In this document: in pieces, positions 1 through 32,153 of the stretch | Position numbering within the stretch: position 1 is the first letter of the stretch | How the letters are laid out: each line of letters opens with the position of its first letter | UHGV virus genome: UHGV-0053799 | Length of the DNA stretch: 32,153 nucleotides | Origin: a virus | Direction: 5' to 3' (one strand) | The notes under the pieces: model-generated | The model's database searches: none | What the model was told of the DNA's origin: nothing | The model's input: the letters and a program-made list of their open reading frames with translations, nothing else | Program-made: the position numbers and the translations under genes

Positions 1-49
1 CCATTTTAGTTAATTTATCCTTATAAAACAAACAGATAAATAATAAACA

Positions 50-1213
50 TCACTCATCATCTTCTGTTTCGTACTCCACATCAGAAAGCCTGACCTCAAG
101 CTCTAAGGACGTCGTGAAGCCGCTATTATTCAGAAAATGTGTCACCTTAGTGATTGTCCAGTCCTGCTCGTCTATGACGCGCTTAAAGCCTGACACTTTA
201 ACCGGTGTTTCCGTGTAAATATCTGCCCGACCGGTAGCCAGGCTGATGGAGAACTCCGCGACGCCCCGTTGCAGTTTGTCCCACTTTGCCTGAGCGGCGC
301 GCATGGCCTGCGCTTTTGTGGCATATACCGTAGTCAGGGCAAAAACGTTGTCAGCTTCACCGGCCATGTATTCACCTTCGCGCGCTTCCGGTACTTTTGG
401 CGCTTTCTTCTGCGTGACCGGTTTCGCTTTCGGGTGCTCCAGTGCGCGCAGGTGTTTTTCTTTCTTTTTGCGTTTCAGTTTTACCTTCTGCTTTTGAGGC
501 TTCGGGTCTTTGGTGTGTAACCACTTTGCCGTTACACCGGTGTAGGCTCCACGGTCAGCAATCGCAAAATGGTGACGGTCGCCATCGCTGCGGGTGATGG
601 TAATCTGCGGGATTTTTTTACCGCTGGCCGTCACCCCCTGCCCCGCTTTGAGAAACAGCAGTTTTCCCATTTTTACCGACACCTCACCGCCGTTGCGTTC
701 TGCAAGACGGGTCAGGAATTTCGCATCGGACTCCTGCGACTGGTCGATGTGCGGGATTTTAATTCCGGCCAGTGACGGAGCGATACTGGCTTCCAGCTTG
801 TTACGGGAGGCTATCGCCTCAACAATCGCACCGAGCGTGGTGTCATGCCAGGAGCCTTCACGGCGGGAATTGAGCGTCCCGCGAAAATCTGCACTCCGGG
901 CGCGGATGGTAACCACATCCGGCGCGCCCCGGTGTTCAACCTCATCAACGGTAAATTTCCCTTTGCATACCAGGGCAAAACCTTTCCAGCCGATATACAC
1001 CGTCAGGACAGCGCCACGAATCGGTAGCTCGACCTGCCCGTCGGCATCGTTCAGTTCAATATCAAGCTGGTCAGCCTCAAAGCCCCGGTTATCCGTCAGG
1101 GTCATGCTCATCAGACGGTCGCTGATATTGCCGGTAATATCCCTGCTGTCGAGCATCAGCATGTAATCCGGCGTCAGCGTACTGCCTGCATCAAATGTCA
1201 GCGCATCCAGCAT
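50..1213 (-). CDS. D: Tail protein D (late control gene D)
   Basis: 387-aa ORF (MLDALTFDAGSTL...) last in the FI-FII-E-T-U-D block; size and sequence fit P2 gpD as recalled. Confidence 0.9.
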   Translation of the reverse strand: MLDALTFDAGSTLTPDYMLMLDSRDITGNISDRLMSMTLTDNRGFEADQLDIELNDADGQVELPIRGAVLTVYIGWKGFALVCKGKFTVDEVEHRGAPDVVTIRARSADFRGTLNSRREGSWHDTTLGAIVEAIASRNKLEASIAPSLAGIKIPHIDQSQESDAKFLTRLAERNGGEVSVKMGKLLFLKAGQGVTASGKKIPQITITRSDGDRHHFAIADRGAYTGVTAKWLHTKDPKPQKQKVKLKRKKKEKHLRALEHPKAKPVTQKKAPKVPEAREGEYMAGEADNVFALTTVYATKAQAMRAAQAKWDKLQRGVAEFSISLATGRADIYTETPVKVSGFKRVIDEQDWTITKVTHFLNNSGFTTSLELEVRLSDVEYETEDDE

Positions 1214-1692
1214 TATCCCGCCCCCGTCATACCCGTGAATTTAGTCGCCATACTGCCAGCCTTACCGATGAGCGATTCCGCCTGTTTACCGATATCGCCA
1301 TAAAGCGCGGCCAGTGACTCATCAACGCGGGTGAGCGACAGCGTAAAATCAATTTTCCGTGGTGTGCCGTCTGCAAAGAAAATACTCCCTGTTTCACTCA
1401 CCTTGCTGATGACATACATGCCGTAAATCATGCCGGTGCCATCCAGCAACGGCCACGCCCGGCCTTCATCTGCCATCAGCCTGAGCGTGGTCATCGTCAG
1501 CTTGCCGCCGGTCAGTTCGGGATAAAGCACACCGGCCAGCGTCATGTTTTCCTCGCCAACGCCGAGAAACTGGTAGGCATCCCGTTTACCGATACGGGAA
1601 TTTGACGGCCAGCGATAATCTGATTCACGCTGCATGGTCTGGTGTGGCAGCGTCTGGCGCATAAAAACAAACATACCTAACGCGAGCATCAT
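1213..1692 (-). CDS. U: Tail protein U
   Basis: 159-aa ORF between T and D, 1-nt stop/start overlap with D; matches P2 gpU size and position. Confidence 0.9.
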   Translation of the reverse strand: MMLALGMFVFMRQTLPHQTMQRESDYRWPSNSRIGKRDAYQFLGVGEENMTLAGVLYPELTGGKLTMTTLRLMADEGRAWPLLDGTGMIYGMYVISKVSETGSIFFADGTPRKIDFTLSLTRVDESLAALYGDIGKQAESLIGKAGSMATKFTGMTGAG

Positions 1693-1706
1693 TTTTCGTC
1701 ACCTCC

Positions 1707-4154
1707 TTAACCGTCATGCATCATGCTGGCACGGGCACGCGCACGTTTATCCCGCTCGTATTTTTCGAGCGCATCCTGTAACTGGCGGTCAAGCTGTGTC
1801 CCCGGCGCAGTACCACCCGTCAGGCTGATGTGATATTCGTTTTTACTCTGGTCCACATAAGAGCGGCCAGCCGGTGCCGTGACCGGCTGATAAGCCTGAT
1901 AGCCTGCATAAGAGCTGGTCGCCGGAATATAACCACCGGTGCCATACGTGGCGGCATGAGTTCTGGCGGCGGTCTGGTCAAGTGTGTCTGACTCTTTGTT
2001 GATGACCCCGAGCTTTTCCAGTACCCAGTCAATACCGCTGCGCAGTTTGTTGAACACATTAAGCGGCAGCATCAGCGCGTCAGCCAGTGCCTGCCCGAAC
2101 ATGACGCCCGTGTCACGGCAACGGCTCAGGGTGTCCTGTGTGGCTTTAACCGGGGCAATCAGGTTTTTAAACCACTGCCACGCGGCCTGTAACTTTTCGC
2201 CCAGCCAGTCAAACACCGGCTTCAGTGGCGTGAACAGCTCCCCCACCGGCGCAAATGCCGCTTTCAGCCCTTCCACCACACCGCCAAAGAATGCGCTGAC
2301 AGGCTCCCAGTATTTACGGATAAGCAACGCCCCGGCGACAATGGCGGCCACCACAGCCACAACCGGCCAGCTAATCGCCCCGATGGCCGTCATAACAGCA
2401 CTGCCAACCGTCGTGAAGATTGCCCCCATTGCGCCTGCTGCCGCGATAATGGCATTGATGCCGGTGATAACCGGCCAGGCGACAAGACCAATGGCACCGA
2501 TGATGCCAGTAAGCGCCAGCGCGCCACCGACAATGAGGCCGATGGTTGACGCCAGTGATTTGTTTTTCTGGATCCAGCCGTCGAGTTTTAACACATACTT
2601 TGTGGCCGTCTGCGTGAGCTTACGCAGTGCGCCTTCCTGCTGGTCAAACAGGTCTGTCCCCACCGCCTCATAAGCGGACTGAAACTCCTTAAAGTCACCG
2701 CCGAGGTTATCCTGCATGATTTTAACCAGTTCTTCCGTTTTACCGTCCGAGGCTTTCAGCGTGGCGGTCAGCTTATCCAGTTTTCCGCTTGCTGCCGCTG
2801 CCAGTAAAACGTTCGCTGATTTCAGGGCTTCCTCACCAAAAATGGTTTTAAGGTATTCCCCCTTCTGAGACGTTCCCAGCTTATGCTTATCAAAGCTGGC
2901 CTGAATCTCTTTCAGAATGGTGAACAACGGACGCATATTTCCCTTTTTGTCCGAGGTTTTAACGTCAAGCTCTTTGAGTGCATCCCATGCTTTTCCCGTC
3001 GGTGCCTGTAATCGGGTGACAACGGCACTGCTACCCGTACCCGCCATTGACCCCCTGATGTTATTGTCATGCAGCACACCTGTCATGGCCGCTGCCTGCT
3101 CAAGACTTACACCTGCCGTCCTCGCAACCGGGCCGAGGTAAGTCAGTGCATCACTGAGTCCCTGAAAATCAGCCGCCGACTTATTCATCGTTGCCGACAA
3201 CACGTCGCCCACATGGCTGACATCATCATTTGACAGTTGAAAGGATGCCTTAGTCCCCAGCAACAATTGCGCGTTTTCTTCCATCGACCGCTGATTCGCC
3301 AGTGCCATATTCAGCGTGACCGGCGTTGCCGCCTGAATAGCCGCAGCATCCCCACCGGCTTTCGCAATGATAATCTGTGCACCGGCTGCATCATCTGCCG
3401 AGGCGGCTGTGTTGTCGCCGAGCTGGCGCGCCTGCTTGCGTAGTGCAGCCATTTCGGCAGAGTCTTTTGCCACTCCGAGCACGGCCTGCAATTCTGAGTT
3501 TTTCTGCGCAAACTCATAACCGGGCATCAGTAGCTTAACTCCGGCCATTGTTCCCGCAGCAGCAATCCCCACACCGGCAGCGCCCACTGAGGCCATATTT
3601 CCGGCCAGTTCCTTGCCTACCTGATAACGCTGTTTTACTGCGTTAAGTTTTGCCTGTTGCGCACTGACACGCGCCAGCGCGTCACGCTGTCGGTTAAGCT
3701 GTGCAGTGGTTTCACTGATACGGTTTTTCAGCCCCTGCTCATCATGTGCAAGATTGCGGGTATTAATTCCCACAGCGGCCAGTTCCCGCTGTTGGCGTTT
3801 AACGGAATCCGTCAGGCGGTTATATTTCGCCTGTAAGTCCTCCGCCGCACGCTTTGCGGATTCCAGCACTTTCGCCTGAGCACGGGTCGGACGTTCGGTG
3901 TTTTTAAACTGTGTGGCAAGGGCTTCGGCTTCCTGCCGAGCCTTTTCAAGTGCATGACCAGTCACGGCGAGCTGTGCACTGGTCTTGCGGAATCCCTCAA
4001 TACGGGATGCGTGACCGTTCAGCTCGCGCAGTGATTTTTGTGTTTCCCGGATATCCCCCGACAGCGATTTGCTCGCTGTACGGATGGATTTAAACGGGCG
4101 GGATGCCTGGTCAACAGCCCTGAGCAATACCTGTAATTTTACATTGTTACTCAT
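1707..4154 (-). CDS. T: Tail tape measure protein
   Basis: 815-aa ORF, Ala/Gln-rich coiled-coil N-terminal half and Gly/Ala-rich hydrophobic segment; directly downstream of E/E'. Confidence 0.9.
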   Translation of the reverse strand: MSNNVKLQVLLRAVDQASRPFKSIRTASKSLSGDIRETQKSLRELNGHASRIEGFRKTSAQLAVTGHALEKARQEAEALATQFKNTERPTRAQAKVLESAKRAAEDLQAKYNRLTDSVKRQQRELAAVGINTRNLAHDEQGLKNRISETTAQLNRQRDALARVSAQQAKLNAVKQRYQVGKELAGNMASVGAAGVGIAAAGTMAGVKLLMPGYEFAQKNSELQAVLGVAKDSAEMAALRKQARQLGDNTAASADDAAGAQIIIAKAGGDAAAIQAATPVTLNMALANQRSMEENAQLLLGTKASFQLSNDDVSHVGDVLSATMNKSAADFQGLSDALTYLGPVARTAGVSLEQAAAMTGVLHDNNIRGSMAGTGSSAVVTRLQAPTGKAWDALKELDVKTSDKKGNMRPLFTILKEIQASFDKHKLGTSQKGEYLKTIFGEEALKSANVLLAAAASGKLDKLTATLKASDGKTEELVKIMQDNLGGDFKEFQSAYEAVGTDLFDQQEGALRKLTQTATKYVLKLDGWIQKNKSLASTIGLIVGGALALTGIIGAIGLVAWPVITGINAIIAAAGAMGAIFTTVGSAVMTAIGAISWPVVAVVAAIVAGALLIRKYWEPVSAFFGGVVEGLKAAFAPVGELFTPLKPVFDWLGEKLQAAWQWFKNLIAPVKATQDTLSRCRDTGVMFGQALADALMLPLNVFNKLRSGIDWVLEKLGVINKESDTLDQTAARTHAATYGTGGYIPATSSYAGYQAYQPVTAPAGRSYVDQSKNEYHISLTGGTAPGTQLDRQLQDALEKYERDKRARARASMMHDG

Positions 4155-4574
4155 TCGTGTTTCCGCTTCGCCGGAGCGCCTTTTCGCGCCATGTGATGAG
4201 TTCGGTCAGGCTCATGGGATACAGTTCTGATGGCGGCCAGTGAAATATCACTGCCACATCCGCCATCAGGTCATCGACCGAGAGATTTTTTGGAAACGTC
4301 ACTGCACCGAGTTCGGCGACAAAAAACCAACCACCTTACCTGCCAGCGCCACAAGGTCAGGCAGTTCCAGCGCGGCGACCTCCTGCTCGGTCAGCATCGG
4401 TGCCGTCATGCGTGGCAGCACTTTAATCAGTGCATCGACTTCGGAGTTTGCGACCGCAGCCAGACTGACACCGCGCAGCGTCCCGGCATTGGGTTTCATC
4501 AGCGTGACCTGTTCGATAACCTGCTCACCACGCTTGACCGGATTGTCCAGGGTAATCACATTTTCTTTGTTCAT
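4147..4574 (-). CDS. E+E': Tail assembly chaperone E+E' (-1 frameshift product)
   Basis: After a -1 slip at TTTTTTG (minus strand, 4326..4320) the reading frame continues ...FFVAELGAVTFPKNLSVDDLMADVAVIFHWPPSELYPMSLTELITWREKALRRSGNTNE and ends at TAA 4149..4147, overlapping the T start codon (4154..4152). Translated by hand. Confidence 0.7.
4299..4574 (-). CDS. E: Tail assembly chaperone E
   Basis: 91-aa ORF (MNKENVITLDNPVKRGEQV...) with RBS; contains the slippery heptamer T-TTT-TTG near its 3' end. Confidence 0.85.
   Translation of the reverse strand: MNKENVITLDNPVKRGEQVIEQVTLMKPNAGTLRGVSLAAVANSEVDALIKVLPRMTAPMLTEQEVAALELPDLVALAGKVVGFLSPNSVQ
4321..4327 (-). promoter_or_regulatory. Programmed -1 ribosomal frameshift slippery site (minus strand T-TTT-TTG at 4326..4320)
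   Basis: Plus strand reads cgac-aaaaaa-cc at 4317-4328; the heptamer sits 8 codons before the E stop and opens a 57-codon extension. Confidence 0.7.
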
Positions 4575-4630
4575 GGTTTTCTCACTTATGAATCGGGGTT
4601 AACCGGTCAGCCTGGCTGACCGGATGAAAA

Positions 4631-5149
4631 TCACAGGCCGATATTGCGGCGGTGTTGCTCCAGCCGGTCGACGCCGTTCACCTTCTCAATCATGTTGATG
4701 GTGTCGATTTCGACCAGCTCCTTACCGTCCATCGTCAGCCGGAAATAAGTGCAGACCACGGAGATTTTCGACTCGGTGTCTTCTCCCTGTTTACCCTCGC
4801 CGGTGTCGATTTCTTTCTGACGTCCACGCATGACCACTTCAACGGCTACCGTTTCGCCGGTATCGTCGCGCTGGTAAGAGCCTGCAAAACGAATCGGTAC
4901 GGCATCCACGCCGGTTGCGGCGTAAAGCTCCCAGATAACCGAATCCGGGAAGCCACCGAGCGACCACTCCATTGACAGCGCATCGTCATCAAGGCCGAGG
5001 TCTACCGGTGCGCTGCCGTTCATCCCCGCACCGCGATAGTTTTCGAGCTTACGGGTCAGTTTTGGCAGCGTGACGGACTTTGCAACGCCCTGATAGCTGT
5101 AGCCGTTCAGAAAGACGTTCATTAACTTGAGTTTGCGCGGCATTGCCAT
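4631..5149 (-). CDS. FII: Tail tube protein FII
   Basis: 172-aa ORF between FI and E; fits P2 gpFII in size and sequence. Confidence 0.9.
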   Translation of the reverse strand: MAMPRKLKLMNVFLNGYSYQGVAKSVTLPKLTRKLENYRGAGMNGSAPVDLGLDDDALSMEWSLGGFPDSVIWELYAATGVDAVPIRFAGSYQRDDTGETVAVEVVMRGRQKEIDTGEGKQGEDTESKISVVCTYFRLTMDGKELVEIDTINMIEKVNGVDRLEQHRRNIGL

Positions 5150-5161
5150 CGGTCAGGCTCC

Positions 5162-6352
5162 TTAATTGCTGTTAACCGAGGTGACCAGATTTGCCAGGTA
5201 TTTATCGGTAATACGCTGGCGCAGGGTCAGGTTTTCGAGAGGAGGCACCGGTGTATAGTCGTAGTCGATATACAGTTTTCCGGCCTTAAGGGTTTCCGCA
5301 TCGTTGGATTCTTCGCTGAACCAGCAGGTCGCATCCACGATATAGCCGTTTGTTTTCAGCTCACGAAATTTGGCATTGATGCCGTCAACGATGTCGCGAA
5401 TCAGCGTTGCGGTGATGGGCTTATCCACCGCCCACATGTGCGCCTCAGCCATCGTGTCGGCCAACACCTGCGCGGTGCGGGTGTAGTTTTCAAAGAGGAA
5501 CAGCGGGTCATCGGAGCAGGTACGGTTACCCCAGAATCGGAAACCGTCGCGGCGAATCAGCGTTGTGACGCCAGACTCGTTAAGCAGGTCAGCATCGGTA
5601 CCGGACTCCTGCAAATCCCAGAATACGGACGCGCTGATGCCGGTAACACCGTTTACCCCGACGTTGGACAGCGTTTTATGCCAGCCCTGCTCCTGGTCGA
5701 TTTTGGCACGCAGACCCAGCGCACGGGCGGTGGCATACGCGGTGGCGGTGGTACTGTTGACTGTATCCCATGCGAGGAAATCCGGCCAGATGACCATCAG
5801 CTCACGCTGGCTGAAATTCTGGCGGTAGGCTTTCACCTCGGAAATGGTTTTACAGCCCCATGCGCTGATATACCCGAAAGCGCGCAGCTTCTGACAGACT
5901 GATGCCAGTGCAACAGCCACCTCTTTGGTATCCAGCCCCGGCACACCAAGAATACGCGGTTTAACACCGGTTACCGACTCCGCCGCCAGCAGGGCTTTCA
6001 GTCCGGTGTACTGACCGTTTTCGTCGGTGGTGCCGATGATATTGGAAACGGTCTGCGCGAGTTTCGTTTCTTCGTCATCGCCGGTGCCGTCTTCCACGCG
6101 CACGACAACGGTGACCGGTTTTGACTGGTCGGCGATGGCCTGCAACGATGCCGCCAGCGTGCCTTTTTTACCGGCCTTTGCAATTGCGCTCTGCACATTG
6201 GTAATCAGCACAGGTTTATTGAGGGGGAAGGTTTCCGCATCCGCATCGCTGGCCGTGCAGACCATGCCGACAATGGCCGTGGATACGGTGGAAATGACGC
6301 GGGTGCCGTCGTTAATCTCCAGCACCTGCACGCCGTGATGATAGTCACTCAT
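5162..6352 (-). CDS. FI: Contractile tail sheath protein FI
   Basis: 396-aa ORF (MSDYHHGVQVLEINDGTRV...), GGAG RBS 8 nt upstream of ATG; first gene of the F operon. Confidence 0.9.
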   Translation of the reverse strand: MSDYHHGVQVLEINDGTRVISTVSTAIVGMVCTASDADAETFPLNKPVLITNVQSAIAKAGKKGTLAASLQAIADQSKPVTVVVRVEDGTGDDEETKLAQTVSNIIGTTDENGQYTGLKALLAAESVTGVKPRILGVPGLDTKEVAVALASVCQKLRAFGYISAWGCKTISEVKAYRQNFSQRELMVIWPDFLAWDTVNSTTATAYATARALGLRAKIDQEQGWHKTLSNVGVNGVTGISASVFWDLQESGTDADLLNESGVTTLIRRDGFRFWGNRTCSDDPLFLFENYTRTAQVLADTMAEAHMWAVDKPITATLIRDIVDGINAKFRELKTNGYIVDATCWFSEESNDAETLKAGKLYIDYDYTPVPPLENLTLRQRITDKYLANLVTSVNSN

Positions 6353-6440
6353 CCGTTTAACTCCGTGGTTAATGGGTGCAACTATTTTCCGTTGGGCAGA
6401 GCATGAGACGCTATTTGACCTGGCTGGTCAGTGGATGAAA

Positions 6441-6475
6441 CAACAGATAAAGAAAAGGCGGGCAATTCACCCGCC
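6441..6475 (-). terminator. Rho-independent terminator (minus strand)
   Basis: Stem GGCGGG (6457-6462) / CCCGCC (6470-6475), 7-nt loop, followed on the minus strand by TTTTCTTTATCTG. Confidence 0.6.
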
Positions 6476-6785
6476 AGTCCTGATTTGTACTCACTCATTT
6501 TCCGACTGACAATTTACTTAGCCCAAAAGCTATCAAATCTGACAGTCTGCTTTGAGCGAGGAGCGGACATTGCTAACAGCGTTTTATGTGAATTAACAGG
6601 GAGTAGGTCAACGTAGCGCTAGTGGAGTGTATTCTGGCTTAAAGTGTGGAGCAGTTGTCAGATTCAATGCTCATTGCAAAAAATTGTGTTCTAAAGAGGG
6701 CTGTTATATGTTATAGGTTGTTAAGTACCATCGGTGTAAAATACACTTAGAAGTGTCAAACAAGATCGTTCAAAAGGAAGACAAA

Positions 6786-7043
6786 ATGAATAACCAGCAG
6801 TTTAGGGATTTTTTGCGCAAAAATGCACATATTGTGGATTCCAATTGGAATCCAACAGATGCACAGCTAGATGAAATCAGAGCAGCAATACAGAGAGAAC
6901 TAGATCTAGGTAATAAGATAAACTATAGCTGCCTTCAACATATCATTATTCGCATTACTGGCACTACTAGGGTAATGATATTTGATAGCGTTGATAATAG
7001 TGATTTAAACATGCTATTAACTGCAGCAACAAAAAAGAGTTAA
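6786..7043 (+). CDS. Hypothetical small protein (cargo, first gene of a two-gene cassette)
   Basis: ATG at 6786 preceded by AAGGAAG (6774-6780); 85 aa, no TM segment; AT-rich; the track ORF from 6753 begins with GTG and lacks an RBS. Confidence 0.55.
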   Translation: MNNQQFRDFLRKNAHIVDSNWNPTDAQLDEIRAAIQRELDLGNKINYSCLQHIIIRITGTTRVMIFDSVDNSDLNMLLTAATKKS

Positions 7044-7046
7044 TAA

Positions 7047-7748
7047 ATGGAAAATTTGGAAGAAAAGCTTTCTGCGAAGAAAGCTTTGTTTATTTCATCT
7101 GTAAGAAAATTTCTCTCGTCTAAAAACAGAGATAATTTCATAGATTGCATGATCAATGGTACCGCCTATTTCAATGAGGCAGAAAAAATGGTGGGTAATA
7201 GTAAGCTACAAGGTAAGCACAACGATGGTTTATGGGTAACTGACTTAGCCGAGTCTTGTGAGGCAATACTTGACTCTTATCTTCTGCATATTGAATTTAT
7301 CAAGTCACACCATGAAGACATGATGGGTGAAAGTTATAAGAAACCAAACCTGCATGCCCTTTCCAGTATGCAAAGAATGGTGAAGATGTATTGTCAGAAA
7401 GAATCATCCAGTCACCTGAGAGAAAGATTCTTAAAAGCTAACTTACCAACAAAGGGTTTTGACGTGGCTCACAGAGACGATATTGATACTGCAAATAAAT
7501 ATATAACATTAGGTATTGGGTCAGTATTAGTTATAATGTCATTTGCTTTTGCAATGTTCATGGATAATCCTTCGTATTTTAAAATCTTTATAATAAGATC
7601 AACTTTTGCTGTTGGCTGTGCAGCCTTGGCCTCATTTGTTCCTGGATGGATAAACGTTAACGTAAAAGGGTATGTAAAAGCAGGAGGAGCCATTGCTATT
7701 ATTTTAATATTTTATTTCTTTAACCCCCCTGCAATGCTGATTGGCTAA
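7047..7748 (+). CDS. Hypothetical membrane protein: soluble N-terminal domain (~155 aa) + C-terminal 2-3 TM helices (cargo)
   Basis: 233-aa ORF starting 3 nt after the upstream stop; hydrophobic stretches YITLGIGSVLVIMSFAFAMF, FAVGCAALASFVPGWI, AGGAIAIILIFYFF; a 60-nt sample has 28% G+C. Confidence 0.6.
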   Translation: MENLEEKLSAKKALFISSVRKFLSSKNRDNFIDCMINGTAYFNEAEKMVGNSKLQGKHNDGLWVTDLAESCEAILDSYLLHIEFIKSHHEDMMGESYKKPNLHALSSMQRMVKMYCQKESSSHLRERFLKANLPTKGFDVAHRDDIDTANKYITLGIGSVLVIMSFAFAMFMDNPSYFKIFIIRSTFAVGCAALASFVPGWINVNVKGYVKAGGAIAIILIFYFFNPPAMLIG

Positions 7749-7790
7749 ATTCCCTCCTAAATATGTTCTCCTGCTTATTCCTAATTCAAT

Positions 7791-7832
7791 CCATGGAGAA
7801 TTTAAATTCTGCCCTCCACCTCCATGGTTTTT
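7791..7832 (+). terminator. Putative intrinsic terminator of the cargo cassette
   Basis: CCATGGAG (7791-7798) / CTCCATGG (7820-7827) followed by TTTTT (7828-7832); the 21-nt loop makes it atypical. Confidence 0.35.
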
Positions 7833-8227
7833 CGTCCCCCTGTAAAATTGAATTTTTGAAGTATGTATTTTTCTGAGAAAATTAAAAAATCCAGCTCAAC
7901 TGAAATTGTACATCATCTATTTGGATATAGTTTTTGTTATACCAAAATATTCCTTTTCATCGCGAGGTAAAGATAACTGCAAATTGTAAGCACTAGAACG
8001 TTCATAGCAGACTTCCAACCACTGCTCGCTCTCAGTCCAGCCTTGATGGATCGCGCAATATGCCCACTTGCGTCTTTTCGAACGATGCGCAGTTGCGGCC
8101 CAATGCATACCAAGGGCTTGTGACGAGCGTTAACGTTCAAACGTCTGCTCTTGGCACAGAGCGAACTGTCAGATTAGTTTTTACTCTGTGCCATAGATGT
8201 ATAAACTCACATCAGAGCTTATACAAT

Positions 8228-8755
8228 TTATTGCGGTATTTCCGGCCATTCAGGATTTGCAGGATCCACACGACTGACCAGAACGCTGTAGCGTTCCCAT
8301 GCTTCCAGTCGGCTACGCTCCTCATCTGTTGCCATGTTCAGTCTGACCGCGCGCTCCAGCGGCAAAATCACGGATTCAGCATCTGCAAGAAGTCTGGCTT
8401 TCCGAATTTCTGCCTGCTGCTGCAATTCCTCTGCCGTATAAATGCGTTTAGTCACTGTGCCGTCCTTAAACATCCAGTTCCCTGAAATGTCCGCCCGTCG
8501 GTTAGCAGTAATATCCGGCACTTCAACAACACTTAATCCATCCGGTCTGATAGCTGTCACATCCTTTTCCACATAGCGGATGATATTATCTTTGTCGTAC
8601 GCTATTTTTATCGTGTCATCAGCAAAATACTTTTGTTCTTCGTACCAGTTCTTACCATCTTCTGTAAAAAACCAGACAACATCAAACTCCTTTGTCAATT
8701 GATATTGTTCAACCGTTTTTGGATTACCTGCCGTTATATTTATCAAATGCTGCAT
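8228..8755 (-). CDS. G: Tail fiber assembly protein G
   Basis: 175-aa ORF immediately downstream of H; N-terminus [19 protein letters not shown] resembles P2 gpG. Confidence 0.85.
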
Positions 8756-8758
8756 AAA

Positions 8759-10969
8759 TTATACCTGCGCCACGTTGTACCATGTCCCGTTAATGTATTT
8801 CTGAACCGGTCTGTAATATACGCCACCAATGTTATCGGCAGAGTTTGAGCCTGTATCCTGAACAATAATGCCGGTATATACGCACCCGGACGGTGCCTGA
8901 TGTGTCCATGTCATGCCATTGTTCGCAGGTTTGTATGTGGCCGCACCACCAAGCCGGAGATCCCTGACATAGCGGGAGTCAAAATTGCTGAAATTTGATG
9001 GTATCACCTGCCCGGTAACCCGTAGTGCATCAGACTTAAGCGTCATCAGGTCTTTTGTTGTGCTGCCAGACCTGATGCGCCATTTAAAATATTCATTGCC
9101 ATTATCACCAGTTTCAAACCACATGTATGAGTCAGAATCAGCATCTGAATCATTTTTAAATCCAATTTTCGCCCAGTCAGTGTTTCTTTCCCAAATCAGG
9201 AAGGCATCATTGATAAATTTTATGCTGCCTGACATGCTTCCGCCTGATAATGCCAGAGCAAGAATATCCGCAGGTGTTGGCTTTCGTGATGTGGTATAAA
9301 ACTCTGACCAGTCAGCCTCAAATCCATACCCATCACGTGCCGACCTGTAAAAAATCCCCCTGTTTTTATAATCCACAAGAAACTGCATTGCCGGACAACT
9401 TCCCTCACCCGTGTAAAAATGCAGCACCATTTTTGATGCTCCGCCATCCTGTGCACAATAAGCACCACTATCCCAGTTCCATCCTACCGCTTTATTATTT
9501 GCAACCGTATTTCCTGTTTTCCCTAATGCAAAAGCCGGTTGCTTATTTTTCGTATTGTAGTCGCGTCGCCAGCCCGGCGCATAATCAGCTCCGTGATTGA
9601 TATACGTGAATTGCGCACTGGTGGTACCACCACCGCTTGATGTACTCGGAGTGGTCACACGAATGGTCATTGCAGCTTTAACGCCCATAACCTCAATCAC
9701 GCAACCTGCAAGATGAATCGTCCCACAGTCAGTATCGGTAATAATTTTGTTATTACCGTATGACCAGGAACACTTGCACATCCAGTAGGGATGATTAAAG
9801 GCTCCCTGAGACTCCAGCCAGTCAATAAACTGCGCGGTTGTCCAGTTTCCGGCTTCAGTGCTCAAAGCACCGCTATAAGCACGACAGGCACCGATATTTT
9901 TCGTGAAGGTATCCTTTCCCGGAATATCCGCACCGTTCTGATCTTTCTGAAGACGTTTTTCAGCATTGTCATAGGCAGACTTCACCGCTTTTGGTGTTGC
10001 AGCCAGCGTTTCAGAATCGCTGTTGATGGCACTATTGAGCTGAACAAGACCTTTCCGCGCCGTGGTGGCGTCCTGTGCAGTGTATTTCCCGTTAGCAAGG
10101 TCATACGCTGTCTTAACCGCCTTTGGCGTTGCCGCAAGCGTTTCAGAATCGCTGTTGGTGGCGCTACTGAGCTGGACAAGACCTTTTCGCGCGGTGGTGG
10201 CGTCCTGTGCAGTGTATTTCCCGTTAGCAAGGTCATATGCTGCCTTTACCGCTTTTGGTGTTGCGGCGAGCGTTTCAGACGTGCTGTTGGTGGCACTACT
10301 GAGCTGGACAAGCCCTTTTCGCGCTGTGGTGGCATCCTGCGCAGTATATTTCCCGTTAGCAAGGTCATACGCGGCCTTTACCGCTTTCGGCGTTGCGGCC
10401 AGTGTTTCAGACGTGCTGTTGGTCGCACTGCTTAACTGAGTAAAACCTTTGGCGGTCAGCGAGGCGTCCGGGTGACGTCGTGACTGTTCATGTTCTGCAA
10501 TTTTGTCATCAACGTAATCCTGCGTTGCCATCACCGTTGTGGTGTCAATGGTCAGCTCCACTGAGGCTACACTGCTGACTATGATGACCATGCGGCAGGT
10601 CTGCGAACGCCCTGAGCCTTCGGCAAGGGCTGGCTTATAACTTTCGGCCATGTTCGCCACGGCAATTAGCGTTCCCGCATCATCGTACAGGCCAAGTTCA
10701 CGCATCCAGAAACCGCCCACCTCCGGCGGAATAACCAGCTCTGCGATAATATAATTACTGTTTCGTTTGTCCTGGCTGATTTTGTTCAGCGTATGTCGCC
10801 AGACTTCGTGGATAAGCCCGGTCTGTCCGGCATCCGGGACAGGCAATTTACCACCGCCATCCCCGACGGCCATCGTGGTAATGTTGACCTTCCGCCCTCC
10901 CGGTGCGGTTGCCGCTGCCAGCTTTGCTGCACCGGCAGTGGTGATAACGGTTTTGAATTTTGTGCTCAT
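8759..10969 (-). CDS. H: Tail fiber protein H
   Basis: 736-aa ORF; N-terminus as in P2 gpH; internal 44-aa repeats (SETLAATPKAVK...YDLANGKYTAQDATTARKG), the common phage tail-fibre repeat; distinct C-terminal domain. Confidence 0.9.
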   Translation of the reverse strand: MSTKFKTVITTAGAAKLAAATAPGGRKVNITTMAVGDGGGKLPVPDAGQTGLIHEVWRHTLNKISQDKRNSNYIIAELVIPPEVGGFWMRELGLYDDAGTLIAVANMAESYKPALAEGSGRSQTCRMVIIVSSVASVELTIDTTTVMATQDYVDDKIAEHEQSRRHPDASLTAKGFTQLSSATNSTSETLAATPKAVKAAYDLANGKYTAQDATTARKGLVQLSSATNSTSETLAATPKAVKAAYDLANGKYTAQDATTARKGLVQLSSATNSDSETLAATPKAVKTAYDLANGKYTAQDATTARKGLVQLNSAINSDSETLAATPKAVKSAYDNAEKRLQKDQNGADIPGKDTFTKNIGACRAYSGALSTEAGNWTTAQFIDWLESQGAFNHPYWMCKCSWSYGNNKIITDTDCGTIHLAGCVIEVMGVKAAMTIRVTTPSTSSGGGTTSAQFTYINHGADYAPGWRRDYNTKNKQPAFALGKTGNTVANNKAVGWNWDSGAYCAQDGGASKMVLHFYTGEGSCPAMQFLVDYKNRGIFYRSARDGYGFEADWSEFYTTSRKPTPADILALALSGGSMSGSIKFINDAFLIWERNTDWAKIGFKNDSDADSDSYMWFETGDNGNEYFKWRIRSGSTTKDLMTLKSDALRVTGQVIPSNFSNFDSRYVRDLRLGGAATYKPANNGMTWTHQAPSGCVYTGIIVQDTGSNSADNIGGVYYRPVQKYINGTWYNVAQV
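9955..10450 (-). repeat. 132-bp tandem direct repeats (about 3.7 copies) inside H
   Basis: cgtttcag(a/ac)... recurs at 10007, 10139, 10271 and 10403 (period 132 nt); in-frame, encoding the 44-aa fibre repeat. Confidence 0.85.
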
Positions 10970-10979
10970 TATTCCTCAC

Positions 10980-11510
10980 TTATCCGGGGTAAACCGTAAT
11001 TACATCGCCGTCGTAAGCCACACCACCGGCGAACAGGTAGCCGGGAATGTCCCGGGTAATGTTCAGGCCAATAAGGTGGCGGCTTGCAGGTTTGGCATCA
11101 GCAATCAGCCGTTCCATTTCCTGATACATTGCCTCTGTGATGCCGCTTTCCAGTACACCAATATCAAGCCGGAAGGTGCCGGGCGGGTCACTGTTTTCCC
11201 ACCACTCCGTCACATTGATGAGATAGCCGAGCGGCTCCACCACACGCCGGATTGCACCTATTGTGCCTTTATGACAGTGGATGAAATACGCATCGCGGAT
11301 AACGGCGCGTTTTGTCGCTTCCGGCCACTTTTCATCCCACCTGTCGACCGAAAACGCCCACGCCAGCCACGGCAGCAGATTTGCCGGACAGGTATCCGGG
11401 TTCCACAGCTCACGAATACTGACCGGCGTTTTTTCAATTTCCGCACAGGCTTTTGCGGCGGCGACTTCAAGCGGTGATGAGCCGGTCGGCAGCAGTCGCG
11501 AATCACTCAT
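10980..11510 (-). CDS. I: Baseplate assembly protein I
   Basis: 176-aa ORF in the P2 I position; sequence fits gpI as recalled. Confidence 0.9.
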   Translation of the reverse strand: MSDSRLLPTGSSPLEVAAAKACAEIEKTPVSIRELWNPDTCPANLLPWLAWAFSVDRWDEKWPEATKRAVIRDAYFIHCHKGTIGAIRRVVEPLGYLINVTEWWENSDPPGTFRLDIGVLESGITEAMYQEMERLIADAKPASRHLIGLNITRDIPGYLFAGGVAYDGDVITVYPG

Positions 11511-12411
11511 CCGAGCCTCCGGTCACGACGCTGTATTCGGTACAGAAAGACGCCTGCGTATTGTTGAGCACGATGTCGGCCAGCGGTGCAGCCAGTTCGA
11601 CACGCTGCACGCCTTCCACATGCAAAGCGGCATAAATGGCAGACAGACGGATGTCGCGCCCCAGCCGGTGCTGTGCCGTGATGTATGCTTCCAGTTTTTT
11701 CACGGCGGCCGCGCGGATGGGTTCACTTTCGGGACCAGGGTAAAGGTAAAGCGTGGCGTTTATCTGGTATTCAACAATGGCGGCAGACTGCACGGTCACG
11801 CGGTCGGCCACCGGTCTGACGTCCTCGCCATTCAGGGCGTTACGCACCACCGCCAGCAGGTCTTTGGATGCGACACCGTTATTCTCACGTGACAGCACAG
11901 AGATGGTGACGCAGGCCGGAGACGGACTGGTGACAGAGATATCCGCGACACGCCCGTCAGCACTGCGACCATGATACTGATAGGCACCCACCGACCCGGC
12001 GACGCTTAAACCTTCAAACGCCTGCTGAATACGCAGACGATAATCGGTATCAGATTCCATCACTGCCGGTGTCGGCGGGATGGTCGAATCATCTGCCGGG
12101 GTGATAGTCAGACGCGTGGTGTTGTAATTGGCACCAATCACATCAAGGTCATTACCGGCGGCACAGGCCAGCATCACCGCCCGTGCGGCCTCATTCACAC
12201 GCTGACGCCAGATAAGCTCACGATAAGCATTTTCTTCCAGCAGTTTGACGAGAGGCTCAGATTCCAGTGTCAGGGTACGGGCGACCGCCTCCTGCTGGTC
12301 TTCCGGGTAAAGGGAAATCAGTGTCGCCTTGCGTTCGGCGAGAATGGTTTCAAAGTCCAGCTCCTCGACCACATCCGGTGCGGGTAGCTGGTTCAGGTCG
12401 ATAATCGGCAT
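11503..12411 (-). CDS. J: Baseplate protein J
   Basis: 302-aa ORF, same length and position as P2 gpJ. Confidence 0.9.
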   Translation of the reverse strand: MPIIDLNQLPAPDVVEELDFETILAERKATLISLYPEDQQEAVARTLTLESEPLVKLLEENAYRELIWRQRVNEAARAVMLACAAGNDLDVIGANYNTTRLTITPADDSTIPPTPAVMESDTDYRLRIQQAFEGLSVAGSVGAYQYHGRSADGRVADISVTSPSPACVTISVLSRENNGVASKDLLAVVRNALNGEDVRPVADRVTVQSAAIVEYQINATLYLYPGPESEPIRAAAVKKLEAYITAQHRLGRDIRLSAIYAALHVEGVQRVELAAPLADIVLNNTQASFCTEYSVVTGGSDE

Positions 12412-12415
12412 GGTT

Positions 12416-12763
12416 TCAACTCACAGGGATGGTTAACGAAAGTGGCTGGCCGGTGTCGTTGTGCTGACCGGTTAACGTGACCGTCATTCGCCCGTCAAAA
12501 CTGCGCGCCGTGGTGACGGATGACAGGGTGACGCGGGGTTCCCATTTCAGCACTGCCATGTAACAGGCGACCTTAATCTGCAACTCAAGCGCCGGGGTCT
12601 GCGGCTGGTCAATCATTGACGCCAGCAACGAGCCGTAATCACGACGCATCACCCGTGAGCCGACGGGGGTACGCAGGATATCGCCGATACTCTGGCTGAT
12701 ATGCTCAAGGTCAGTGACAGTCAGGCCATCACTGCGATTCATTCCGAGATAACGCGCAGTCAT
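12416..12763 (-). CDS. W: Baseplate protein W
   Basis: 115-aa ORF, same length and position as P2 gpW. Confidence 0.9.
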   Translation of the reverse strand: MTARYLGMNRSDGLTVTDLEHISQSIGDILRTPVGSRVMRRDYGSLLASMIDQPQTPALELQIKVACYMAVLKWEPRVTLSSVTTARSFDGRMTVTLTGQHNDTGQPLSLTIPVS

Positions 12764-13395
12764 AGAGGTCCCCCGGTTGTGCCGCCGCTGTCGCCGGGGG
12801 GTTTATGGGTAGGCAGTACCTTACCGTTTGATGAGAGCTCACCGCCGGTGTGTTCAATGTTGCCGCGCATCGTCCCGCCCTTCTGCACTTCCAGCGTGCC
12901 GGTAATCAGCCTGTTGGTGCAGACCACCTCCGGTGTGTCCAGGGTGATGCGGGTTGATGCTTTCACCATGACCACCGGCACCGTGGCAGTAACAGAATCA
13001 GAAGCCGTCACGCTGGCCGTTTTAACTCCGCTTACCGTGAGCGCGCTGGTTTCAGGTTCATACTCAATCACCGCCCCGTCAGGGAAACGGATATGCAGGG
13101 CATCCGCCGACGCAGACGGCGCGGGGTTATCGCCGGAATAAATCCCTGGCAGAACGAACGCCGTGTCGAGTTCACCACCCACGGCCAGAATCAGCACCTG
13201 TTCCCCCACGGAAGGTGCCCACCATGTGCGCGAACGCCCGGCGCGATGGGTCAGCCACTGAAGCCAGTCGGTGCACATGCCGCCGGTCTGCACACGGCAG
13301 CGACCGGCATTAAGGTCGGTTTCGACGATAATGCCGGTGCGGATCATGTTGCGCAGTGCGCGCGCGAGTTCCTGAATATTTGCGAGAGTGTTCAT
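12760..13395 (-). CDS. V: Baseplate spike protein V
   Basis: Track ORF extends to 13413; start placed at the in-frame ATG 13395 (MNTLANIQELARAL...), as I recall P2 gpV; 211 aa. Confidence 0.85.
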   Translation of the reverse strand: MNTLANIQELARALRNMIRTGIIVETDLNAGRCRVQTGGMCTDWLQWLTHRAGRSRTWWAPSVGEQVLILAVGGELDTAFVLPGIYSGDNPAPSASADALHIRFPDGAVIEYEPETSALTVSGVKTASVTASDSVTATVPVVMVKASTRITLDTPEVVCTNRLITGTLEVQKGGTMRGNIEHTGGELSSNGKVLPTHKPPGDSGGTTGGPL

Positions 13396-13478
13396 GCGTG
13401 TGAGATTGCACAATATATAAAAGTTATGCTATCTGGATTCATTTGTAGAACGACCATACAACATTCGAGGAGAGCGTA

Positions 13479-14264
13479 ATGTTCAGTGATAATGTGACTA
13501 ATGCGTGGTGGTTTATCTCTTTGTATCTATTTTTATTAATAGCATTAACATTTGTTACCTTTGGTAAAAGTAATCTTATGAGGTTTATTGCACATCATTT
13601 CAATCTTGAGTATTCAGACAGAAAGTTAAAAATGCTCGACAAAAAATGGCGCGACATTCAACTATTTAAAATAATTAACGGAATCAATGTATCAAGCATC
13701 GAAGATGTGAGAATGATACAGCAGGGGCTGATTGATGGAAAACTAAAAACATCGTATTTTTTCCTTACTCGCTTCTGGGGTGACATAACAAAACCACCAC
13801 ACATAATTAAAACAACAATTGTAATTCTGGCCAGTATTATTTATATTCTCTTCGCATGTTATATACACAATGAACAATCCGCTATAGTAAGGGATGCCAT
13901 AGGTATACCATATAAAAATATGATGTACTATGTTTATAGTGACAAAGTTCTTTTATCCTTCAAAAATAAAACGGTTGAATTTAATAAAACTTATAGCCTT
14001 GCCGATTGCAAGAGTCTGCAAAACGTATTTATAAAAGACACACTTCCCGAGATCGCCTGCAATAAGCTCTTACAGCTAAACAAGGAGGACTCCGAATGGT
14101 TAAGTCAGGAGATTAAAGATAATAACAGCCACAGAAAAACATTATTAATAATATCCCTAACCTATTTCATTTCAGGTCTGCTTATATTCCTGTCATATAC
14201 AAAATTCCTTTACACCAATAAGAAGGTTTTAGAATACAAAGCATCAAATAAAAACCACTCATAA
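13479..14264 (+). CDS. Hypothetical membrane protein, 3 predicted TM helices (cargo at the orf30 position)
   Basis: 261-aa opposite-strand ORF with GAGGAG RBS (13466-13471); hydrophobic segments WWFISLYLFLLIALTFVTF, IIKTTIVILASIIYILFACYI, TLLIISLTYFISGLLIFLSY; a 60-nt sample has 28% G+C. Confidence 0.6.
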   Translation: MFSDNVTNAWWFISLYLFLLIALTFVTFGKSNLMRFIAHHFNLEYSDRKLKMLDKKWRDIQLFKIINGINVSSIEDVRMIQQGLIDGKLKTSYFFLTRFWGDITKPPHIIKTTIVILASIIYILFACYIHNEQSAIVRDAIGIPYKNMMYYVYSDKVLLSFKNKTVEFNKTYSLADCKSLQNVFIKDTLPEIACNKLLQLNKEDSEWLSQEIKDNNSHRKTLLIISLTYFISGLLIFLSYTKFLYTNKKVLEYKASNKNHS

Positions 14265-14274
14265 ACCTCTAAAT

Positions 14275-14301
14275 ATTGAGCGACCAGCACGGCCGCTCAA
14301 T
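14275..14301. terminator. Hairpin between convergent genes (possible bidirectional terminator)
   Basis: ATTGAGCG (14275-14282) / CGCTCAAT (14294-14301), 11-nt loop, between the cargo stop (14264) and the S stop (14336); flanks only moderately T-rich. Confidence 0.4.
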
Positions 14302-14335
14302 GCTTAATTGCGCATCAGCCTCTGCCTGGATAAAA

Positions 14336-14788
14336 CTAACGCTCAAGGTGAGCCAGGATAATCTCTTCAATCATCTGCACATCCTCACCGGTAAAGCCGA
14401 GCAGAGGACGCGCCGGATAATCAATTTTCTTACCGTCTTTCCGGTTTTCTTCCGACAGACCGAACTGATGCACACTGGCGATTTTCGGTGACTTCCCGCC
14501 GTAAAACTCCATTGATGCCTGTTCCGGGCTGGCGCGGATATGCAAAAAACGACTGGTGATAAGTTTCGTAAACATTTTTCGCTTAACACGACCGGTCTTT
14601 TTTCTGGCGCTCTGCTGCTGGCGTGGCGCGTAGGGTGTGCCGTCCGGAGCTTTCTGTGCCATCACCCGACGCTGCTGACTCTGCCGCAGGCGTTTCGCCA
14701 GTTCGGCACTCAGTCGCCGACGCCCTGACGGTGACAGCGATTCAATCAGTCCGGTCAGCCGGTCTTCAAAACGCTTAAACTCATTCAT
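14336..14788 (-). CDS. S: Tail completion protein S
   Basis: 150-aa ORF, same length and position as P2 gpS. Confidence 0.9.
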   Translation of the reverse strand: MNEFKRFEDRLTGLIESLSPSGRRRLSAELAKRLRQSQQRRVMAQKAPDGTPYAPRQQQSARKKTGRVKRKMFTKLITSRFLHIRASPEQASMEFYGGKSPKIASVHQFGLSEENRKDGKKIDYPARPLLGFTGEDVQMIEEIILAHLER

Positions 14789-15248
14789 CCCACTTGCTCA
14801 CCAGTTCGCCATTGATATACAGCTCCATCGGGCGGGTGACCGGCTCCGGCGGCGGAGGTTCCGGGATATTCTTCACATGCAGCGCGCCGTCCACCTCACT
14901 GACCAGCGTGCGCTCGGTCAGCATCAGGCTGATACTGATATCAAAGCTGCTGTCATTGTTGATGTCCGCATAAAACGTGAAGCCCTTTTTCTGGCCTGCG
15001 TCGGTGGTCATGATGTCGGGCTGATTTTCCCGCAGCCACGCCAGCACCGGCACGATGAGCAGGTCAAAATCACCGGTAAAGTCGGTCACAATGACATTGA
15101 GCGTGTAACGCTTTTCAAATGACAGCGACCTCGCCAGTGTGGAGGCAATACTCCCGTTATCCACGAATATCCGCAGCATCTCGGGACTGGTTTTCAGCAC
15201 CGTGACAGCATCAGTCAGCGCCCTGCGCAGGCTGTCGGGTTTGAGCAT
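14781..15248 (-). CDS. R: Tail completion protein R
   Basis: 155-aa ORF (MLKPDSLRRALTDAVT...), same length and position as P2 gpR. Confidence 0.9.
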   Translation of the reverse strand: MLKPDSLRRALTDAVTVLKTSPEMLRIFVDNGSIASTLARSLSFEKRYTLNVIVTDFTGDFDLLIVPVLAWLRENQPDIMTTDAGQKKGFTFYADINNDSSFDISISLMLTERTLVSEVDGALHVKNIPEPPPPEPVTRPMELYINGELVSKWDE

Positions 15249-15501
15249 CGTTTTCGTCCTGACAGTGTTTAATCATTTTTACCTGGCTGGCACAGCGTGC
15301 CAGCGCGTTCTCAAGCTGCCGGATATCAGCACTTAAATCGCCGTTCGTCTCCGGGTCACTGCCCGGCATCGGGCAAAGGCTCACTTTCGGGCAGGCGTTG
15401 TGGACAATCACTGGCGTCGGCGCAGGCCGGGCGCTGGTGCAACCGGCGCACAGCATCAGGCAGGTCAGCGCCGTACCAGCGGCGAAAATCTTCGTTTTCA
15501 T
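15211..15501 (-). CDS. lysC: LysC, outer-membrane lipoprotein spanin (Rz1-like), starting inside lysB in another frame
   Basis: In-frame ATG at 15501 with GAGG RBS; signal peptide plus lipobox (MKTKIFAAGTALTCLMLCAG-C); 96 aa. Confidence 0.75.
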   Translation of the reverse strand: MKTKIFAAGTALTCLMLCAGCTSARPAPTPVIVHNACPKVSLCPMPGSDPETNGDLSADIRQLENALARCASQVKMIKHCQDENDAQTRQPAQGAD

Positions 15502-15781
15502 TAAGTAACCTCGTGATGGTTTTCTCGCGCTGTGCTTCACGCTTCGCGGCGTTCTCCAGCTCCTGACGCAGTGCCACCTGCGCCAGCTCGTTTTTGTCTG
15601 CCCTGGTAAGGGCAACATGAAGCTGATTTTTCAGCATGGTGATGGTCGTCTGCTGTTCACTGGCGACGTTGTTCGCCCTGTCCAGCGAGGCGCGCAGGCT
15701 GGCATTTTTGTGTTTCACCAGAAACAGACCGGCCACCGCCAGTGATAACAACACGACCAGCACAATCATCAGCTTTGACAT
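15356..15781 (-). CDS. lysB: LysB, inner-membrane spanin (Rz-like)
   Basis: 141-aa ORF with N-terminal TM (LMIVLVVLLSLAVAGLFLV) and coiled-coil-like remainder. Confidence 0.8.
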   Translation of the reverse strand: MSKLMIVLVVLLSLAVAGLFLVKHKNASLRASLDRANNVASEQQTTITMLKNQLHVALTRADKNELAQVALRQELENAAKREAQREKTITRLLNENEDFRRWYGADLPDAVRRLHQRPACADASDCPQRLPESEPLPDAGQ

Positions 15782-16194
15782 GGTTCCCGCCCCTCAAAAC
15801 GCTGACAGCAGGCCGTACGTATCAGCCGGAAGAACACCGATGCCACGAGATAAATCAGCGCGGTAAAAATCCACCCGGCAGCGACCAGCGAGATAAACGT
15901 CGCCACCATCACTACCAGAGCCACTGACCGCCTGCGCCACGGCACCGGCTGCAAAAACAGCGCCGTGACAATCTTCACGGCCAGCGATTCCGGCGGCAGC
16001 TCCCGCCCGTAGCGTTCCAGTACATACTCAGTGGCATACACGCCGACACCACCGGCAACCACACAGATAACCGTCGCCAGAATCGCCCAGGCGGCGACAA
16101 AACTGACGGCCACGCTCTGCGGGTAAATCAGGGACAGTGCCAGCATCAGCGCCAGCGACACGTTCAGCATCAGTGAAAGGGATAATTTCTTCAT
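15769..16194 (-). CDS. lysA: LysA, membrane protein of the lysis cassette
   Basis: 141-aa multi-TM ORF between K and lysB. Confidence 0.8.
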   Translation of the reverse strand: MKKLSLSLMLNVSLALMLALSLIYPQSVAVSFVAAWAILATVICVVAGGVGVYATEYVLERYGRELPPESLAVKIVTALFLQPVPWRRRSVALVVMVATFISLVAAGWIFTALIYLVASVFFRLIRTACCQRFEGREPCQS

Positions 16195-16208
16195 GGTGTT
16201 TACTCCGT

Positions 16209-16706
16209 TTAAGCCGGTACGCCGCCAGCGGTACGCCAGACGGTGACCAGTTTTTCCAGTGAATGCTCACGCTGACCGTAACCGGCACCCGGCAGGGACG
16301 CCCAGATATTGCGACAGCGTGAAATGGCGCGCTCAATGCGTCCCGCCCGGATGTCATCCAGTGCACCGCGTTCGCGGATCAACTGAATGGCGAGTCTGTC
16401 CTGTGACAACGGACTGAAATCAGGCAGGGCAAGCTGTTTGCGGTAGTGCGGCCAGAACAGGTAAAGCTGCTGATAGCGACCGGAGGCCGTGGATTTTTCA
16501 CCGCGACGGTTAAACACCTTCGCCGGTCGGCCATGCGCGAACGGGTGGTCACTGTAGTCGGTGAAAATTTCCGGCTTCCCGTCCAGTCCGGTGACTATCA
16601 CGTCATAGCCCCGGTTTTTCGTCAGCGGATGATTCGCCGTCCCTTCGGACACGGCCAGCATGTCGAGAAAGGCGGCGATATTCTGGTGCGTGTTAATTAC
16701 CGGCAT
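16209..16706 (-). CDS. K: Endolysin K
   Basis: 165-aa ORF after the holin; same length and position as P2 gpK. Confidence 0.9.
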   Translation of the reverse strand: MPVINTHQNIAAFLDMLAVSEGTANHPLTKNRGYDVIVTGLDGKPEIFTDYSDHPFAHGRPAKVFNRRGEKSTASGRYQQLYLFWPHYRKQLALPDFSPLSQDRLAIQLIRERGALDDIRAGRIERAISRCRNIWASLPGAGYGQREHSLEKLVTVWRTAGGVPA

Positions 16707-16987
16707 TACGGTTTCCCCCTGCCCTTAAAGCGGCGCTGAATGGCAATCTCAATCACCTGATAACCGGCGATACCCAGCATGGAGCCGATGCCGCAAACCG
16801 CAGGCAGTGACAGGTCAGGAAACTGCACCAGAACAACACCGGCAACCATCGAGACAAAACCACCGAGCAACATGCGCCCGATAAACAGACGCGGGGTGAT
16901 GGGTTCACCACCGGCAAGCACCTTGCCGACAACAATCAGCACCCCAATCATGAAAAGCGACAGGACGCTTTTTTCTTCTGCTGTCAT
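16706..16987 (-). CDS. Y: Holin Y
   Basis: 93-aa ORF with hydrophobic helices, same length and position as P2 gpY. Confidence 0.85.
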   Translation of the reverse strand: MTAEEKSVLSLFMIGVLIVVGKVLAGGEPITPRLFIGRMLLGGFVSMVAGVVLVQFPDLSLPAVCGIGSMLGIAGYQVIEIAIQRRFKGRGKP

Positions 16988-16990
16988 GCG

Positions 16991-17194
16991 TTACTCCCAC
17001 AGATTGACAGTTTCAGCCACGGGCGCGGTCTGAACGTCGGGCAGTTCGACGGCGGTGCCGTGCGGCAGCACCGCGCCCAGTTCAGCCAGTCCCGGATTTG
17101 CGGCGAGCACGGCTTCGACCACGCCCTCAGTGCGCCCGTAATACCGGACACAAATGGCGTCGAGCGTGTCGCCCTGTAGCGCAAAGGTCTTCAT
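16991..17194 (-). CDS. X: Tail protein X
   Basis: Start placed at the in-frame ATG 17194 (MKTFALQGDTLDAICVRYYG...), 67 aa; its ATG shares one nucleotide with the L stop. Confidence 0.8.
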   Translation of the reverse strand: MKTFALQGDTLDAICVRYYGRTEGVVEAVLAANPGLAELGAVLPHGTAVELPDVQTAPVAETVNLWE

Positions 17195-17703
17195 CAGATT
17201 TGACTCACGATGCAGCGTGGCTTGTCCTGGATGCGCGCCACTGCCCAGCGCATATCCCGCCACAGCTCATCAATGGTGCTGTCAATGCTGTCGGCCTTCT
17301 TGTCGCCTTTCGCACTGGCATCCACGCCGCGATAACGCTCATAAAGCGACGCGGTCGCCATCGCACACACGGCGCGCTCGTAGTAAAAAACTTTGATGCT
17401 TTCACCGTCGATGTCGTCCGCCGGGACGTCAGCCAGACGCGTAAAACCGGCGGCAATTTTCTGTTCGCGGTACTCGTACAGCTCCGCATTCGTTTCCGCC
17501 ATGCCTGACTTGATGGCCTCACGCAGACGTGCGGGGGCGACGGTCTGCTCAAGGCGCATACGTTCCCGGACGCGCTTCGGGTCGATATCGGGAAAAAAGA
17601 ACGTGTTTTTAATCACCGGCTCGTCGCCTGCCGGTTGCGGGATGACCACCGTACCCTCACCGGATACAGGAGCCTCCTTTCGCGGAATAATCAGCGTCAT
17701 CAT
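17194..17703 (-). CDS. L: Head completion protein L
   Basis: Start placed at MMTLIIPRKEA (17703), giving 169 aa as in P2 gpL. Confidence 0.85.
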   Translation of the reverse strand: MMTLIIPRKEAPVSGEGTVVIPQPAGDEPVIKNTFFFPDIDPKRVRERMRLEQTVAPARLREAIKSGMAETNAELYEYREQKIAAGFTRLADVPADDIDGESIKVFYYERAVCAMATASLYERYRGVDASAKGDKKADSIDSTIDELWRDMRWAVARIQDKPRCIVSQI

Positions 17704-17801
17704 GACTACCTCTGAAAAGTCGGGCGGTGGACGCCGGTACAGCGTCAGGTGATTCACCCTCACTGACCGGCGTGCCGCCCTGGCGCGGGGCGCATTCGTT
17801 G

Positions 17802-18545
17802 TTAACTGGCTTTCTTTTTCGGGCGTCCACGTTTTGCCGGTGTCACGCTCCGGGTCTTACGCGGGGCACGGGTGACCGCTTCGGGCTGCGGCTCCGGCTT
17901 CGGTTTCAGCTCCCGCTCCAGTCGTTCAATCTCTTTTTTGACGCCTGCCTGACAGTCGAGCTGTGTCGCACGTTGCAGGTGCGCCAGCGCACCGGCGGCA
18001 TCACCAGCGTCACGCAGAAACAGACCGGTGATTTTGTGCAGCTTTGCGCGCACTTCATCAGGCATGTCTGCCGTGGCGGTCAGTTCAAGGGTGTCCGTCA
18101 GCAGGCGGGTATCCACAGACTCACCGGCAGCGTGAGCGCGCATGGCCGCGAGCGCCACCTCCTCGGTGAACATGTACGGCGGGGTGCGGCGGTGTTTACC
18201 CGGCATGGTCAGACCGTACTTCAGGGCATAACGGGCAATCTCCAGCGCACCGGCAATATCGCCGGTATCCAGACGCCACAGCATGACCGTCATCAGAATG
18301 TCATCCTGTGCACCTTTGCCCTGCTCCAGCACGCCGTTCACCCACGGCAACCAGAACGGCAGCAGTTCGCGCTTTTTCGCGGCCTTAAGCTCTTTTGAAT
18401 AAATCGCTTTCAGTGTGCGCTGGTCTGCGGCGAGCTTAACCAGCATCTGCTCATAGACAGTTGCATGTCGCAGCGGGGCGGCTTCCCGCTGCGCGGTCAT
18501 CGCTGCCGAGACCCGCATCATGTGGCGCTGTGCGGGACTCGTCAT
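17802..18545 (-). CDS. M: Terminase endonuclease (small) subunit M
   Basis: 247-aa ORF, basic C-terminus, same length and position as P2 gpM. Confidence 0.9.
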   Translation of the reverse strand: MTSPAQRHMMRVSAAMTAQREAAPLRHATVYEQMLVKLAADQRTLKAIYSKELKAAKKRELLPFWLPWVNGVLEQGKGAQDDILMTVMLWRLDTGDIAGALEIARYALKYGLTMPGKHRRTPPYMFTEEVALAAMRAHAAGESVDTRLLTDTLELTATADMPDEVRAKLHKITGLFLRDAGDAAGALAHLQRATQLDCQAGVKKEIERLERELKPKPEPQPEAVTRAPRKTRSVTPAKRGRPKKKAS

Positions 18546-18548
18546 CGG

Positions 18549-19622
18549 TTACGCTCCCGGCTCTGCGGTCGCCTTAGCCGGTGTGGAGAAATCACCGACC
18601 TTAATTTTTTCCACCAGGCAACCGGCGGCGTAGTCTTCCACCACGTAATCAATATTCATTGACTCGTAGTTCTCCACGCGGTCGAGTTTCGGGTTTTCCT
18701 CAATCACGCGGCGATGGCTGTCATCCATGTAGTAGATGGACAGGTTTTCCAGCTTCGTGATGAGCATCGCATCCGCCGGGAAGTACGGGACGCGTACCGC
18801 CGGCAGGTTGCCGATGCGTTTCTGGCTGATGATGACGTCAGCGGCCAGCATCTCGCTGTTGTCCTGCTCCTTGTTAACGATGGGGAAATACTTGTCCGCC
18901 AGTAGCTGACGCCCCACAATCACCACAAGGTCAGGGTCTTCCTGATACCACGGCTCAATCAGGTTGTTGGTCGCATCCATCACCAGTGCATCGAGGCTGG
19001 CATAATCACCGCCCTTACCCACGCGGATGACCTCAGAGGTCGTGTGACCTTCCTCGTCAGTGACCTTGCTCATCACGCGCGCCGGGGCTTCATTGCGGTA
19101 TTTCTGCAGCCAGCCGACCGCCACATCCTGCAGCATCGGATTGCTGCTGCGGTCAGAGGTTTCGGCACGCCTCACGCCGTTAAAACCGGCCATGATTAAA
19201 TCAAGGGACTGGCGTTTGATAATGGCGTTACGGACACGGAGCTGGAAATCCTGATAACGCGCCCACAGGTCCAGCGTTTTGTAGCGGATATAAAAATCGA
19301 AGTTAATCTGGTCGCATTCGTACTTGTTTGACGCCAGCTTCGAGAAGTCCTTCGGCTGACGCTCGGTGCCACCGGCGGTGTCGGTGGTGCTGGCGATGGA
19401 GCCGGTGACACCAATACCAATTTTTTCCCCTTTCATTTCGCTGACCGGCACAATGTTGATGCGGGTCAGAAAGTCAGAGGACTCCTGCATGGTGTTCATC
19501 AGGGTCTGGGTGACCGACGGTTCAACGGTGAATTTTTTCGACACATCACCGGCGTCGATGCCGTTCAGTTCGGCAACACGGGACAGGTAGGCATTAAATT
19601 TAAAGCGGGTTTCCTGGCGCAT
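18549..19622 (-). CDS. N: Major capsid protein N
   Basis: 357-aa ORF, same length and position as P2 gpN. Confidence 0.9.
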   Translation of the reverse strand: MRQETRFKFNAYLSRVAELNGIDAGDVSKKFTVEPSVTQTLMNTMQESSDFLTRINIVPVSEMKGEKIGIGVTGSIASTTDTAGGTERQPKDFSKLASNKYECDQINFDFYIRYKTLDLWARYQDFQLRVRNAIIKRQSLDLIMAGFNGVRRAETSDRSSNPMLQDVAVGWLQKYRNEAPARVMSKVTDEEGHTTSEVIRVGKGGDYASLDALVMDATNNLIEPWYQEDPDLVVIVGRQLLADKYFPIVNKEQDNSEMLAADVIISQKRIGNLPAVRVPYFPADAMLITKLENLSIYYMDDSHRRVIEENPKLDRVENYESMNIDYVVEDYAAGCLVEKIKVGDFSTPAKATAEPGA

Positions 19623-19680
19623 AGTTTTTCCTGAAATTAAGGGTTAATCGTGAAGGTTTTCCCGGACTGACTGACGCCGG

Positions 19681-20535
19681 TCAGCAGTTCGTCATCAGGG
19701 CGTCACCGCCACCGCCGGTGGCTTTGCTGCGGCGCTGCTGGGTCAGACTTTCGGTGTGGTCGAGACTGTTTTTCAGGCGGGTGAATGCCTGACTGGTTTC
19801 ATCCGCCCTGTCAGTCACATCCTGCTTAAGTGCGGAAAAGGCGGTTTCCATCTCAGCAAGGCGCTGCTCAGTGGCGCTCAGTTTTTCCTGCACATGCTCA
19901 GCGACAGCGGTCACCGCTTCATGCACGTCATTCAGACGAGCGTCATCGCTGGCCTGTTTGCGGCCAAAAATGGATTTCACCTTTTCGGTCAGGGCGGTGA
20001 ACACGGTTTCAGGCAGGTCTTCAAATTCCAGCTCAACAGGCGTTGCCACTGAAATCAGGTTTTCAGGGCTTAATTTGAAGCGGTTCAGAGGGTTGTGTTT
20101 TGCCGTGCGGCAGAATTCCAGGTATTCCGTGCCGAGGCTTGCCGGGTCATCGGTGACGGCCAGACCCACCAGATAACATTTGCCTGTATTGGCAAAGTTC
20201 GGCTGAATTTCCATTGAGGTATAGACCTTCTGCGCGGCCTTGTTCATCGCGATAAGGTCATCGGTCGGGGTGATTTTCGCAAACAGCGCCCATTTGCCTT
20301 TCAGCGCCGAATCATCGTCAATCTTTTCGGCCTTCAGTTCGGCCACATCGCCATAACGTTTAAAAATACCGTCAGGCAGGATGCCGCGCAGATGTTCCAG
20401 GTTAATGCGGCAACCATAGACACGCGGGTCAAAGGTTTCGGCCATTTCCTGAATATCCTGCGCACTGATGACACGCCCGTCACAGGTGTCACCCTCAACG
20501 CCGATACGAAAGAATTTTGAGACTTTTTTTGCCAT
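19681..20535 (-). CDS. O: Capsid scaffolding protein O
   Basis: Start placed at MAKKVSKFFRIGVEGD (20535), giving 284 aa as in P2 gpO. Confidence 0.85.
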   Translation of the reverse strand: MAKKVSKFFRIGVEGDTCDGRVISAQDIQEMAETFDPRVYGCRINLEHLRGILPDGIFKRYGDVAELKAEKIDDDSALKGKWALFAKITPTDDLIAMNKAAQKVYTSMEIQPNFANTGKCYLVGLAVTDDPASLGTEYLEFCRTAKHNPLNRFKLSPENLISVATPVELEFEDLPETVFTALTEKVKSIFGRKQASDDARLNDVHEAVTAVAEHVQEKLSATEQRLAEMETAFSALKQDVTDRADETSQAFTRLKNSLDHTESLTQQRRSKATGGGGDALMTNC

Positions 20536-20708
20536 TGTCAGGAGTCCTGAATAGTGATTAGAGGAGTCACATGTCGGCATCAGTTTCCCGACGATGCGCA
20601 TCCTCCGCCATCAGTCCCGGATGGCTTATCACTGACACAACAGCACCTTAGCGAATCGCGGGGCGCGACTCAGTAGCCTTGCCGTGTATTCATCACGGCG
20701 AGGTATTC

Positions 20709-22481
20709 ATGACCATCACCACAGACACCACTCTTTTACACGACCCGCGTCGTCAGGCGGCGCTGCTGTACTGGCAGGGGTTTTCCGTGCCGCAGATTGC
20801 CGCCATGTTGCAGATGAAACGCCCGACGGTGCAGAGCTGGAAACAGCGCGACGGCTGGGACAGCGTTGCCCCCATCAGCCGTGTCGAAATGAGTCTGGAA
20901 GCGCGGCTGACCCAGCTCATCATCAAACCGCAGAAAACCGGCGGGGACTTCAAGGAAATTGACCTGCTGGGACGCCAGATTGAACGACTGGCACGGGTCA
21001 ACCGTTACAGCCAGACCGGCAACGAGGCAGACCTTAATCCGAACATCGCTAACCGCAACAAAGGCGGGCGTCGCAAACCGAAAAAGAATTTTTTCAGTGA
21101 CGAGGCCATCGAAAAGCTGGAGCAGATTTTCTTTGAGCAGTCTTTCGAATATCAGTTGCACTGGTATCGCGCCGGGCTTGAGCACCGCATCCGCGATATC
21201 CTGAAATCCCGCCAGATTGGCGCGACGTTTTATTTTTCCCGCGAGGCGCTGCTGCGCGCCCTGAAAACCGGTCATAACCAGATTTTTCTGTCGGCCAGTA
21301 AAACGCAGGCGTATGTGTTCCGCGAATACATCATCGCCTTTGCCCGGCTGGTTGACGTTGACCTGACCGGTGACCCGATTGTCCTTGGCAATAACGGCGC
21401 AAAACTGATTTTTCTCGGCACCAACTCCAACACCGCACAGAGCCATAACGGCGACCTGTACGTCGACGAGATTTTCTGGATCCCGAATTTTCAGGTACTG
21501 CGTAAGGTGGCATCAGGTATGGCCTCACAGAGTCACCTGCGCTCGACCTATTTCTCCACCCCGTCCACGCTGGCGCACGACGCCTACCCGTTCTGGTCGG
21601 GTGAACTGTTCAACCGGGGACGCGCCAGCGCCGCCGAACGTGTGGAAATCGACGTCAGTCATAACGCCCTTGCCGGTGGTCTTCTCTGTGCGGACGGCCA
21701 GTGGCGGCAGATTGTCACCATTGAGGACGCCCTGAAAGGCGGCTGCACATTGTTCGACATTGAGCAGCTCAAACGCGAAAACAGCGCCGACGATTTTAAA
21801 AACCTGTTCATGTGTGAATTTGTTGACGACAAGGCATCGGTGTTCCCGTTTGAGGAGCTGCAACGCTGCATGGTCGACACGCTGGAAGAATGGGAAGACT
21901 ATGCGCCGTTTGCCGCCAATCCGTTCGGCTCACGTCCGGTATGGATTGGTTACGACCCGTCACACCGTGGCGACAGCGCCGGATGCGTGGTGCTGGCACC
22001 GCCGGTGGTGGCCGGTGGCAAATTCAGAATACTTGAGCGTCACCAGTGGAAAGGCATGGACTTTGCCACTCAGGCGGAATCCATCCGCAAACTCACCGAA
22101 AAATACAACGTCGAATACATCGGAATTGATGCCACCGGCCTCGGTGTCGGCGTGTTCCAGCTCGTGCGCTCGTTCTATCCCGCCGCGCGTGATATCCGCT
22201 ACACGCCGGAAATGAAAACCGCAATGGTGCTCAAGGCAAAAGACGTTATCCGCCGTGGCTGTCTGGAATACGACGTCAGCGCCACCGACATCACCAGCTC
22301 GTTTATGGCTATCCGCAAGACCATGACCAGCAGCGGACGCAGCGCCACCTATGAGGCCAGCCGCAGCGAGGAAGCCAGCCACGCCGACCTCGCCTGGGCG
22401 ACCATGCACGCCCTGTTAAATGAGCCACTCACCGCCGGTATCAGCACCCCGCTGACATCCACCATTCTGGAGTTTTACTGA
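20709..22481 (+). CDS. P: Terminase ATPase (large) subunit P
   Basis: Start placed at MTITTDTTLLHD (20709), 590 aa; transcribed divergently from O. Confidence 0.9.
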   Translation: MTITTDTTLLHDPRRQAALLYWQGFSVPQIAAMLQMKRPTVQSWKQRDGWDSVAPISRVEMSLEARLTQLIIKPQKTGGDFKEIDLLGRQIERLARVNRYSQTGNEADLNPNIANRNKGGRRKPKKNFFSDEAIEKLEQIFFEQSFEYQLHWYRAGLEHRIRDILKSRQIGATFYFSREALLRALKTGHNQIFLSASKTQAYVFREYIIAFARLVDVDLTGDPIVLGNNGAKLIFLGTNSNTAQSHNGDLYVDEIFWIPNFQVLRKVASGMASQSHLRSTYFSTPSTLAHDAYPFWSGELFNRGRASAAERVEIDVSHNALAGGLLCADGQWRQIVTIEDALKGGCTLFDIEQLKRENSADDFKNLFMCEFVDDKASVFPFEELQRCMVDTLEEWEDYAPFAANPFGSRPVWIGYDPSHRGDSAGCVVLAPPVVAGGKFRILERHQWKGMDFATQAESIRKLTEKYNVEYIGIDATGLGVGVFQLVRSFYPAARDIRYTPEMKTAMVLKAKDVIRRGCLEYDVSATDITSSFMAIRKTMTSSGRSATYEASRSEEASHADLAWATMHALLNEPLTAGISTPLTSTILEFY

Positions 22482-23515
22482 TGAGCAAGAAAAAAGGGAA
22501 AACACCGCGACCAGCGGCAAAAACAATGACCGCCAGCGCCCCGAAAATGGAGGCATTCACCTTTGGTGAGCCGGTGCCGGTACTCGATCGCCGTGACATT
22601 CTGGATTACGTCGAGTGCATCAGTAACGGCAGATGGTATGAGCCACCGGTCAGCTTTACCGGTCTGGCAAAAAGCCTGCGTGCTGCCGTGCATCACAGCT
22701 CCCCGATTTACGTCAAACGTAATATTCTGGCCTCGACATTTATCCCGCATCCGTGGCTTTCCCAGCAGGATTTCAGCCGCTTTGTGCTGGATTTTCTGGT
22801 GTTCGGTAATGCGTTTCTGGAAAAGCGTTACAGCACCACCGGTAAGGTCATCAGACTGGAAACCTCACCGGCAAAATATACCCGCCGTGGCGTGGAAGAA
22901 GATATTTACTGGTGGGTGCCGTCCTTCAACGAGCCAACACCTTTCGCGCCCGGCTCCGTGTTTCACCTGCTGGAGCCGGATATCAATCAGGAGCTGTACG
23001 GCCTGCCGGAATATCTCAGCGCCCTTAACTCTGCCTGGCTGAATGAATCAGCCACGCTGTTCCGCCGCAAGTATTACGAAAACGGCGCACATGCCGGATA
23101 CATCATGTACGTCACCGATGCCGTGCAGGATCGCAACGATATCGAAATGCTCCGCGAAAACATGGTGAAGTCGAAAGGCCGCAACAACTTTAAAAACCTG
23201 TTTCTCTATGCCCCACAGGGGAAAGCCGACGGCATTAAAATTATCCCGCTCAGTGAAGTGGCAACGAAGGACGATTTTTTTAATATCAAAAAAGCCAGCG
23301 CCGCTGACCTGCTGGACGCGCACCGCATCCCCTTTCAGTTGATGGGCGGCAAGCCGGAGAACGTCGGGTCGCTGGGTGATATTGAGAAAGTGGCAAAGGT
23401 CTTTGTCCGCAATGAGCTTATCCCGCTACAGGACAGGATCCGCGAGATAAACGGCTGGCTCGGTCAGGAGGTCATCCGCTTTAAAAACTACTCACTGGAC
23501 ACTGACAACGGCTGA
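22481..23515 (+). CDS. Q: Portal (capsid vertex) protein Q
   Basis: 344-aa ORF; TGATG stop/start overlap with P; last gene before cos. Confidence 0.9.
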   Translation: MSKKKGKTPRPAAKTMTASAPKMEAFTFGEPVPVLDRRDILDYVECISNGRWYEPPVSFTGLAKSLRAAVHHSSPIYVKRNILASTFIPHPWLSQQDFSRFVLDFLVFGNAFLEKRYSTTGKVIRLETSPAKYTRRGVEEDIYWWVPSFNEPTPFAPGSVFHLLEPDINQELYGLPEYLSALNSAWLNESATLFRRKYYENGAHAGYIMYVTDAVQDRNDIEMLRENMVKSKGRNNFKNLFLYAPQGKADGIKIIPLSEVATKDDFFNIKKASAADLLDAHRIPFQLMGGKPENVGSLGDIEKVAKVFVRNELIPLQDRIREINGWLGQEVIRFKNYSLDTDNG

Positions 23516-23520
23516 ACATC

Positions 23521-23542
23521 GCCGCCTGCGGGCGGCTTTTTT
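23521..23542 (+). terminator. Rho-independent terminator after Q
   Basis: GCCGCC-tgcg-GGCGGC followed by TTTTTT (23537-23542), 5 nt past the Q stop codon. Confidence 0.8.
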
Positions 23543-23684
23543 ACACCCCGTCATCACGCCCTCACACGCTCACCACAGCACAAAACACCCCGCAGACACA
23601 CCAACGCCTCAACGGGCAGACTAAGCGCCTTCACGACGCGCTGAGACGCTGAAAAAATAAAATCAGCACCACCGTCAGCGCGCA

Positions 23685-23703
23685 GTGCTTTCCCCGCCTC
23701 GCC
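23685..23703. other. cos: cos cohesive-end sequence
   Basis: Plus strand gtgctttccccgcctcgcc is the reverse complement of GGCGAGGCGGGGAAAGCAC, which I recall as the P2 19-nt cohesive end; position directly beyond Q fits. Confidence 0.75.
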
Positions 23704-23828
23704 CGCCCGCTTCATGGGGCGGTTTTAATGCAGTTGCATGAGCCCACTATAAGTGCATTAGAACTGGCTGAATGAAGAGACAGCGCTTAATCTAGGAAGA
23801 TGCAATAAAATGCAACGCAATGCACTTC

Positions 23829-24527
23829 TTACAACTTCGTCATTGCTGACTCAAATTCATCATTAAATGGCTTAATTTGAGATGATGTTAGTTTTTTTAC
23901 GAACTTTTTTGTTGTTGTTTGAACTACGATTCTACCTTCACCAAGAGCATTCCCCTGGCATTCTTTTACGAACCATTCTTGAGTTACTGATGTGGTAATA
24001 CTCATTGGGATCACAAGCGTTAATATATCTCCGTAGTCTTCTAAAACATGCGGTAACTTGCCAGAGATAAGCGTCCTGGGGTTTACCAATATATTCATTG
24101 CTTTATTATTAGAAAATTGCAACACAACTGATTGAATATTACTCCTTACTTTTCTTTTGTTTGTTATGGTTATTGATATTGCTGTATCTGTAGTGCTAGG
24201 TAAGTACATTGATGGCATTAACACCATGCTATATCGAATAGCAATTTCTTCTGAATTTTCCTTTAGCGAACGGTGTGCTAACAACAATGATGTCGCAACA
24301 GCAGAAAATGCCCCCACCCCAGAAACCCAAGTACCCAACATGGTCAAAAAAGGTATTGTAATTAATTGGTATTTAGTGTCACCATTCAAACCAACACCAC
24401 TATAACCCACGTAACACCCTATAAAAAAGAATAGACAAGCCGTTATTAAAAAAAATAATAAATGCATAGAACTTATATTTTTAAATTTCAGCAACAAACC
24501 TCTTAAAATATATTTGCATCTCTTCAT
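23829..24527 (-). CDS. Hypothetical membrane protein, 2 N-terminal TM helices + ~130-aa soluble C-terminal domain (cargo)
   Basis: 232-aa ORF; hydrophobic LLFFLITACLFFFIGCYVGY and ITIPFLTMLGTWVSGVGAFSAVATSLLLA; a 60-nt sample has 18% G+C. Confidence 0.55.
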   Translation of the reverse strand: MKRCKYILRGLLLKFKNISSMHLLFFLITACLFFFIGCYVGYSGVGLNGDTKYQLITIPFLTMLGTWVSGVGAFSAVATSLLLAHRSLKENSEEIAIRYSMVLMPSMYLPSTTDTAISITITNKRKVRSNIQSVVLQFSNNKAMNILVNPRTLISGKLPHVLEDYGDILTLVIPMSITTSVTQEWFVKECQGNALGEGRIVVQTTTKKFVKKLTSSQIKPFNDEFESAMTKL

Positions 24528-24625
24528 TTTCTAATCTCACATTAAAATCAGACACCAATTTTTGCTAGTCACTATTTTTATGATTGCCAGCATAAATGCT
24601 GGCATCTTTATCATTCTGGCACAGT

Positions 24626-25357
24626 TCACTCACTTATAATTGATACAACCTCACCTGTTTCTACATTGACACGCGCAGCAATCGTCTGTTTCACCACTCC
24701 GCCATAAGCATTAGTTCCGCGAAACGTGGTTTTCACAATGGCATGCGGGTCTTTATTCAAAATCAGATGATATACCGTTGACACATGTTTATAAGATGAA
24801 TCATCGTTCATATTATCTTTAATTAGTTTTTCCAATGGACGATAAGAACCATCCCAACCACTAAAATTACTCTGAAATGTATCAAGATTGATTTTATTGT
24901 TTAGTGACTTCGGGTCATTTTCATAATCATTAAAGCACCACCCAAGAACATCACCGAGTTTCAACTCATCATCTTTGGTAAATGTATACTCACTCATGCA
25001 GGCATAAAACGCATCTGACGCGGCGGCTGGAACTTCCTTAAAATCAATGTAACTATTCACAATATCGTGTCGTGTTTTCTTTGACTCGTTCCGATATTCC
25101 TTGAGTGTTTTTTCACCATATTCGAATGTTTTTTGGACTTTGTGTTCTGCAACGGTTGATGTTTCAGTTTTAGCAACTGGCTGGCTTTTTTCTGTTGGAT
25201 AGAGTATTGAACCAATTATGCTCAATACAAAACCACCTCCGAGATAAACCGCACTTGCACGTTTGCGGTTTGGCATTCGCACCAGTGATGGCCTGATTAA
25301 CCCGATGAAGAAAGCAACGAAAAAAGCGAGTGATAGAAAAGCGATTATAGTATCCAT
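24626..25357 (-). CDS. Hypothetical membrane-anchored protein, 2 N-terminal TM helices + ~180-aa soluble domain (cargo)
   Basis: Start placed at the in-frame ATG 25357 (MDTIIAFLSLAFF...) because AAGGA lies 6 nt upstream; the track ORF extends to 25399 without an RBS; 243 aa. Confidence 0.55.
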   Translation of the reverse strand: MDTIIAFLSLAFFVAFFIGLIRPSLVRMPNRKRASAVYLGGGFVLSIIGSILYPTEKSQPVAKTETSTVAEHKVQKTFEYGEKTLKEYRNESKKTRHDIVNSYIDFKEVPAAASDAFYACMSEYTFTKDDELKLGDVLGWCFNDYENDPKSLNNKINLDTFQSNFSGWDGSYRPLEKLIKDNMNDDSSYKHVSTVYHLILNKDPHAIVKTTFRGTNAYGGVVKQTIAARVNVETGEVVSIISE

Positions 25358-25580
25358 AGCTATCCTTTTTGCATCATCCACATAAAAAATCGACCTCATG
25401 TTAGCAACAGGATGCTTACTTTTGAATATTTGTAAGTTGTTAGCTCTCCAACCTAACTCTTTTCAACCGTCAAAAACCAGCACCAACGCAGTAAAAATAT
25501 GTCTGTCAACTAACGCCTCGCTTCGCTCGTTGTTCAACCCCGCCAGCCCTGAAAACAAGTTTCACGACTGGCGGCGTTCT

Positions 25581-25787
25581 CTATCGTCTGCGTGGTGGTG
25601 GCGCAACTCTGGACTGACCGATATCGTTAAACCGTCTGTAATTATCCCGGACTATTTCGGCACACCCGACCAACTCGTCAGGCGTCAGATTTTCGTTGAG
25701 CATAATCTGCTGTAGACGGTGAACAATGGCCATCAGTTTGATATTTTTAGTTTTATGGTGCGGTATCTCGCCTGGTATTCTGTGCAT
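25581..25787 (-). CDS. Small hypothetical protein (68 aa)
   Basis: ATG at 25787 overlaps the TAA stop of the upstream ORF (TAATG), suggesting translational coupling; no recognisable motif. Confidence 0.3.
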   Translation of the reverse strand: MHRIPGEIPHHKTKNIKLMAIVHRLQQIMLNENLTPDELVGCAEIVRDNYRRFNDIGQSRVAPPPRRR

Positions 25788-26242
25788 TATCCAAGCCACC
25801 CATTTTGCTTTGCACGCTCCACCTGTTCATCTGAATAGTTCCATATCCCATCCGTAGCAACCACTGCCCCGCCAGACATCCCCGTCTCTGGTTCATACAT
25901 AACAGCAAGGCCGAGCTGATGCATAATCTCATGATTAATTCTGAATACCAGACCACGTTCACTAAGTTCTTTCCAGTTCACAATCTTATATGCGCCCGTA
26001 TTAAGCAGCTCAATACTTAGCAAGACATAATCTTCCAGCCAGTCTGACAGGTCAGTAACATCTGTTATCCGGGCTTCAACCTTTCGCCCCGTAAACACAC
26101 CCTGCACCCATTCATGCAAAATCAGCGTGTCCCCGCGCTCATAATTACGGTCATTTTTCCGAAACTCTGCGCGTTTCTTTCCTTCCAGCACAAGGTCAAA
26201 ATATTTGGCGTGCAGCTTTACCTCGTGAATTTTTGCCATCAT
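25787..26242 (-). CDS. ASCH/DUF3850-like (PUA-fold) protein with a C-terminal extension
   Basis: GKKRAEFR fits the ASCH motif GxKxxExR; GGAG RBS; start ATG overlaps the A stop codon (ATGA); C-terminal extension contains HEIMH. Confidence 0.65.
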   Translation of the reverse strand: MMAKIHEVKLHAKYFDLVLEGKKRAEFRKNDRNYERGDTLILHEWVQGVFTGRKVEARITDVTDLSDWLEDYVLLSIELLNTGAYKIVNWKELSERGLVFRINHEIMHQLGLAVMYEPETGMSGGAVVATDGIWNYSDEQVERAKQNGWLG

Positions 26243-28524
26243 TTCCACTCCATTACTATTGAGAATCCCGGCCACTCATCAGCGACCGGATACGTGAATT
26301 TTTTCCCGTCGTAATTTACGGTCGCGCCACGCGCCAGCGCCTCAAGCTCCCATCGCTGCGGCCTGATACCGTTCTGAGCGAGATCAACGCGGATACGGGT
26401 GATTTGCAATCGTTCAGACCGGGTCAGTCTGGCCGATGGTGCAATTTCATGTGGTTTTAACGGGCTTCCGTTTCTTTGCTGACGATTTGGTGTTCTCAGG
26501 TCGTGTTTTAATGCCCCCCTGAGCGCCCTCACGACCTCCGTGTCGTTCCATTCGATAACACCGTCATCAACCAGATTAAGCACTGCTGCGGCGTGTTCAG
26601 AAGGTGTGGGAGCCGGTAACGAAGTATCACCACCGGTGAGCTTTCCACAGTTATTGACAGGACTCCGAGGCGCGGCGATGCCGCTTTTTAAAGTCAAAGG
26701 CTCAACGACCGGAACTTTCGGCACAATGCGCCAGTCCGTCGTTCTGGTGATATGAATATGACGCGCGCCGAGATGCGGCGCGTAAATGCCGACCACTCTC
26801 TCGACTTCTTCCTCGTACTCGTTAACTTCATCCGACGGACTACGGGCAACCCTGACAGTCTGACAATCGCGCGGGACATTTGCCCCACCCTGCGCGCTGA
26901 TATACAACGCAAAATCACCACTGTCTGCGGCGGCGCGTGCAGCCTCGACGCGCTCGTCAAACTCATCAGCAATGCTGACGCCGCGAGGCAATTTGCGTAG
27001 TTCACGGTAAGCCCCCATTGTCGGCAGACCAACCGTTTTAAATTGTGGGATGCGCCACGTTGACGCCCATGCGGTAACAGCCGCAGCAGTATCTTTAAGC
27101 GGTCTGCCGGTATCGTTATCGAGCTGACCATCCAGTGCATAGCCATCGATGTTTTTTGAGATGTATTTCGCGATATACCCCGCAGCACCGCCCTGGTTAA
27201 GGTGTTTTGCCTGAAAACGGTTTCGCGCGGCTCCTCTTTCGTCGCCATCCTCTTTGAGCGCATAGCGACGCATGATTTCGATAATCTGGTTACGCTGGCG
27301 TGGATTACAAAAAAGCATCATATGCCAGTGCGGCGTTCCGTCGTGGTGTGGCTCGACGACACGCAAACCGTAGACCTGTAAATCATTATCCTTGAATGCC
27401 GTGCGCATCAGGCTCCAGATGCGGCAGAGATAACGCTGCGCATCCTTTGGATTAAATGCCTCATCGTTCCAGCCGTGATTAAGCTGAACGGTTTTACTTT
27501 CGCCTTTTCTGACCTGACGAGTCGGGTGATACTTTGACGGCGCGGTCAGCGTGATAAACATCCCCACATCACCCTCTGCGGCGGCGTAACGCTCAATACC
27601 GGCAATGGTGTTCATCAGCTCCATCCGGCGAATTTCAGGATTAGAAATACTGCCCATCACCTTACTGATAAGGTCGATGCGCTCGCCGGTTTCCCTGTTT
27701 TCAAGGTCACACGATTTAAGAAATTCCAGATTTGCCTGGCGGCGTGCACGCACATCACGAATGGCATGTTTACTGGCATAAGGAGAACGGTCTTTATTCA
27801 CCTCCCCGACAGCAATCAGTAACGCCTCATGCCAGCGCATACGCTGGCCTTTGAGCTGATGAGTCCACCACTCATCGTTAAACAGACGGGCAATGGCAGA
27901 ATATGCCTGCCTCGTGGTCATCTGTCCTTTACGGTATTTTTTCCAGTAAAGCGGGGAAATATTGAAAGCACGTGCAGCGCCAGCAACATGACCATAGAGG
28001 TGAGCCTGCGCCTCATCCGTAAACAGCGATTCTTTTTCGCCATGTGCATCCACCCAGGCATCGCTGAGTTCCTCATACATCATGAAAAGCTGCGATGAGA
28101 TACGGGCAGCAAACTTTTTCAGCTCCTTGTCATTCATTCCCGGCAGGCGCGCATAGTGGTCACGCTCTGCCAGAAACAGTAACGACGCGTCGGTGTTCAT
28201 TTCATGGCGCTGATTCACACGCTCAATGCGCGGCCATAAACGACGCTGAAAAGTGGATGTGAGGAAATAAAACCCGTGCACCGGGCTTTTATTGCGCCGG
28301 ATGTAGTCATAGCGTGAAGTAAACAGCGAGCGCAAAAAGTAAGGCAGGCGGTTAATCGTGGATAAAACACCTTGCACCTGACGCATCTCGTCACGTGTAA
28401 GGGGTCTTTCGCGCCCGACGGCCTCGCGTGGCGCGTTCCATGCATAAGCACCGGTAAACGCCTTACCGGTGCCTGCAGCAAATGCTGACGGAGGGACAAA
28501 ACGCCCGGAGGCTTTAACGGCCAT
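26239..28524 (-). CDS. A: Rolling-circle replication initiator A
   Basis: Start placed at MAVKASGRF (28524), 761 aa; HUH-type motif TPHWHMMLF (about 27311-27334) and paired tyrosines YIAKY (about 27163-27177). Confidence 0.9.
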   Translation of the reverse strand: MAVKASGRFVPPSAFAAGTGKAFTGAYAWNAPREAVGRERPLTRDEMRQVQGVLSTINRLPYFLRSLFTSRYDYIRRNKSPVHGFYFLTSTFQRRLWPRIERVNQRHEMNTDASLLFLAERDHYARLPGMNDKELKKFAARISSQLFMMYEELSDAWVDAHGEKESLFTDEAQAHLYGHVAGAARAFNISPLYWKKYRKGQMTTRQAYSAIARLFNDEWWTHQLKGQRMRWHEALLIAVGEVNKDRSPYASKHAIRDVRARRQANLEFLKSCDLENRETGERIDLISKVMGSISNPEIRRMELMNTIAGIERYAAAEGDVGMFITLTAPSKYHPTRQVRKGESKTVQLNHGWNDEAFNPKDAQRYLCRIWSLMRTAFKDNDLQVYGLRVVEPHHDGTPHWHMMLFCNPRQRNQIIEIMRRYALKEDGDERGAARNRFQAKHLNQGGAAGYIAKYISKNIDGYALDGQLDNDTGRPLKDTAAAVTAWASTWRIPQFKTVGLPTMGAYRELRKLPRGVSIADEFDERVEAARAAADSGDFALYISAQGGANVPRDCQTVRVARSPSDEVNEYEEEVERVVGIYAPHLGARHIHITRTTDWRIVPKVPVVEPLTLKSGIAAPRSPVNNCGKLTGGDTSLPAPTPSEHAAAVLNLVDDGVIEWNDTEVVRALRGALKHDLRTPNRQQRNGSPLKPHEIAPSARLTRSERLQITRIRVDLAQNGIRPQRWELEALARGATVNYDGKKFTYPVADEWPGFSIVMEWK

Positions 28525-28789
28525 ATGAGCCAAAAGCCTCTGAACAACGCCTGCTGAGTTGCTCAACCTGCACGTTTAAATCAGCAAAAGACTTTGCGCT
28601 TCCGGTCAGAATATCGTGATGCATCAGGCCTGAAACGAGCTGGCTTAATTTCGGGTAATAACCAACCACCGCCAGCCATTCCTGACCGGCGTTTTTACCG
28701 CTTTCAGCTCTCTTTTTCTCGTGGAGAATAAACTGAAAGCTGTCACTGGTAACGACATAACGTTCGCCAATTTCAATACGAATACTCAT
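28514..28789 (-). CDS. Hypothetical early protein (P2 orf83 position)
   Basis: 91-aa ORF whose start overlaps the upstream stop (ATGA). Confidence 0.6.
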   Translation of the reverse strand: MSIRIEIGERYVVTSDSFQFILHEKKRAESGKNAGQEWLAVVGYYPKLSQLVSGLMHHDILTGSAKSFADLNVQVEQLSRRCSEAFGSYGR

Positions 28790-29010
28790 GCCGTTCTCCG
28801 GTAATGTTTGTTTTTTGCTTCAAAGACTGACTGGCAGGAAACACAACGCGTGGCTGACGGATAAGCCGCACGACGGGCAGCAGGTATTGGCGCGTCACAC
28901 TCTTCGCAAACCAGCGCAGAAGCACCGCAATGTTTTACCCTTGCCGCGTTAATCTGACGCTCCAGTAATTCAGCCTGTTGTTCCTGAATAAAATCTACGT
29001 TGTCCGGCAT
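28786..29010 (-). CDS. TraR/DksA-family C4 zinc-finger protein (P2 orf82 position)
   Basis: 74 aa with CxxC...CxxC (VCEEC...CVSC). Confidence 0.7.
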   Translation of the reverse strand: MPDNVDFIQEQQAELLERQINAARVKHCGASALVCEECDAPIPAARRAAYPSATRCVSCQSVFEAKNKHYRRTA

Positions 29011-29315
29011 TACCAGCTCCTTTTGTCGTTAAGTTTTTTAAATTCATCAGCGCAATAGCTGGCAATTTCTGTCGTTAATTTCGTCAGTTCATCCACGGAG
29101 GAGATTTGCTTGTGAAATACAGCGCGTTTAACAAGTAAATTGACCACATCAGACAGGAGATTTAATTCGTTCTGATAAATCGCGATAACAGACTCAGTTA
29201 TTTCGCGTTTTTCTTTATCAAGACCAAGTTGAATAAGAGATAAATCGCCATTTTTCATAACGGTGATTTTTAAGGCGTTATTCAGTAATACAACTGAACG
29301 AGAACAGGACATCAA
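29010..29315 (-). CDS. Hypothetical early protein (P2 orf81 position)
   Basis: 101-aa ORF chained by stop/start overlaps in the B-A interval. Confidence 0.55.
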
Positions 29316-29536
29316 AGCACCTCCCCGCGAGACAATCCGATATTGTGAAATTTTTCCGACTCCTGACTGAGCAGCTCGACTATCTCTACGCGGGATAACT
29401 CCGCCTTTGTGATGTGGCGAATCATGGCGTCAAGATGAGAAGAAAAGCGCGTCGCTGCGTCGGCCTGTGCTTCGGTTCTGGCCTGTTGCAGCAGTAATGC
29501 GTATTTACCGCACTGATTTTCAGAAACTGTATGCAT
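29312..29536 (-). CDS. Hypothetical early protein (P2 orf80 position)
   Basis: Start placed at ATG 29536 (MHTVSENQ...) with GGAGA RBS; 74 aa. Confidence 0.55.
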
Positions 29537-29599
29537 GACTTTCTCCAGGCAAAAAGAAGCCCCGCACAATTAAGTGCGTTAAAAACTCTGGTTAATTAC

Positions 29600-30100
29600 T
29601 TAATGCAGATATTGCTCTGGTTTTACCGACGTCAGAATTGTCGGTGCATACTCAAACAGGCTGAATAATTCACGTAATGCACGGAATAAGGCATCACGCC
29701 AGTAACATGATTCTTCATTAATTCGCCAGTATGGCTGGTTGAATTCTTTTTCAGTCAATCCGGCATGCATAAATAAAGTACGGCGCTGACTGACAGTTAA
29801 AAAGCTAATATATGCATACTCACTTGCACCGACCTGACGGCGTTTTGAGAATGCCCCACGCAGTTCATCAATTGCACAAACCAGCCGTTCACGTTCGACG
29901 TCGTTCATTTCTTCAAAACGTATCGTTGCGTGACGCTGTTTTAACTGCGCATGGAAGCAAACCGTTAGCCGTTCGCGTTCCATCATCTGATTATAATAAT
30001 CGCATGTCTCCTGCCAGCGAGGGACGGCCAGATGCTTACCAATTATCCGGCGCATAGCTGCTGGCTGTTTTTCAACGAGATTGAGCGTCATCACTGTCAT
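29600..30100 (-). CDS. B: Replication protein B
   Basis: 166-aa ORF, same length and position as P2 gpB. Confidence 0.8.
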   Translation of the reverse strand: MTVMTLNLVEKQPAAMRRIIGKHLAVPRWQETCDYYNQMMERERLTVCFHAQLKQRHATIRFEEMNDVERERLVCAIDELRGAFSKRRQVGASEYAYISFLTVSQRRTLFMHAGLTEKEFNQPYWRINEESCYWRDALFRALRELFSLFEYAPTILTSVKPEQYLH

Positions 30101-30267
30101 TTCCAGACCCTCCGGCTTTTCAGAAAGGTCAGAGCCTTTTTTAACGGACTCTGTTTTTTGGTGCGGATAATGATTCCCTTACGCCCCTTACCGTGGGTGA
30201 TGGTGAAGTCAATCGCCCTGGGGCTTTCGTTACGCAATAACTGAGCAATACAACGAGGCTCATTCAT
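30097..30267 (-). CDS. Small hypothetical early protein (P2 orf78 position)
   Basis: ATG at 30267 (MNEPRCIAQ...) with strong AAGGAGA RBS; the track start at 30291 is GTG. Confidence 0.5.
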   Translation of the reverse strand: MNEPRCIAQLLRNESPRAIDFTITHGKGRKGIIIRTKKQSPLKKALTFLKSRRVWK

Positions 30268-30277
30268 ACGGTTCTCC

Positions 30278-30553
30278 TTAACGTGGTTCACCGAGACCTA
30301 ACCACATCAACCAGCCGTCACGAATCTCTTTAGGACGGCTTTCATAAGCCAGTTTTAGTCCGTTATTCCATGCCGGAAGGTATACCCAATATTCACCAGC
30401 ACGCCCCGATACTGACTGAGGGTCAGTAATCTCAATAACTGGTAATTTCCCTTTCTCAATCATGCCCCTTACAGCTCTTGGAGTTTTACCAATGAGTTTT
30501 GCAAACTCCTGATAAGGCACGGCATCAGTCACGCTTACAAGCTGTCTATTCAT
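30278..30553 (-). CDS. cox: Cox (early-promoter repressor / excisionase)
   Basis: 91-aa ORF; ...AVPYQEFAKLIGKTPRAVRGMIEKGKLPVIEITDPQSVSGRAGEYWVYLPAWNNGLKLAYESRPKEIRDGWLMWLGLGEPR closely resembles P2 Cox; divergent from C. Confidence 0.85.
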   Translation of the reverse strand: MNRQLVSVTDAVPYQEFAKLIGKTPRAVRGMIEKGKLPVIEITDPQSVSGRAGEYWVYLPAWNNGLKLAYESRPKEIRDGWLMWLGLGEPR

Positions 30554-30578
30554 CTGCTACGATTCTCCCTTAGTGCTT

Positions 30579-30597
30579 CTAATGGCTCCTAATGGCT
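30579..30597. promoter_or_regulatory. Direct repeats CTAATGGCT x2 at 10-bp spacing in the cox/C switch region (candidate C operator)
   Basis: CTAATGGCT at 30579-30587 and 30589-30597, inside the 121-bp interval that must hold the two switch promoters. Confidence 0.45.
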
Positions 30598-30674
30598 AAT
30601 TATTGCCTAAAAGGATAACTCCAGAAGCACAACATTTCACACTATCAGCAAGAAATTACGCAATCGGAGTAATT

Positions 30675-30974
30675 ATGTCAATAGACGTTTCGGAGAAGTT
30701 GAAGCTAATCCGTGAATCTGAAAGGTTAAACCGTAAAGAATTCAGTGAATTAACTGGTGTAGCCTACAGCTCACTTTCGAGCTATGAGAGCCGGTCAAAA
30801 AACGCTGGAGTTGAAGCCATAATGAAGGTCTTACAACATCCCAGATTTACTAAATATACTTTGTGGTTCATGACTGATCAGGTAGCTCCAGAAGCCGGGC
30901 AAATTGCGCCCGCTCTCGCACACTTTGGGCAAAACGAAACAACGTCGCCCCACTCCGGTCAAAAGACTGGTTAA
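30675..30974 (+). CDS. C: Immunity repressor C
   Basis: ATG 30675 with GGAG RBS; 99 aa; C-terminal half ...FTKYTLWFMTDQVAPEAGQIAPALAHFGQNETTSPHSGQKTG matches P2 C as recalled. Confidence 0.85.
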   Translation: MSIDVSEKLKLIRESERLNRKEFSELTGVAYSSLSSYESRSKNAGVEAIMKVLQHPRFTKYTLWFMTDQVAPEAGQIAPALAHFGQNETTSPHSGQKTG

Positions 30975-31089
30975 CAATTTATCGTGAATATATTCATCAC
31001 AAGTGCCTACTATTGGTGGCTAAATTTCAGCCACCACGAAAAAAGCGATTAGTAGTAGCAAAAAAAAGTACCACTCGGAGGGTTTTCTG

Positions 31090-32103
31090 ATGGCAATCAA
31101 AAAACTCGATGATGGTCGATATGAAGTGGACATCCGCCCTACTGGACGTAACGGAAAACGCATCCGTAGGAAGTTTGATAAGAAAAGCGAAGCTGTCGCT
31201 TTCGAAAAATACACGTTGTACAACCACCACAATAAAGAATGGCTATCAAAACCAACAGACAAACGACGTCTGTCGGAACTGACACAGATCTGGTGGGATT
31301 TAAAGGGTAAACACGAAGAGCATGGGAAATCTAATCTTGGAAAAATTGAAATCTTCACAAAAATAACGAATGACCCATGCGCATTTCAAATCACGAAATC
31401 CCTTATCAGCCAGTACTGCGCCACCCGAAGAAGTCAGGGTATTAAACCTTCGAGTATCAATCGTGATTTAACATGTATTAGCGGCATGTTTACAGCCCTG
31501 ATTGAAGCGGAGTTATTCTTTGGTGAGCACCCTATCAGAGGGACAAAGAGGCTTAAGGAGGAAAAACCAGAAACAGGCTATCTCACACAGGAAGAAATTG
31601 CCTTACTGCTTGCAGCACTTGACGGCGACAACAAAAAGATTGCGATTCTTTGCCTGAGTACAGGAGCACGTTGGGGAGAAGCAGCTCGTTTGAAAGCAGA
31701 AAATATCATCCATAACCGCGTCACGTTTGTTAAAACGAAAACAAACAAACCACGCACCGTCCCGATCTCAGAGGCTGTTGCCAAAATGATCGCGGATAAC
31801 AAACGAGGTTTTTTATTCCCTGATGCTGATTACCCTCGCTTCAGACGAACAATGAAAGCAATAAAACCGGATTTGCCAACGGGGCAAGCCACACATGCAC
31901 TAAGGCACAGCTTTGCCACTCATTTCATGATTAATGGAGGAAGTATTATCACGCTACAACGGATACTAGGTCACACGCGGATTGAGCAAACTATGGTTTA
32001 CGCTCATTTTGCGCCAGAGTACCTTCAGGACGCCATTTCTCTTAATCCGCTAAGAGGTGGTACTGAAGCCGAGAGTGTCCACACAGTGTCCACAGTAGAG
32101 TAA
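31090..32103 (+). CDS. int: Tyrosine integrase
   Basis: 337-aa ORF with GGAGGG RBS; C-terminal catalytic region HALRHSFATHF...GHTRIEQTMVYAHF; same length and position as P2 Int. Confidence 0.9.
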   Translation: MAIKKLDDGRYEVDIRPTGRNGKRIRRKFDKKSEAVAFEKYTLYNHHNKEWLSKPTDKRRLSELTQIWWDLKGKHEEHGKSNLGKIEIFTKITNDPCAFQITKSLISQYCATRRSQGIKPSSINRDLTCISGMFTALIEAELFFGEHPIRGTKRLKEEKPETGYLTQEEIALLLAALDGDNKKIAILCLSTGARWGEAARLKAENIIHNRVTFVKTKTNKPRTVPISEAVAKMIADNKRGFLFPDADYPRFRRTMKAIKPDLPTGQATHALRHSFATHFMINGGSIITLQRILGHTRIEQTMVYAHFAPEYLQDAISLNPLRGGTEAESVHTVSTVE

Positions 32104-32153
32104 CGTTTAAGGGCTTTCAGTGGTAATTTATGCCGCTCAAACCCGCATTGTAC

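What the first reader, a model, noticed from the sequence alone, without database searches (positions are those of the whole stretch)
6353..8227. AT-rich opposite-strand two-gene cassette in the FI-G hotspot: candidate undescribed anti-phage module
P2 carries Z/fun between G and FI, a known moron and defence hotspot. Here that slot holds a plus-strand operon (6786-7043 and 7047-7748, 3-nt gap) embedded antisense in the minus-strand tail operons, much more AT-rich than the backbone (28% versus 45-68% G+C in 60-nt samples). Gene 1 is an 85-aa soluble protein. Gene 2 is 233 aa with a ~155-aa soluble N-terminal domain and 2-3 C-terminal TM helices, the layout of many membrane-disrupting abortive-infection effectors. 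I recognise no known defence protein in either sequence. The cassette has its own candidate promoter (TTGTGT 6684-6689 ... TATGTT around 6707-6712, weak) and a candidate terminator (7791-7832).
Basis: partly seen in the sequence, partly recalled or inferred. Interest (0 to 1): 0.8.

Follow-up and report, generated by a model that had tools for sequence, protein, structure and literature searches.

The report
Uncharacterised two-gene membrane module, P2 hotspot
A P2-like prophage carries a foreign two-gene cassette (a small soluble protein plus a three-helix membrane protein) in a slot known to hold anti-phage genes; the pair belongs to a large, widespread, unstudied family often found beside known defence systems, so it is a good but unproven candidate for a new phage-defence system.

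Summary
Two translationally coupled plus-strand genes (6786-7043, 85 aa; 7047-7748, 233 aa) lie antisense between tail sheath FI and tail-fibre assembly G. They sit in a 35.6% G+C insert against a 53.6% backbone. Both genes are under purifying selection. Neither matches Pfam, NCBIfam, PADLOC, PDB or P2 Fun(Z).

The pair is not a private oddity. An exhaustive profile search finds about 2,000 representative clusters of the membrane protein. In 19 of 23 non-redundant loci, from Enterobacterales to an Actinomycetes MAG, one to three gene 1-like ORFs lie directly upstream. The cassette moves between P2 prophages, conjugative and IncFII plasmids and integrative elements, and often sits beside known defence genes.

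Gene 2 is modular. Its cytoplasmic N-domain, always with the gene 1 partner, is joined either to a conserved 3TM module or to a lipase-like hydrolase. The 3TM module also occurs fused to caspase and Roc-COR domains.

Best reading (about 0.5): a new sensor/regulator plus membrane-effector conflict module, probably anti-phage. Function is untested. A near-identical phage (DC1) was lysogenised and challenged by Rousset et al., who reported protection only for another phage.

The parts
6572..8143 (.). Foreign insert (variable region) in the FI-G slot of the P2-like backbone; 37% G+C
   Evidence: Other P2-like prophages match only 6353-6571 (some to about 6610) and 8144-8227. GC profile.
6786..7043 (+). 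Gene 1: 85-aa soluble four-helix protein (phrog_31842). Conserved W-x-P-T-x-x-Q-L and C-terminal G-[VI]-D-N-S-D-L-N-x-L-L-A-L-A motifs. Proposed partner (sensor or inhibitor) of the gene 2 N-domain.
   Evidence: A gene 1-like ORF lies directly upstream of gene 2-like genes in 19 of 23 loci. dN/dS 0.06-0.27.
7047..7748 (+). Gene 2: 233-aa protein (phrog_5814). Cytoplasmic five-helix N-domain (about residues 1-140) plus a conserved 3TM module (about 148-232) with R184, P-G-[WF], A-G-G-A and N-P-P motifs. Proposed membrane effector.
6655..6712 (+). Candidate promoter region: TTGTCA (6655-6660) and a -10-like CTGTTATATG (6702-6712)
Evidence: One consensus match, TTGTCA-18-AAAAAT. Function not shown.
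7792..7832 (+). Weak candidate terminator: 8-bp stem, 21-nt loop, then UUUUU
   Evidence: Fold z = -2.4. The stem is not conserved in the Klebsiella copy; the T-run is.
7917..8108 (-). Remnant of a small-plasmid replication-initiator gene (63-aa ORF; fragment only), carried along with the cassette
   Evidence: tblastn gives about 67% identity over residues 9-62 to 'replication initiation protein' genes in 1,767 plasmids (DNA hint). Also present in the Klebsiella copy.
6353..6571 (-). Conserved P2 backbone flank: the pF late-promoter region and a strong minus-strand terminator hairpin (6475-6457). Not part of the cassette.
   Evidence: Conserved in 1,040 E. coli genomes. Terminator scan. Position of the pF activator site by analogy with the P2 annotation.
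8144..8227 (-). Conserved P2 backbone flank downstream of gene G. Not part of the cassette.

Best explanation
The cassette is a self-contained, horizontally mobile two-component conflict module, most likely an anti-phage abortive-infection or exclusion system expressed from the prophage.

Gene 2 sits in the inner membrane with a cytoplasmic helical N-domain and a conserved three-helix membrane module. Gene 1 is a small cytoplasmic protein that works with that N-domain, either sensing a trigger or holding gene 2 inactive. On a trigger such as infection, the membrane module is proposed to compromise membrane integrity or energisation.

Shown here: real, selected genes; foreign origin; strict gene 1-gene 2 linkage across phyla; modular swapping of the C-terminal effector; mobility among phages, plasmids and integrative elements; nearby known defence genes; no known homologue.

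Inferred, not shown: gene 1 binding the N-domain; the membrane-damaging activity; the trigger; the anti-phage phenotype.
For: 1. Location. The cassette is in the fun/Z slot, a published defence-enriched P2 hotspot. Of eight randomly chosen unknown-function loci in P4 hotspots, six proved protective.

2. Foreign and rare. It is 35.6% G+C against 53.6%. It occurs in 1 of 5,426 complete E. coli genomes, while the flanks occur in 1,040.

3. Conserved module. The gene 2 profile finds 2,047 representative clusters, 617 of them at E <= 1e-10. Gene 1-like ORFs, often two tandem paralogues, lie directly upstream in 19 of 23 non-redundant loci. These include Pseudomonas, Burkholderiaceae, Methylococcales and an Actinomycetes MAG.

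4. Effector swapping. Relatives with the N-domain joined to a PGAP1/DUF676-like alpha/beta-hydrolase keep the tandem gene 1 partners. The 3TM module occurs alone, fused to caspase, Roc COR-A/B and FGE-sulfatase domains. Among 149 representatives, 114 have both halves, 14 the N-domain only and 21 the TM module only.

5. Mobility. The pair is in the P2 FI-G slot, a rearranged Klebsiella P2 remnant, a Dickeya T4SS element beside CcdAB and a Shango-like SngA, an IncFII plasmid, an island beside an AbiJ-like gene, and an integrase/relaxase element beside P4 cII and Beta-protein genes.

6. PADLOC matches among 132 neighbour ORFs: HamA/HamB, pAgo with Aga-REase, PD-Lambda-1, SngA, PDC-S20 and PDC-S39.

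7. Purifying selection on both genes, and translational coupling through a 3-nt gap or overlap.
Against: - No experiment shows defence or toxicity.
- Phage DC1 carries a 99.3% identical cassette. Its E. coli C lysogen was challenged with lambda, T4, P1, 186, CLB_P2, LF82_P8, AL505_P2 and T7, and protection was reported only for phage AC1. This is a negative inferred from silence, and the panel lacked T5.
- The defence-neighbour association has no background control, and mobile-element context is a confounder.
- Several distant loci have ordinary neighbours (Cpn60, TonB receptor, epimerase, histidine phosphatase).
- Longer relatives carry extracytoplasmic C-terminal domains after an odd number of TMs. 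The 3TM unit could therefore be a conserved anchor or transducer rather than a pore.
- Machine-learning predictors flagged only 15-32% of unknown P2 proteins as defence-associated.
Confidence: 0.5

Rival explanations
1. It is a toxin-antitoxin or addiction module whose main role is to stabilise the mobile element. Gene 2 would be a membrane toxin and gene 1 its upstream, co-translated antitoxin. Any anti-phage effect would be secondary.
For: The layout is classical for type II TA systems: a small upstream gene tightly coupled to a larger downstream gene. The pair occurs on plasmids next to partition genes and other TA systems: CcdAB in L004, ParA/ParG in L005 and GNAT/DUF1778 in L011. It is mobile across element types.
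Against: Tandem duplicated 'antitoxins' of two subtypes are unusual for TA systems. The gene 1 partner follows the N-domain even when the effector is a hydrolase predicted to lie outside the cytoplasm. The pair sits in defence hotspots and beside defence systems. TA function and abortive-infection function are not mutually exclusive.
Confidence: 0.2
2. It is a superinfection-exclusion or entry-exclusion device. Gene 2 would sit in the inner membrane and block DNA entry by phages or conjugative elements, without killing the cell. This would be functionally analogous to P2 Fun(Z) against T5, or to Sie/Imm and plasmid Eex proteins.
For: It occupies the same slot and the same antisense orientation as fun(Z). 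It is an inner-membrane protein expressed from a prophage. In Dickeya it lies immediately after T4SS and coupling-protein genes.
Against: There is no homology to Fun(Z). The family is widely distributed on chromosomes, far from phages or T4SS genes. The obligatory cytoplasmic partner(s), and the swapping of the effector with a lipase-like hydrolase and with caspase or Roc-COR contexts, fit a regulated effector better than a passive block.
Confidence: 0.12
3. It is an accessory module unrelated to conflict. Examples would be an envelope-stress or signalling pair, with a cytoplasmic domain, a 3TM transducer and sometimes periplasmic domains, or a lysogenic-conversion function. On this reading it merely hitch-hikes in permissive slots.
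For: Many relatives have extracytoplasmic C-terminal domains (DUF3298, Lcl_C, hydrolase), which resembles transmembrane signalling architectures. Some chromosomal neighbours are housekeeping genes. No protection was reported for the DC1 lysogen.
Against: The distribution is patchy and mobile, the cassette is rare within E. coli, and its composition is AT-rich and foreign. It is repeatedly adjacent to defence systems. The domain company (caspase, Roc-COR, lipase-like hydrolase) is typical of conflict systems.
Confidence: 0.15
4. It is non-functional cargo: decaying debris from a plasmid-to-phage recombination event.
For: The insert carries a truncated plasmid rep gene and weak transcription signals.
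Against: Both ORFs are intact in every copy. dN/dS is 0.06-0.27. Motifs are conserved across phyla. The minimal unit shared between contexts is exactly the two genes, 6758-7751.
Confidence: 0.03

Closest known systems
P2 Fun(Z) (P2p22), the classical occupant of the G-FI slot
   Same: Same slot. Same antisense orientation to the tail operons. Non-essential lysogenic-conversion cargo.
   Different: Fun(Z) is a single 527-aa protein. There is no sequence similarity to either cassette protein (pairwise BLASTP E = 0.09 and 50). The cassette is two genes, one of them a 3TM membrane protein.
Lambda RexA/RexB abortive-infection pair (comparison from general knowledge; not compared by sequence here)
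   Same: Prophage-expressed two-gene system. A soluble cytoplasmic component works with a polytopic inner-membrane effector that is thought to depolarise the cell.
   Different: The cassette has a much smaller soluble partner (85 aa), often duplicated, and 3 TM helices plus a large cytoplasmic domain rather than the 4 TM helices of RexB. No homology was detected with any library used. The mechanism here is only inferred.
TM-effector systems from P2/P4 hotspots in Rousset et al. 2022 (the AC1 TIR plus TM proteins; a hydrolase plus TM system)
   Same: Short systems carried in P2/P4 hotspots that pair a sensing or enzymatic component with transmembrane proteins. The family here also alternates between TM and hydrolase effectors.
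   Different: There is no TIR or other enzymatic domain. No PADLOC model matched any of 62 diverse family members. The hotspot is different: FI-G rather than A-Q.
Modular effector domains of NTP-dependent conflict systems (Kaur et al. 2020; e.g. SLATT 2TM, caspase, FGS, alpha/beta-hydrolase effectors)
   Same: The 3TM module is found fused to caspase, Roc COR and FGE-sulfatase domains, and the N-domain to alpha/beta-hydrolases. This is the same domain company described for those systems.
   Different: No NTPase (STAND, MoxR or GTPase) is linked to the pair. There is no Pfam SLATT or EAD match. Text searches of the two papers for membrane-related terms found no equivalent module.
Type II toxin-antitoxin modules
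   Same: A small upstream gene translationally coupled to a larger downstream gene. Carried on plasmids and prophages.
   Different: The putative toxin is a polytopic membrane protein. The partner is often present as two paralogues. There is no similarity to known TA families in Pfam or NCBIfam. Toxicity is untested.

Membership tests
P2 Fun(Z) | Sequence homology to Fun(Z) (NP_046777) | tested here: not met
   BLASTP of gene 2 and gene 1 against Fun(Z) gives E = 0.09 and 50, with short spurious segments only.
P2 Fun(Z) | Blocks growth of phage T5; confers FUdR sensitivity | not testable with these tools
   Phenotype taken from the P2 annotation. The eight-phage panel of Rousset et al. did not include T5.
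Any known or candidate defence protein in PADLOC-DB v2.0.0 | Match to a PADLOC HMM | tested here: not met
   No families for either protein at E <= 1. Among 62 diverse gene 2 relatives there were only four single-member chance-level hits, E 0.0016-0.007.
Pfam / NCBIfam families (including SLATT, EAD, holin and TA families) | Match above the curated threshold | tested here: not met
   Gene 1: no match. Gene 2: only VgrG3_C at 13.8 bits against a cut-off of 27. NCBIfam: none. Precomputed Pfam is '-' for distant members. Among 21 gene 1 relatives there was only noise.
PHROG phrog_31842 / phrog_5814 (unknown function) | Profile match | tested here: met
   E = 1.8e-59 and 2e-111. These families carry no functional annotation.
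Anti-phage defence system (generic) | Location in a recognised defence hotspot or island | tested here: met
   The fun locus is the second defence-enriched P2 hotspot. Neighbours elsewhere include Hachiman, pAgo, PD-Lambda-1, SngA and PDC-S20. No background control was run.
Anti-phage defence system (generic) | Reduces phage infection when expressed | not testable with these tools
   The only related data are indirect. The DC1 lysogen was challenged with eight phages, and protection was reported only for AC1.
Type II toxin-antitoxin | Small upstream gene coupled to a downstream toxin gene | tested here: met
   A 3-nt gap here, and overlaps or 0-6 nt gaps in relatives.
Type II toxin-antitoxin | Downstream product is toxic and is neutralised by the upstream product | not testable with these tools
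   Requires expression experiments.
Pore-forming helical toxins (Cry domain I-like) | Specific structural similarity to the pore-forming bundle | tested here: inconclusive

The most novel reading that the evidence does not exclude
The pair is the founding, phage-borne example of a large and so far unnamed family of prokaryotic immune modules. One or two small 'DNSDL-motif' proteins would act with a dedicated cytoplasmic helical domain to control interchangeable envelope-targeting effectors: a conserved 3TM module, or a lipase-like hydrolase on the outer face of the membrane. The same 3TM effector would be re-used by caspase- and Roc-COR-containing systems. That would define both a new sensor/adaptor pair and a new membrane effector domain shared across defence systems.
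Probability: 0.35. Interest if true: 0.75.

Novelty: new member of a known kind. Interest (0 to 1): 0.55.

Why it matters
If the pair is defensive, it adds a compact (under 1 kb) system whose two protein families are absent from Pfam, NCBIfam, PADLOC and the PDB, yet are represented by about 2,000 sequence clusters across several bacterial phyla. The modular evidence gives concrete, testable hypotheses about how cytoplasmic sensing is coupled to envelope damage: the gene 1 partner travels with the N-domain, and the effector alternates between a 3TM module and a hydrolase. It also identifies a conserved 3TM module shared with caspase and Roc-COR proteins. The locus further documents traffic of cargo between small plasmids and the P2 fun hotspot, in the form of a rep-gene remnant. 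If it proves not to be defensive, it is still a widespread mobile membrane module of unknown role.

Tried and rejected
- Homology to P2 Fun(Z): none.
- Pfam, NCBIfam and PADLOC on both proteins and on diverse relatives: nothing.
- PDB sequence-profile searches: nothing.
- Foldseek against viral structures: nothing at E <= 0.001. The AFDB library was unavailable.
- Idea that gene 1 is a paralogue of the gene 2 N-domain (a homotypic adaptor): rejected, hhalign probability 1.6%.
- Idea that the Klebsiella copy is an independent insertion into the S-V (orf30) slot: doubtful. The shared DNA runs from 6619 to 8225 and includes the G-proximal backbone flank and the rep remnant, so it looks like a rearranged derivative in a degraded prophage.
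- Literature searches for the protein accessions, for the slot and for similar systems found no description of this pair. Brenes & Laub 2025 could not be read.
- The third large word-indexed protein search with the diverse alignment added little: 33 hits, all 'hypothetical'.
- The search for related loci with the 62-sequence alignment failed for lack of a conserved stretch. A 12-sequence alignment worked.
Full report
**1. Observation**

The two plus-strand ORFs exist exactly as described. Gene 1 is 6786-7043 (85 aa) and gene 2 is 7047-7748 (233 aa), separated by 3 nt. They lie between two minus-strand genes: the tail sheath gene (5162-6352; Phage_sheath domains) and the tail-fibre assembly gene (8228-8755; Caudo_TAP).

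The two genes are 35.6% G+C. The backbone is 53.6%. The pair falls in the lowest 2.9% of same-size windows.

Comparison with other P2-like prophages puts the foreign insert at about 6572-8143. The stretches 6353-6571 and 8144-8227 are conserved backbone, found in about 1,040 of 5,426 complete E. coli genomes. The full cassette is found in only one of those genomes (TOK-001, 98.3%) and in one phage record, deposited twice (99.3%).

Both genes are real. Copies that are 82-84% identical in DNA give dN/dS of 0.06-0.27 for gene 1 and 0.10-0.13 for gene 2. Both proteins have conserved homologues with invariant motifs. The ATG at 6786, preceded by AAGGAAG, is the true start, because all homologues begin MNN.

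**2. Details that did not hold**

A TTGTCA (6655) and a -10-like CTGTTATATG (6702-6712) are conserved.
- The proposed terminator hairpin (7792-7827) folds only modestly (z = -2.4). Its stem is neither conserved nor compensated.
- The spacer between gene 2 and gene G holds a 63-aa minus-strand ORF (7917-8108). It is a fragment of a small-plasmid replication initiator, about 67% identical over 54 residues, with matches in 1,767 plasmids. The cassette therefore reached the phage with plasmid debris.

**3. What the proteins are**

Neither protein matches Pfam, NCBIfam or PADLOC. Both fall in PHROG families of unknown function.

- Gene 2 model (pLDDT 79): a five-helix N-terminal bundle followed by three hydrophobic helices.
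- Nothing was found in viral structures or by PDB sequence profiles.

**4. The family is large and the pair is conserved**

The word-indexed search found only 17 gene 2 clusters and 13 gene 1 clusters, from Enterobacterales-type sources. An exhaustive profile search found 2,047 representative clusters at E <= 1e-3, of which 617 were at E <= 1e-10.

I fetched loci from species-representative genomes, plasmids, assemblies and viral contigs, then scanned them locally with HMMs. Gene 1-like ORFs lie directly upstream of the gene 2-like gene in 19 of 23 non-redundant loci, often as two tandem paralogues of recognisable subtypes. The hosts include:

- Pseudomonas
- Noviherbaspirillum
- Alteromonadaceae
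- Methylococcales
- Parazoarcus
- Burkholderiaceae
- an Actinomycetes MAG

.

The gene 1 family is defined by two motifs: W-x-P-T-x-x-Q-L, and a C-terminal G-[VI]-D-N-S-D-L-N-x-L-L-A-L-A. The gene 2 family conserves Y-F-N-x-x-E, A-E-x-C, M-Q-R-M-V and L-P-x-x-G-F in the N-domain. In the membrane part it conserves R184, P-G-[FW], A-G-G-A and N-P-P.

**5. Modularity**

Among 149 top representatives, 114 have both halves of gene 2, 14 have only the N-domain and 21 have only the 3TM module.

N-domain-only proteins include fusions, through a single TM helix, to PGAP1/DUF676-like alpha/beta-hydrolases. One such gene is still preceded by tandem gene 1-like ORFs (E = 9.5e-27 and 3e-8). The 3TM module alone is fused to a caspase domain, to Roc COR-A/COR-B and to FGE-sulfatase. 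The caspase fusion has no gene 1 partner.

The conserved core is therefore gene 1 protein(s) plus the N-domain, with interchangeable C-terminal parts. The 3TM unit is an independently re-used membrane module.

The odd number of TM helices, and the C-terminal domains that follow them (hydrolase, DUF3298, Lcl_C), imply a cytoplasmic N-domain and extracytoplasmic C-termini. This is an inference. Gene 1 is not a paralogue of the N-domain.

**6. Mobility and company**

- The 98-100% identical version is always in the P2 FI-G slot.
- An 84% identical copy lies in a degraded Klebsiella P2 remnant between S and V. It includes the rep remnant and the G-proximal flank, so it is probably a rearrangement.
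- An 82% identical copy shares only 6758-7751, exactly the two genes. It sits beside an AbiJ-like gene, an O-acetyltransferase and an IS3 element.
- Copies at 46-51% protein identity are on three other elements. One is a Dickeya T4SS element beside CcdAB, ArdC and a Shango-like SngA. One is an IncFII plasmid. One is an integrase/relaxase element beside P4 cII and Beta-protein genes.
- A distant Pseudomonas plasmid copy lies next to an IS-disrupted Hachiman system.

Among 132 neighbour ORFs within 5 kb of 18 loci, PADLOC models matched HamA/HamB, pAgo with Aga-REase, PD-Lambda-1, SngA, PDC-S20, PDC-S39 and QatA/PifA-like ATPases. Other neighbours are ordinary. I could not run a background control.

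**7. Literature**

Vassallo et al. describe the fun locus as a second defence-enriched P2 hotspot that held three of their new systems.

Moura de Sousa et al. (2026) report that 19% of P2 elements have only unknown genes at their main defence loci. They also report that 6 of 8 randomly chosen unknown P4 loci were protective. None of their newly named systems resembles this pair.

The phage record with the 99.3% identical cassette is phage DC1 of Rousset et al. (2022). Lysogens of four new P2-like phages in E. coli C were challenged with eight phages, and protection was reported only for AC1. This is indirect negative evidence. The panel was limited, had no T5, and gave no explicit DC1 data. 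I found no paper that mentions the proteins.

**8. Interpretation**

The best-supported reading (about 0.5) is a self-contained, mobile conflict module, probably anti-phage. Small cytoplasmic partner protein(s) would act with the gene 2 N-domain to control a membrane-embedded effector.

The rivals are:

- a TA or addiction role (0.2; not exclusive of the main reading)
- an injection or entry-exclusion device (0.12)
- a non-conflict envelope or signalling function (0.15)
- junk (0.03)

The steps shown are gene reality, foreignness, linkage, modularity, mobility and defence neighbours. The steps inferred are the physical interaction, membrane damage, the trigger and the phenotype.

**9. Verdict**

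In kind it is a new member of the class of compact, MGE-borne modules with membrane effectors, built from two protein families that no library I could search describes. Interest is moderate to high because the family is broad, well defined and directly testable.

Noticed in passing
window 7917-8108 (-): A 63-aa ORF that is a fragment (about 67% identity over 54 aa) of a small-plasmid replication initiation protein, with matches in 1,767 plasmids. It is also present in the Klebsiella copy of the cassette. This suggests the cassette was captured from a small plasmid.
   Followed up: yes
window 13400-14400 (ORF 13479-14264, +): A second AT-rich island (36-43% G+C) with a 261-aa plus-strand ORF between the V-like and S-like tail genes, i.e. 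the classical P2 orf30 slot. It is annotated 'hypothetical protein' and is common: at least 80% coverage in 460 complete E. coli genomes.
   Followed up: partly
window 23800-25400 (ORFs 23829-24527 and 24626-25399, -): A third AT-rich island (34-38% G+C) in the A-Q (old/tin) hotspot. Its genes are annotated only as hypothetical (three CDSs in RefSeq). The full cassette occurs in just 6 complete E. coli genomes. This is another unidentified defence candidate in the best-known P2 hotspot.
   Followed up: partly
window 6457-6475 (-): A strong minus-strand terminator-like hairpin (8-bp stem, 6 G-C pairs, then a T-run) in the conserved flank just upstream of the pF region. No comparable minus-strand terminator was found between G and the cassette. 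Late V-operon transcripts may therefore read antisense through the cassette before stopping here. This is an inference only.
   Followed up: no
window 9968-10429 (within tail-fibre gene H, 8759-10969, -): A tandem array of 3.5 copies of a 132-bp unit (88% matches). It encodes repeated 44-aa segments in the tail fibre protein.
   Followed up: partly
L021 3720-7690 (Pseudomonas inefficax): Two complete modules in tandem. The first has up to three gene 1-like ORFs followed by a gene 2-like gene. Then comes a 365-aa ORF with no Pfam match, and then a 175-aa gene 1-like ORF followed by a second gene 2-like gene.
   Followed up: partly
L011 649-1811 (Acinetobacter ursingii 6.6-kb plasmid): Here the distant gene 2-like protein is preceded not by a gene 1-like ORF but by a 171-aa protein. 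By eye its sequence (…NAKAHVNCHGSTLNIDIENFFPSTS…) looks like the N-terminal part of a reverse transcriptase. A GNAT/DUF1778 TA pair lies next to it. The RT resemblance was not tested with a profile.
   Followed up: no
L006-L009 (Klebsiella quasipneumoniae and related assemblies): A degraded P2-like prophage remnant lacking J through D. It has a reverse-transcriptase plus AAA-ATPase pair (retron- or Abi-like) in the A-Q hotspot. The cassette has been relocated between S and V, in the same orientation as the tail genes.
   Followed up: partly
L003 2801-3907 (E. coli MS 16-3) and phage fiAA91-ss: An alternative occupant of the same FI-G slot is a single DUF3800-domain protein on the same antisense strand.
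   Followed up: no

Follow-up and report, generated by a model that had tools for sequence, protein, structure and literature searches.

Genes and features of the H-G locus

Within the window (the whole 32,153-nt stretch of DNA analysed here), which holds the complete P2 gene set, H and G are the tail-fibre gene and the chaperone gene of a P2-like E. coli prophage (Table 1). By the ORF coordinates, G begins 4 nt past the stop codon of H; on its other side, H is neighboured by I (10980-11510), J (11503-12411), W (12416-12763), and V (12760-13413), which is the V-W-J-I-H-G layout of P2, fiAA91-ss, and P2DC1. This operon position, together with a PF12571 N-terminus homologous to that of P2 H, marks H as a probable P2-type (Peduoviridae) gpH, and the profile match of G, its place directly 3' of H, and its variable N-domain and conserved C-domain likewise point to a Tfa (PF02413) protein. 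H is an ordinary, already catalogued patchwork fibre: NCBI has the identical protein on 52 E. coli contigs, where its annotation reads tail fibre protein. The exact G sequence was found on 142 contigs. Two long plus-strand ORFs within the repeat (9791-10435 and 10062-10439) are taken to be putative by-products of the periodic sequence and not genes, and the moron ORFs, when scanned with PADLOC and Pfam, gave nothing but ASCH/DUF3850 in one ORF.

Table 1. Coordinates of the genes, domains, repeat units, and shared DNA block at the H-G locus.
Feature	Position	Strand	H residues or length	Basis or remark
H, tail fibre	8759-10969	minus	736 aa	intact 736-codon ORF
G, tail-fibre assembly chaperone (Tfa)	8228-8755	minus	175 aa	Pfam PF02413 Caudo_TAP, E 4e-33
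N-terminal baseplate-attachment domain	10439-10969	minus	1-177	Pfam PF12571 Phage_tail_fib, E 2.7e-58
Array of 44-aa/132-bp PF03406 units	9950-10438	minus	178-~340	Tandem Repeats Finder, Pfam, repeat search
u1	10307-10438	minus		132-bp unit in protein register
u2	10175-10306	minus		132-bp unit in protein register
u3	10043-10174	minus		132-bp unit in protein register
u4, partial	9911-10042 (register); 9950-10042 (repeat part)	minus		ends in conserved KDQNGADIPGKD joint
Module C1	9515-9970	minus	334-485	Cys/Trp-rich, first part of Mu S'/P1 Sv'-like region; 8ju3 match
Module C2	9257-9514	minus	486-571	second S'-like part (Pfam gp37_C); PF12604, 8ju3
Module D	8984-9256	minus	572-662	NTDWAKIGFKND...YMWFETGDNGNEYFKWR segment common to P2 H and Mu S
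Module E, distal tip	8762-8983	minus	663-736	97% identical to Peduovirus P22H1 H 846-919
DNA block common with Peduovirus P22H1	8144-9018	minus	875 nt	blastn; H tip, G, and 84 nt downstream

In our preferred reading, which we consider probable, the trimeric fibre H and its chaperone G belong to an E. coli prophage that is P2-like (Peduovirus) and complete, and the fibre is built of interchangeable modules. The N-terminal domain, which a first-pass annotation had called P2-like, is so indeed, with 96.6% identity to P2 H 1-177, and the DNA of 10244-11600 is 96.8% identical to P2.

The repeat array and its dynamics

The repeat array of H is far beyond chance. Tandem Repeats Finder reported a period of 132 at 9968-10429, with 3.5 copies, 88% matches, no indels, and a score of 679; a repeat search placed 225-nt copies at 9962, 10094, and 10226, at a spacing of 132; and Pfam assigned four stretches of H to PF03406 Phage_fiber_2 (E 2.3e-80), a family of tandem ~42-44-residue units whose profile the H repeats match. 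The ~3.7 in-frame copies of a 132-bp repeat first reported are borne out, as three full units are followed by u4, which is repeat-like in about its first 31 residues only. The same repeats had been called near-identical at the DNA level, which they are not: the units are only 83-89% identical (u1-u2, 88.6%; u2-u3, 89.4%; u1-u3, 82.6%), and the longest exact matches between them are 44, 26, and 23 bp. The u1 and u2 peptides are identical, with all 15 nucleotide differences being synonymous.

The array would form a shaft of 44-residue PF03406 units, in each of which a single short helix is predicted at the same point of the register, and unit number would set only the length and reach of this shaft. 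An AF2 monomer model of residues 150-361 showed a helix recurring every 44 residues and nothing else; its mean pLDDT of 45.6 is uninformative, and shaft geometry and length per unit were not taken from it.

Repeat number is not invariant among relatives. Among the best 120 matches of ~8000 homologues, the ~99% identical fibres are 692 aa (17), 736 aa (98), or 780 aa (4) long, corresponding to 3, 4, and 5 units. P2 has 2 units, fiAA91-ss 3, H here 4, and two E. coli alleles 5, and 27 P2-like H genes of other Enterobacteriaceae, which share with H the strict 44-residue spacing, have 0-4. In each of the two 5-unit alleles (loci L007 and L008), one adjacent pair of units is 98-99% identical, and these pairs are recent duplications that arose independently. 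The H units are closer to the same-position units of P2, fiAA91-ss, P2DC1, and 12474III (93-98% identity) than to their own neighbours (83-89%), which argues for slow gain and loss of units and not for a rapidly slipping array; the units of H are old and diverged. The proposed role of the repeats as substrates for expansion and contraction therefore holds in that copy number ranges from 2 to 5 among relatives, but the process is slow. Since 132 is a multiple of 3, whole units are gained or lost in register, and the exact matches of 23-44 bp between units are long enough for unequal homologous recombination to be feasible. Judging from the end products, such recombination may occur either inside a single gene or between P2-like prophages that share a cell.

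A faster regime, in which the array is a contingency locus whose frequent slippage leaves the population heterogeneous in fibre length, would account for (i) the 3-, 4-, and 5-unit alleles in otherwise ~99% identical genes, (ii) the two independent fresh duplications, and (iii) the density of polymorphic sites, which is highest in the repeat region (14% of positions). However, the 4-unit form predominates (98 of the 120 best matches), the divergence between neighbouring units is considerable, and their counterparts at the same positions in P2, fiAA91-ss, P2DC1, and 12474III indicate that no homogenisation has taken place. Moreover, unit changes always keep the reading frame, so that the array would be unable to act as an on/off switch. 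We consider a fast locus distinctly unlikely, and the array does not appear to be phase-variable; in this family, the units are old and have diverged at synonymous sites, and repeat number would change only by the rare gain or loss of a whole unit.

A composite distal half

The C-terminal region had been described as rich in Gly, Trp, Tyr, and Cys, and all four are enriched in residues 334-736 relative to residues 1-333 (G, 10.7 vs 6.6%; W, 3.5 vs 0.6%; Y, 5.2 vs 3.3%; C, 2.0 vs 0.3%). It had further been described as unlike P2 H: when aligned, the distal half is indeed not collinear with P2 H, but residues 572-662 are 71% and the tip is 43% identical to it. The distal half is not one module; it consists of at least three parts with different nearest relatives.

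C1 and C2 align without large gaps to chain 8ju3 of the Mu G(-) fibre (domain i-Evalue, 4e-118). C1 shares about 80% of its residues with P1 Sv' and 74% with Mu S', is modelled by AF2 with a pLDDT of 82-95, and is found alone in many other fibres. C2 matches PF12604 over residues 485-577 (E 1.9e-7) and is modelled with a pLDDT of 80-88; a tract of 93% identity common with vB_EcoM-12474III stops at 9279. Module D, in turn, has counterparts in P2 H 395-471 (71% identity) and in Mu S 186-262 (70%), matches 5yvq residues 184-267, and is missing from both Mu S' and the 12474III fibre. Its Pfam match to PF21446 Gp34_trimer (25.5 bits) is under the gathering cut-off of 27, and its AF2 monomer pLDDT (45-57) is low and uninformative.

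The tip, module E, is probably the putative chaperone-docking and receptor-contact end of the fibre. It is 51% identical to Mu S, 43% to P2 H, and 36% to Mu S', aligns with the C-terminal end of chain 9cuy_c, the short tail fibre of phiTE, and has an AF2 pLDDT of 74-92. In every representative fibre that has it, E is C-terminal, bar one D-E fibre with extra residues after it. The final 11 residues of H (the KYINGTWYNVAQV region, 723-736 bar one position) are invariant in four aligned fibres.

We used the AF2 model of residues 335-736 solely to confirm fold matches, as C1, C2, and E are confident in it, whereas D and the relative domain positions are low-confidence; its rmsd to 8ju3 is 21.7 A. 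A Foldseek search with the H model returned 8ju3 (E 5e-33), 5yvq (1e-8), and the R2 pyocin fibre 6cl6 (7.5e-4).

A tip-plus-chaperone cassette

G is a chaperone of the P2-G/Mu-U type (74% identical to P2 G) and not of another class. Its C-domain (residues 101-175) is 83% identical to that of P2 G, whereas its N-domain (residues 1-100) is 95% identical to that of P22H1 G and 69% to that of P2 G; lambda Tfa aligns only to G 92-174. The DNA block shared with P22H1 is 93.4% identical by blastn, and the rest of P22H1 H is 73-82% identical to H or unalignable. Tip E and the G N-domain vary together: both are 95-99% identical in fiAA91-ss, P2DC1, and P22H1, and both are low in P2, Mu, and 12474III (tip E, 36-51%; G N-domain, 68-72%). 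Of H, the co-inherited cassette comprises only the last ~86 residues (~651-736), together with G. The suggestion that the C-terminal domain and G form a horizontally exchanged host-range module thus stands for the exchange of the distal half, but of this half only residues ~651-736 travel with G; the first-pass interpretation is partly supported, being right in kind and too coarse.

In the Mu S-U complex, the chaperone binds the tip of the fibre through its variable N-domain and drives trimerisation through its conserved C-domain (PMC9608196). By analogy with this complex (5YVQ), the G N-domain would dock on tip E and start folding from the C-terminus, and G may remain on the virion. The structure of the complex, PDB 5YVQ, was reportedly described by North et al. 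in 2019.

Comparison with known fibres and mosaic origin

P2 gpH/gpG (NC_001895) resemble H/G in operon position, in the N-terminal 177 residues (97%), in PF03406 units, in D, tip, and a conserved extreme C-terminus, and in the equal length of G. P2 H differs in having 2 units instead of 4, in lacking the 238-residue S'-like C1-C2, and in that its D and tip are set apart by about 120 additional residues; in P2 G, it is the N-domain that differs. The fibres of fiAA91-ss (NC_022750) and Peduovirus P2DC1 (NC_070905) are of the same type throughout, being 99% identical outside the repeat array, and their G proteins are 93-95% identical to G here. P2DC1 has 4 units, as does H, whereas the counterpart of unit 2 is missing from fiAA91-ss.

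The variable part of Mu S' (8JU3) and P1 Sv' is 74-80% identical to H 334-571, with the same junction sequence QNGADIPGKDTFTKNIGACRAYS, and these residues are homologous to a variable C-terminal part of the Sv' type. The Mu S' structure, PDB 8JU3, is said to be that of Mori et al. (2024, Virology 593:110017). In H, however, the S' tip is replaced and the 90-residue D is inserted before the tip, and the G C-domain is only 35% identical to that of Mu U'. H also has neither the invertible segment nor the alternative fibre end of the Mu system: a search of the entire window for the Mu gix sequence, with up to 3 mismatches allowed, found none, the gix-encoded FIQNLGLQE stretch is absent from H, and just one fibre end and one chaperone are encoded. 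Of the hallmarks of a Mu/P1 invertible segment (gix/cix sites, two alternative ends, and an invertase), both the sites and the ends are lacking, and we rejected a silent or relict segment for want of a gix site. Mu S-U (5YVQ) is similar to H/G in D, in the tip, and in G, which is 73% identical to U, both chaperones having a variable N-domain and a conserved C-domain; Mu S differs by about 160 residues between D and the tip, missing in H, and has no C1-C2.

With vB_EcoM-12474III H (NC_049457), residues 1-569 are common (92%), comprising the P2 N-terminus, 4 units, and C1-C2, but there an S'-type tip directly follows C2 and D is absent. Conversely, Peduovirus P22H1 (NC_049386) shares the tip and G (94% identity), but its H carries a single unit, and the body of this 919-residue protein is of quite another kind. 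H looks like a recombinant with parts of both the 12474III and the P22H1 kinds, as far as these alignments go. DNA identity breaks at about 10244, 9279, and 9018, and since the module boundaries coincide with these sharp drops in identity to different phages, the fibre was assembled by recombination at conserved joints, such as the KDxNGADIPxK linker. Distal-module matches in non-P2 prophages were sought among E. coli hits of 79% coverage; the one inspected is a P2-like prophage with a disrupted H and gives no evidence of cross-family transfer.

That P2, Mu, P1, lambda, and T-even phages have mosaic tail fibres in common has been textbook knowledge since the early 1990s (reportedly from Haggard-Ljungquist, 1992, and Sandmeier, 1994), and there is little new biology in H/G. 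The module map is nevertheless of use, as it places precisely the recombination joints (about 10244, 9279, and 9018), the linker KDxNGADIPxK, and the cassette (8144-9018). Those who engineer P2-type phages or tailocins could follow it by swapping residues ~651-736 together with G and by treating C1-C2 and repeat number as separate variables.

Receptor binding and host range

H is predicted to be a trimeric fibre on the virion that mediates adsorption, and the plaque-forming phage fiAA91-ss has a 99% identical H. In the fibre, the P2 N-terminal domain would plug into the baseplate and be followed by the PF03406 shaft, C1-C2, D, and tip E. By analogy with related fibres, H may have a role in receptor specificity and host range, and tip E with G would set primary specificity, probably for the LPS core. 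This assignment draws on the Mu S-U complex and on swaps between P88 and pro147, which traced host range to the last ~45 fibre residues, with residues 716-746 of the P88 fibre mapped as the determinant (PMC5285337). Across 98 same-length near-identical alleles, polymorphism is low throughout and highest in the repeats, and no clustering of the kind expected for a hypervariable receptor surface was seen on tip E or C1-C2.

That H is instead a decayed remnant in a cryptic prophage, with no functional fibre, we find scarcely credible. Some related E. coli prophages do have a broken H and an 's protein' pseudogene fragment, but no such support was found for H: its ORF is intact, the identical protein occurs on 52 contigs, the synonymous differences between u1 and u2 indicate purifying selection, the full P2 gene set is present, and fiAA91-ss forms plaques with nearly the same fibre. 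A more serious alternative, though still a doubtful one, is that C1-C2 (334-571) is the true receptor-binding domain, as assumed in Mu G(-) and P1 C(-), leaving D and E as only a folding nucleus and chaperone dock. Several results are consistent with this: across its 238 residues, C1-C2 is 74-80% identical to Mu S'/P1 Sv'; its fold matches 8ju3; C1 and C2 are confidently predicted as compact domains; and C1 occurs in very many fibres, as expected of a reusable binding module. Moreover, the part of Mu G(-) that switches host range includes the C1-C2 region, which could bind the receptor here just as well. A host range like that of Mu G(-) would then be expected, and Mu G(-) forms plaques on Shigella sonnei, Citrobacter freundii, and E. 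coli C; fiAA91-ss, with its 99% identical fibre, is linked to S. sonnei in literature titles. However, C1-C2 is internal, lying about 165 residues from the H C-terminus, whereas host range in the related P88 fibre maps to the extreme C-terminus (PMC5285337), and the chaperone co-varies with tip E and not with C1-C2. In 12474III, C1-C2 is 84% identical, yet the tip is different and the G N-domain only 72% identical.

Specificity residing in tip E and G therefore remains our preferred reading. It is conceivable, but unlikely, that the fibre carries two receptor-binding elements in series, namely an internal Mu S'-type C1-C2 knob and a P22H1-type tip with bound chaperone. One fibre could then read two different surface structures (LPS core or other), either one after the other or one instead of the other; the P2-type phage would have, permanently built into its fibre, the dual host range for which Mu relies on DNA inversion, and PF03406 unit number would tune the distance of both elements from the baseplate.

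The fiber module within the prophage

A complete P2-like prophage fills the window, from gene D (50-1213) to int (31090-32103), and the tail fiber gene H and chaperone gene G follow the standard V-W-J-I block, all on the minus strand. An identical H protein, named 'tail fiber protein [Escherichia coli]', is found on 52 NCBI contigs, and an identical G on 142; the host is thus E. coli, and databases already list the gene. The full module is present in 36 of 5426 complete E. coli genomes, with four or three PF03406 repeat units. H is a common, ordinary allele of a well-known family of mosaic fibers and is nothing substantially new.

Features of the fiber module, the 'moron' hotspots and a neighboring ORF
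Feature	Position	Strand	Remark
H	8759-10969	-	736-aa ORF
G	8228-8755	-	175-aa ORF
Phage_tail_fib	H residues 1-151	-	Pfam, E 3e-58
Phage_fiber_2 (PF03406), four copies	H	-	Pfam, E 2e-80
gp37_C	H residues 485-577	-	Pfam
Gp34_trimer	H residues 599-653	-	Pfam, below threshold
Caudo_TAP	G	-	Pfam, E 4e-33
ORFs at Z/fun position	6753-7043, 7047-7748	+	P2 'moron' hotspot
ORF at orf30 position (between V and S)	13479-14264	+	P2 'moron' hotspot
ORFs at tin/old position	23829-24527, 24626-25399	-	P2 'moron' hotspot
162-aa ORF	25787-26275	-	adjoins replication gene A; DUF3850/ASCH (Pfam, E 1e-17), DUF7415 (E 8e-14)

Two public records outside the Enterobacteriaceae by name, a 'Bacillota bacterium' MAG (L024) and 'Chryseobacterium sp. 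18061' (L025), contain P2-type H genes 76-78% identical to that of the window; most likely, these represent contamination or mis-binned enterobacterial prophage DNA. In a related P2-like prophage of E. coli 90-3040 (L037, 6532-8840), a 718-aa H overlaps an 's protein' pseudogene fragment, which suggests a frameshifted or rearranged fiber end; the same 79%-coverage pattern is seen in about 30 complete E. coli genomes.

The distal half of H is a mosaic

The first-pass annotation had described a P2-like N-terminus followed by a C-terminal region that is rich in Gly, Trp, Tyr, and Cys and unlike P2 H. Residues 1-177 are indeed 97% identical to P2 H, and residues 334-736 are richer in these four amino acids than residues 1-333. 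In searches against solved structures, residues 334-571 (module C, comprising C1 and C2) aligned with chain 8ju3, the fiber S' of the Mu G(-) orientation (domain i-Evalue 4e-118); residues 573-656 aligned with residues 184-267 of 5yvq, the Mu S fiber with its chaperone; and residues 666-733 aligned with the C-terminus of 9cuy, a short tail fiber of Pectobacterium phage phiTE (PMC11972413). AF2 modeling of residues 335-736 gave confident predictions for C1, C2, and E but a poor one for D; the best PDB fold matches to the model were 8ju3 (E 5e-33), 5yvq, and the R2 pyocin fiber 6cl6.

Segment-wise BLAST resolved the same modules: C is 84% identical to vB_EcoM-12474III H and 74% to Mu S', and about 80% identical to P1 Sv'; D (572-662) is 71% identical to P2 H and 70% to Mu S; and the distal tip E (663-736) shares 97% identity with Peduovirus P22H1 H, 51% with Mu S, 43% with P2 H, and 36% with Mu S'. 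Collinearity with P2 H is partial, extending to D and, more weakly, to E. The DNA tracts are sharp (P2, 96.8% over 10244-11600; 12474III, 92.9% over 9279-11600; P22H1, 93.4% over 8144-9018). The 12474III fiber consists of the N-terminus, four units, C, and an S'-type tip, without D, and in P2 H and Mu S, D is followed by 120-160 additional residues before the tip, whereas in the window C is joined to D and D to a P22H1-type tip. When 1.84 billion representative proteins were searched exhaustively, the repeats, C1 (about 338-485), C2, D, and E turned up combined in dozens of orders, with E being C-terminal in essentially all fibers that contain it.

The crossover site gix of the Mu G segment (TTATCCAAAACCTCGGTTTACAGGAA, L004 1681-1706) encodes FIQNLGLQE and sits between two copies of the linker motif NGADIP. 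In the window's H, the final PF03406 unit continues without a break through KDQNGADIPGKD, and the S'-type part then begins with TFTKNIGACRAYS; no gix-like site was found across the whole window at up to three mismatches; the S'-type part is therefore fixed inside a non-invertible gene. Recombination between the two NGADIP copies of Mu would delete gix, giving exactly this junction. Gene K of phage 186 has an annotated Mu-like inversion crossover site (L039 3963-3988), which is absent from the window's H.

Chaperone G and the fiber tip

G shares 74% identity with P2 G, 73% with Mu U, 55% with Mu U', and 44% with the 186 chaperone, and lambda Tfa aligns only with G residues 92-174. The N-terminal half of G is 95-97% identical to G of P22H1, fiAA91-ss, and P2DC1, which are exactly the phages sharing tip E, and only 68-72% identical to its P2, Mu, and 12474III counterparts; the C-terminal half shares 80-83% identity with P2 G and Mu U. 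At the sequence level, this pattern fits the published Mu model (North et al. 2019, as summarized in PMC9608196), in which the variable N-domain of the chaperone binds the fiber tip and the conserved C-domain drives trimerization from the C-terminus, with the chaperone staying on the virion. Of the proposed exchange module, the C-terminal domain plus G, the linkage of the tip with G holds, but only the last ~86 residues of H travel with G, rather than the whole 400-residue half.

We propose that tip E and G together would set primary receptor specificity, by analogy with the P2-like phage P88, whose host range was mapped to fiber residues 716-746 (PMC5285337) and which supports this assignment. 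The PF03406 units would serve as shaft spacers, and C1-C2 may be structural or a second binding element. The main alternative, that C1-C2, part of the region that switches host range in Mu and P1, is instead the real receptor binder, appears rather unlikely to us.

The repeat array is old and changes by whole units

Tandem Repeats Finder placed the array at 9968-10429 (period 132, 3.5 copies, 88% matches, zero indels), and a second repeat search gave the identical register over 9962-10450. In the protein, three complete 44-residue units begin at residues 178, 222, and 266, and a fourth, from residue 310, is repeat-like over ~31 residues, so that the earlier estimate of 3.7 copies over 9955-10450 was accurate. 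The repeats had also been called near-identical in DNA, which they are not: unit identities are 88.6% (u1-u2), 89.4% (u2-u3), and 82.6% (u1-u3). Units u1 and u2 (10175-10438, minus strand) encode the same 44-residue peptide while differing at 15 of 132 nucleotides, so all 15 differences are synonymous, a sign that the units are quite old and under strong purifying selection. The equivalent units of other phages likewise have identical peptides and synonymous differences. Such divergence would reduce recombination between neighboring repeats; it may have been selected or may just reflect age. Same-position units of P2, fiAA91-ss, P2DC1, and 12474III match those of the window at 93-98%, above the window's own neighbors, and the array is therefore not undergoing homogenization.

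Repeat number is not invariant across relatives. PF03406 units number two in P2, three in fiAA91-ss (which is without a counterpart of u2), and four in the window and P2DC1, and the 120 best database matches, ~99% identical to the window's H aside from the array, include H lengths of 692 (n = 17), 736 (n = 98), and 780 aa (n = 4). Two 780-residue alleles (L007 and L008) each contain one adjacent unit pair that is 98-99% identical, and the pairs differ in sequence type, so they represent two independent recent internal-unit duplications. In other Enterobacteriaceae, the 27 P2-like H genes analyzed contain zero to four copies of the motif, strictly 44 residues apart. RecA-dependent exchange has a minimal length of ~23-27 bp, and the exact inter-unit matches of 44, 26, and 23 bp suffice in length for unequal exchange of this kind. 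Gain and loss thus involve whole units and keep the reading frame, but are rare; the repeats are substrates for expansion and contraction, as had been suggested, though in an array that seldom changes and is not homogenized. Because repeat number varies and collinearity with P2 H is only partial, the first-pass reading holds in its main lines once corrected as described here.

Other features

Opposite the array, the plus strand has long open frames at 9791-10435 (214 aa) and 10062-10439 (125 aa), which probably arise because the sequence is periodic and poor in stops, and are unlikely to be genes. Anti-phage genes are frequent at P2 hotspots; the ORFs at the three classical 'moron' hotspots of the window had no Pfam or PADLOC matches. 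Two of them (233 and 261 aa) are membrane-associated in appearance; Peduovirus P2DC1 also has the 96- and 233-aa pair, and locus L008 has another copy of the 261-aa ORF.

What the first reader, a model, noticed from the sequence alone, without database searches (positions are those of the whole stretch)
13396..14335. Opposite-strand AT-rich membrane protein at the orf30 moron position between V and S
P2 has the non-essential orf30 between S and V. Here a 261-aa plus-strand ORF (GAGGAG RBS) sits divergent from V in minus-strand late operons. It has three well-separated hydrophobic helices with soluble, Lys/Asn-rich segments between them; a 60-nt sample has 28% G+C. The start is only 83 bp from the V start codon, so its promoter must overlap the V late-promoter region, giving scope for expression in the lysogen that is shut off or interfered with during late transcription.
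Basis: partly seen in the sequence, partly recalled or inferred. Interest (0 to 1): 0.6.

Follow-up and report, generated by a model that had tools for sequence, protein, structure and literature searches.

The report
Phage P2 orf30 membrane-protein gene
The AT-rich opposite-strand gene between the tail genes V and S is an allele of the long-known but still uncharacterised, non-essential orf30 of phage P2: a three-helix inner-membrane protein sitting in a slot that in sister phages holds anti-phage defence systems, which makes a defence role the best, still untested, guess.

Summary

New here:
- Orf30 belongs to a very divergent family (18-40% identity, one member passing Pfam DUF6216). Members lie in the same S-V slot, on the opposite strand, in most located P2-like prophages of Escherichia, Enterobacter and Sodalis.
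- In 75 close relatives the slot is empty in 48, holds orf30 in 16, and holds other AT-rich cargo in 11. That cargo includes Pycsar, a RelA/SpoT enzyme and AAA(+TIR) ATPases.
- The predicted topology is N-out, with a conserved basic cytoplasmic helical domain and a more variable periplasmic domain carrying a conserved Cys pair. The loops are under purifying selection and the TM helices evolve almost neutrally.

Best guess (about 0.4): a lysogen-expressed envelope-level anti-phage protein. Interest is modest.

The parts
12760..13395 (-). gpV (baseplate spike), first gene of the V late operon; left anchor of the slot
   Evidence: ORF list. 211-aa product, 93-99% identical to gpV on 80 IMG/VR contigs. 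Annotated V in P2.
13396..13478 (.). 83-bp divergent control region between the V and orf30 start codons (38.6% G+C); holds the pV late promoter and presumably the orf30 promoter
   Evidence: Sequence. Only 3 sequence variants among 25 orf30-bearing loci. The P2 record places the pV transcription start at the V ATG. No sigma-70 match of 9/12 or better.
13437..13464 (-). Ogr/delta activator binding site of pV, mapped by homology; ends 2 nt before the orf30 Shine-Dalgarno
   Evidence: P2 record AF063097 feature 10239-10266 transferred by the gap-free alignment of the spacer. A conserved ACACAAC half-site lies at the same distance from V in most cassette types, including the more distant Orf30-family loci.
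13467..13472 (+). Shine-Dalgarno GAGGAG of orf30, 6 nt from the ATG
   Evidence: Sequence.
13479..14264 (+). orf30 coding sequence: 261 aa, 32.4% G+C, orthologue of P2 Orf30
13503..13565 (+). TM1 (residues 9-29); the N-terminus is predicted periplasmic
   Evidence: Hydropathy. AF2 helix 4-28. No Lys/Arg before TM1 in 25 of 26 family members. dN/dS 1.11.
13566..13802 (+). Loop 1 (residues 30-108): basic helical domain, predicted cytoplasmic; the best conserved part of the family (D-x-Q-L-F-K/R-x-x-N-G-I-N-V ... D-A ... G-x-L motif)
   Evidence: Alignment A1. Mean 32% identity to the window protein, against 17% for loop 2. K+R 14 against D+E 8. dN/dS 0.36. Helices 30-40, 48-67, 74-86 and 91-94.
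13803..13871 (+). TM2 (residues 109-131)
   Evidence: No column at 70% identity or more across the family.
13872..14138 (+). Loop 2 (residues 132-220): predicted periplasmic domain, a four-strand beta-meander plus helices, with a conserved Cys pair (C177, C194)
14139..14207 (+). TM3 (residues 221-243), continuous with a long helix starting at residue 202
   Evidence: dN/dS 1.07.
14208..14261 (+). Lys-rich C-terminal tail (residues 244-261), predicted cytoplasmic
   Evidence: 4 Lys/Arg in the first 15 residues after TM3 (family mean 3.4).
14270..14306 (.). Hairpin (ATTGAGCG-N11-CGCTCAAT, 14275-14301) between the convergent orf30 and S genes. In P2 it is annotated as the rho-independent terminator of the O operon and could also end the orf30 transcript
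   Evidence: P2 annotation transferred. Sequence conserved in 25 loci. Not picked up by the simple terminator scan, because the T-run is weak.
14336..14788 (-). gpS (tail completion), last gene of the O late operon; right anchor of the slot

Best explanation
SHOWN:
- The gene is the orthologue of phage P2 orf30, a non-essential, horizontally acquired 'moron' in the S-V slot of a P2-type phage or prophage.
- It encodes a three-pass membrane protein. The predicted order is: N-terminus out, an ~80-aa basic helical cytoplasmic domain, an ~90-aa periplasmic alpha/beta domain with a conserved Cys pair, C-terminus in.
- It belongs to a highly divergent family that mostly occupies this same slot in P2-like prophages.

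INFERRED (mechanism):
- Orf30 is made in the lysogen, independently of the late operons, and acts at the inner membrane as an anti-phage protein for the lysogen.
- The most likely mode is superinfection exclusion. The more variable periplasmic domain would recognise something an incoming phage exposes in the periplasm, or a host inner-membrane entry factor. The conserved cytoplasmic domain would engage a conserved host or membrane partner, and genome entry would be blocked.
- Because the Ogr site and the pV promoter lie over the only place a spacer promoter could be, late activation of pV would shut orf30 off when the resident phage itself goes lytic.
For: Identity:
-.

Autonomy and foreign origin:
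- 32% G+C, opposite strand, its own Shine-Dalgarno, and a hairpin between orf30 and S.
- The slot is empty (66 bp) in 48 of 75 close relatives, so the gene is dispensable for the phage.

Selection:
- The frame is kept in about 27% of P2-clade prophages of complete E. coli genomes (482 of 1795 places).
- The loops are under purifying selection (dN/dS 0.30-0.36) while TM1 and TM3 drift (about 1.1). The helices therefore look like anchors, and the soluble domains look like the functional parts. This argues against a pore-forming role.

Guilt by location:
- In sister phages the same slot carries Pycsar (PycC E 1e-128, PycTM E 8e-29), a RelA/SpoT synthetase-like protein (PDC-S33), and AAA and AAA+TIR proteins (PDC-S59). 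All are 34-38% G+C.

Family behaviour, as expected for conflict genes:
- 18-40% identity between members whose flanking gpV proteins are 64-86% identical, still in the same slot.
- The periplasmic loop is more variable than the cytoplasmic one.
- Occasional moves to other prophage hotspots and lone chromosomal copies in Enterobacter show that the gene works without the phage late genes.

Topology:
- Positive-inside counts are 8.35 against 4.42, and there are exactly two Cys in loop 2 in 26 of 26 members.
Against: - There is no experimental phenotype. The P2 record says only 'nonessential', and the papers found give the function as unknown (PMC3091744, PMC6823313).
- From my own knowledge, the classical exclusion phenotypes of P2 lysogens are attributed to old, tin and fun(Z), not to orf30.
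- No PADLOC, Pfam, NCBIfam, PDB or fold match to any known exclusion or defence protein.
- No convincing sigma-70 promoter upstream, so expression in the lysogen is unproven. AT-rich DNA may also be silenced.
- A selection on fosmid libraries from 71 E. coli strains with T4, lambda-vir and T7 reported P2 systems only from the other two hotspots (PMC9519451). This is weak negative evidence, because it is not known whether orf30 clones were present.
- Not every P2 moron is a defence gene. neaT, in the Z/fun slot, is a virulence and fitness factor (PMC3573123).
- The chromosomal Enterobacter copies are not in recognisable defence islands.
Confidence: 0.4

Rival explanations
1. Abortive-infection sensor and effector. 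Orf30 senses infection at the membrane and then kills or arrests the cell, for example by depolarisation through oligomerised TM helices, rather than blocking entry.
For: - Same location and selection arguments as the best explanation.
- The neighbouring cargo types in the slot (Pycsar with a TM effector, RelA/SpoT, TIR) belong, from my own knowledge, to families described as abortive-infection systems.
Against: - TM1 and TM3 evolve at dN/dS of about 1, and no TM2 or TM3 column reaches 70% conservation in the family. That is not expected for pore-lining helices.
- The TM helices contain no charged or polar ladder.
- There is no partner gene in the cassette.
Confidence: 0.15
2. Lysogenic-conversion factor unrelated to phages. 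An envelope protein that changes host physiology, surface properties or fitness in a niche, as neaT does in the Z/fun slot of a P2-like prophage, or bor and lom do in lambda.
For: - AT-rich, opposite-strand, single-gene moron, exactly like neaT (PMC3573123).
- Lone chromosomal copies in Enterobacter lie next to chemotaxis, sigma-factor and sugar-utilisation genes, not defence genes.
- Common in clinical, avian and animal E. coli isolates.
Against: - No enzymatic or transporter domain.
- The other identifiable cargos of this slot are defence-type.
- The extreme divergence of the family inside one conserved phage backbone fits conflict better than housekeeping.
Confidence: 0.2
3. Accessory function in the phage's own lytic cycle or establishment, for example modulation of lysis timing, of DNA injection or exit, or protection of the infected cell from secondary adsorption by progeny.
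For: - It is embedded between late operons, close to the lysis genes (lysA, lysB and lysC are 0.5-1.5 kb away).
- The membrane location is shared with holin and antiholin proteins.
- It is retained in plaque-forming isolates such as P2, the vB_EcoM-12474 phages and the Yersinia vB_YpM phages.
Against: - It is on the strand opposite to all late transcription and convergent with the O operon, so late transcription should oppose its expression.
- 64% of close relatives lack any gene there, with no compensating change visible.
- Lone chromosomal copies exist without any phage genes.
- P2 annotates it as nonessential.
Confidence: 0.08
4. Non-functional passenger: a decaying remnant of foreign DNA that happens to keep an open frame.
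For: - No known function, no domain match and no clear promoter.
- One frameshifted copy (L067).
Against: - The 786-nt frame is intact across alleles that differ by up to 15% in nucleotides.
- dN/dS is 0.30-0.36 in the loops.
- Family-wide conserved motifs and Cys pair at 18-30% identity.
- A confident AlphaFold model (pLDDT 83).
Confidence: 0.02

Closest known systems
Bacteriophage P2 Orf30 (AAD03281.1; PHROG 2407)
   Same: Orthologue: 83.5% aa and 92.5% nt identity, 261 aa, between S and V on the opposite strand, with identical 83-bp and 71-bp spacers carrying the pV activator site and the O-operon terminator.
   Different: Only allelic differences. The window allele belongs to the class of OU784549 (98.5% aa). 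The alleles fall into discrete identity bands in E. coli genomes.
Other accessory cargos of the P2 hotspots: old, tin and Z/fun in P2; the defence systems of the old/tin and Z/fun hotspots (Rousset 2022 PMC9122126; Vassallo 2022 PMC9519451)
   Same: AT-rich, variable, dispensable cargo between conserved P2 genes. In this study the S-V slot is seen to carry Pycsar, RelA/SpoT and AAA(+TIR) cargos in sister phages.
   Different: No sequence or fold relationship. orf30 has no demonstrated defence activity. The S-V slot is listed as a moron region (PMC6823313, PMC3091744), but the three hotspot papers read do not describe it as a defence hotspot.
Prophage inner-membrane superinfection-exclusion proteins (P22 SieA, T4 Imm, HK97 gp15); comparison from my own knowledge
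   Same: Small, phage-encoded, non-enzymatic inner-membrane proteins made from single-gene morons. This is the functional analogy proposed.
   Different: No detectable homology. Orf30 is larger, with two folded soluble domains on opposite sides of the membrane. Its activity is untested.
Pfam DUF6216 (PF19723)
   Same: Same size (270-position model) and full-length alignment for the distant family member P0031 from a Sodalis prophage (28.9 bits against the gathering score of 27.3). 10 of 26 family members give weak hits.
   Different: The window protein itself does not hit the model. DUF6216 has no known function, so membership adds no mechanism.
neaT, an acyltransferase moron in the Z/fun slot of the CFT073 P2-like prophage (PMC3573123)
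   Same: AT-rich, single gene, opposite orientation to the flanking tail genes, membrane protein, phyletically patchy.
   Different: Different slot. neaT has an acyltransferase domain and a virulence phenotype. Orf30 has no enzymatic domain.

Membership tests
P2 Orf30 / PHROG 2407 | Full-length sequence homology to P2 Orf30 | tested here: met
   phrog_2407 at E 2.3e-141 over residues 1-261 of 261. tblastn to AF063097 orf30: 83.5% identity over 100% of the query.
P2 Orf30 / PHROG 2407 | Synteny: between gpS and gpV, transcribed against the late operons | tested here: met
   The same arrangement is seen in 9 fetched loci and 15 IMG/VR loci.
P2 Orf30 / PHROG 2407 | Non-essential for plaque formation | not testable with these tools
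   Indirect support only: the slot is empty in 48 of 75 close relatives, and the P2 record note says 'nonessential'.
Moron (extra transcription unit in a phage genome) | Present in some and absent from other closely related genomes, between conserved genes | tested here: met
   Empty 66-bp slot against the 940-bp cassette, with gpV 93-99% identical.
Moron (extra transcription unit in a phage genome) | Deviant nucleotide composition | tested here: met
   32.4% against 51.9% G+C.
Moron (extra transcription unit in a phage genome) | Own promoter and terminator, expressed from the prophage | tested here: inconclusive
   A hairpin lies downstream. No sigma-70 match of 9/12 or better upstream; the best is 8/12. 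No expression data found.
Known anti-phage defence systems (PADLOC-DB v2) | Match to a model of a known or candidate defence protein | tested here: not met
   0 families at E <= 1.
Known anti-phage defence systems (PADLOC-DB v2) | Location in a hotspot shared with defence systems | tested here: met
   Pycsar, PDC-S33 and PDC-S59 cargos in the same slot of sister phages.
Known anti-phage defence systems (PADLOC-DB v2) | Protects cells from phage infection | not testable with these tools
   Needs plaque, adsorption and DNA-entry assays.
Superinfection-exclusion inner-membrane proteins (SieA, Imm, HK97 gp15 type) | Inner-membrane localisation | tested here: inconclusive
   Prediction only: three hydrophobic helices and the positive-inside rule.
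Superinfection-exclusion inner-membrane proteins (SieA, Imm, HK97 gp15 type) | Homology to a characterised exclusion protein | tested here: not met
   No Pfam, PHROG-annotated, PDB or BFVD match.
Superinfection-exclusion inner-membrane proteins (SieA, Imm, HK97 gp15 type) | Blocks genome entry after normal adsorption | not testable with these tools
   Experiment required.
Pfam DUF6216 | Score at or above the gathering threshold (27.3 bits) | tested here: not met
   The window protein has no hit. Only the distant relative P0031 passes, at 28.9 bits; 9 others are below threshold.

The most novel reading that the evidence does not exclude
The Orf30 family is a previously unrecognised class of single-gene, membrane-spanning anti-phage immunity proteins, with a variable periplasmic sensor and a conserved cytoplasmic domain. 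The S-V gap is a further defence hotspot of P2-like phages, alongside old/tin and Z/fun. Its commonest cargo in the P2 clade, present in about 9% of complete E. coli genomes, has been overlooked because it matches no defence model.
Probability: 0.3. Interest if true: 0.6.

Novelty: already known. Interest (0 to 1): 0.35.

Why it matters
P2 is the reference member of a very common prophage family. Its V-type baseplate gene occurs in 1574 of 5426 complete E. coli genomes, and orf30 in 464 of them. orf30 has been annotated as non-essential since the P2 genome record AF063097, and no function was found for it in the literature searched.

Two results turn it into a concrete, cheap-to-test candidate for a new envelope-level phage-resistance protein. 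First, its slot alternates with Pycsar and other defence-type cargo. Second, it belongs to a hyper-divergent family that mostly keeps to that slot. The same results suggest that surveys of P2 defence hotspots should add the S-V gap.

If the defence idea fails, the finding is simply a correctly described allele of a known orphan gene.

Tried and rejected
- Domain and defence libraries on the window protein: Pfam gave only a sub-threshold DUF6535 hit on TM1; NCBIfam and PADLOC gave nothing.
- PDB sequence profile search with the family alignment: nothing below E 0.07.
- Sigma-70 promoter in the spacer: none at 9/12 or better. A relaxed scan gave only 8/12 with 19-nt spacers, so I do not name a promoter.
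- Pervasive positive selection: rejected. dN/dS is 0.45 overall and 0.3 in the loops. The raised average comes from the TM helices.
- 'The slot holds only Orf30-family genes': rejected. 11 of 75 loci carry unrelated cargo.
- 'The family is confined to the S-V slot': rejected. L181 and L182 (beyond R), L183 (between int and D) and the Enterobacter chromosomal copies are exceptions.
- The RelA/SpoT cargo as CapRel: not demonstrable. Its nearest solved sequences are small alarmone synthetases.
- Searches that found nothing or failed. The search for related loci with the whole family alignment failed because the alignment was too divergent. P0031 and P0021 singly found nothing in viral contigs. 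Alignment A5 found nothing in genome contigs. P0046 found nothing in phage records.
- Literature searches found no functional study of orf30 and none of DUF6216.

Full report
WHAT IS THERE

The interval 13396-14335 is exactly the gap between the start codon of a minus-strand gpV gene (12760-13395) and the stop codon of a minus-strand gpS gene (14336-14788). It contains one plus-strand ORF, 13479-14264. The ORF starts with ATG, encodes 261 aa, and has GAGGAG 6 nt upstream. The opposite strand has nothing longer than 48 codons. The ORF is 32.4% G+C, against 51.9% for the rest of the window (profile). Three hydrophobic stretches, at about residues 9-29, 109-131 and 221-243, separate Lys/Asn-rich segments.

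IDENTITY

The window is a P2-type phage genome.
- The 1.1-kb region is 99.5% identical to 'Peduovirus P2' OU784549 and 92.5% identical to the reference P2 genome AF063097.
- In AF063097 the homologous ORF is annotated 'orf30, Orf30, nonessential'. It is 261 codons long, lies on the strand opposite to V and S, and is 83 bp from V.
- Protein identity to P2 Orf30 is 83.5% over the full length. The protein matches PHROG 2407 (unknown function) end to end at E 2e-141.
- The literature I could search lists the S-V position as one of three moron-bearing regions of P2-like phages and gives the Orf30 function as unknown (PMC6823313, PMC3091744). I found no functional study.

THE PROTEIN

An exhaustive HMMER scan found about 25 full-length relatives of 250-270 aa at 22-34% identity. 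Aligned with the close alleles (A1, 26 sequences), they show:
- an invariant G68, G87, C194 and I212;
- a conserved motif D-x-Q-L-F/Y-K/R-x-x-N-G-I/V-N-V ... D-A ... G-x-L in the first loop;
- a Cys pair in the second loop.

With this alignment AlphaFold gives a confident model (pLDDT 83.4, pTM 0.72). It consists of TM1, a four-helix domain, TM2, a four-strand beta-meander with short helices, and then one long helix (202-260) that runs into TM3.

Topology follows from the positive-inside rule across the family:
- Lys+Arg in the TM flanks averages 8.35 on the loop-1/C-tail side and 4.42 on the N-terminus/loop-2 side.
- 25 of 26 members have no Lys or Arg before TM1.
- All 26 have exactly two Cys in loop 2.

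I therefore place loop 1 and the C-tail in the cytoplasm, and loop 2, with a probable disulfide, in the periplasm. This is a prediction, not a demonstration.

Loop 1 is the best conserved part of the family, at a mean 32% identity to the window protein. Loop 2 is at 17% and the TM helices at 12-21%.

One distant member, P0031, passes the Pfam gathering score for DUF6216 over its full length, and nine others give weak hits. The window protein itself does not hit the model. DUF6216 has no known function.

WHERE THE FAMILY LIVES

Most members with a readable context sit in the same slot, between gpV and gpS on the opposite strand:
- P0046, only about 18% identical to the window protein, in another E. 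coli P2-like prophage.
- Sixteen of the seventeen IMG/VR loci found with sub-alignments A2 and A4 (L092-L108). L097 ends before gpS. In L102 a further 1.2 kb lies between gpV and the gene, and in L106 and L107 about 1 kb lies between the gene and gpS.
- Two of the five loci found with sub-alignment A5.
- One Enterobacter metagenome-assembled genome.
- P0031, in a Sodalis prophage.

In these phages gpV is 64-86% identical to the window's gpV, while the slot protein is 18-40% identical.

The exceptions show that the gene is a mobile, self-sufficient unit:
- two contigs where it lies beyond gpR (L181, L182);
- one where it lies between the integrase and gpD (L183);
- lone chromosomal copies in Enterobacter with no P2 genes within 4 kb (L011, L184, L185).

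Among 50,697 sequenced phage records, only the 21 carrying the P2-type allele contain a family member.

THE SLOT

I fetched 80 viral contigs whose gpV is 93-99% identical to the window's and measured the S-V gap. Of the 75 contigs with both anchors:
- 48 have an empty 66-bp gap whose sequence is unrelated to the orf30 flanks;
- 15 have the 940-bp orf30 cassette, and one more has a frameshifted copy;
- 11 have other cargo of seven kinds, all 34-38% G+C.

The other cargo includes:
- a complete Pycsar system (PycC E 1e-128, PycTM E 8e-29);
- a RelA/SpoT-domain protein (PADLOC candidate PDC-S33), whose nearest solved relatives are small alarmone synthetases;
- an AAA+TIR protein and an AAA_22 protein (PDC-S59);
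- three proteins without any match.

In complete E. coli genomes the V-type gene occurs at 1795 places and orf30 at 482, about 27% of P2-clade prophages and 464 of 5426 genomes.

The S-V gap therefore behaves like the old/tin and Z/fun hotspots. The three hotspot papers I read describe those two, plus one next to the repressor, but not this one.

SELECTION

Among 22 distinct orf30 alleles, pairwise Nei-Gojobori dN/dS has a median of 0.45. The flanking genes in the same genomes give 0.15 (V) and 0.08 (S). Split by region:
- the soluble parts are constrained: loop 1 0.36, loop 2 0.30, C-tail 0.29;
- TM1 (1.11) and TM3 (1.07) drift, and TM2 is intermediate at 0.48.

The gene is thus functional. 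Its soluble domains carry the function and the helices mainly anchor them. This argues against a pore or holin-like mechanism. It does not indicate pervasive positive selection at this depth.

REGULATORY GEOMETRY

The P2 record places the Ogr/delta activator site of pV 42-69 nt upstream of V, and the pV start at the V ATG. Transferred to the window, the site is 13437-13464, ending 2 nt before the orf30 Shine-Dalgarno.

The 83-bp spacer has only three variants in 25 loci. The ACACAAC half-site is kept at the same distance from V in most cassette types.

Any orf30 promoter inside the spacer must overlap the pV core promoter and the activator site. However, no sigma-70 match of 9/12 or better exists there; the best are 8/12 with 19-nt spacers. 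I found no transcript data, so expression in the lysogen remains an assumption.

The hairpin at 14275-14301, between the convergent orf30 and S genes, is the annotated O-operon terminator of P2.

MECHANISM AND RIVALS

I commit to a lysogen-expressed inner-membrane anti-phage protein, most likely a superinfection-exclusion factor whose periplasmic domain meets the invader and whose conserved cytoplasmic domain meets a conserved partner (confidence 0.4).

What is shown: identity, dispensability, foreign origin, purifying selection on the loops, slot-sharing with defence systems, the divergent slot-resident family, and independence from phage late genes.

What is inferred: expression in the lysogen, topology, any interaction, and the phenotype.

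Rivals:
- an abortive-infection sensor and effector (0.15), disfavoured by the drifting TM helices;
- a phage-unrelated lysogenic-conversion factor (0.2), for which neaT in the Z/fun slot is a precedent (PMC3573123);
- an accessory role in the phage's own cycle (0.08);
- junk (0.02).

The main evidence against the defence reading is the absence of any match to known defence or exclusion proteins, the lack of a recognisable promoter, and the lack of a reported phenotype for P2 orf30.

VERDICT

The feature is real and accurately described, but it is an allele of an already catalogued gene, so its novelty class is 'already known'. The added value is contextual: a family definition, a topology and structure model, and evidence that the S-V gap is a defence-type hotspot. 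Together these make the unknown function of P2 orf30 directly testable. Interest 0.35.

Noticed in passing
window 6601-7800: A second AT-rich island (35-37% G+C) in the Z/fun slot next to the sheath gene FI (5162-6352, - strand). It has two plus-strand ORFs opposite to the late genes: 6753-7043 (96 aa) and 7047-7748 (233 aa, hydrophobic C-terminal third). Neither hits PADLOC.
   Followed up: partly
window 23829-26275: A third AT-rich island (34-38% G+C) in the old/tin (TO) slot, between the portal gene (22481-23515) and the replication gene A (26239-28566). It has two membrane-protein ORFs (232 aa at 23829-24527 and 257 aa at 24626-25399, both on the - strand) and a 162-aa ORF at 25787-26275. 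None hits PADLOC. All three moron slots of this phage therefore carry uncharacterised membrane proteins.
   Followed up: partly
window 13380-13410; L001 1596: The P2 record places the pV transcription start on the A of the V start codon, and there is no Shine-Dalgarno upstream of V in the window. This suggests a leaderless V mRNA.
   Followed up: no
L012-L091 (48 loci with an empty slot): The empty S-V gap is a conserved 66-bp sequence with a G+C-rich hairpin (GCCGCCGG-N6-CCGGCGGC) that ends 13 nt from the V start codon. It shares no sequence with the flanks of the orf30 cassette. The whole stop-to-start interval, pV promoter included, is exchanged as a unit.
   Followed up: partly
L092-L108, L179-L180: In the more distant P2-like phages gpS is only 42-55% identical to the window's gpS, while the adjacent gpR (58-81%) and gpV (64-86%) are much closer. 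gpS seems to exist as a strongly divergent allele next to the variable slot.
   Followed up: no
L181 388-2169: In L181 the V-S gap holds a 593-aa protein with an R-x4-H (RTRNIIVH) motif reminiscent of HEPN nucleases, while the Orf30-family gene lies beyond gpR. L182 has the same arrangement by tblastn. This is another probable defence cargo of the slot.
   Followed up: no
L085, L087 (intact); L088, L089 (split): A 389-aa cargo protein with C-terminal hydrophobic helices and no Pfam or PADLOC match occupies the slot in four contigs. It is broken into two ORFs in two of them, so some slot cargos are decaying.
   Followed up: no
L052 (slot ORF of 247 aa): An unassigned 247-aa plus-strand cargo, similar in size and position to the 741-bp ORF16 reported in the S-V slot of phage R18C. 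That paper also calls P2 ORF30 '261-bp-long', whereas it is 261 codons (786 bp).
   Followed up: no
L185 3977-4768; L184; L011: Lone chromosomal copies of an Orf30-family gene in Enterobacter. In L185 it lies between an ECF sigma-factor gene cluster and a methyl-accepting chemotaxis protein gene, with no phage genes within 4 kb.
   Followed up: partly

Follow-up and report, generated by a model that had tools for sequence, protein, structure and literature searches.

Beside the presumed cohesive end of a P2-like prophage lies a short inverted repeat followed by a run of T's, and the locus raises the question of whether this hairpin is a transcription terminator in its own right or belongs to the packaging site. 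The window analysed here, the virus genome UHGV-0053799 over its full length of 32,153 nucleotides, holds a complete P2-like prophage, which is inverted and extends from the tail gene D (50–1213, minus strand) to the integrase (31090–32103, plus strand). We read positions 23678–23824 as the cos site of an apparently intact P2-like (Peduovirus) E. coli prophage in which the hairpin is no separate element, and estimate the probability of this reading at roughly 0.85. The coordinates of the features are given in Table 1.

Table 1. Features of the cos region and its surroundings in the window.
Feature	Position	Strand	Basis or remark
Small terminase subunit gene (P2 gpM homologue)	17802..18545	-	PHROG 74 'terminase small subunit', E 6e-106
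Large terminase subunit gene (P2 gpP homologue)	20679..22481	+	Pfam; position as P2 P
Portal gene (P2 gpQ homologue)	22481..23515	+	Pfam Phage_portal; BLAST matches annotated portal / gpQ
tQ, intrinsic terminator of the P-Q late operon (GCCGCC-TGCG-GGCGGC + TTTTTT)	23521..23542	+	terminator scan
Putative nick half-site GCGCGCA; predicted nick 23684/23685	23678..23684	+	GCGCGC (nearly) invariant in 83 cores
19-nt cohesive end GGCGAGGCGGGGAAAGCAC	23685..23703	-	exact match; equals annotated P2 cosL/cosR
Hairpin CCGCCC, 8-nt loop, GGGCGG + TTTT	23703..23726	+	inside conserved cos core
Putative nick half-site GCGGGCG (read 23710 to 23704); predicted nick 23704/23703	23704..23710	-	
Palindrome ATGCAGTTGCAT (ATGCA-nn-TGCAT)	23728..23739	.	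25–36 bp from nick; candidate terminase-binding site
Spacer, variable in sequence, nearly constant in length (~60 bp)	23740..23799	.	box positions kept
Three TGCAT boxes, 10 bp apart	23800..23824	-	plus strand ATGCA at 23800, 23810, 23820
Cargo ORF 1, 232 aa, read towards cos	23829..24527	-	PHROG families without known function
Cargo ORF 2, 257 aa, read towards cos	24626..25399	-	PHROG 3403, function not known
A-like replication ORF, 775 aa	26239..28566	-	

The cohesive end and the identity of the cos site

The 19-mer GGCGAGGCGGGGAAAGCAC, which is the reverse complement of the plus-strand sequence gtgctttccccgcctcgcc at 23685–23703, is present in the window as a single exact copy (0 mismatches). 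By calculation, the chance expectation for an exact 19-mer in 32 kb, with both strands counted, is approximately 2e-7, and searches allowing up to three mismatches returned a mean of 0.03 matches in dinucleotide-preserving shuffles. The P2 record (AF063097) annotates bases 1–19 as 'cosL; left cohesive end' and bases 33575–33593 as 'cosR'. Both are identical to the window 19-mer, and the P2 sequence at cosL, ggcgaggcggggaaagcac, is found unchanged in the window. PMC3931495, too, gives this 19-mer for the cohesive end of P2. The first-pass annotation had identified 23685–23703 as the reverse complement of the P2 cohesive end; compared with both published sequences, its 19-mer shows no difference and the match is exact.

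The site also occupies the same position as in P2. BLAST aligned window 23500–23703 with P2 bases 202–1 at 96% identity, and P2 base 1 therefore corresponds to position 23703 on the minus strand of the window. Between the end of the Q ORF at 23515 and the 19-mer there are 169 nt, and the corresponding gap in P2 is 167 nt (Q at 187–1221, cosL at 1–19); the first-pass annotation had placed the site 170 bp past Q, as in P2.

The P2 cos site reportedly goes back to Padmanabhan, Wu and Calendar in 1974 and to Ziermann and Calendar in 1990. A 55-bp core of the P2-family cos, conserved and required for packaging, is credited to Ziermann & Calendar (1990) in PMC5694545, PMC9594776, PMC3931495 and PMC5247547. 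Counted from -30 to +25, 2 of the 55 positions separate the core of the window from that of P2, the first within the loop of the hairpin and the second on the outer margin; from the P4 core it differs at 4 positions, and the 62-bp core of the window has an identical copy in the IMG/VR viral contig collection. All defining features of a P2-type cos that are accessible to sequence analysis are present, namely the 19-mer, the ~55-bp core, the location and the prophage's own terminase subunits. Judged by its sequence, the window cos is an already known element in another copy, with a 19-mer identical to those of P2 and P4. It leaves the knowledge of P2 packaging unchanged and its value as an annotation is modest: by homology to P2, the site would fix the start and end of the packaged genome, as had been claimed when cos was said to pin the virion ends, and the prophage is shown to possess an intact packaging signal.

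Prophage context and cargo genes

Read along the minus strand, A, the cargo, cos, Q and P follow one another as they do in P2. The protein encoded by the gpP homologue matches the Pfam families Terminase_6N (5.8e-60), Terminase_6C (3.3e-47) and, in its N-terminal part, Terminase_5/HTH (2.4e-27); its true start is probably located a few codons within the longest ORF given in Table 1. That the prophage might be cryptic, or its cos out of use, and hence without virion ends, is highly improbable. Nothing positive was found in favour of such a relic, and several observations oppose it: the terminase, portal, tail, replication and integrase ORFs are all full length, the same region is 99.3–99.7% identical in five complete E. 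coli genomes (closest is E. coli O55:H7 USDA5905, with 99.7% over 23600–25800), and the 62-bp core, shared exactly with a viral contig, is two bases off the P2 core.

Because of the identity with P2 cos and the P2-like gene order, the cargo ORFs (23829–25399) are, as far as sequence comparison goes, placed at the virion right end and within the old/tin defence hotspot. The initial assignment of the cargo genes to the right end is thereby borne out, the order being P, Q, cos, cargo and A. In P2 this position is the old/tin locus, which Rousset et al. (PMC9122126) showed to be a hotspot of anti-phage systems beside cos in P2-like phages, and placement in this hotspot is the real reason to examine the two cargo ORFs, which are candidates for an uncharacterised anti-phage system. 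A further cargo ORF is found in the cos-adjacent hotspot at 25398–25715 (plus strand). Pfam and PADLOC searches of the three cargo ORFs (23829–24527, 24626–25399 and 25398–25715) returned no match, and all three belong solely to PHROG families without known function. The cos element is abundant in E. coli: among 5426 complete genomes, 2177 match part of the segment 23600–25800. Only six of the 5426 carry 80% or more of the cargo region, always as hypothetical proteins.

Between the cargo and the A gene, at roughly the position of P2 orf91, a 162-aa ORF (25787–26275, minus strand) carries DUF3850/ASCH and DUF7415. In Escherichia phage pro147 (NC_028896, 24016–24885) the cos core has reverse-transcriptase genes on both sides, annotated as 'polymerase; reverse transcriptase' and 'RNA-directed DNA polymerase', which represents another retron-type cargo at the cos hotspot.

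The hairpin and the terminator question

The hairpin is built from the arms CCGCCC (23703–23708) and GGGCGG (23717–23722), separated by an 8-nt loop (23709–23716) and followed by TTTT (23723–23726). These coordinates are as first annotated; the statement that the structure comes directly after the 19-mer required correction, as the two overlap by one base at 23703.

Conceivably, the hairpin is also a working plus-strand intrinsic terminator in the P2/P4 lineage, which would back up tQ by halting P-Q transcripts before they enter the cargo, or old-tin in P2, in antisense. With six G-C pairs, a UUUU tail and a folding energy of −13.6 kcal/mol it is accepted by the terminator consensus scan, its 8-nt loop being at the upper limit of that scan. 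However, the mean of the shuffles is −11.7 kcal/mol (z −0.79) and an equally good fold is reached by 46 of 200 shuffles of this G+C-rich stretch, so that the fold is no better than that of shuffled sequence, and terminator-like patterns arise approximately once per kb in shuffles of the hairpin region. The tail, UUUUAAUG, has only four U's, which are followed by AAUG, and reaches 5/8 by the lenient scan rule, against six U's in tQ. The latter, located ~170 nt upstream, folds at −14.4 kcal/mol (z −2.71), and the homologous P2 site is annotated 'tQ; putative rho-independent terminator for P operon'. The hairpin itself is not at the end of a transcription unit, as the P-Q operon ends at tQ and no plus-strand gene lies between tQ and the hairpin.

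The hairpin recurs in P2 and P4. At its extreme right end P2 reads gtgcattaaaaccgccccgtgaagcgggcg followed by ggcgagg, and the minus strand of the window reads ctgcattaaaaccgccccatgaagcgggcg followed by ggcgagg; the hairpin is present in both, with one substitution in the loop. P4 ends with ctgcattaaaaccgccccgcaaagcgggcg and begins with ggcgaggcggggaaagcac, the stems being identical and the loop carrying three substitutions. Identical stems with variable loops in the window, P2 and P4 have the look of a selected hairpin, and in P2 it is situated upstream of the mapped old-tin transcript starts, where an insulating role is conceivable; against this, P4 has no nearby gene transcribed towards the hairpin on the same strand. 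Being present in P2 and P4 as well, the hairpin is therefore within the published 55-bp P2/P4 cos core. The designation 'terminator-like' is thus accurate as the description of a pattern, and its separateness from cos is not, because the hairpin forms part of the core that P2 and P4 have in common. Curated records of P2 and 186 contain no terminator annotation at the position of the hairpin, and an Rfam search of 23300–24000 at E<=1 gave no family match.

Related sites were collected from viral contigs by a pattern scan in which the 20 hairpin positions were left free. At least 120 sites were obtained, with 66 distinct hairpin 20-mers among the matches listed. The pattern fixed CTGCATTAAAA and GNGNGGCGGGG, and those columns, the T-run included, are therefore not independent evidence. 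Among the matches listed, the nick-side arm AAGCGGGCRG (in P2 orientation) is almost invariant and the distal arm drifts without matching changes in its partner (CCGCCC, CCGACC, GCGACC, GCGATG, GTACCC and others). Covariation was counted in an ungapped alignment of 83 distinct related 62-bp cores. The hairpin positions are paired in 72.1% of cells, compared with 72.3% ± 0.3 after shuffling. Compensatory changes on both sides of a hairpin pair numbered 0 in the 83 cores, and the covariation score was within the shuffle range; as hardly any variation occurs at four of the six pairs, a weak structure would be compatible with this result. Folding energies of −12 kcal/mol or better were reached by 14 of the 83 cores (median −8.0 kcal/mol). 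Most relatives have one to three mismatches in the 6-bp stem, with two in 186, PSP3 and RSA1.

A conserved RNA structure at the hairpin was considered as a candidate and rejected on the basis of the covariation count and the z-score of the fold. Taken together, the absence of covariation, the ordinary fold, the presence of tQ upstream and the lack of an annotation leave the pattern match as what speaks for a terminator, and we judge a terminator function in addition to the role in cos unlikely. A terminator annotation would be warranted only with RNA data; the hairpin is best annotated as cos core.

Putative nick half-sites and predicted cleavage

The 186 record describes the 19-mer with the words 'top strand cut at 5' end and bottom strand cut at 3' end', and the nick positions predicted for the window (Table 1) follow from this annotation by homology. 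In the 83 cores, the heptamer 5' of one nick, GCGCGCA, is (nearly) invariant, then A or G, and the heptamer 5' of the other nick reads GCG(G/C/T)GC(A/G)^G; the two are identical (GCGCGCA^G) in 8 of the 83. This suggests a two-fold symmetric nick site with nicks 19 bp apart. Two-fold symmetric nicks are the usual logic of cosN-type sites. We infer that the cos-proximal arm of the hairpin is better read as a nick half-site, GCGGGCG^G, mirroring GCGCGCA^G on the other side. Such a role would explain why the nick-side arm is kept as sequence while the distal arm drifts.

According to this model, which draws on homology with P2 and 186, the terminase subunits gpP and gpM would nick the plus strand at 23684/23685 and the minus strand at 23704/23703. 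Both nicks would fall directly 3' of heptamers of the type GCGSGCR, related by two-fold symmetry, and would generate 19-nt 5' overhangs. The left end of the virion genome would come from the Q side (up to 23703) and the right end from the cargo side, the latter with its overhang from 23685 onwards and duplex from 23704. The hairpin loop, the distal arm and TTTTAA belong to the 55-bp core, which would be kept for recognition and cleavage by terminase on double-stranded DNA, as expected from a core that is common even to the otherwise unrelated satellite P4. The 6-bp complementarity of the hairpin would be specific to the P2/P4 lineage and without selection as a structure.

A different possibility is that complementarity matters at the level of the DNA, the inverted repeat being a palindrome for a dimeric terminase or a cruciform or hairpin that positions the nick. 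One arm of the repeat coincides with the nick half-site. Next to the other nick, on the left side, both the window and P2 have a further inverted repeat (AGCAC...GTGCT / GCGC...), whose stem reaches 11 bp in sequences of the PSP3 type, so that the layout is roughly mirror-image. However, the left-side repeat is missing from many members of the family and the distal arm varies freely in the family without compensation. Presumably, the terminases of all these lineages can cleave their respective sites even where no perfect repeat is present, and we consider a requirement for the repeat in cleavage quite unlikely. Sequence identity, position, the conservation pattern and the absence of covariation are direct results of the comparison; the nick positions follow by homology, and the roles of the half-sites and of the boxes described below are deduced from conservation.

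Palindrome, spacer and TGCAT boxes

Outside the core, towards the cargo, a further set of conserved motifs was found. The right ends were lined up on the cohesive end, with its first base as the origin for counting. TGCAT is present at -29 in the window, P2, P4, 186, PSP3 and the Ralstonia phage RSA1. Two further copies are at -111 and -101 in all of these except RSA1, where they are at -110 and -100, and the outermost copy is at -121 in the window, -123 in P2, -124 in P4, -124 in 186, -120 in PSP3 and -129 in RSA1.

The copy at -29 forms the right half of the palindrome, which is kept in 186, PSP3 and RSA1; P4 carries CTGCATTAAAACC. The left half, ATGCA at -36, is present in the window, 186, PSP3 and RSA1 and absent from P2 and P4. 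For a wider view we used 78 diverse family members with -200..-40 regions differing by more than 20%. ATGCA at -36 occurs in 57 of these 78 members, TGCAT at -29 having been fixed by the search pattern. The three TGCAT boxes are present in 57, 60 and 62 of the 78, against a background of 0.0011 per position; binomial P values would overstate independence because the members are homologous, and the meaningful contrast is that between the kept box positions and the largely unconserved spacer and outer flank. The interval -95..-40 is largely unconserved, although members of the 186 type show a weak inverted repeat between about -66 and -50.

The stop codon of cargo ORF 1 (23829–23831) is 4 nt beyond the outermost TGCAT box. 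In P2, the old-tin transcript starts are at -151 and -149 and the boxes overlie the promoter region; psu ends at -164 in P4 and the terminator t95b at -161 in 186. From these positions, the boxes seem to mark where cos ends on its outer side and where the cargo hotspot begins. Together with the ATGCAnnTGCAT palindrome they are probably the terminase-binding, cosB-like part of the site, an assignment made by sequence and by analogy. In the proposed mechanism, the palindrome and the helically phased boxes would bind terminase and would also delimit the cargo hotspot on its inner side. About 125 bp are probably needed for cos function. As one hint, a cosmid study (PMC9594776) reports that P2 transduction may benefit when the 55-bp site is given longer flanks.

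We tentatively propose, as a possible but doubtful extension, that the packaging site of the P2 family is larger and more structured than the 55-bp core and constitutes a cosB-like assembly site that bounds the defence hotspot. Its layout may comprise the symmetric GCGSGCR^ nick site with nicks 19 bp apart, the ATGCAnnTGCAT palindrome at -36..-25 and, further outward, a spacer of ~60 bp and nearly fixed length and the TGCAT boxes at about -124/-111/-101. From the sequences compared, this layout may be kept from P2, 186 and P4 to RSA1, with a changed box sequence in phiCTX. The outer edge of the box array as a hard boundary would explain why cargo cassettes always end ~125–165 bp from the nick. 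No earlier description of TGCAT boxes in connection with a P2-like cos or terminase was found in the literature searched, which consisted mostly of sources other than subscription journals. Should the proposal be true and no earlier dissection of the array exist, it would provide a concrete map of the bases that P4-like satellites must copy to hijack a given helper.

Comparison with other cos sites

P2 (AF063097 / NC_001895) has the same 19-mer, hairpin and Q terminator as the window and a nearly equal distance to Q. It differs in being without the left half of the ATGCAnnTGCAT palindrome, of which the window has both halves, and in its cargo: old and tin are read away from cos with the old promoter over the boxes, whereas the two large cargo ORFs of the window are read towards cos. 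P4 (NC_001609) shares with the window the identical 19-mer and hairpin stems as well as three TGCAT boxes, in addition to its CTGCATTAAAACC. Unlike the window, it has CGCGCGC in place of TGCGCGC on the left, its flanking genes psu and gop are unrelated, and it has no terminase of its own. The cos site is the only region that P4 has in common with P2-like phages (PMC9122126).

The Eganvirus phages 186 and PSP3 have the same architecture as the window, with the palindrome ATGCAACTGCAT. Their 19-mer differs from that of the window at two positions (GGCGTGGCGGGGAAAGCAT), and the two mismatches in their hairpin (CCGACC / GGGCAG) leave no stable stem. In the Pseudomonas phage phiCTX (NC_003278), boxes with a GCA core at -108, -98, -82, -36 and -27 are near the box distances of the window. 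The phiCTX boxes are of the type GCAG and not TGCAT, its cohesive end is 21 nt long and the hairpin is absent. The phiCTX record already annotates repeats R4, R5 and R6 across cos, so that repeats near cos are no new idea in the P2 family.

Lambda cos combines a partly two-fold symmetric cosN with staggered nicks and a nearby cosB with repeated R sites, and these repeated boxes bind the small terminase subunit. By analogy, we infer that the window cos may work alike in outline. The two differ in that there is no sequence similarity between the sites, the overhang is 12 nt in lambda and 19 nt in the window, and the terminase families are unrelated in sequence. P2 packages monomeric circles.

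Additional features around the cohesive end

On the minus strand, a second hairpin (23650–23689) with the stem AGCAC...GTGCT and ~10 pairs includes the final five bases of the cohesive end and has GATTTTATTTTTT directly behind it. This second hairpin resembles an intrinsic terminator more closely than the hairpin at 23703–23726. P2 has it as well; in 186/PSP3-type sequences the left-side stem is a different one and the T-run is absent. As it is the first terminator-like site of the scan past the cargo ORFs, cargo transcripts may cross cos before ending. A fold survey scored the left-side hairpin with T-run in 1 of 90 family sequences by the criterion applied, in a heterogeneous region where other hairpins dominated the minimum-energy folds.

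A 53-aa ORF with an ATG start (23554–23715, minus strand) begins in the loop of the cos-core hairpin and crosses the cohesive end. Several phage records, such as that of phage 9W, call a 'hypothetical protein' at this ORF; the curated P2 record has no gene there, and a 1-nt indel in P2 breaks the frame (gaggcgttgtgtg vs gaggcgttggtgtg). The ORF called across cos is very likely a spurious gene call.

Follow-up and report, generated by a model that had tools for sequence, protein, structure and literature searches.

The window, the whole 32,153-nt stretch of virus genome UHGV-0053799, is a P2-like (Peduovirus) phage genome. In it a cluster of minus-strand genes faces the portal gene: the replication endonuclease gene gpA, a DUF3850/ASCH gene, a small ORF, a 243-aa gene and last the 232-aa gene that is the subject of this study (Table 1). 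The 232-aa ORF had been picked out from the sequence as one of two cargo genes beside cos, and its coordinates, strand, length and ATG start all agree with that initial annotation; so does the position beside cos, the exact 19-nt P2 cohesive-end sequence being found 125 bp from the stop codon. The ORF is identical (0 nt differences) to the copy in a prophage of Escherichia coli O55:H7 USDA5905, with which 2.3 kb of the locus shares 99.6% identity.

Table 1. Features of the cos-proximal locus and its borders, in coordinates of the window
Feature	Position	Strand	Remarks
Terminase ATPase gene	20679-22481	+	
Portal gene (gpQ)	22481-23515	+	Convergent with the 232-aa gene; one border of the hotspot
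P2-type cos cohesive-end sequence	23685-23703	-	Exact 19-mer GGCGAGGCGGGGAAAGCAC
Mosaic segment	23695-24094		3' third of the 232-aa gene and downstream DNA; 14.5% divergent from P22H4, elsewhere in the locus ~1%
Exchangeable cassette	23740-24634		895 bp; the 232-aa gene and both flanks, from the cos region to the stop codon of the Orf97-like gene
232-aa gene (CDS)	23829-24527	-	ATG start; RefSeq WP_001764709.1, 'hypothetical protein'
Predicted C-terminal domain, residues 95-232	23832-24245	-	Ig-like beta-sandwich and terminal helix
Predicted TM2, ~residues 55-84	24276-24365	-	Most conserved segment of the family
Predicted TM1, ~residues 21-44	24396-24467	-	F34 and G37xxxG41; from hydropathy
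Predicted basic N-terminal helix, residues 1-20	24468-24527	-	6 K/R, 0 D/E
Spacer to the upstream co-directional gene	24528-24625	-	98 bp; holds a perfect hairpin
Neighbouring cargo gene, 243 aa	24626-25357	-	Phage 186 Orf97 homologue; separate module
Replication endonuclease gene (gpA)	26239-28566	-	Other border of the hotspot

The co-directional arrangement with the 243-aa gene, the 98-bp gap and the perfect hairpin within it were likewise each present as first described. The hairpin is the inverted repeat TGCCAGCAT/ATGCTGGCA at 24585-24604. On the coding (minus) strand it is followed by AUCAUAAAAAUAG and not by a U-tract, which disqualifies it as a canonical intrinsic terminator for transcription of these two genes. 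A U-tract on the coding strand is missing from the hairpins both before and after the 232-aa gene, and no canonical terminator was found at either place; a consensus sigma-70 promoter was sought in the 98-bp spacer and none was detected.

The ORF has a G+C content of 34.3%, against 51.3% for the whole window. A 60-nt sample at 24421-24480, for which 18% had been given, measures 18.3% and is the lowest 60-nt value of the window; the lowest 300-nt value (29.0%, from 24346) also falls within the gene. Its description as the most AT-rich DNA of the window therefore holds at 60 nt and 300 nt but not at 700 nt, where the stretch from 13512 is slightly lower (32.3% versus 33.7%). A base composition distinct from the phage backbone, which is one criterion for recognising a moron, is thus found in this gene.

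The reading frame itself is far longer than its composition would allow by chance. At the ORF's own base composition the probability of 232 codons staying open is ~6e-9, and in 2000 shuffles of the cassette the longest open stretch was 164 codons, compared with the 233 observed. Isolated phages that carry the gene include Escherichia phage 9W and P22H4. Against the allele of phage P22H4 the dN/dS ratio is 0.31, with 0.15 for residues 1-149 and 0.38 for residues 150-232. The gene is under purifying selection and is a genuine gene. The differences from P22H4 are concentrated in the mosaic segment of Table 1 (58 mismatches in 400 bp), which places a recombination junction inside the gene, near 24095.

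The 243-aa neighbour has 78% aa identity to Orf97 of phage 186, a relationship that the initial annotation did not recognise. According to its GenBank note, plasmid-borne expression of 186 Orf97 blocks 186 infection, and this homology therefore indicates that exclusion functions are present at the cos-proximal spot. The Orf97-like protein is also listed, as system 12, in a catalogue of candidate systems, where it is a single gene with 210 occurrences and the remark '2 TM' (Table S5B of Rousset et al. 2022, PMC9122126).

Comparison with related elements isolates the 232-aa gene from its surroundings. In the prophage of strain IHE3034, blastn homology to the window is confined to 23400-23739 and 24635-26300 (96-97% identity); the 895-bp cassette between them is replaced by an unrelated 260-aa gene, and the Orf97-like gene is kept. 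The 260-aa gene was considered as a diverged allele of the 232-aa gene and rejected as such (BLASTP E 0.13). In phage 186 itself, orf97 is followed directly by terminator t95b and cos. Of 5426 complete E. coli genomes only 6 carry the DNA of the 232-aa gene, in every case chromosomally, and 2178 carry the flanks. From the IHE3034 exchange, the 6 versus 2178 genomes and the 186 arrangement, the gene can be taken as a separately exchangeable cassette. It is a rare, swappable cargo gene: the cargo status first proposed for it is borne out by this rarity relative to its flanks, by a G+C content far under that of the backbone and by its place in a variable, cos-proximal hotspot.

That hotspot has been described before, with the same arrangement already catalogued, which the initial annotation did not recognise. 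The interval between gpA and gpQ is the site of old and tin in P2 and is a diversity hotspot for which 1,650 arrangements, several validated anti-phage systems among them, are described from E. coli (Rousset et al. 2022, PMC9122126). The locus belongs to it both by position, between genes A and Q and adjoining cos, and by its variable content among near-identical phages. Table S5A of the same study lists the arrangement WP_032242139, WP_001484278 and WP_001764709, the last being the 232-aa protein, as 'hypothetical'. In part of the supplementary tables of that study, a search with the motifs of the family described below gave no member among the curated or tested sequences. Hotspot position alone is weak evidence for defence, because the interval also holds non-defence cargo (partition systems and cytolethal distending toxin) and because only 3 of 8 new P2-hotspot candidates tested gave protection against the phage panel of the study (Rousset et al. 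2022, PMC9122126). In about one-fifth of P2-like elements the hotspot holds only genes of unknown function (PMC13586616).

Two hydrophobic segments, at residues ~21-44 and ~55-84 on the Kyte-Doolittle scale, account for the two N-terminal TM helices that had been noted, and the C-terminal domain, put at ~130 aa, was recovered as ~138 aa in an AF2 model. The model was built on a 34-sequence alignment and has a pLDDT of 87.9 and a pTM of 0.71; a run with a 4-sequence alignment (pLDDT 58) was discarded. It comprises helices at 2-17, 20-46 and 51-90, a beta-sandwich at 95-212 and a C-terminal helix at 215-231. We thus model the protein as an inner-membrane protein with a two-TM hairpin and an Ig-like C-terminal domain. 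The density of K+R is 0.21 at the N-terminus, 0.10 in the loop between TM1 and TM2 and 0.17 after TM2, and by the positive-inside rule these charge counts predict an N-in/C-in topology with the beta-sandwich in the cytoplasm. The basic N-terminal helix is missing from the majority of distant homologues and is followed by an in-frame Met21.

Conservation, computed over 32 diverse family members, is highest in the membrane. In TM1, F34 is kept in 91%, G37 in 97% and G41 in 100% of them. In TM2, G65 is kept in 97%, W67 and A76 are invariant, and positions 62, 65, 66, 69, 70, 72, 73, 76, 80 and 84 form a ladder in which at least 91% of residues are small. Such ladders, like GxxxG motifs, usually mark places where helices pack tightly against each other. 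The loop joining the two helices has 6-12 residues throughout the family, and E93, after the TM2 helix, is conserved. The C-terminal domain is variable across the family, with L158-P159, Y165-G166, G192 and T204-T205 (the T-T strand) retained. All the family motifs are present in the protein of this phage: G37xxxG41, G65-x-W67, the TM2 ladder, E93, the L-P...Y-G loop and the T-T-T strand. Since the TM hairpin is more conserved than the soluble domain, it is probably not a mere anchor; the Ig-like beta-sandwich is a generic fold and says nothing specific about a ligand.

A word-indexed search returned only close E. coli relatives and one homologue with 52% identity. Searching 1.84 billion cluster representatives exhaustively with an HMM (E <=1e-3) extended the family to 69 clusters at 50% identity across the Proteobacteria; the matched proteins are nearly all of 180-230 aa and match from end to end. 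Members from Enterobacter hormaechei, Enterobacter asburiae, the Enterobacter cloacae complex, Citrobacter sedlakii and Serratia proteamaculans have 22-30% identity to the 232-aa protein. Like it, they come from P2-like elements, here prophages, in which their genes run in the direction of gpA with no further gene before cos and the portal gene; these prophages have no Orf97-like gene, and in Serratia the family member has the whole interval from gpA to cos to itself.

A genome scan with a 12-member sub-alignment added 16 loci from Vibrio, Pseudomonas, Halopseudomonas, Idiomarina, Halomonas, Variovorax, Microvirga and others. None of the 16 has P2-type genes beside it. Their neighbours include phage morphogenesis genes (DUF4055 portal, Mu F-like and gp13-like capsid) and integrases; one locus adjoins a lysis cassette (GH108), and two lie beside the PADLOC defence candidates PDC-S51 and PDC-M54A. 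The family gene usually has a lower G+C content than its neighbours. Judged from these neighbourhoods, the distribution of the family is that of a mobile prophage accessory gene. An 85-aa protein found beside many relatives was considered as an obligate partner and rejected, because neither the window nor Serratia has it and it is widespread among phages without a family member.

No known family had been recognised in the protein from its sequence, and database comparison bears this out. Pfam gave no match for the 232-aa protein (E up to 1) or for 34 family members (E up to 0.01); NCBIfam gave none for the 232-aa protein; and the PADLOC-DB v2 HMMs, which include Old and the CBASS/Pycsar TM effectors, gave none for the 232-aa protein (E up to 1) or for any of the 34 members. 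The only PHROGs matches were two families of unknown function, one of which models the C-terminal 126 aa alone, owing to truncated annotations. Homology to a known exclusion protein had been named as the finding that would make the family a known one. The annotated exclusion families of Pfam and PHROG matched neither the 232-aa protein nor the 34 members, and P22 SieB (PF14163) and P22 SieA were rejected as homologues at hhalign probabilities of 1.2% and 0.2%. The best E-value of a sequence-profile search of the PDB, 0.069, was not significant, and literature searches on the accession, on orf97 and on P2-like exclusion proteins found nothing on the family. On these comparisons it is a new, undescribed family. 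As the locus has been described and the gene catalogued as hypothetical, what is new is the uncharacterised family and not the kind of locus that holds it.

The reading that we prefer, and to which we give roughly an even chance (about 0.5), is that from its context the gene is a single-gene, membrane-acting module for phage exclusion or abortive infection. It would be a self-contained moron of a P2-like temperate phage, occupying the last position before cos in the gpA-gpQ hotspot. With the basic N-terminus in the cytoplasm, the tightly packed two-helix hairpin would form the conserved working part in the membrane, and the variable Ig-like sandwich, facing the cytoplasm, would recognise a phage or host component. 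Acting alone at the membrane, the protein would defend a lysogen, or a cell under induction, from other phages. The hairpin might oligomerise into a leak or pore, resulting in abortive infection, or might bind a host membrane component needed by incoming phage DNA, resulting in superinfection exclusion; between a pore or leak and a block of DNA entry we make no firm choice. Several findings fit a stand-alone exclusion function: the variable, recombining soluble domain, the occurrence as a single gene, the presence in several prophage-type slots and the Orf97 neighbour in an anti-phage hotspot. A more specific version is possible, though we put it forward tentatively and would not favour it over its negation: the family may be an unrecognised single-protein anti-phage system, carried through the Proteobacteria by prophages, in which the fast-evolving Ig-like domain in the cytoplasm would sense a phage component and then switch the conserved, glycine-zipper-like TM hairpin to an oligomeric leak. 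Sensor and abortive-infection effector would then be combined in one polypeptide of ~200 aa.

Alternatively, the gene could be lysogenic-conversion or host-fitness cargo rather than defence, acting on the envelope, stress tolerance, colonisation or immunity to a toxin or bacteriocin. The partition systems and cytolethal distending toxin of the hotspot are precedents for such cargo, the protein matches no defence model, and general morons typically show the kind of spread that this family has, through prophages and islands of many Proteobacteria. We nevertheless regard this as unlikely: no domain or neighbour indicates virulence or metabolism, a fast-evolving soluble domain on a conserved membrane core fits an arms race better, and presence in so few E. 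coli genomes argues against a broadly useful trait.

Somewhat less probable again is a role in the phage's own life cycle, during induction or lytic growth, whether in lysis timing, membrane energetics, DNA exit or entry, or, from an SOS or late transcript, blocking the re-infection of an induced cell. In 186-like phages a family member lies downstream of tum-orf97, an SOS operon under LexA control; the spacer hairpin, having no U-tract, makes read-through plausible here; and the basic extension with an in-frame Met21 before TM1 resembles dual-start membrane regulators. Against these points, the gene is dispensable, being missing from most P2-like phages and exchanged for an unrelated one in related prophages; P2-like phages have their lysis genes elsewhere; and relatives of the gene occupy unrelated positions in other phage types.

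The initial annotation had left open whether the two cargo genes are independent morons or a two-component membrane system. In the second case, the 232-aa protein and the adjacent Orf97-like protein would be co-transcribed and functional only together. Both are membrane proteins encoded in the same direction, and in the 98 bp that separate their genes neither a canonical terminator nor a promoter was detected. The pairing also recurs in two lineages, being found in the P2-like window and in the 186-like elements L016 and Salmonella phage PHB48, where Orf97 is accompanied by a family member with 52% identity; from this recurrence, cooperation when both are present may occur. As a description of the pair we nevertheless consider a two-component system improbable, and independent morons are favoured. 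The cassette was exchanged alone in IHE3034 with retention of the Orf97-like gene, 186 has Orf97 without the 232-aa gene, the catalogue enters the Orf97-like gene, with its 210 occurrences, as a system of one gene, and no Orf97-like gene adjoins the members from Enterobacter, Citrobacter, Serratia, Pseudomonas and Vibrio. Divergence from P22H4 is unequal as well, at 0.8% (6/732 nt) for the Orf97-like gene and 6.9% for the 232-aa gene. By these sequence comparisons neither gene appears to depend on the other.

That the ORF is spurious or decaying, in AT-rich junk next to cos, might be suggested by phage records that annotate fragments only (89 aa in P22H4, 126 aa in PHROG 23429) and by the lack of strong expression signals in our searches, but given the chance of ~6e-9 for so many open codons in 34% G+C DNA, the dN/dS of 0.31, a 69-cluster family with conserved architecture and a confident AF2 fold, it can be regarded as effectively refuted by the conservation data.

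With this analysis one 'hypothetical' of the P2 hotspot becomes a defined family with ~69 clusters, a structural model of high confidence and diagnostic motifs, and is clearly separated from its Orf97-like neighbour. Compact anti-phage systems have been proven to come from the cos-proximal hotspot of P2 (Rousset et al. 2022, PMC9122126), and the gene is a compact candidate for experiment, a single gene of 700 bp. Should it prove active, there would be one more minimal module for exclusion or abortive infection at the membrane, and a natural system in which to see how a variable soluble domain controls a conserved TM hairpin. Should it have no effect on phages, it would speak against assigning guilt by location within defence hotspots.

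Among the closest known systems is Orf97, like the 232-aa protein a membrane protein of similar size (~240 aa for Orf97), encoded next to cos and in the same direction. The two are unrelated in sequence (a family profile against the Orf97-like neighbour gave an hhalign probability of 0.7%) and differ in evolutionary rate, with independent exchange. With the other cargo of the hotspot, that is, P2 old and tin and the Rousset systems, the gene shares slot, orientation, low G+C content, exchange as a cassette and compact size; to Old, Tin and the validated and candidate systems of PADLOC it has no relation of sequence or fold. Kir and KirBac channels have two TM helices and a cytoplasmic Ig-like domain, and the likeness to them extends to gross domain order only: a Kir-type channel, with a pore helix and selectivity filter between the TM helices, was rejected on a loop of 6-12 residues and Foldseek TM-scores <=0.30. 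P22 SieA, the SieB proteins of P22 and lambda, and T4 Imm are inner-membrane exclusion or abortive proteins that act alone, and the 232-aa protein resembles them as a small, phage-encoded, predicted inner-membrane protein in an accessory position. CBASS Cap15 is reportedly a defence effector with two TM helices and a small beta-domain, and in effectors of this type the soluble domain controls membrane disruption. The 232-aa protein is like Cap15 in gross domain order only, with ~200 aa, two N-terminal TM helices and a compact, beta-rich domain predicted to be cytoplasmic.

The gene of the 2-TM protein, the last before cos, may begin at either of two positions. Most distant homologues start near Met21, one RefSeq record annotates the resulting 212-aa product, and only the subgroup of the family from E. 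coli and Salmonella has the basic N-terminal extension that precedes this codon. By analogy with other phage membrane regulators, it is conceivable that the gene yields two products, one full-length and one initiated at Met21. The only Shine-Dalgarno-like bases of the gene (GAGA) are masked by a predicted RNA hairpin, which might limit initiation of its translation.

Features of the window and of the loci compared with it.
Feature	Locus	Coordinates	Strand	Remarks
Met21 codon of the 2-TM gene	window	24465-24467		in frame, directly before the first transmembrane helix (TM1)
Basic N-terminal extension	window	24468-24527		20 residues
Predicted RNA hairpin	window	24530-24552	-	10 bp; immediately upstream of the 2-TM start codon
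Orf97-like gene	window	24626-25357	-	78% identity to phage 186 Orf97
Inverted repeat	window	25536-25578		19-nt arms; lies within 25510-25578, 87% identity to phage 186 sequence
261-aa ORF	window	13479-14264	+	hydrophobic segments
96-aa ORF	window	6753-7043	+	
233-aa ORF	window	7047-7748	+	hydrophobic segments at C-terminal end
260-aa gene	L003 (E. coli IHE3034 prophage)	1865-2647		slot equivalent to window 23740-24634
85-aa protein ORF	L011; L005; L007; L014; L016 (186-like element)	5697-5954; 7698-7955; 7684-7944; 255-512; 6770-7027		67-93% identity among the loci
PDC-S51 homologue	L027 (Idiomarina aquatica)	7597-8730		PADLOC candidate match, E 2.5e-135
791-aa neighbour of family gene	L019 (Onishia niordana)	8517-10892		low G+C

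Many E. coli P2-like prophages have an unrelated 260-aa gene in the slot of the 2-TM gene, again downstream of the Orf97-like gene. This gene has no match in Pfam or PADLOC and is a further uncharacterised cassette. Elsewhere the family gene adjoins that of a soluble, conserved 85-aa protein, which lies immediately upstream in P2-like prophages of Enterobacter and Citrobacter but immediately downstream in a 186-like element; it is missing from the window, and the protein too is without a match in Pfam or PADLOC. The 85-aa protein is present in 36 records of P22-like, SSU5-like and Klebsiella phages. Since most of these lack the 2-TM family, it appears to be encoded by a small gene of its own and not to be a partner of that family.

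The family gene of Idiomarina aquatica is directly followed by a strong PDC-S51 homologue, and the 791-aa neighbour in Onishia niordana matches PDC-M54A and the N-terminus of HamA, which hints that some non-prophage copies reside in defence islands.

Cargo is probably carried at a second locus of the window, where the 261-aa ORF closely follows a putative baseplate spike gene (12760-13413); like the 2-TM gene, this ORF lies in a very AT-rich island, of about 31-32% G+C. The adjacent 96-aa and 233-aa ORFs, in a third AT-rich island (34-38% G+C), may form another accessory locus.

The Orf97-like gene product is a homologue of phage 186 Orf97, whose annotation reads 'expression from plasmid blocks 186 infection'. 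In 186, orf97 is driven with the tum gene by the LexA-controlled p95 promoter; the P2-like window has the Orf97-like gene without tum and without that promoter. The inverted repeat is upstream of the Orf97-like gene in the window, whereas its counterpart in phage 186 (L004, 213-281) is downstream of orf97; the repeat appears to be a conserved element of the junctions where cargo modules are joined in differing orders.

Follow-up and report, generated by a model that had tools for sequence, protein, structure and literature searches.

The gene located at positions 24626–25357 on the minus strand of the window, i.e. the whole stretch of 32,153 nucleotides of the virus genome UHGV-0053799 that was analysed, is on the basis of sequence comparison the P2-type prophage copy of orf97 of coliphage 186, and its product is probably a superinfection exclusion protein of the Orf97 family that faces the periplasm and acts at or near DNA entry. 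This reading is due to the homology with 186 Orf97 (AAC34191.1), which has 187 of 241 residues in common with the protein (78% identity, gapless, E=5e-149), together with the predicted inner-membrane anchor and periplasmic domain. The GenBank record of phage 186 (U32222) carries for Orf97 the single-line annotation "expression from plasmid blocks 186 infection"; this phenotype is annotated for the 186 homologue alone, from which the window allele differs at 22% of positions. Two features of the superinfection exclusion class, a phage or prophage origin and an envelope location, are found in this protein, the location being predicted. A preliminary description of this DNA had regarded the product as a protein of unknown function, which is wrong and overlooked the homology with 186 Orf97; its guess of a superinfection exclusion or abortive-infection factor is instead supported by the 186 annotation, and a periplasmic domain, as predicted, is easier to reconcile with exclusion than with abortive infection.

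Coding sequence and genomic setting

The coding sequence comprises 243 codons and the stop, as given by the list of open reading frames and its translation, and RefSeq NZ_CP039837.1 carries the identical 243-aa product as WP_001484278.1. The P2-like prophage of E. coli O55:H7 USDA5905 matches the window, with 100% DNA identity across the gene, and the database entries for this allele all read "hypothetical protein"; among isolated phages, Escherichia phage 9W and Peduovirus P22H4 come nearest to the window. The profile of PHROG 3403 matches the protein with E=1.2e-145 and is covered from position 1 to 242 of its 243. A ribosome-binding site AAGGA (25363–25367, minus strand), read from the sequence, is located 5 nt before the ATG (25357–25355) and is kept in 186 and in P2-like relatives in the alignment of the leaders; the 243-aa frame preceded by AAGGA, as first described, is borne out by the translation, the RefSeq entry and PHROG 3403. 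An in-frame ATG at 25399 would give a 257-aa form, but its use is unlikely: two related prophages have ATA in its place, and both the 243 positions of PHROG 3403 and the RefSeq form agree with the shorter protein. The GC content of the gene is 39.1% (53% in gene A) and falls to 0.356–0.398 over 24501–25500 compared with ~0.53–0.59 in the flanking backbone windows, confirming the AT-rich DNA noticed earlier. Since the frame runs for 243 codons in AT-rich DNA and has hundreds of conserved homologues, it is judged not to be a chance ORF.

186 Orf97 and the window protein have equal length (243 aa) and share the membrane hairpin and the cysteine pair, and both genes are located in general between replication gene A and cos. 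In U32222 the order is p95, tum, t95a (a partial terminator), orf97, and t95b, with orf97 as the second gene of a LexA-repressed operon; a passage of the paper on the Salmonella prophage BTP5 (PMC5322425) credits the p95/tum/orf97 operon to Brumby et al. 1996, and a literature search for orf97 returned passing mention only. In contrast, tum, p95, the LexA box, and t95a are all missing in the window, a variable cargo gene follows orf97 where 186 has t95b and cos, the GC content of the gene is 39% against 46% in 186, and the gene is cos-proximal to a 69-bp hairpin element to which 186 orf97 is A-proximal. The search for a LexA box (CTGT-N8-ACAG, 1 mismatch) found none near the gene and a window-wide count at chance level. 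A 72-aa upstream ORF was considered as a truncated Tum and rejected, its similarity being limited to E=0.009 over just 22 residues.

The alignment of the leader with the tum-orf97 intergenic region of 186 gives homology over ~70 bp only, and the homologous leader (25368–25430, minus strand) contains a degraded t95a remnant and a weak candidate promoter. In 186, t95a is formed by a 12-bp stem and a U-tract; in its window equivalent the stem is destroyed and the sequence folds no better than shuffled ones (z=-1.25). The simplest reading would be that a 186-type fragment, comprising the t95a remnant and orf97, was transplanted into a P2-type backbone on the cos-proximal side of the 69-bp element. 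In one 331-aa database protein from a Logan assembly (P0045), a Tum-like N-terminal part (PF17282) is fused directly to Orf97 from the second membrane helix onward; a tum-orf97 operon like that of 186 has probably undergone a deletion or frameshift there.

A sigma-70 scan upstream of the gene on its own strand gave nothing at threshold; the candidate promoter in the leader (-35 TTCAAA at 25426–25421, 17-bp spacer, -10 TAACAT at 25403–25398, minus strand) was picked by eye, matches 8 of 12 positions, and is sub-threshold. A perfect TTGACA at ~25499 was discarded as a strong promoter, having no acceptable -10 within 16–18 bp. The hairpins on both sides have no U-tract on the strand of the gene. 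The gene runs in the direction of the early operon, so read-through from it is possible, and the loss of t95a would favour this; the AT-rich DNA at the gene may be silenced in the lysogen. With no promoter at threshold, flanking hairpins of this kind and the direction of the early operon, the earlier view of the gene as a separate transcription unit is not established.

The upstream hairpin belongs to a 69-bp palindromic element (25510–25578, minus strand) consisting of a 17-bp hairpin without U-tract (fold -35.2 kcal/mol, z=-4.45), which adjoins the 3' end of a small upstream gene. The element is present in 67 Peduoviridae records, in which it is almost never annotated, and the same or near-identical copies are found in related prophages (L001, 4741–4809; L005, 4833–4901 and 3861–3929); it lies upstream of orf97 in the window and downstream of it in 186, and the prophage of E. 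coli strain 2017.09.02CC has a copy on each side of the gene. The homology of P2 and Wphi to the window ends at ~25508, at the edge of the element, which marks where the conserved early-operon backbone of P2 stops. It could be a module boundary or recombination anchor, or the 3' stem-loop of the early transcript; its identification as an integron attC was rejected, its ends being by eye unlike the RYYYAAC/GTTRRRY core sites, and the Rfam search on 23400–26400 gave a sub-threshold chance match only and no family for the element. The second hairpin (24585–24604, minus strand), with an 8-bp stem and a 4-nt loop, is located 22 nt past the orf97 stop and has no U-tract on the orf97 strand (-19.2 kcal/mol for its 76-nt context, z=-2.51); this is the hairpin already reported in the spacer towards the next cargo gene.

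The preliminary description had placed ~190 bp of non-coding DNA between the gene and an ASCH ORF; the spacer is in fact non-coding, with a length of ~220 bp (25358–25580), but it borders the gene of phrog_11386 and not the ASCH/DUF3850 ORF. This small conserved gene (WP_000554766.1; minus strand, 25581–25787 and 68 aa in RefSeq, or 72 aa from the GTG at 25799) sits between the ASCH/DUF3850 ORF, the end of which it overlaps, and the spacer; it is unrelated to Tum and is probably the counterpart of Wphi gp92, annotated within the same Wphi match. The orf91 homologue (25787–26275, minus strand) encodes a DUF3850/ASCH domain at residues 16–88 and a DUF7415 domain at residues 98–140; P2 Orf91 is shorter (330 nt), and the DUF7415 C-terminal part may therefore be an addition in the window lineage.

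The gene had also been presented as cargo of the cos-to-A hotspot, and it is indeed located in the P2 A–cos slot. However, when the slot is compared across related prophages, orf97 is constant in position, while the gene between orf97 and cos differs (20–23% identity); with its place kept while the cos-side neighbour changes, orf97 varies less than genuine cargo of a hotspot, and the truly variable slot is the one between orf97 and cos. In the window this slot is occupied by a cargo gene (23829–24527, minus strand; 34% GC) encoding a 232-aa product that matches only PHROGs 23429 and 16957, both of unknown function; searches of Pfam, PADLOC, and NCBIfam gave it no match. In general layout it is like the orf97 product, with a pair of hydrophobic segments at the N-terminus and a soluble domain at the C-terminus. 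One relative has an FRG-domain gene beside the gene of the cos-proximal slot. Two further AT-rich islands of the window (6501–8000 and 13501–14500; GC 0.31–0.42 compared with ~0.55 in the prophage backbone) are likely other cargo hotspots, e.g., the Z/fun slot.

Membrane anchor, soluble domain and wider family

Residues 1–53 (25199–25357, minus strand) form a membrane hairpin, predicted as N-out/C-out, in which TM1 (~3–21) and TM2 (~34–53) are connected by the loop RPSLVRMPNRKRAS; the two N-terminal TM segments noticed in the first reading are confirmed by 19-residue hydropathy peaks of 2.69 and 1.81 and by AlphaFold helices at residues 2–21 and 31–52. The 14-residue loop contains 5 K/R and no acidic residue, the N-terminus has 0 K/R, and the charge is balanced after TM2. 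Residues 54–76 (25130–25198, minus strand) constitute a flexible linker, or tether, with pLDDT 53–66 and no secondary structure, whose identity to 186 Orf97 is 48% versus 74–89% for the other segments. The soluble part, first described as Asp/Asn/Lys-rich, is enriched in K, T, E, S, V, D, and N. Of 90 diverse relatives, 79 have Cys120 together with Cys141 and the other 11 have neither; in the AlphaFold model the two sit in adjacent helices, 7 residues away from the ends that face each other, a pattern that a structural disulfide would show. Moreover, the relatives carry the same domain on different anchors, such as lipoprotein signal peptides (e.g., P0129, P0138, and P0341) or a single membrane helix, which a zinc ribbon precedes in some and a bacterial PH domain accompanies in others. 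Based on three independent lines, i.e. the positive-inside rule, the cysteine pair and the interchangeable anchors, the protein is predicted with good support to reside in the inner membrane with its ~190-residue soluble part in the periplasm, thus giving an outcome to the topology prediction proposed at the outset.

The AlphaFold model has a mean pLDDT of 92.3 for the full-length protein, and the soluble domain alone reaches pLDDT 97.3 and pTM 0.87. Residues 77–163 (24869–25129, minus strand) form a helical subdomain with an HdeA/HdeB-like fold that contains the Cys120-Cys141 pair, whose best fold matches in structure comparison are HdeA/HdeB, Rap1a, and Tai4. Residues 164–243 (24629–24868, minus strand) form a C-terminal alpha+beta module of one helix and a four-stranded antiparallel sheet, characterized by the motif FSxWDGS(Y/H)..L...IK..MND..SY.H..T...F.G.NA(F/Y)G. 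The structural matches, at 5–17% identity, represent a general resemblance of fold and not family membership. The remote-homology and structure searches that had been suggested gave 186 Orf97 as a full-length homologue; Foldseek against the PDB returned nothing significant (best E=0.15); the structure matches in BFVD are unnamed phage proteins only. Searches of the protein against Pfam, NCBIfam, PADLOC, and PDB sequences gave no family for the soluble domain, and PADLOC-DB v2, which includes the PD-T4/PD-lambda systems of P2 hotspots, gave 0 families at E<=1.

An exhaustive HMMER search matched 2,090 cluster representatives (50% identity clusters) at E<=1e-3, with 572 at E<=1e-10. Among the best 150 of the 2,090, ~95, a count that includes fragments of close relatives, extend beyond the C-terminal module, many of them over the whole soluble domain, and ~50 share the C-terminal module alone, from ~residue 155. 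In these module-only relatives the N-terminal part is a different one, in many cases comprising a long linker of coiled-coil-like character and a membrane anchor. The module also occurs in signal-peptide proteins of 100–135 aa from Planctomycetota, Bacteroidota, Desulfobacterota, and Gammaproteobacteria, all hypothetical and with no Pfam domain; similarly, Pfam assigned the soluble domain to no family when run on 91 relatives. The near-invariant residues F165, S166, G170, K180, S188, H191, T194, and N216 are all located in the C-terminal module. Near-invariant polar residues across phyla would fit better with a conserved ligand or a catalytic site than with a fast-evolving phage protein as the partner, and this conservation argues that the module may bind something common to many bacteria, or be an assembly or catalytic unit.

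All five informative genomic contexts of relatives are prophages, a count that leaves aside P0264, P0249, and P0275 (too short or not on record) and the uninformative P0268. In particular, P0129 adjoins an S24 repressor, P0121 an Ogr/Delta gene, and P0143 an HTH repressor, with lysogeny and packaging modules on either side; P0138 is divergent from an HTH repressor at the prophage edge, and P0341 directly follows tail-tube and chaperone genes. In Vibrio phage VHML a homologue is likewise located after the tail genes.

Probable superinfection exclusion and alternative explanations

As a superinfection exclusion protein, the orf97 product would be anchored in the inner membrane by the two-helix hairpin, with the 14-residue basic loop as its sole cytoplasmic part, and a tether of ~23 flexible residues would hold in the periplasm a 167-residue domain, predicted to bear a disulfide and made up of the HdeA-like helical subdomain and the highly conserved NTF2/cystatin-like module. 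Its action would take place at the envelope stage, after adsorption and at or before the passage of DNA across the inner membrane, on a partner that could come in with the contractile tail (tail tip or tape-measure protein) or else be part of the host envelope, conserved and needed by the phage. The C-terminal module would recognise something widespread in bacteria, while the helical subdomain and the tether, which are more variable, may confer specificity; the outcome would be that the DNA of 186/P2-type phages stays out and the cell survives. In 186, orf97 is switched on by the SOS response together with the antirepressor Tum, a control lost in the window, where the protein would be made from its own weak promoter in the lysogen or through read-through from the early operon during lytic growth; in the latter case it would keep the cell that makes it from being re-infected by progeny or competitors. 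Against this account weigh the near-invariant polar residues of the C-terminal module, which suit a fast-evolving phage partner less well, and the PADLOC, PHROG, and PDB-sequence searches, in which the protein matched none of the known exclusion families.

The fold of the helical subdomain also allows a different role, in which the protein protects the envelope or contributes to host fitness, its domain binding or inhibiting a cell-wall enzyme or stressed periplasmic proteins, and the block of 186 is a side effect. Precedents are found in the best fold matches themselves, Rap1a and Tai4 being inhibitors of peptidoglycan amidases and HdeA/HdeB chaperones; such protection might cover lysis from without, the phage's own endolysin, or T6SS attack, and the conservation of the C-terminal module across distant phyla suggests a conserved bacterial ligand. 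Furthermore, 186 orf97 is induced with the SOS response, and released P2-like virions kill sister lysogens (PMC13622650). However, this role is unlikely: the identity to HdeA/HdeB, Rap1a, and Tai4 is 5–16%, with no relationship at the sequence level, the sole experimental statement, i.e. the 186 GenBank note, concerns a block to phage infection, and the informative contexts of the family are prophages without exception.

The same GenBank note does not separate exclusion from abortive infection, in which the hairpin, as a toxic membrane effector, would damage the inner membrane on sensing infection and kill the cell before phage release; the protein is in fact membrane-anchored and encoded in a defence hotspot, and transmembrane effectors are common in abortive systems (PMC9122126). 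What makes this quite improbable is the architecture of the protein, because 14 cytoplasmic residues offer no obvious sensor of intracellular infection, the conservation is in the periplasmic domain and not in the anchor, and the exchange of the anchor with lipoprotein signals or single helices across the family points to a tether rather than an effector. In addition, the neighbours vary, leaving no partner gene, and no PADLOC model is matched.

A prophage-encoded protein that faces the periplasm could also prevent adsorption, by altering the LPS or an outer-membrane receptor in such a way that the phage cannot attach. Receptor-masking exclusion proteins such as Cor and Llp are known. Zip is a receptor-masking exclusion protein as well (10.1101/2024.03.05.583538). 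Nevertheless, in the family searches the protein resembled no glycosyltransferase, acetyltransferase, or known receptor blocker, and in the model ~23 flexible residues from the inner membrane would be too short to reach the outer-membrane surface, making an adsorption block very unlikely. Finally, that the gene is a silent passenger, deprived of p95 in the P2-type context and of any useful expression, as the missing tum, p95, and LexA box, the lack of an upstream promoter match at threshold and the AT-rich DNA might indicate, is scarcely probable, since 85 of 5,426 complete E. coli genomes, as well as several isolated phages, have the ORF intact and 92–100% conserved, its ribosome-binding site is retained, and t95a, which limits expression in 186, is lost.

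Superinfection exclusion by an Orf97-type protein is of interest in relation to what is described for the P2 hotspots, whose defence genes act mostly on unrelated phages and almost never on P2-like ones, 186 having escaped every tested system in one survey (PMC9122126). A protein annotated to block 186 may thus be a rare weapon of the P2 family against its own kind, or, alternatively, may serve to stop a phage's own progeny from re-infecting the producers, according to the 'anti-Kronos' idea (PMC13622650). The orf97 gene itself is already known, and its regulatory and genomic setting in the window is new, as are the periplasmic two-domain model, the predicted disulfide, the near-invariant residues and the large unnamed domain family. 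A bolder and more doubtful proposal is that the ~80-residue module (FSxWDGSH/Y...MNDPxSYxH...FRGxNAFGG), whose ~2,090 clusters range from Enterobacteria to Planctomycetota and Bacteroidota, defines a large unnamed extracytoplasmic family of general phage-entry blockers that recognise a universally conserved component of the envelope; if true, Orf97 would be its sole experimentally touched member, and prophages of many lineages would use the module on interchangeable anchors. The module is widespread yet nameless in Pfam, NCBIfam, PADLOC, and the PDB, and the characterization of one member would provide an annotation for thousands of prophage proteins.

Comparison with known systems

In P2 the same slot, between gene A/orf91 and cos, is occupied by old and tin, which run from near cos towards A, i.e. 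in the direction opposite to that of the orf97 homologue. BLASTP of the protein against P2 Tin and Old (NP_046797.1 and NP_046798.1) gave best E values of 1.2 and 3.7, without similarity to either, confirming that Old and Tin are absent here as initially stated.

At the level of fold, HdeA/HdeB, YmgD, Rap1a, and Tai4, the last two being T6SS amidase-immunity proteins, share with the helical subdomain a periplasmic all-helical fold; the identity is 5–16% and there is no match to Pfam HdeA. In contrast to these proteins, the HdeA-like fold of the orf97 product is fused to a membrane anchor and to a second module. For the C-terminal module, the matches to NTF2-like, VirB8-like, and cystatin-like domains (TcpC, TraE, PrgL, DotI, and cystatins) have low Z and 5–17% identity; the module is smaller (~80 aa) and has its own conserved motif, which is absent from these families.

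Among functional counterparts, the inner-membrane superinfection exclusion proteins include HK97 gp15, T4 Imm, P22 SieA, and lactococcal Sie2009, which are likewise small, anchored in the cytoplasmic membrane with their bulk outside, and reported to block related phages; the orf97 product has no sequence or profile similarity to them and differs in its two-subdomain periplasmic architecture. T4 Spackle (Sp) instead works in the periplasm, where it inhibits gp5, the tail lysozyme. It is soluble after cleavage of its signal peptide, unlike the membrane-anchored orf97 product, and is absent among the listed structural matches; being periplasmic, phage-encoded, and directed at the incoming tail, it nonetheless represents a plausible mechanistic analogue.

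Follow-up and report, generated by a model that had tools for sequence, protein, structure and literature searches.

The window, by which we mean the whole 32,153-nt stretch of viral DNA analysed here (UHGV-0053799), belongs to a P2-like (Peduovirus) prophage type, and the genes concerned are all encoded on its minus strand. Over the 1-kb region described below, the prophage of E. coli O55:H7 USDA5905 is 100% identical, and many P2-like phages are 93-96% identical among the best-matching records. Read along the minus strand, the replication initiator gene A, annotated as 'replication endonuclease' in RefSeq in the USDA5905 prophage, leads into a gene of 150 or 151 codons that encodes an ASCH/DUF3850 domain followed by a DUF7415 domain. 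A 68-aa gene comes next, then a stem-loop, a short conserved block, the cargo genes and the cos site (Table 1). Both middle genes are already catalogued, as are the two Pfam domains and the two PHROG families, and the finding in the window is in this sense real but ordinary.

Table 1. Features between gene A and the cos site (window coordinates).
Feature	Position	Strand	Basis or remark
Replication initiator gene A, P2 gpA type	26239..28566	-	Pfam Phage_GPA 8e-123
Full-length orf91-type gene, ASCH/DUF3850 + DUF7415	25787..26242	-	phrog_1812, Pfam, AF2
ASCH/DUF3850 PUA-like beta-barrel domain, aa 1-79, with GKKRAEFR	26003..26239	-	Sequence and fold
DUF7415 and C-terminal helix ending in GW, aa 85-150	25790..25987	-	PF24187 profile and model
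HEIMH, His103-Glu104-Ile-Met-His107, second DUF7415 helix	25919..25933	-	Sequence and model
68-aa gene, phrog_11386 / PSP3 gp37 family	25581..25787	-	phrog_11386 1.9e-39
Stem-loop, 19 pairs, starting 5 nt past the small-gene stop	25536..25578	-	MFE fold, covariation
Conserved block GAACAACGAGC-N5-GCGAGGCGTTAG, 26 nt	25510..25535	-	Alignment A7
Cargo gene, 257 aa	24626-25399	-	Hydrophobic N-terminal stretch
Cargo gene, 232 aa	23829-24527	-	Hydrophobic N-terminal stretch
cos 19-mer GGCGAGGCGGGGAAAGCAC, exact copy of the P2 cohesive end	23685-23703	-	Between cargo and portal gene Q

Overlapping codons downstream of gene A

The TGA stop codon of gene A (26241-26239) overlaps the start of the following gene. 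Two in-frame ATGs are available in the sequence ATGATG: the first, at 26242, creates an ATGA overlap and a protein of 151 residues, while the second, at 26239, creates TGATG and a protein of 150 residues, the choice made in RefSeq (WP_032242139.1, 'DUF3850 domain-containing protein'). At the distal end of the ASCH gene, the TAA stop (25789-25787) has one base in common with the ATG of the 68-aa gene at 25787, giving TAATG. An earlier sequence-only reading had described an ATGA and a TAATG overlap at these two places and proposed a translationally coupled chain running from A through the ASCH protein and the small ORF into a cargo hotspot. Both overlaps are present, and overlaps of this kind return in 62 distinct loci in which the order is also A, ASCH, DUF7415 and small gene; the chain is conserved in its layout and lies directly at the hotspot border.

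Overlapping or abutting stop and start codons are kept throughout these relatives. ASCH and DUF7415 are encoded in one ORF in 61 of the 62 loci, the A junction is mostly ATGATG or ATAATG, and the small-gene junction is TAATG in 43, with an ATGA-type overlap in about 15 that represent a diverged lineage. The persistence of the overlap while the sequence changes between lineages is the strongest support that sequence comparison by itself can offer for coupled translation, and we infer that translation of the three genes is coupled. The three proteins would then be made together off the early transcript. The reading that we favour, with a probability of roughly 60%, is that the early (replication) operon of a P2-like prophage ends in this region with an accessory 3'-terminal part.

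The hairpin and the border of the cargo hotspot

A P2-type A 3' end occurs in 1321 of 5426 complete E. coli genomes. The unit from the ASCH gene to the small gene is found in 393 of those 1321, and at least 80% of it in 345; in other prophages, A is followed by no annotated gene, by cargo only, or by a truncated ASCH pseudogene. Matches to phages end between the two domains (P2), past the ASCH stop (L-413C) or inside the small gene (12474 phages), the commonest end point being window position ~25508. P2 lacks DUF7415 and the small gene, and the matches end at varying points; the unit is therefore accessory. It is the eroding conserved edge of the gpA-gpQ interval, which Rousset et al. defined as a P2 diversity hotspot.

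The border was also seen to vary among three E. coli prophages (L208-L210). One has 1.1 kb lacking annotated genes after A, another has ImmA/IrrE-type cargo immediately past A, and the third has an ASCH pseudogene cut at the inter-domain point of P2 Orf91.

The stem-loop beyond the small gene has a minimum-free-energy fold with z = -2.97, and its pairing is maintained in relatives. Across 66 distinct stem-loop sequences, 91.6% of cells are paired, while controls in a slid register pair at 30-47%. Two-sided changes occur in 10 of the 19 stem pairs, a level reached in 0 of 500 shuffles. The stem often contains U-G and G-U pairs, which can form on the sense strand only; this points to a role of the stem-loop at the RNA level. 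An Rfam search with the hairpin returned nothing above the gathering score: its one match, Giardia RNase MRP, scored 20 bits where 60 are required and is put down to chance. The hairpin does not fit the simple definition of a Rho-independent terminator: the stem is present and covarying, but the U-tract is missing, the tail having no T-run, and a terminator scan reported no site at the hairpin. Canonical terminators stand at the same position in distant relatives, and on this ground the hairpin is read as a structure of the early-operon 3' end, where it may act on the sense RNA in a terminator-like manner.

The conserved 26-nt block directly follows the stem-loop. Most phage matches end just past this block, at query position 891-893, corresponding to window ~25508-25510. 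Since similarity between P2-like phages stops at this point, the hairpin and the block mark the true border of the hotspot; the left border of the gpA-gpQ cargo interval lies after the small gene, the hairpin and the block, and not right after A. Two other readings of these elements were discarded. As a cargo promoter (TTGAAC-N18-TTAGTT), the block has a poor -10 match and is not reported by a promoter scan. A second cos site at the hairpin block is contradicted by the true cos 19-mer, which lies past the cargo and is preceded by the same GC hairpin as in P2.

The 257-aa and 232-aa cargo genes match phrog_3403 and phrog_23429, and their products fall into no Pfam, NCBIfam or PADLOC family. In two 186-like loci (L011 and L013), the gene for a homologue of the 257-aa protein is found on the opposite side of the small gene, flanked by the latter and tum.

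The position of the border bears on the most serious alternative, according to which the ASCH-DUF7415 and small proteins are themselves hotspot cargo ('morons') that serve anti-defence or inter-phage competition and have no relation to replication. The genes do lie inside the interval of Rousset et al., only 393 of the 1321 A-carrying E. coli genomes have the unit, and DUF7415 turns up in unrelated types of phage and at unrelated positions; in addition, both proteins are small and expressed early, and PUA-like domains are known as readers of modified bases. However, the genes stand on the conserved side of the border, phage similarity being lost only past the hairpin block, and through the overlapping codons their expression is linked to that of A, and so to lytic growth and not to the lysogen. 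PADLOC gave no match above noise, and the small-protein domain is found behind two unrelated types of replication initiator, as described below. On balance we consider cargo of this kind unlikely, with a share of the probability that is nevertheless too large to set aside, and retain the accessory end of the early operon as the preferred reading.

The two-domain protein and the 68-aa protein

The 150/151-aa protein matches phrog_1812 over its full length (3.8e-81). Its N-terminal domain had been taken from the letters alone for an ASCH/DUF3850 domain, an assignment borne out by Pfam profiles and fold. DUF3850 (PF12961) matches residues 5-77 (1e-17, 64.5 bits against a curated cut-off of 22.9) and ASCH (PF04266) matches at 2e-10 (41.7 bits against 21.2), and the domain has the expected PUA-like beta-barrel fold. 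The stretch GKKRAEFR at residues 20-27 (G20-K-K22-R-A-E25-F-R27) fits GxKxxExR, which we take to be the ASCH motif. In YqfB-type N4-acetylcytidine amidohydrolases the catalytic Thr sits in GxKTxTxR. Such an activity was rejected for the window protein, in which Glu25 occupies the position of the catalytic Thr and the similarity to 1te7 and 9kyf reaches an E of only 0.23-0.26. The ASCH barrel may bind nucleic acid, as do other ASCH/PUA-like domains.

The C-terminal extension of about 70 residues, noted earlier from the letters alone, is kept in homologues and corresponds to the recognised domain DUF7415 (PF24187; residues 87-129, 7e-14, 52.2 bits against a cut-off of 27). In alignments of 45 and of 123 sequences, little or no variation is seen at W89, N102, E104, H107, G110, G120, S122 and G124. 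An AF2 model made from the 123-sequence alignment has a mean pLDDT of 88.8; this alignment replaced one of 15 sequences, which left the C-terminal domain at a pLDDT below 50. Helices are predicted at residues 89-94 and 97-109, strands at 111-115 and 122-127, and a further helix at 137-145, and in the AF2 model residues 85-150 form a small alpha-alpha-beta-beta-alpha unit. In fold searches this unit matched other phage DUF7415 proteins only, and sequence searches for relatives of DUF7415 among solved structures gave chance-level matches only. In both domains of the protein, pN (~0.2-0.3) is well below pS (~0.65-0.87), which argues that the ASCH-DUF7415 gene is real.

The second DUF7415 helix contains the sequence HEIMH, which the sequence-only reading had left open as either coincidence or a metal-binding site. 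A search for DUF7415 among 1.84 billion representatives gave 199 clusters (50% identity, E<=0.001), and of the 146 representatives listed, 118 had a motif that could be placed. In these 118, the first motif position is mostly R (46), K (22), T (16) or N (11) and is H in only 10, while 114 retain the Glu and 114 the second His. The truly conserved signature of DUF7415 is IN-x-E-[IV]-[LM]-H-P, and a zincin-type HExxH metallohydrolase accordingly fails at its first defining feature. Conservation of the whole HExxH in homologues, proposed as a check on the metal site, is thus not seen; the coincidental option stands, and HEIMH appears from these alignments to be a lineage-specific coincidence inside DUF7415. 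It is very improbable that the extension is a small zinc hydrolase or other metal site that would make an ASCH-targeted enzyme of the protein, even though HEIMH lies on the helix predicted at residues 97-109, Glu104 and His107 are nearly invariant across the family, and H-E-x-x-H is kept in the two-domain homologues of E. coli and of Enterobacter type: the Salmonella two-domain homologues and a Klebsiella DUF7415 protein have Y-E-x-x-H instead. The idea of a metal site in the ASCH-DUF7415 protein can be dropped.

The small protein aligns over its whole length with phrog_11386 (1.9e-39, positions 1-68 of a 69-position profile). It has 194 homologues, from Escherichia, Salmonella, Citrobacter, Enterobacter, Klebsiella and Buttiauxella; those listed are 50-81 aa long, mostly 67-81 aa, with identities down to 64%. 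A helical core, KLMAIVHRLQQIMxNENLTPxELVGCAEIVRDNY, is nearly invariant, a variable linker follows, and the extreme C-terminus is almost always PPPRR(R/P). The gene is annotated by PGAP. Pfam and NCBIfam hold no family for the protein, and sequence searches among solved structures reached chance level only. A ClpX-type C4 zinc finger (PF06689) was also considered for the window's 68-aa protein and rejected, since it has no Pfam match and relatives alone carry one.

Pairwise dN/dS values of 0.05-0.25 at saturated dS, together with the length-conserved homologues, indicate that the 68-aa ORF is a real gene, as had been supposed. One apparent exception is the Wphi record AY135739, in which the small gene and DUF7415 (3640-4360) both appear frameshifted. 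In the Wphi prophage of E. coli W both genes are intact, and the two sequences differ only by ~7 single-base insertions that the prophage lacks. The frameshifts are sequencing errors of the 2003 record, and its 'gp91' and 'gp92' are annotation artefacts; a small ORF frameshifted in related prophages, which would have spoken against the gene, is therefore not what the relatives contain. That the ORF is untranslated, and that its conservation is owed to a DNA or RNA element that overlaps it at the border of the hotspot, is hardly credible. This view can point to a conserved structured element directly adjoining the ORF, to the missing Pfam or NCBIfam family and to the Wphi GenBank record, but the amino-acid core is invariant in six genera while synonymous sites are saturated, the small-protein domain is also fused in frame to zinc fingers in other phages, and the Wphi insertions are missing from the E. 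coli W genome. Some 5'-shortened copies of the small gene (E. coli hits H38, H128, H157 and H158, and protein P0138) are called 'meiotically up-regulated 80 protein' in RefSeq, a name that has evidently been mis-transferred.

Recombined modules and known systems

The two modules downstream of A also occur in other combinations. DUF7415 makes up the whole of 60-70-aa proteins in many phages of Proteobacteria, and it is fused elsewhere to a PF04447 dATP/dGTP pyrophosphohydrolase or to other N-terminal domains, near A or near Toprim primases. A cluster look-up supplied no names for the multi-domain DUF7415 proteins. Gene A lies within 3.5 kb in 49 of 80 IMG/VR loci with DUF7415, where the domain is either ASCH-fused after A or stand-alone directly before A, the latter in 186-like phages. 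In another group of P2-like phages, about 20 IMG/VR loci share the ORF-length pattern of L126, the one locus of this kind that was annotated with Pfam; there, a stand-alone DUF7415 (3489-3698) lies in the late operon, between the head-completion gene L and the tail gene X. DUF7415 is also present in two T4-like phages, MP1 of Morganella and nt-1 of Vibrio. The domain thus also occurs outside replication modules.

The slot directly upstream of A in 186-like phages holds ASCH alone in some loci (L073-L075, L081, L096 and L099), DUF7415 alone in others (L009-L011, L087 and L098) and both in L165. The modules therefore flank A separately in those phages and form one fused gene here.

The small-protein domain occurs just after A in several lineages, and it follows replication initiators of two unrelated types. 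In Klebsiella and Enterobacter phages, another N-terminal domain takes the place of ASCH, and the DUF7415 gene is followed, after one base, by the small gene. Proteins of 103-116 aa combine the small-protein domain with a ClpX-type C4 zinc finger (L019 3459-3809, PF06689 at 1.1e-11; L181-L183; L205-L207), and the genes for these fusions immediately follow A in Pectobacterium phages and Toprim primase genes in other cases. One protein of 188 aa (P0167; L008 2597-3163), encoded right after a Toprim primase, unites in one chain an N-terminus resembling the small protein (BLASTP 1e-7, hhalign 91%), a ClpX-like zinc finger, for which the match is weak (5.7e-4), and DUF7415. In 186-like phages the small gene lies at least ~750 nt downstream of A and has no adjacent DUF7415.

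From these arrangements, DUF7415 and the small protein look connected. DUF7415 could be a portable partner-binding module, and the small protein might offer two contact surfaces, its helical core and its C-terminal PPPRR tail, the latter of which would be replaced by a ClpX-type zinc finger in some relatives. Our working hypothesis makes the small protein an adaptor with two surfaces that is associated with replication initiators and has DUF7415 as one of its partners; the two might jointly help the replication module without being essential to it. The link to the zinc finger comes from relatives, the window's own protein having none.

A bolder proposal treats DUF7415 and the 68-aa protein as the two parts of an accessory system in phage replication modules; by engaging a host factor, this system could remodel or protect the initiator or neutralise a host response to it, and the ASCH barrel would target the system to nucleic acid. 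ClpX is the obvious candidate for the host factor, because a ClpX-type zinc-binding domain replaces the PPPRR tail in relatives and one protein by a primase joins all three elements. We give this proposal only a slim chance.

A fact that counts against the helper model is that P2 lacks both DUF7415 and the small protein, and that many P2-like prophages have nothing or cargo after A. Any role in replication is therefore dispensable. The Methods of a 2025 preprint (PMC12407873) call P2 orf91 'an essential protein' and give no evidence, a statement that is hard to reconcile with the frequent absence of the gene from P2-like prophages. Literature searches found no work on what P2 orf91, DUF7415 or the small protein do, and PADLOC and NCBIfam returned no match for the ASCH-DUF7415 protein, the 68-aa protein or the two cargo proteins (none above noise in the case of PADLOC).

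If the accessory-operon reading holds, little changes for the window itself, whose genes are present in RefSeq, Pfam and PHROGs as proteins of unknown function. Annotation is corrected at two points: P2 Orf91 is truncated, and gp91 and gp92 of Wphi are artefacts. The new leads, modest as they are, lie in the domain-fusion links and the covarying hairpin. DUF7415, the gp37-type protein and ClpX-type zinc fingers occur in repeated combinations beside replication initiators of two unrelated kinds, which provides a concrete hypothesis for two widespread phage families.

Among known systems, the closest counterpart of the window gene is P2 Orf91, which occupies the same position after A and has the same overlapping start. 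P2 DNA is 96% identical over query positions 1-382, and the ASCH domain is nearly identical. However, P2 Orf91 consists of the ASCH domain only, and from residue ~76, where the tin-old cargo joins, its sequence is unrelated; unlike the window, P2 has neither DUF7415 nor the small gene. P2 Orf91 is thus a truncated form, and the window contains the intact form of orf91. The Wphi prophage in E. coli W has the two genes intact, as in the window.

Proteins with a close DUF3850/ASCH domain include PDB 3iuw from Enterococcus faecalis, YqfB and the ASCH domain of TRIP4. The ASCH domain of the window also matches positions 93-178 of 253 in phrog_986 (1.5e-42), which comprises fusions of a ParB-CTPase to DUF3850; such fusions in prophages have been reported as phage-enriched. 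The window protein differs from them in lacking a ParB-like domain and a neighbouring parA gene, its partner domain being DUF7415.

Other DUF7415 (PF24187) proteins have the same core of ~55 residues with W89, N102, E104, H107, G110 and G120. Most are single-domain proteins of 60-70 aa that lack the AKxxGW C-terminal helix of the copies adjoining replication genes, and many of the stand-alone genes sit between gpL and gpX in the late operon. The 68-aa protein is 76% identical over residues 1-58 to gp37 of Salmonella phage PSP3, which is encoded near the right genome end. In phages of the 186/PSP3 type, tum and sometimes cargo are placed between A and the small gene, and no DUF7415 gene precedes the small gene.

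Follow-up and report, generated by a model that had tools for sequence, protein, structure and literature searches.

The immunity repressors C of P2-type phages bind directly repeated half-sites and not palindromes (PMC1904268, PMC2995052). In the three operators that have been mapped, half-sites of 8-10 bp lie 22, 26 or 34 bp from centre to centre, about two to three helical turns (PMC1904268), and one C dimer alone reaches over two successive major grooves (PMC1904268, PMC2995052). For P2 Hy dis, the published description gives an operator with two 8-bp half-sites placed 26 bp apart, which flank the -35 hexamer of the promoter Pe and of which one carries a natural point mutation (PMC1904268, PMC2995052). 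The Cox protein of P2 recognizes the cox-box, TTAAA(G/C)NC(A/C), whose copies start 10-11 bp apart and overlap the -10 and -35 hexamers of the promoter Pc (PMC3936717, PMC5009727). The Pc region of P2 is the operator that Cox protects (PMC3936717). The Cox protein of WPhi is divergent and is reported not to make use of cox-boxes (PMC5009727).

The DNA analysed here, referred to as the window, is a stretch of 32,153 nucleotides of the virus genome UHGV-0053799. In the window a spacer of 121 bp (30554-30674) separates the start of cox (30553, - strand) from the ATG of C (30675, + strand). The original prediction placed both promoters of an immunity switch in this spacer. It further read two exact 9-bp direct repeats, CTAATGGCT, lying one helical turn apart, as half-sites of the C operator which define the immunity specificity of the prophage. 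The first part was supported by homology to P2, from which both promoters were predicted. The repeats were found at both positions as well, as part of a 10-bp tandem. As set out below, their assignment to C was not supported, and they are better explained as part of an operator for Cox.

The two genes of the switch are the following.

30278-30553, - strand: cox, encoding a protein of 91 aa, repressor of Pc and excision directionality factor (Pfam Phage_Cox, E = 1.7e-42).
30675-30974, + strand: C, encoding the immunity repressor of 99 aa with a helix-turn-helix (Pfam HTH_3).

The Cox protein of the window is 84% identical to P2 Cox, and its C protein is 65% identical to P2 C. The stretch from cox over the spacer to C is 100% identical to Escherichia phage vB_EcoM-720R8 and approx. 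73% identical to P2, and 349 of 5,426 complete E. coli genomes contain the switch. Neither Cox nor C differs from its counterpart in the defective P2-like prophage of B-DolR, an E. coli B derivative, and this prophage is 98.3% identical to the window over 26576-32153. Presumably, the immunity region of P2 Hy dis was acquired from the E. coli B prophage.

The primer A3-44, described as Hy dis-specific and directed at the operator fragment (CCTTTCAGATTCACGG; PMC1904268), matched 30710-30725 exactly, as its reverse complement. The three-way identity of the C proteins of P2, the window and WPhi was 38%, which is the figure published for P2, Hy dis and WPhi (PMC1904268). Because of this exact primer match, the Cox and C proteins identical to those of E. 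coli B and the 38% three-way identity of C, we concluded from sequence comparison, in which Hy dis was represented by its published description and the primer, that the window contains a P2-like prophage's switch between lysis and lysogeny, of the immunity type of E. coli B / P2 Hy dis. Two details differ. The pairwise identity between the window C and WPhi C was 49.5%, compared to a published value of 44% for Hy dis. Hy dis Cox was reported to have T25 and E33 (PMC3936717), whereas the window Cox has T24-P25 and E33, so that the remark on T25 does not fit. Among the protein names listed for homologues and cluster relatives of C, none referred to Hy dis. The switch type as such is not new: it is commonly met in E. 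coli, and experiments have characterized it in P2 Hy dis.

A longer reading of C, initiated at a TTG and comprising 123 aa (30603-30974), is given in the annotation of E. coli W (ADT75726.1) and by some metagenome calls. Its TTG start would fall in the Pc region. The ATG at 30675, giving 99 aa, is the start shared with P2 C.

In the annotated P2 record, turned to the orientation of the window, the -35 and -10 of Pc are found 18-43 bp from the cox ATG. O2, the -10 of Pe and O1 adjoin gene C and lie partly inside it. The -35 of Pe, TTGACA, is situated on the opposite strand across the start codon of C (ATGTCAA), and the complete annotated P2 Pe reads TTGACA, 17 bp, TAGTAT. The ATGTCAA is retained in the window and is common to most C types. 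A scan of 30400-30800 for sigma-70 sites and terminators detected none, at thresholds that exclude a weak Pc and a Pe -10 matching at 3/6 positions. The promoters were therefore placed by homology to annotated P2, which gave the following elements.

30598-30603, + strand: predicted -10 of Pc, AATTAT, positional homologue of the -10 TATAAT in the annotated P2 Pc and of the TATAAT in the locus L027.
30653-30658, - strand: predicted -10 of Pe, TAATTT, 17 bp from the -35, the same geometry as in the annotated P2 Pe.
30676-30681, - strand: predicted -35 of Pe, TTGACA, overlapping codons 1-3 of C, with position and sequence as in the annotated P2 Pe -35.

With this homology-based placement the predicted switch promoters are face-to-face (convergent) and the genes divergent. 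The predicted Pe would read leftward into cox, and the predicted Pc rightward into C.

The repeats are located at the cox end of the spacer, where we distinguished the following features.

30564-30569, - strand: probable Shine-Dalgarno sequence of cox, GGGAGA, as read from the sequence.
30574-30613, no strand given: box array with 10-bp phasing, proposed Cox operator over Pc, which aligns with the Pc region of P2.
30579-30587, + strand: box 1, the first exact copy of CTAATGGCT, overlapping the predicted -35 region of Pc.
30589-30597, + strand: box 2, the second exact copy of CTAATGGCT, within the predicted Pc spacer and abutting the predicted Pc -10.

The full repeat unit is a 10-bp tandem, GCTTCTAATG / GCTCCTAATG / GCT, at 30575-30597. 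When the spacer was shuffled with its dinucleotides preserved, direct repeats of 9 bp or more without mismatch were obtained at an offset of 9-12 in 32 of 20,000 shuffles, and at any offset between 5 and 59 in 85 of 5,000. Since only 32 of 20,000 shuffles matched, we concluded that the CTAATGGCT pair is real and locally non-random. No enrichment of CTAATGGCT was detected elsewhere in the window (3 matches at one mismatch or less, 5.7 expected). The repeats were present and unchanged in all of 51 further loci with this immunity type. Almost all related spacers keep an ATTCTCC block.

A perfect 8-bp inverted repeat, GTGCTTCT / AGAAGCAC, was noticed at 30573-30580 / 30623-30630, on either side of the box array. 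Its reading as an RNA structure was rejected, as the common variant 30629 A>G breaks the pairing, which makes it improbable that the inverted repeat is conserved as a structure. RNA families of Rfam were searched for in 30200-31100 (E <= 1), and none was found.

The position of the repeats was compared with that of the P2 operators, a comparison that had been proposed as a check of the C-operator assignment. In a three-way alignment the CTAATGGCT copies were found opposite P2 AATTGCGTTTAATGTCT, immediately upstream of the Pc -10 and far from the positions of O1 and O2. While O1 and O2 of P2 adjoin C, the repeats match the -35 and spacer of P2 Pc instead. They do not flank the predicted Pe hexamers, which lie 56-79 bp off, next to C, and, counted from the predicted start of Pe, they would be situated some 50-67 bp downstream. 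An operator of C at this place, setting the immunity specificity, would agree with the binding of P2-type C to direct repeats (a premise of the original prediction that was borne out; PMC1904268, PMC2995052) and with repeats that are exact, non-random and invariant within the immunity type, but it would sit over the Pc homologue, with a spacing of 10 bp instead of the 22-34 bp known from the three mapped C operators (PMC1904268). The binding of one C dimer to both CTAATGGCT copies was considered separately and ruled out by the spacing, the orientation and the lack of type specificity.

Further evidence came from related phages. We collected 108 loci encoding a P2-type Cox, gave them the orientation of the window and cut out their spacers, which represented approx. 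15 C types. A position weight matrix (PWM) was built from 14 C types, leaving out the type of the window. The consensus of the PWM was TTTAAT(T/G)GC(T/C), and in 14/14 types the boxes were found on one strand at approx. +24, +34 and +44 from the cox ATG. In the window the PWM gave 12.6 bits at 30578-30587 (+25) and 11.4 bits at 30588-30597 (+35), and this was the only phased same-strand pair in the 32-kb window. A third window box remained below the PWM threshold, with weaker units at about 30568, 30598 and 30604. Read in cox-sense, the array of the window is composed of two strong boxes and two weaker flanking units (ATTAGAAGCA, ATTAGGAGCC, ATAATTAGCC, CTTTTAGGCA). The other C types have three or four boxes each in a 10-bp register, for example ATTAATTGCT CTTAATGGGT TTTAATTGCC or TTTAATTGCT CCTAATGGCT ATTAATTGCC. 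In the loci L012, L013 and L016, whose C is of another type, exact CCTAATGGCT was present at the position of box 2. The proposal that the pair defines the immunity specificity was not supported by these data, as the box array occurs in 14 other C types and exact CCTAATGGCT in the unrelated type of L012. Because the array is common to heteroimmune phages, the CTAATGGCT pair is most likely not an immunity determinant.

Taken from the cox-sense strand and set in the register of the published box, the consensus of the family reads TTAAA(A/G)GC(A/C), a sequence close to the published cox-box. In the Pc region of P2, the boxes in cox-sense matched the published cox-box at 8/8 (TTAAACGCA), 6/8 (TATAAGACA) and 7/8 (TAAAAGGCA) positions and were 9-10 bp apart. 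The two boxes of the window matched at 6/8 (TTAGAAGCA) and 5/8 (TTAGGAGCC), a level that is common by chance; matches of at least 6/8 occur approx. 2.6 times per 100 bp in the window, and for single boxes the degenerate published consensus, when scanned by itself, therefore lacks significance. The experimentally defined Cox site in P2 attP was used as a positive control for the PWM derived from Pc and was recovered in part, with one box only (8.2 bits). In the WPhi spacer no PWM match was found. All loci found through a P2-type Cox had the box array, and it was absent with WPhi-type Cox. Two properties of published cox-box arrays recur in the window: several boxes follow each other at 10-11 bp, and the array covers the -35 and -10 of Pc, as judged by alignment with the annotated P2 Pc, the window Pc itself being predicted. 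We concluded that, by position and by sequence, the box array is most likely the homologue of the P2 cox-box array.

The repeats might also be kept without any dedicated binding protein, as core or upstream sequence of Pc or as a small tandem duplication that is maintained as part of the promoter and of the cox 5' leader. Such an origin would be compatible with the overlap with the predicted Pc -35 and spacer, with the moderate match of single boxes to the published cox-box and with the poor recovery of the attP Cox site by the PWM. Still, it is unlikely in view of an array of three to four units, strictly phased at 10 bp, in a single orientation and at a fixed distance from cox in 14 C types, which is more than a weak promoter needs. 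The array is moreover lost with the divergent WPhi Cox, and the equivalent region of P2 is a Cox-protected operator (PMC3936717).

The two halves of the spacer behaved differently when C types were compared. Three C types were found together with a 100% identical Cox. Among these, the cox-proximal 56 nt of the spacer were 80-89% identical, while the C-proximal 60 nt were 52-60% identical, with a shuffled baseline of approx. 50%. Over all pairs (p values nominal, pairs not independent), the identity of the right half correlated with that of the C N-terminal domain with rho 0.52 and with that of Cox with rho 0.07; for the left half the correlation with Cox was rho 0.47 (p again nominal, for the same non-independent pairs). 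The C-proximal half could not be aligned between types and bears type-specific direct repeats. We concluded that the C-proximal half of the spacer changes with the C type and that the cox-proximal half is kept.

Within the immunity type of the window (51 loci, 15 haplotypes), 14 variable sites were counted in 211 bp. None of them was located in 30554-30627; a candidate TCGGAG half-site held one, and the predicted Pe -35 another. Most of the others fell into one stretch.

30628-30652, no strand given: variable central stretch with 11/14 polymorphic sites, between the predicted start sites of Pc and Pe.

This polymorphism hotspot of 25 bp coincides with the part of the spacer where the transcripts of Pc and Pe would overlap. 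The box array and the Pe/operator region are both conserved, and thus both matter; which protein binds to them is not told by conservation.

Direct repeats that could serve as C operator were searched for at the C end of the spacer, and a candidate pair was found.

30664-30671, + strand: candidate C half-site TCGGAGTA, between the predicted -35 and -10 of Pe.
30690-30697, + strand: candidate second C half-site TCGGAGAA, inside codons 6-8 of C.

The two sequences are 26 bp apart and flank the predicted Pe -35 at 30676-30681. They constitute one of only two 7/8 direct repeats with a spacing of 15-40 bp in 30620-30730. As a positive control, the same search recovered the annotated O1/O2 pair of P2, ATCTAAAC, at 22 bp. 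Relatives with the same YSSLSSYESRSK recognition helix kept the sequence from roughly -24 to +30 relative to the ATG of C. In half-site length, spacing, flanking of the Pe -35 and the presence of one mismatch, TCGGAGTA and TCGGAGAA agree with the operator of Hy dis as given in its published description (PMC1904268). We concluded from these sequence features that C most likely binds to the direct repeats TCGGAGTA and TCGGAGAA, and that the immunity sites are most likely located approx. 80 bp from the CTAATGGCT pair, at the start of gene C. With a candidate at 30664-30697 that fits the published Hy dis operator, with the CTAATGGCT boxes shared by 14 other C types and with the opposite half of the spacer varying with the C type, it is highly improbable that the CTAATGGCT copies are the C half-sites which set the immunity specificity.

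Our preferred reading is that the CTAATGGCT pair represents boxes 1 and 2 of a Cox operator over the predicted Pc, and that the immunity sites are TCGGAGTA and TCGGAGAA. To this reading we assign a probability of roughly 0.8. It builds on sequence, positions, homology and cross-type conservation, from which the promoter assignments and the binding by Cox and C were deduced. In the lysogen, C at the two TCGGAG sites would block the Pe -35. After derepression, Pe would transcribe cox, and Cox would oligomerise along the phased boxes; following the model for P2 (PMC3936717), each helical turn would take up one protomer. Cox on the boxes would occlude the -35 and -10 of Pc, and the synthesis of C and int would be turned off. 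Cox would also act at the att site.

IHF, Fis or another architectural protein of the host might occupy the array instead of Cox or besides it, as might C at high concentration in autoregulation of Pc. The array is AT-rich and phased, and P2 C was reported to up- and down-regulate its own promoter (PMC3448106). The autoregulation in P2 has, though, been attributed to C bound at O1/O2, near the RNA polymerase at Pc (PMC1904263), and the presence of the array tracks the type of Cox. We consider binding by one of these proteins very improbable.

If the array is a Cox operator, the exact identity of its two central copies would be a coincidence, in which neighbouring degenerate boxes converged. 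Box 1 is two substitutions away from the usual TTTAATTGCT. A further idea concerns the Cox protein. In the region of the recognition helix the window Cox reads KTPRAVRGMIE and P2 Cox KSTGAVRRMID, with differences at residues 24-26, 30 and 33; positions in the region of residues 24-33 were discussed as DNA-contacting in the paper on the P2 Cox structure (PMC3936717). Because the window Cox differs from P2 Cox in these recognition-helix residues, it could be proposed that Cox and its boxes have co-evolved to another specificity, TTAG(G/A)AGC(C/A), which would alter the bias or bistability of the switch compared to P2 and still allow Cox to work on an att site identical to that of P2. The identical neighbouring boxes could, in this immunity class, form a nucleation site for the Cox filament that is unusually strong or has another phase. 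We regard this proposal as unlikely.

The att side of the phage is represented at the end of the window.

32093-32153, no strand given: second Cox target, the Cox-binding region of the att site, truncated by the end of the window; identical over the 61 bp present to the annotated Cox protein_bind feature of P2 attP (P2 24399-24472).

The stretch 32076-32153, which comprises the last part of int and 50 bp following it, is identical to the P' arm of P2 (TGTGGACA repeats) and to the annotated attP Cox site. As the int/att side is identical to P2, the phage combines a P2-identical int/att-side module with an immunity module that is not that of P2.

The E. coli B prophage adjoins yegR. On the - strand of the window, at 23829-25399, two adjacent open reading frames of 232 aa and 257 aa are located between the portal gene and the replication gene A; neither gave a match in Pfam or PADLOC. 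At the corresponding position the E. coli B prophage contains an ABC-three-component system and an AAA ATPase. Since this prophage is otherwise 98% identical and carries other genes there, 23829-25399 looks like a variable cargo/defence hotspot of P2-like phages with uncharacterized cargo. Adjoining this region, a 162-aa open reading frame (25787-26275, - strand) has DUF3850/ASCH and DUF7415 domains.

For the annotation of P2-like prophages, these results suggest that the conspicuous repeats spaced by one helical turn beside cox indicate the Cox operator at Pc. Immunity would be determined by a less conspicuous pair of repeats, two to three turns apart, around Pe and partly inside C. Immunity typing by the CTAATGGCT pair would wrongly group heteroimmune phages. 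In the loci compared, approx. 15 C types are combined with a Cox and a box array that hardly change, which shows module swapping within a spacer of 120 bp; no new principle is involved.

Among the systems described earlier, the cox-box array at Pc of P2 resembles the array of the window in its position relative to cox and Pc, in the 10-bp phasing and in the single orientation of the boxes. It differs in that the window boxes are further from the published consensus and that two neighbouring boxes are identical over 9 bp. The recognition-helix region of Cox is different as well, and the binding of Cox to the window boxes is predicted. The C operator of P2, O1/O2 (ATCTAAAC), whose half-sites are 22 bp apart and flank the Pe -10, has the logic of direct repeats in common with the CTAATGGCT pair. 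Unlike that pair it lies next to C and not next to cox, it has a spacing of 22 bp compared to 10 bp, and its sequence is type-specific. The Apl operator at pR-pL of phage 186 is similar in that a directionality factor is the lytic repressor, the direct repeats are spaced by one turn and the promoters are face-to-face (PMC7498355); Apl belongs to a different branch of the protein family, its sites have a different sequence and the immunity of 186 is of the CI/CII type. As described in PMC1904268 and PMC2995052, the switch of P2 Hy dis (Renberg-Eriksson et al. 2001) shares with the window the 8-bp C half-sites spaced 26 bp apart with one mismatch, the primer A3-44 and E33 in Cox, and it departs from the window in the published 44% identity to WPhi C and in the remark on T25.
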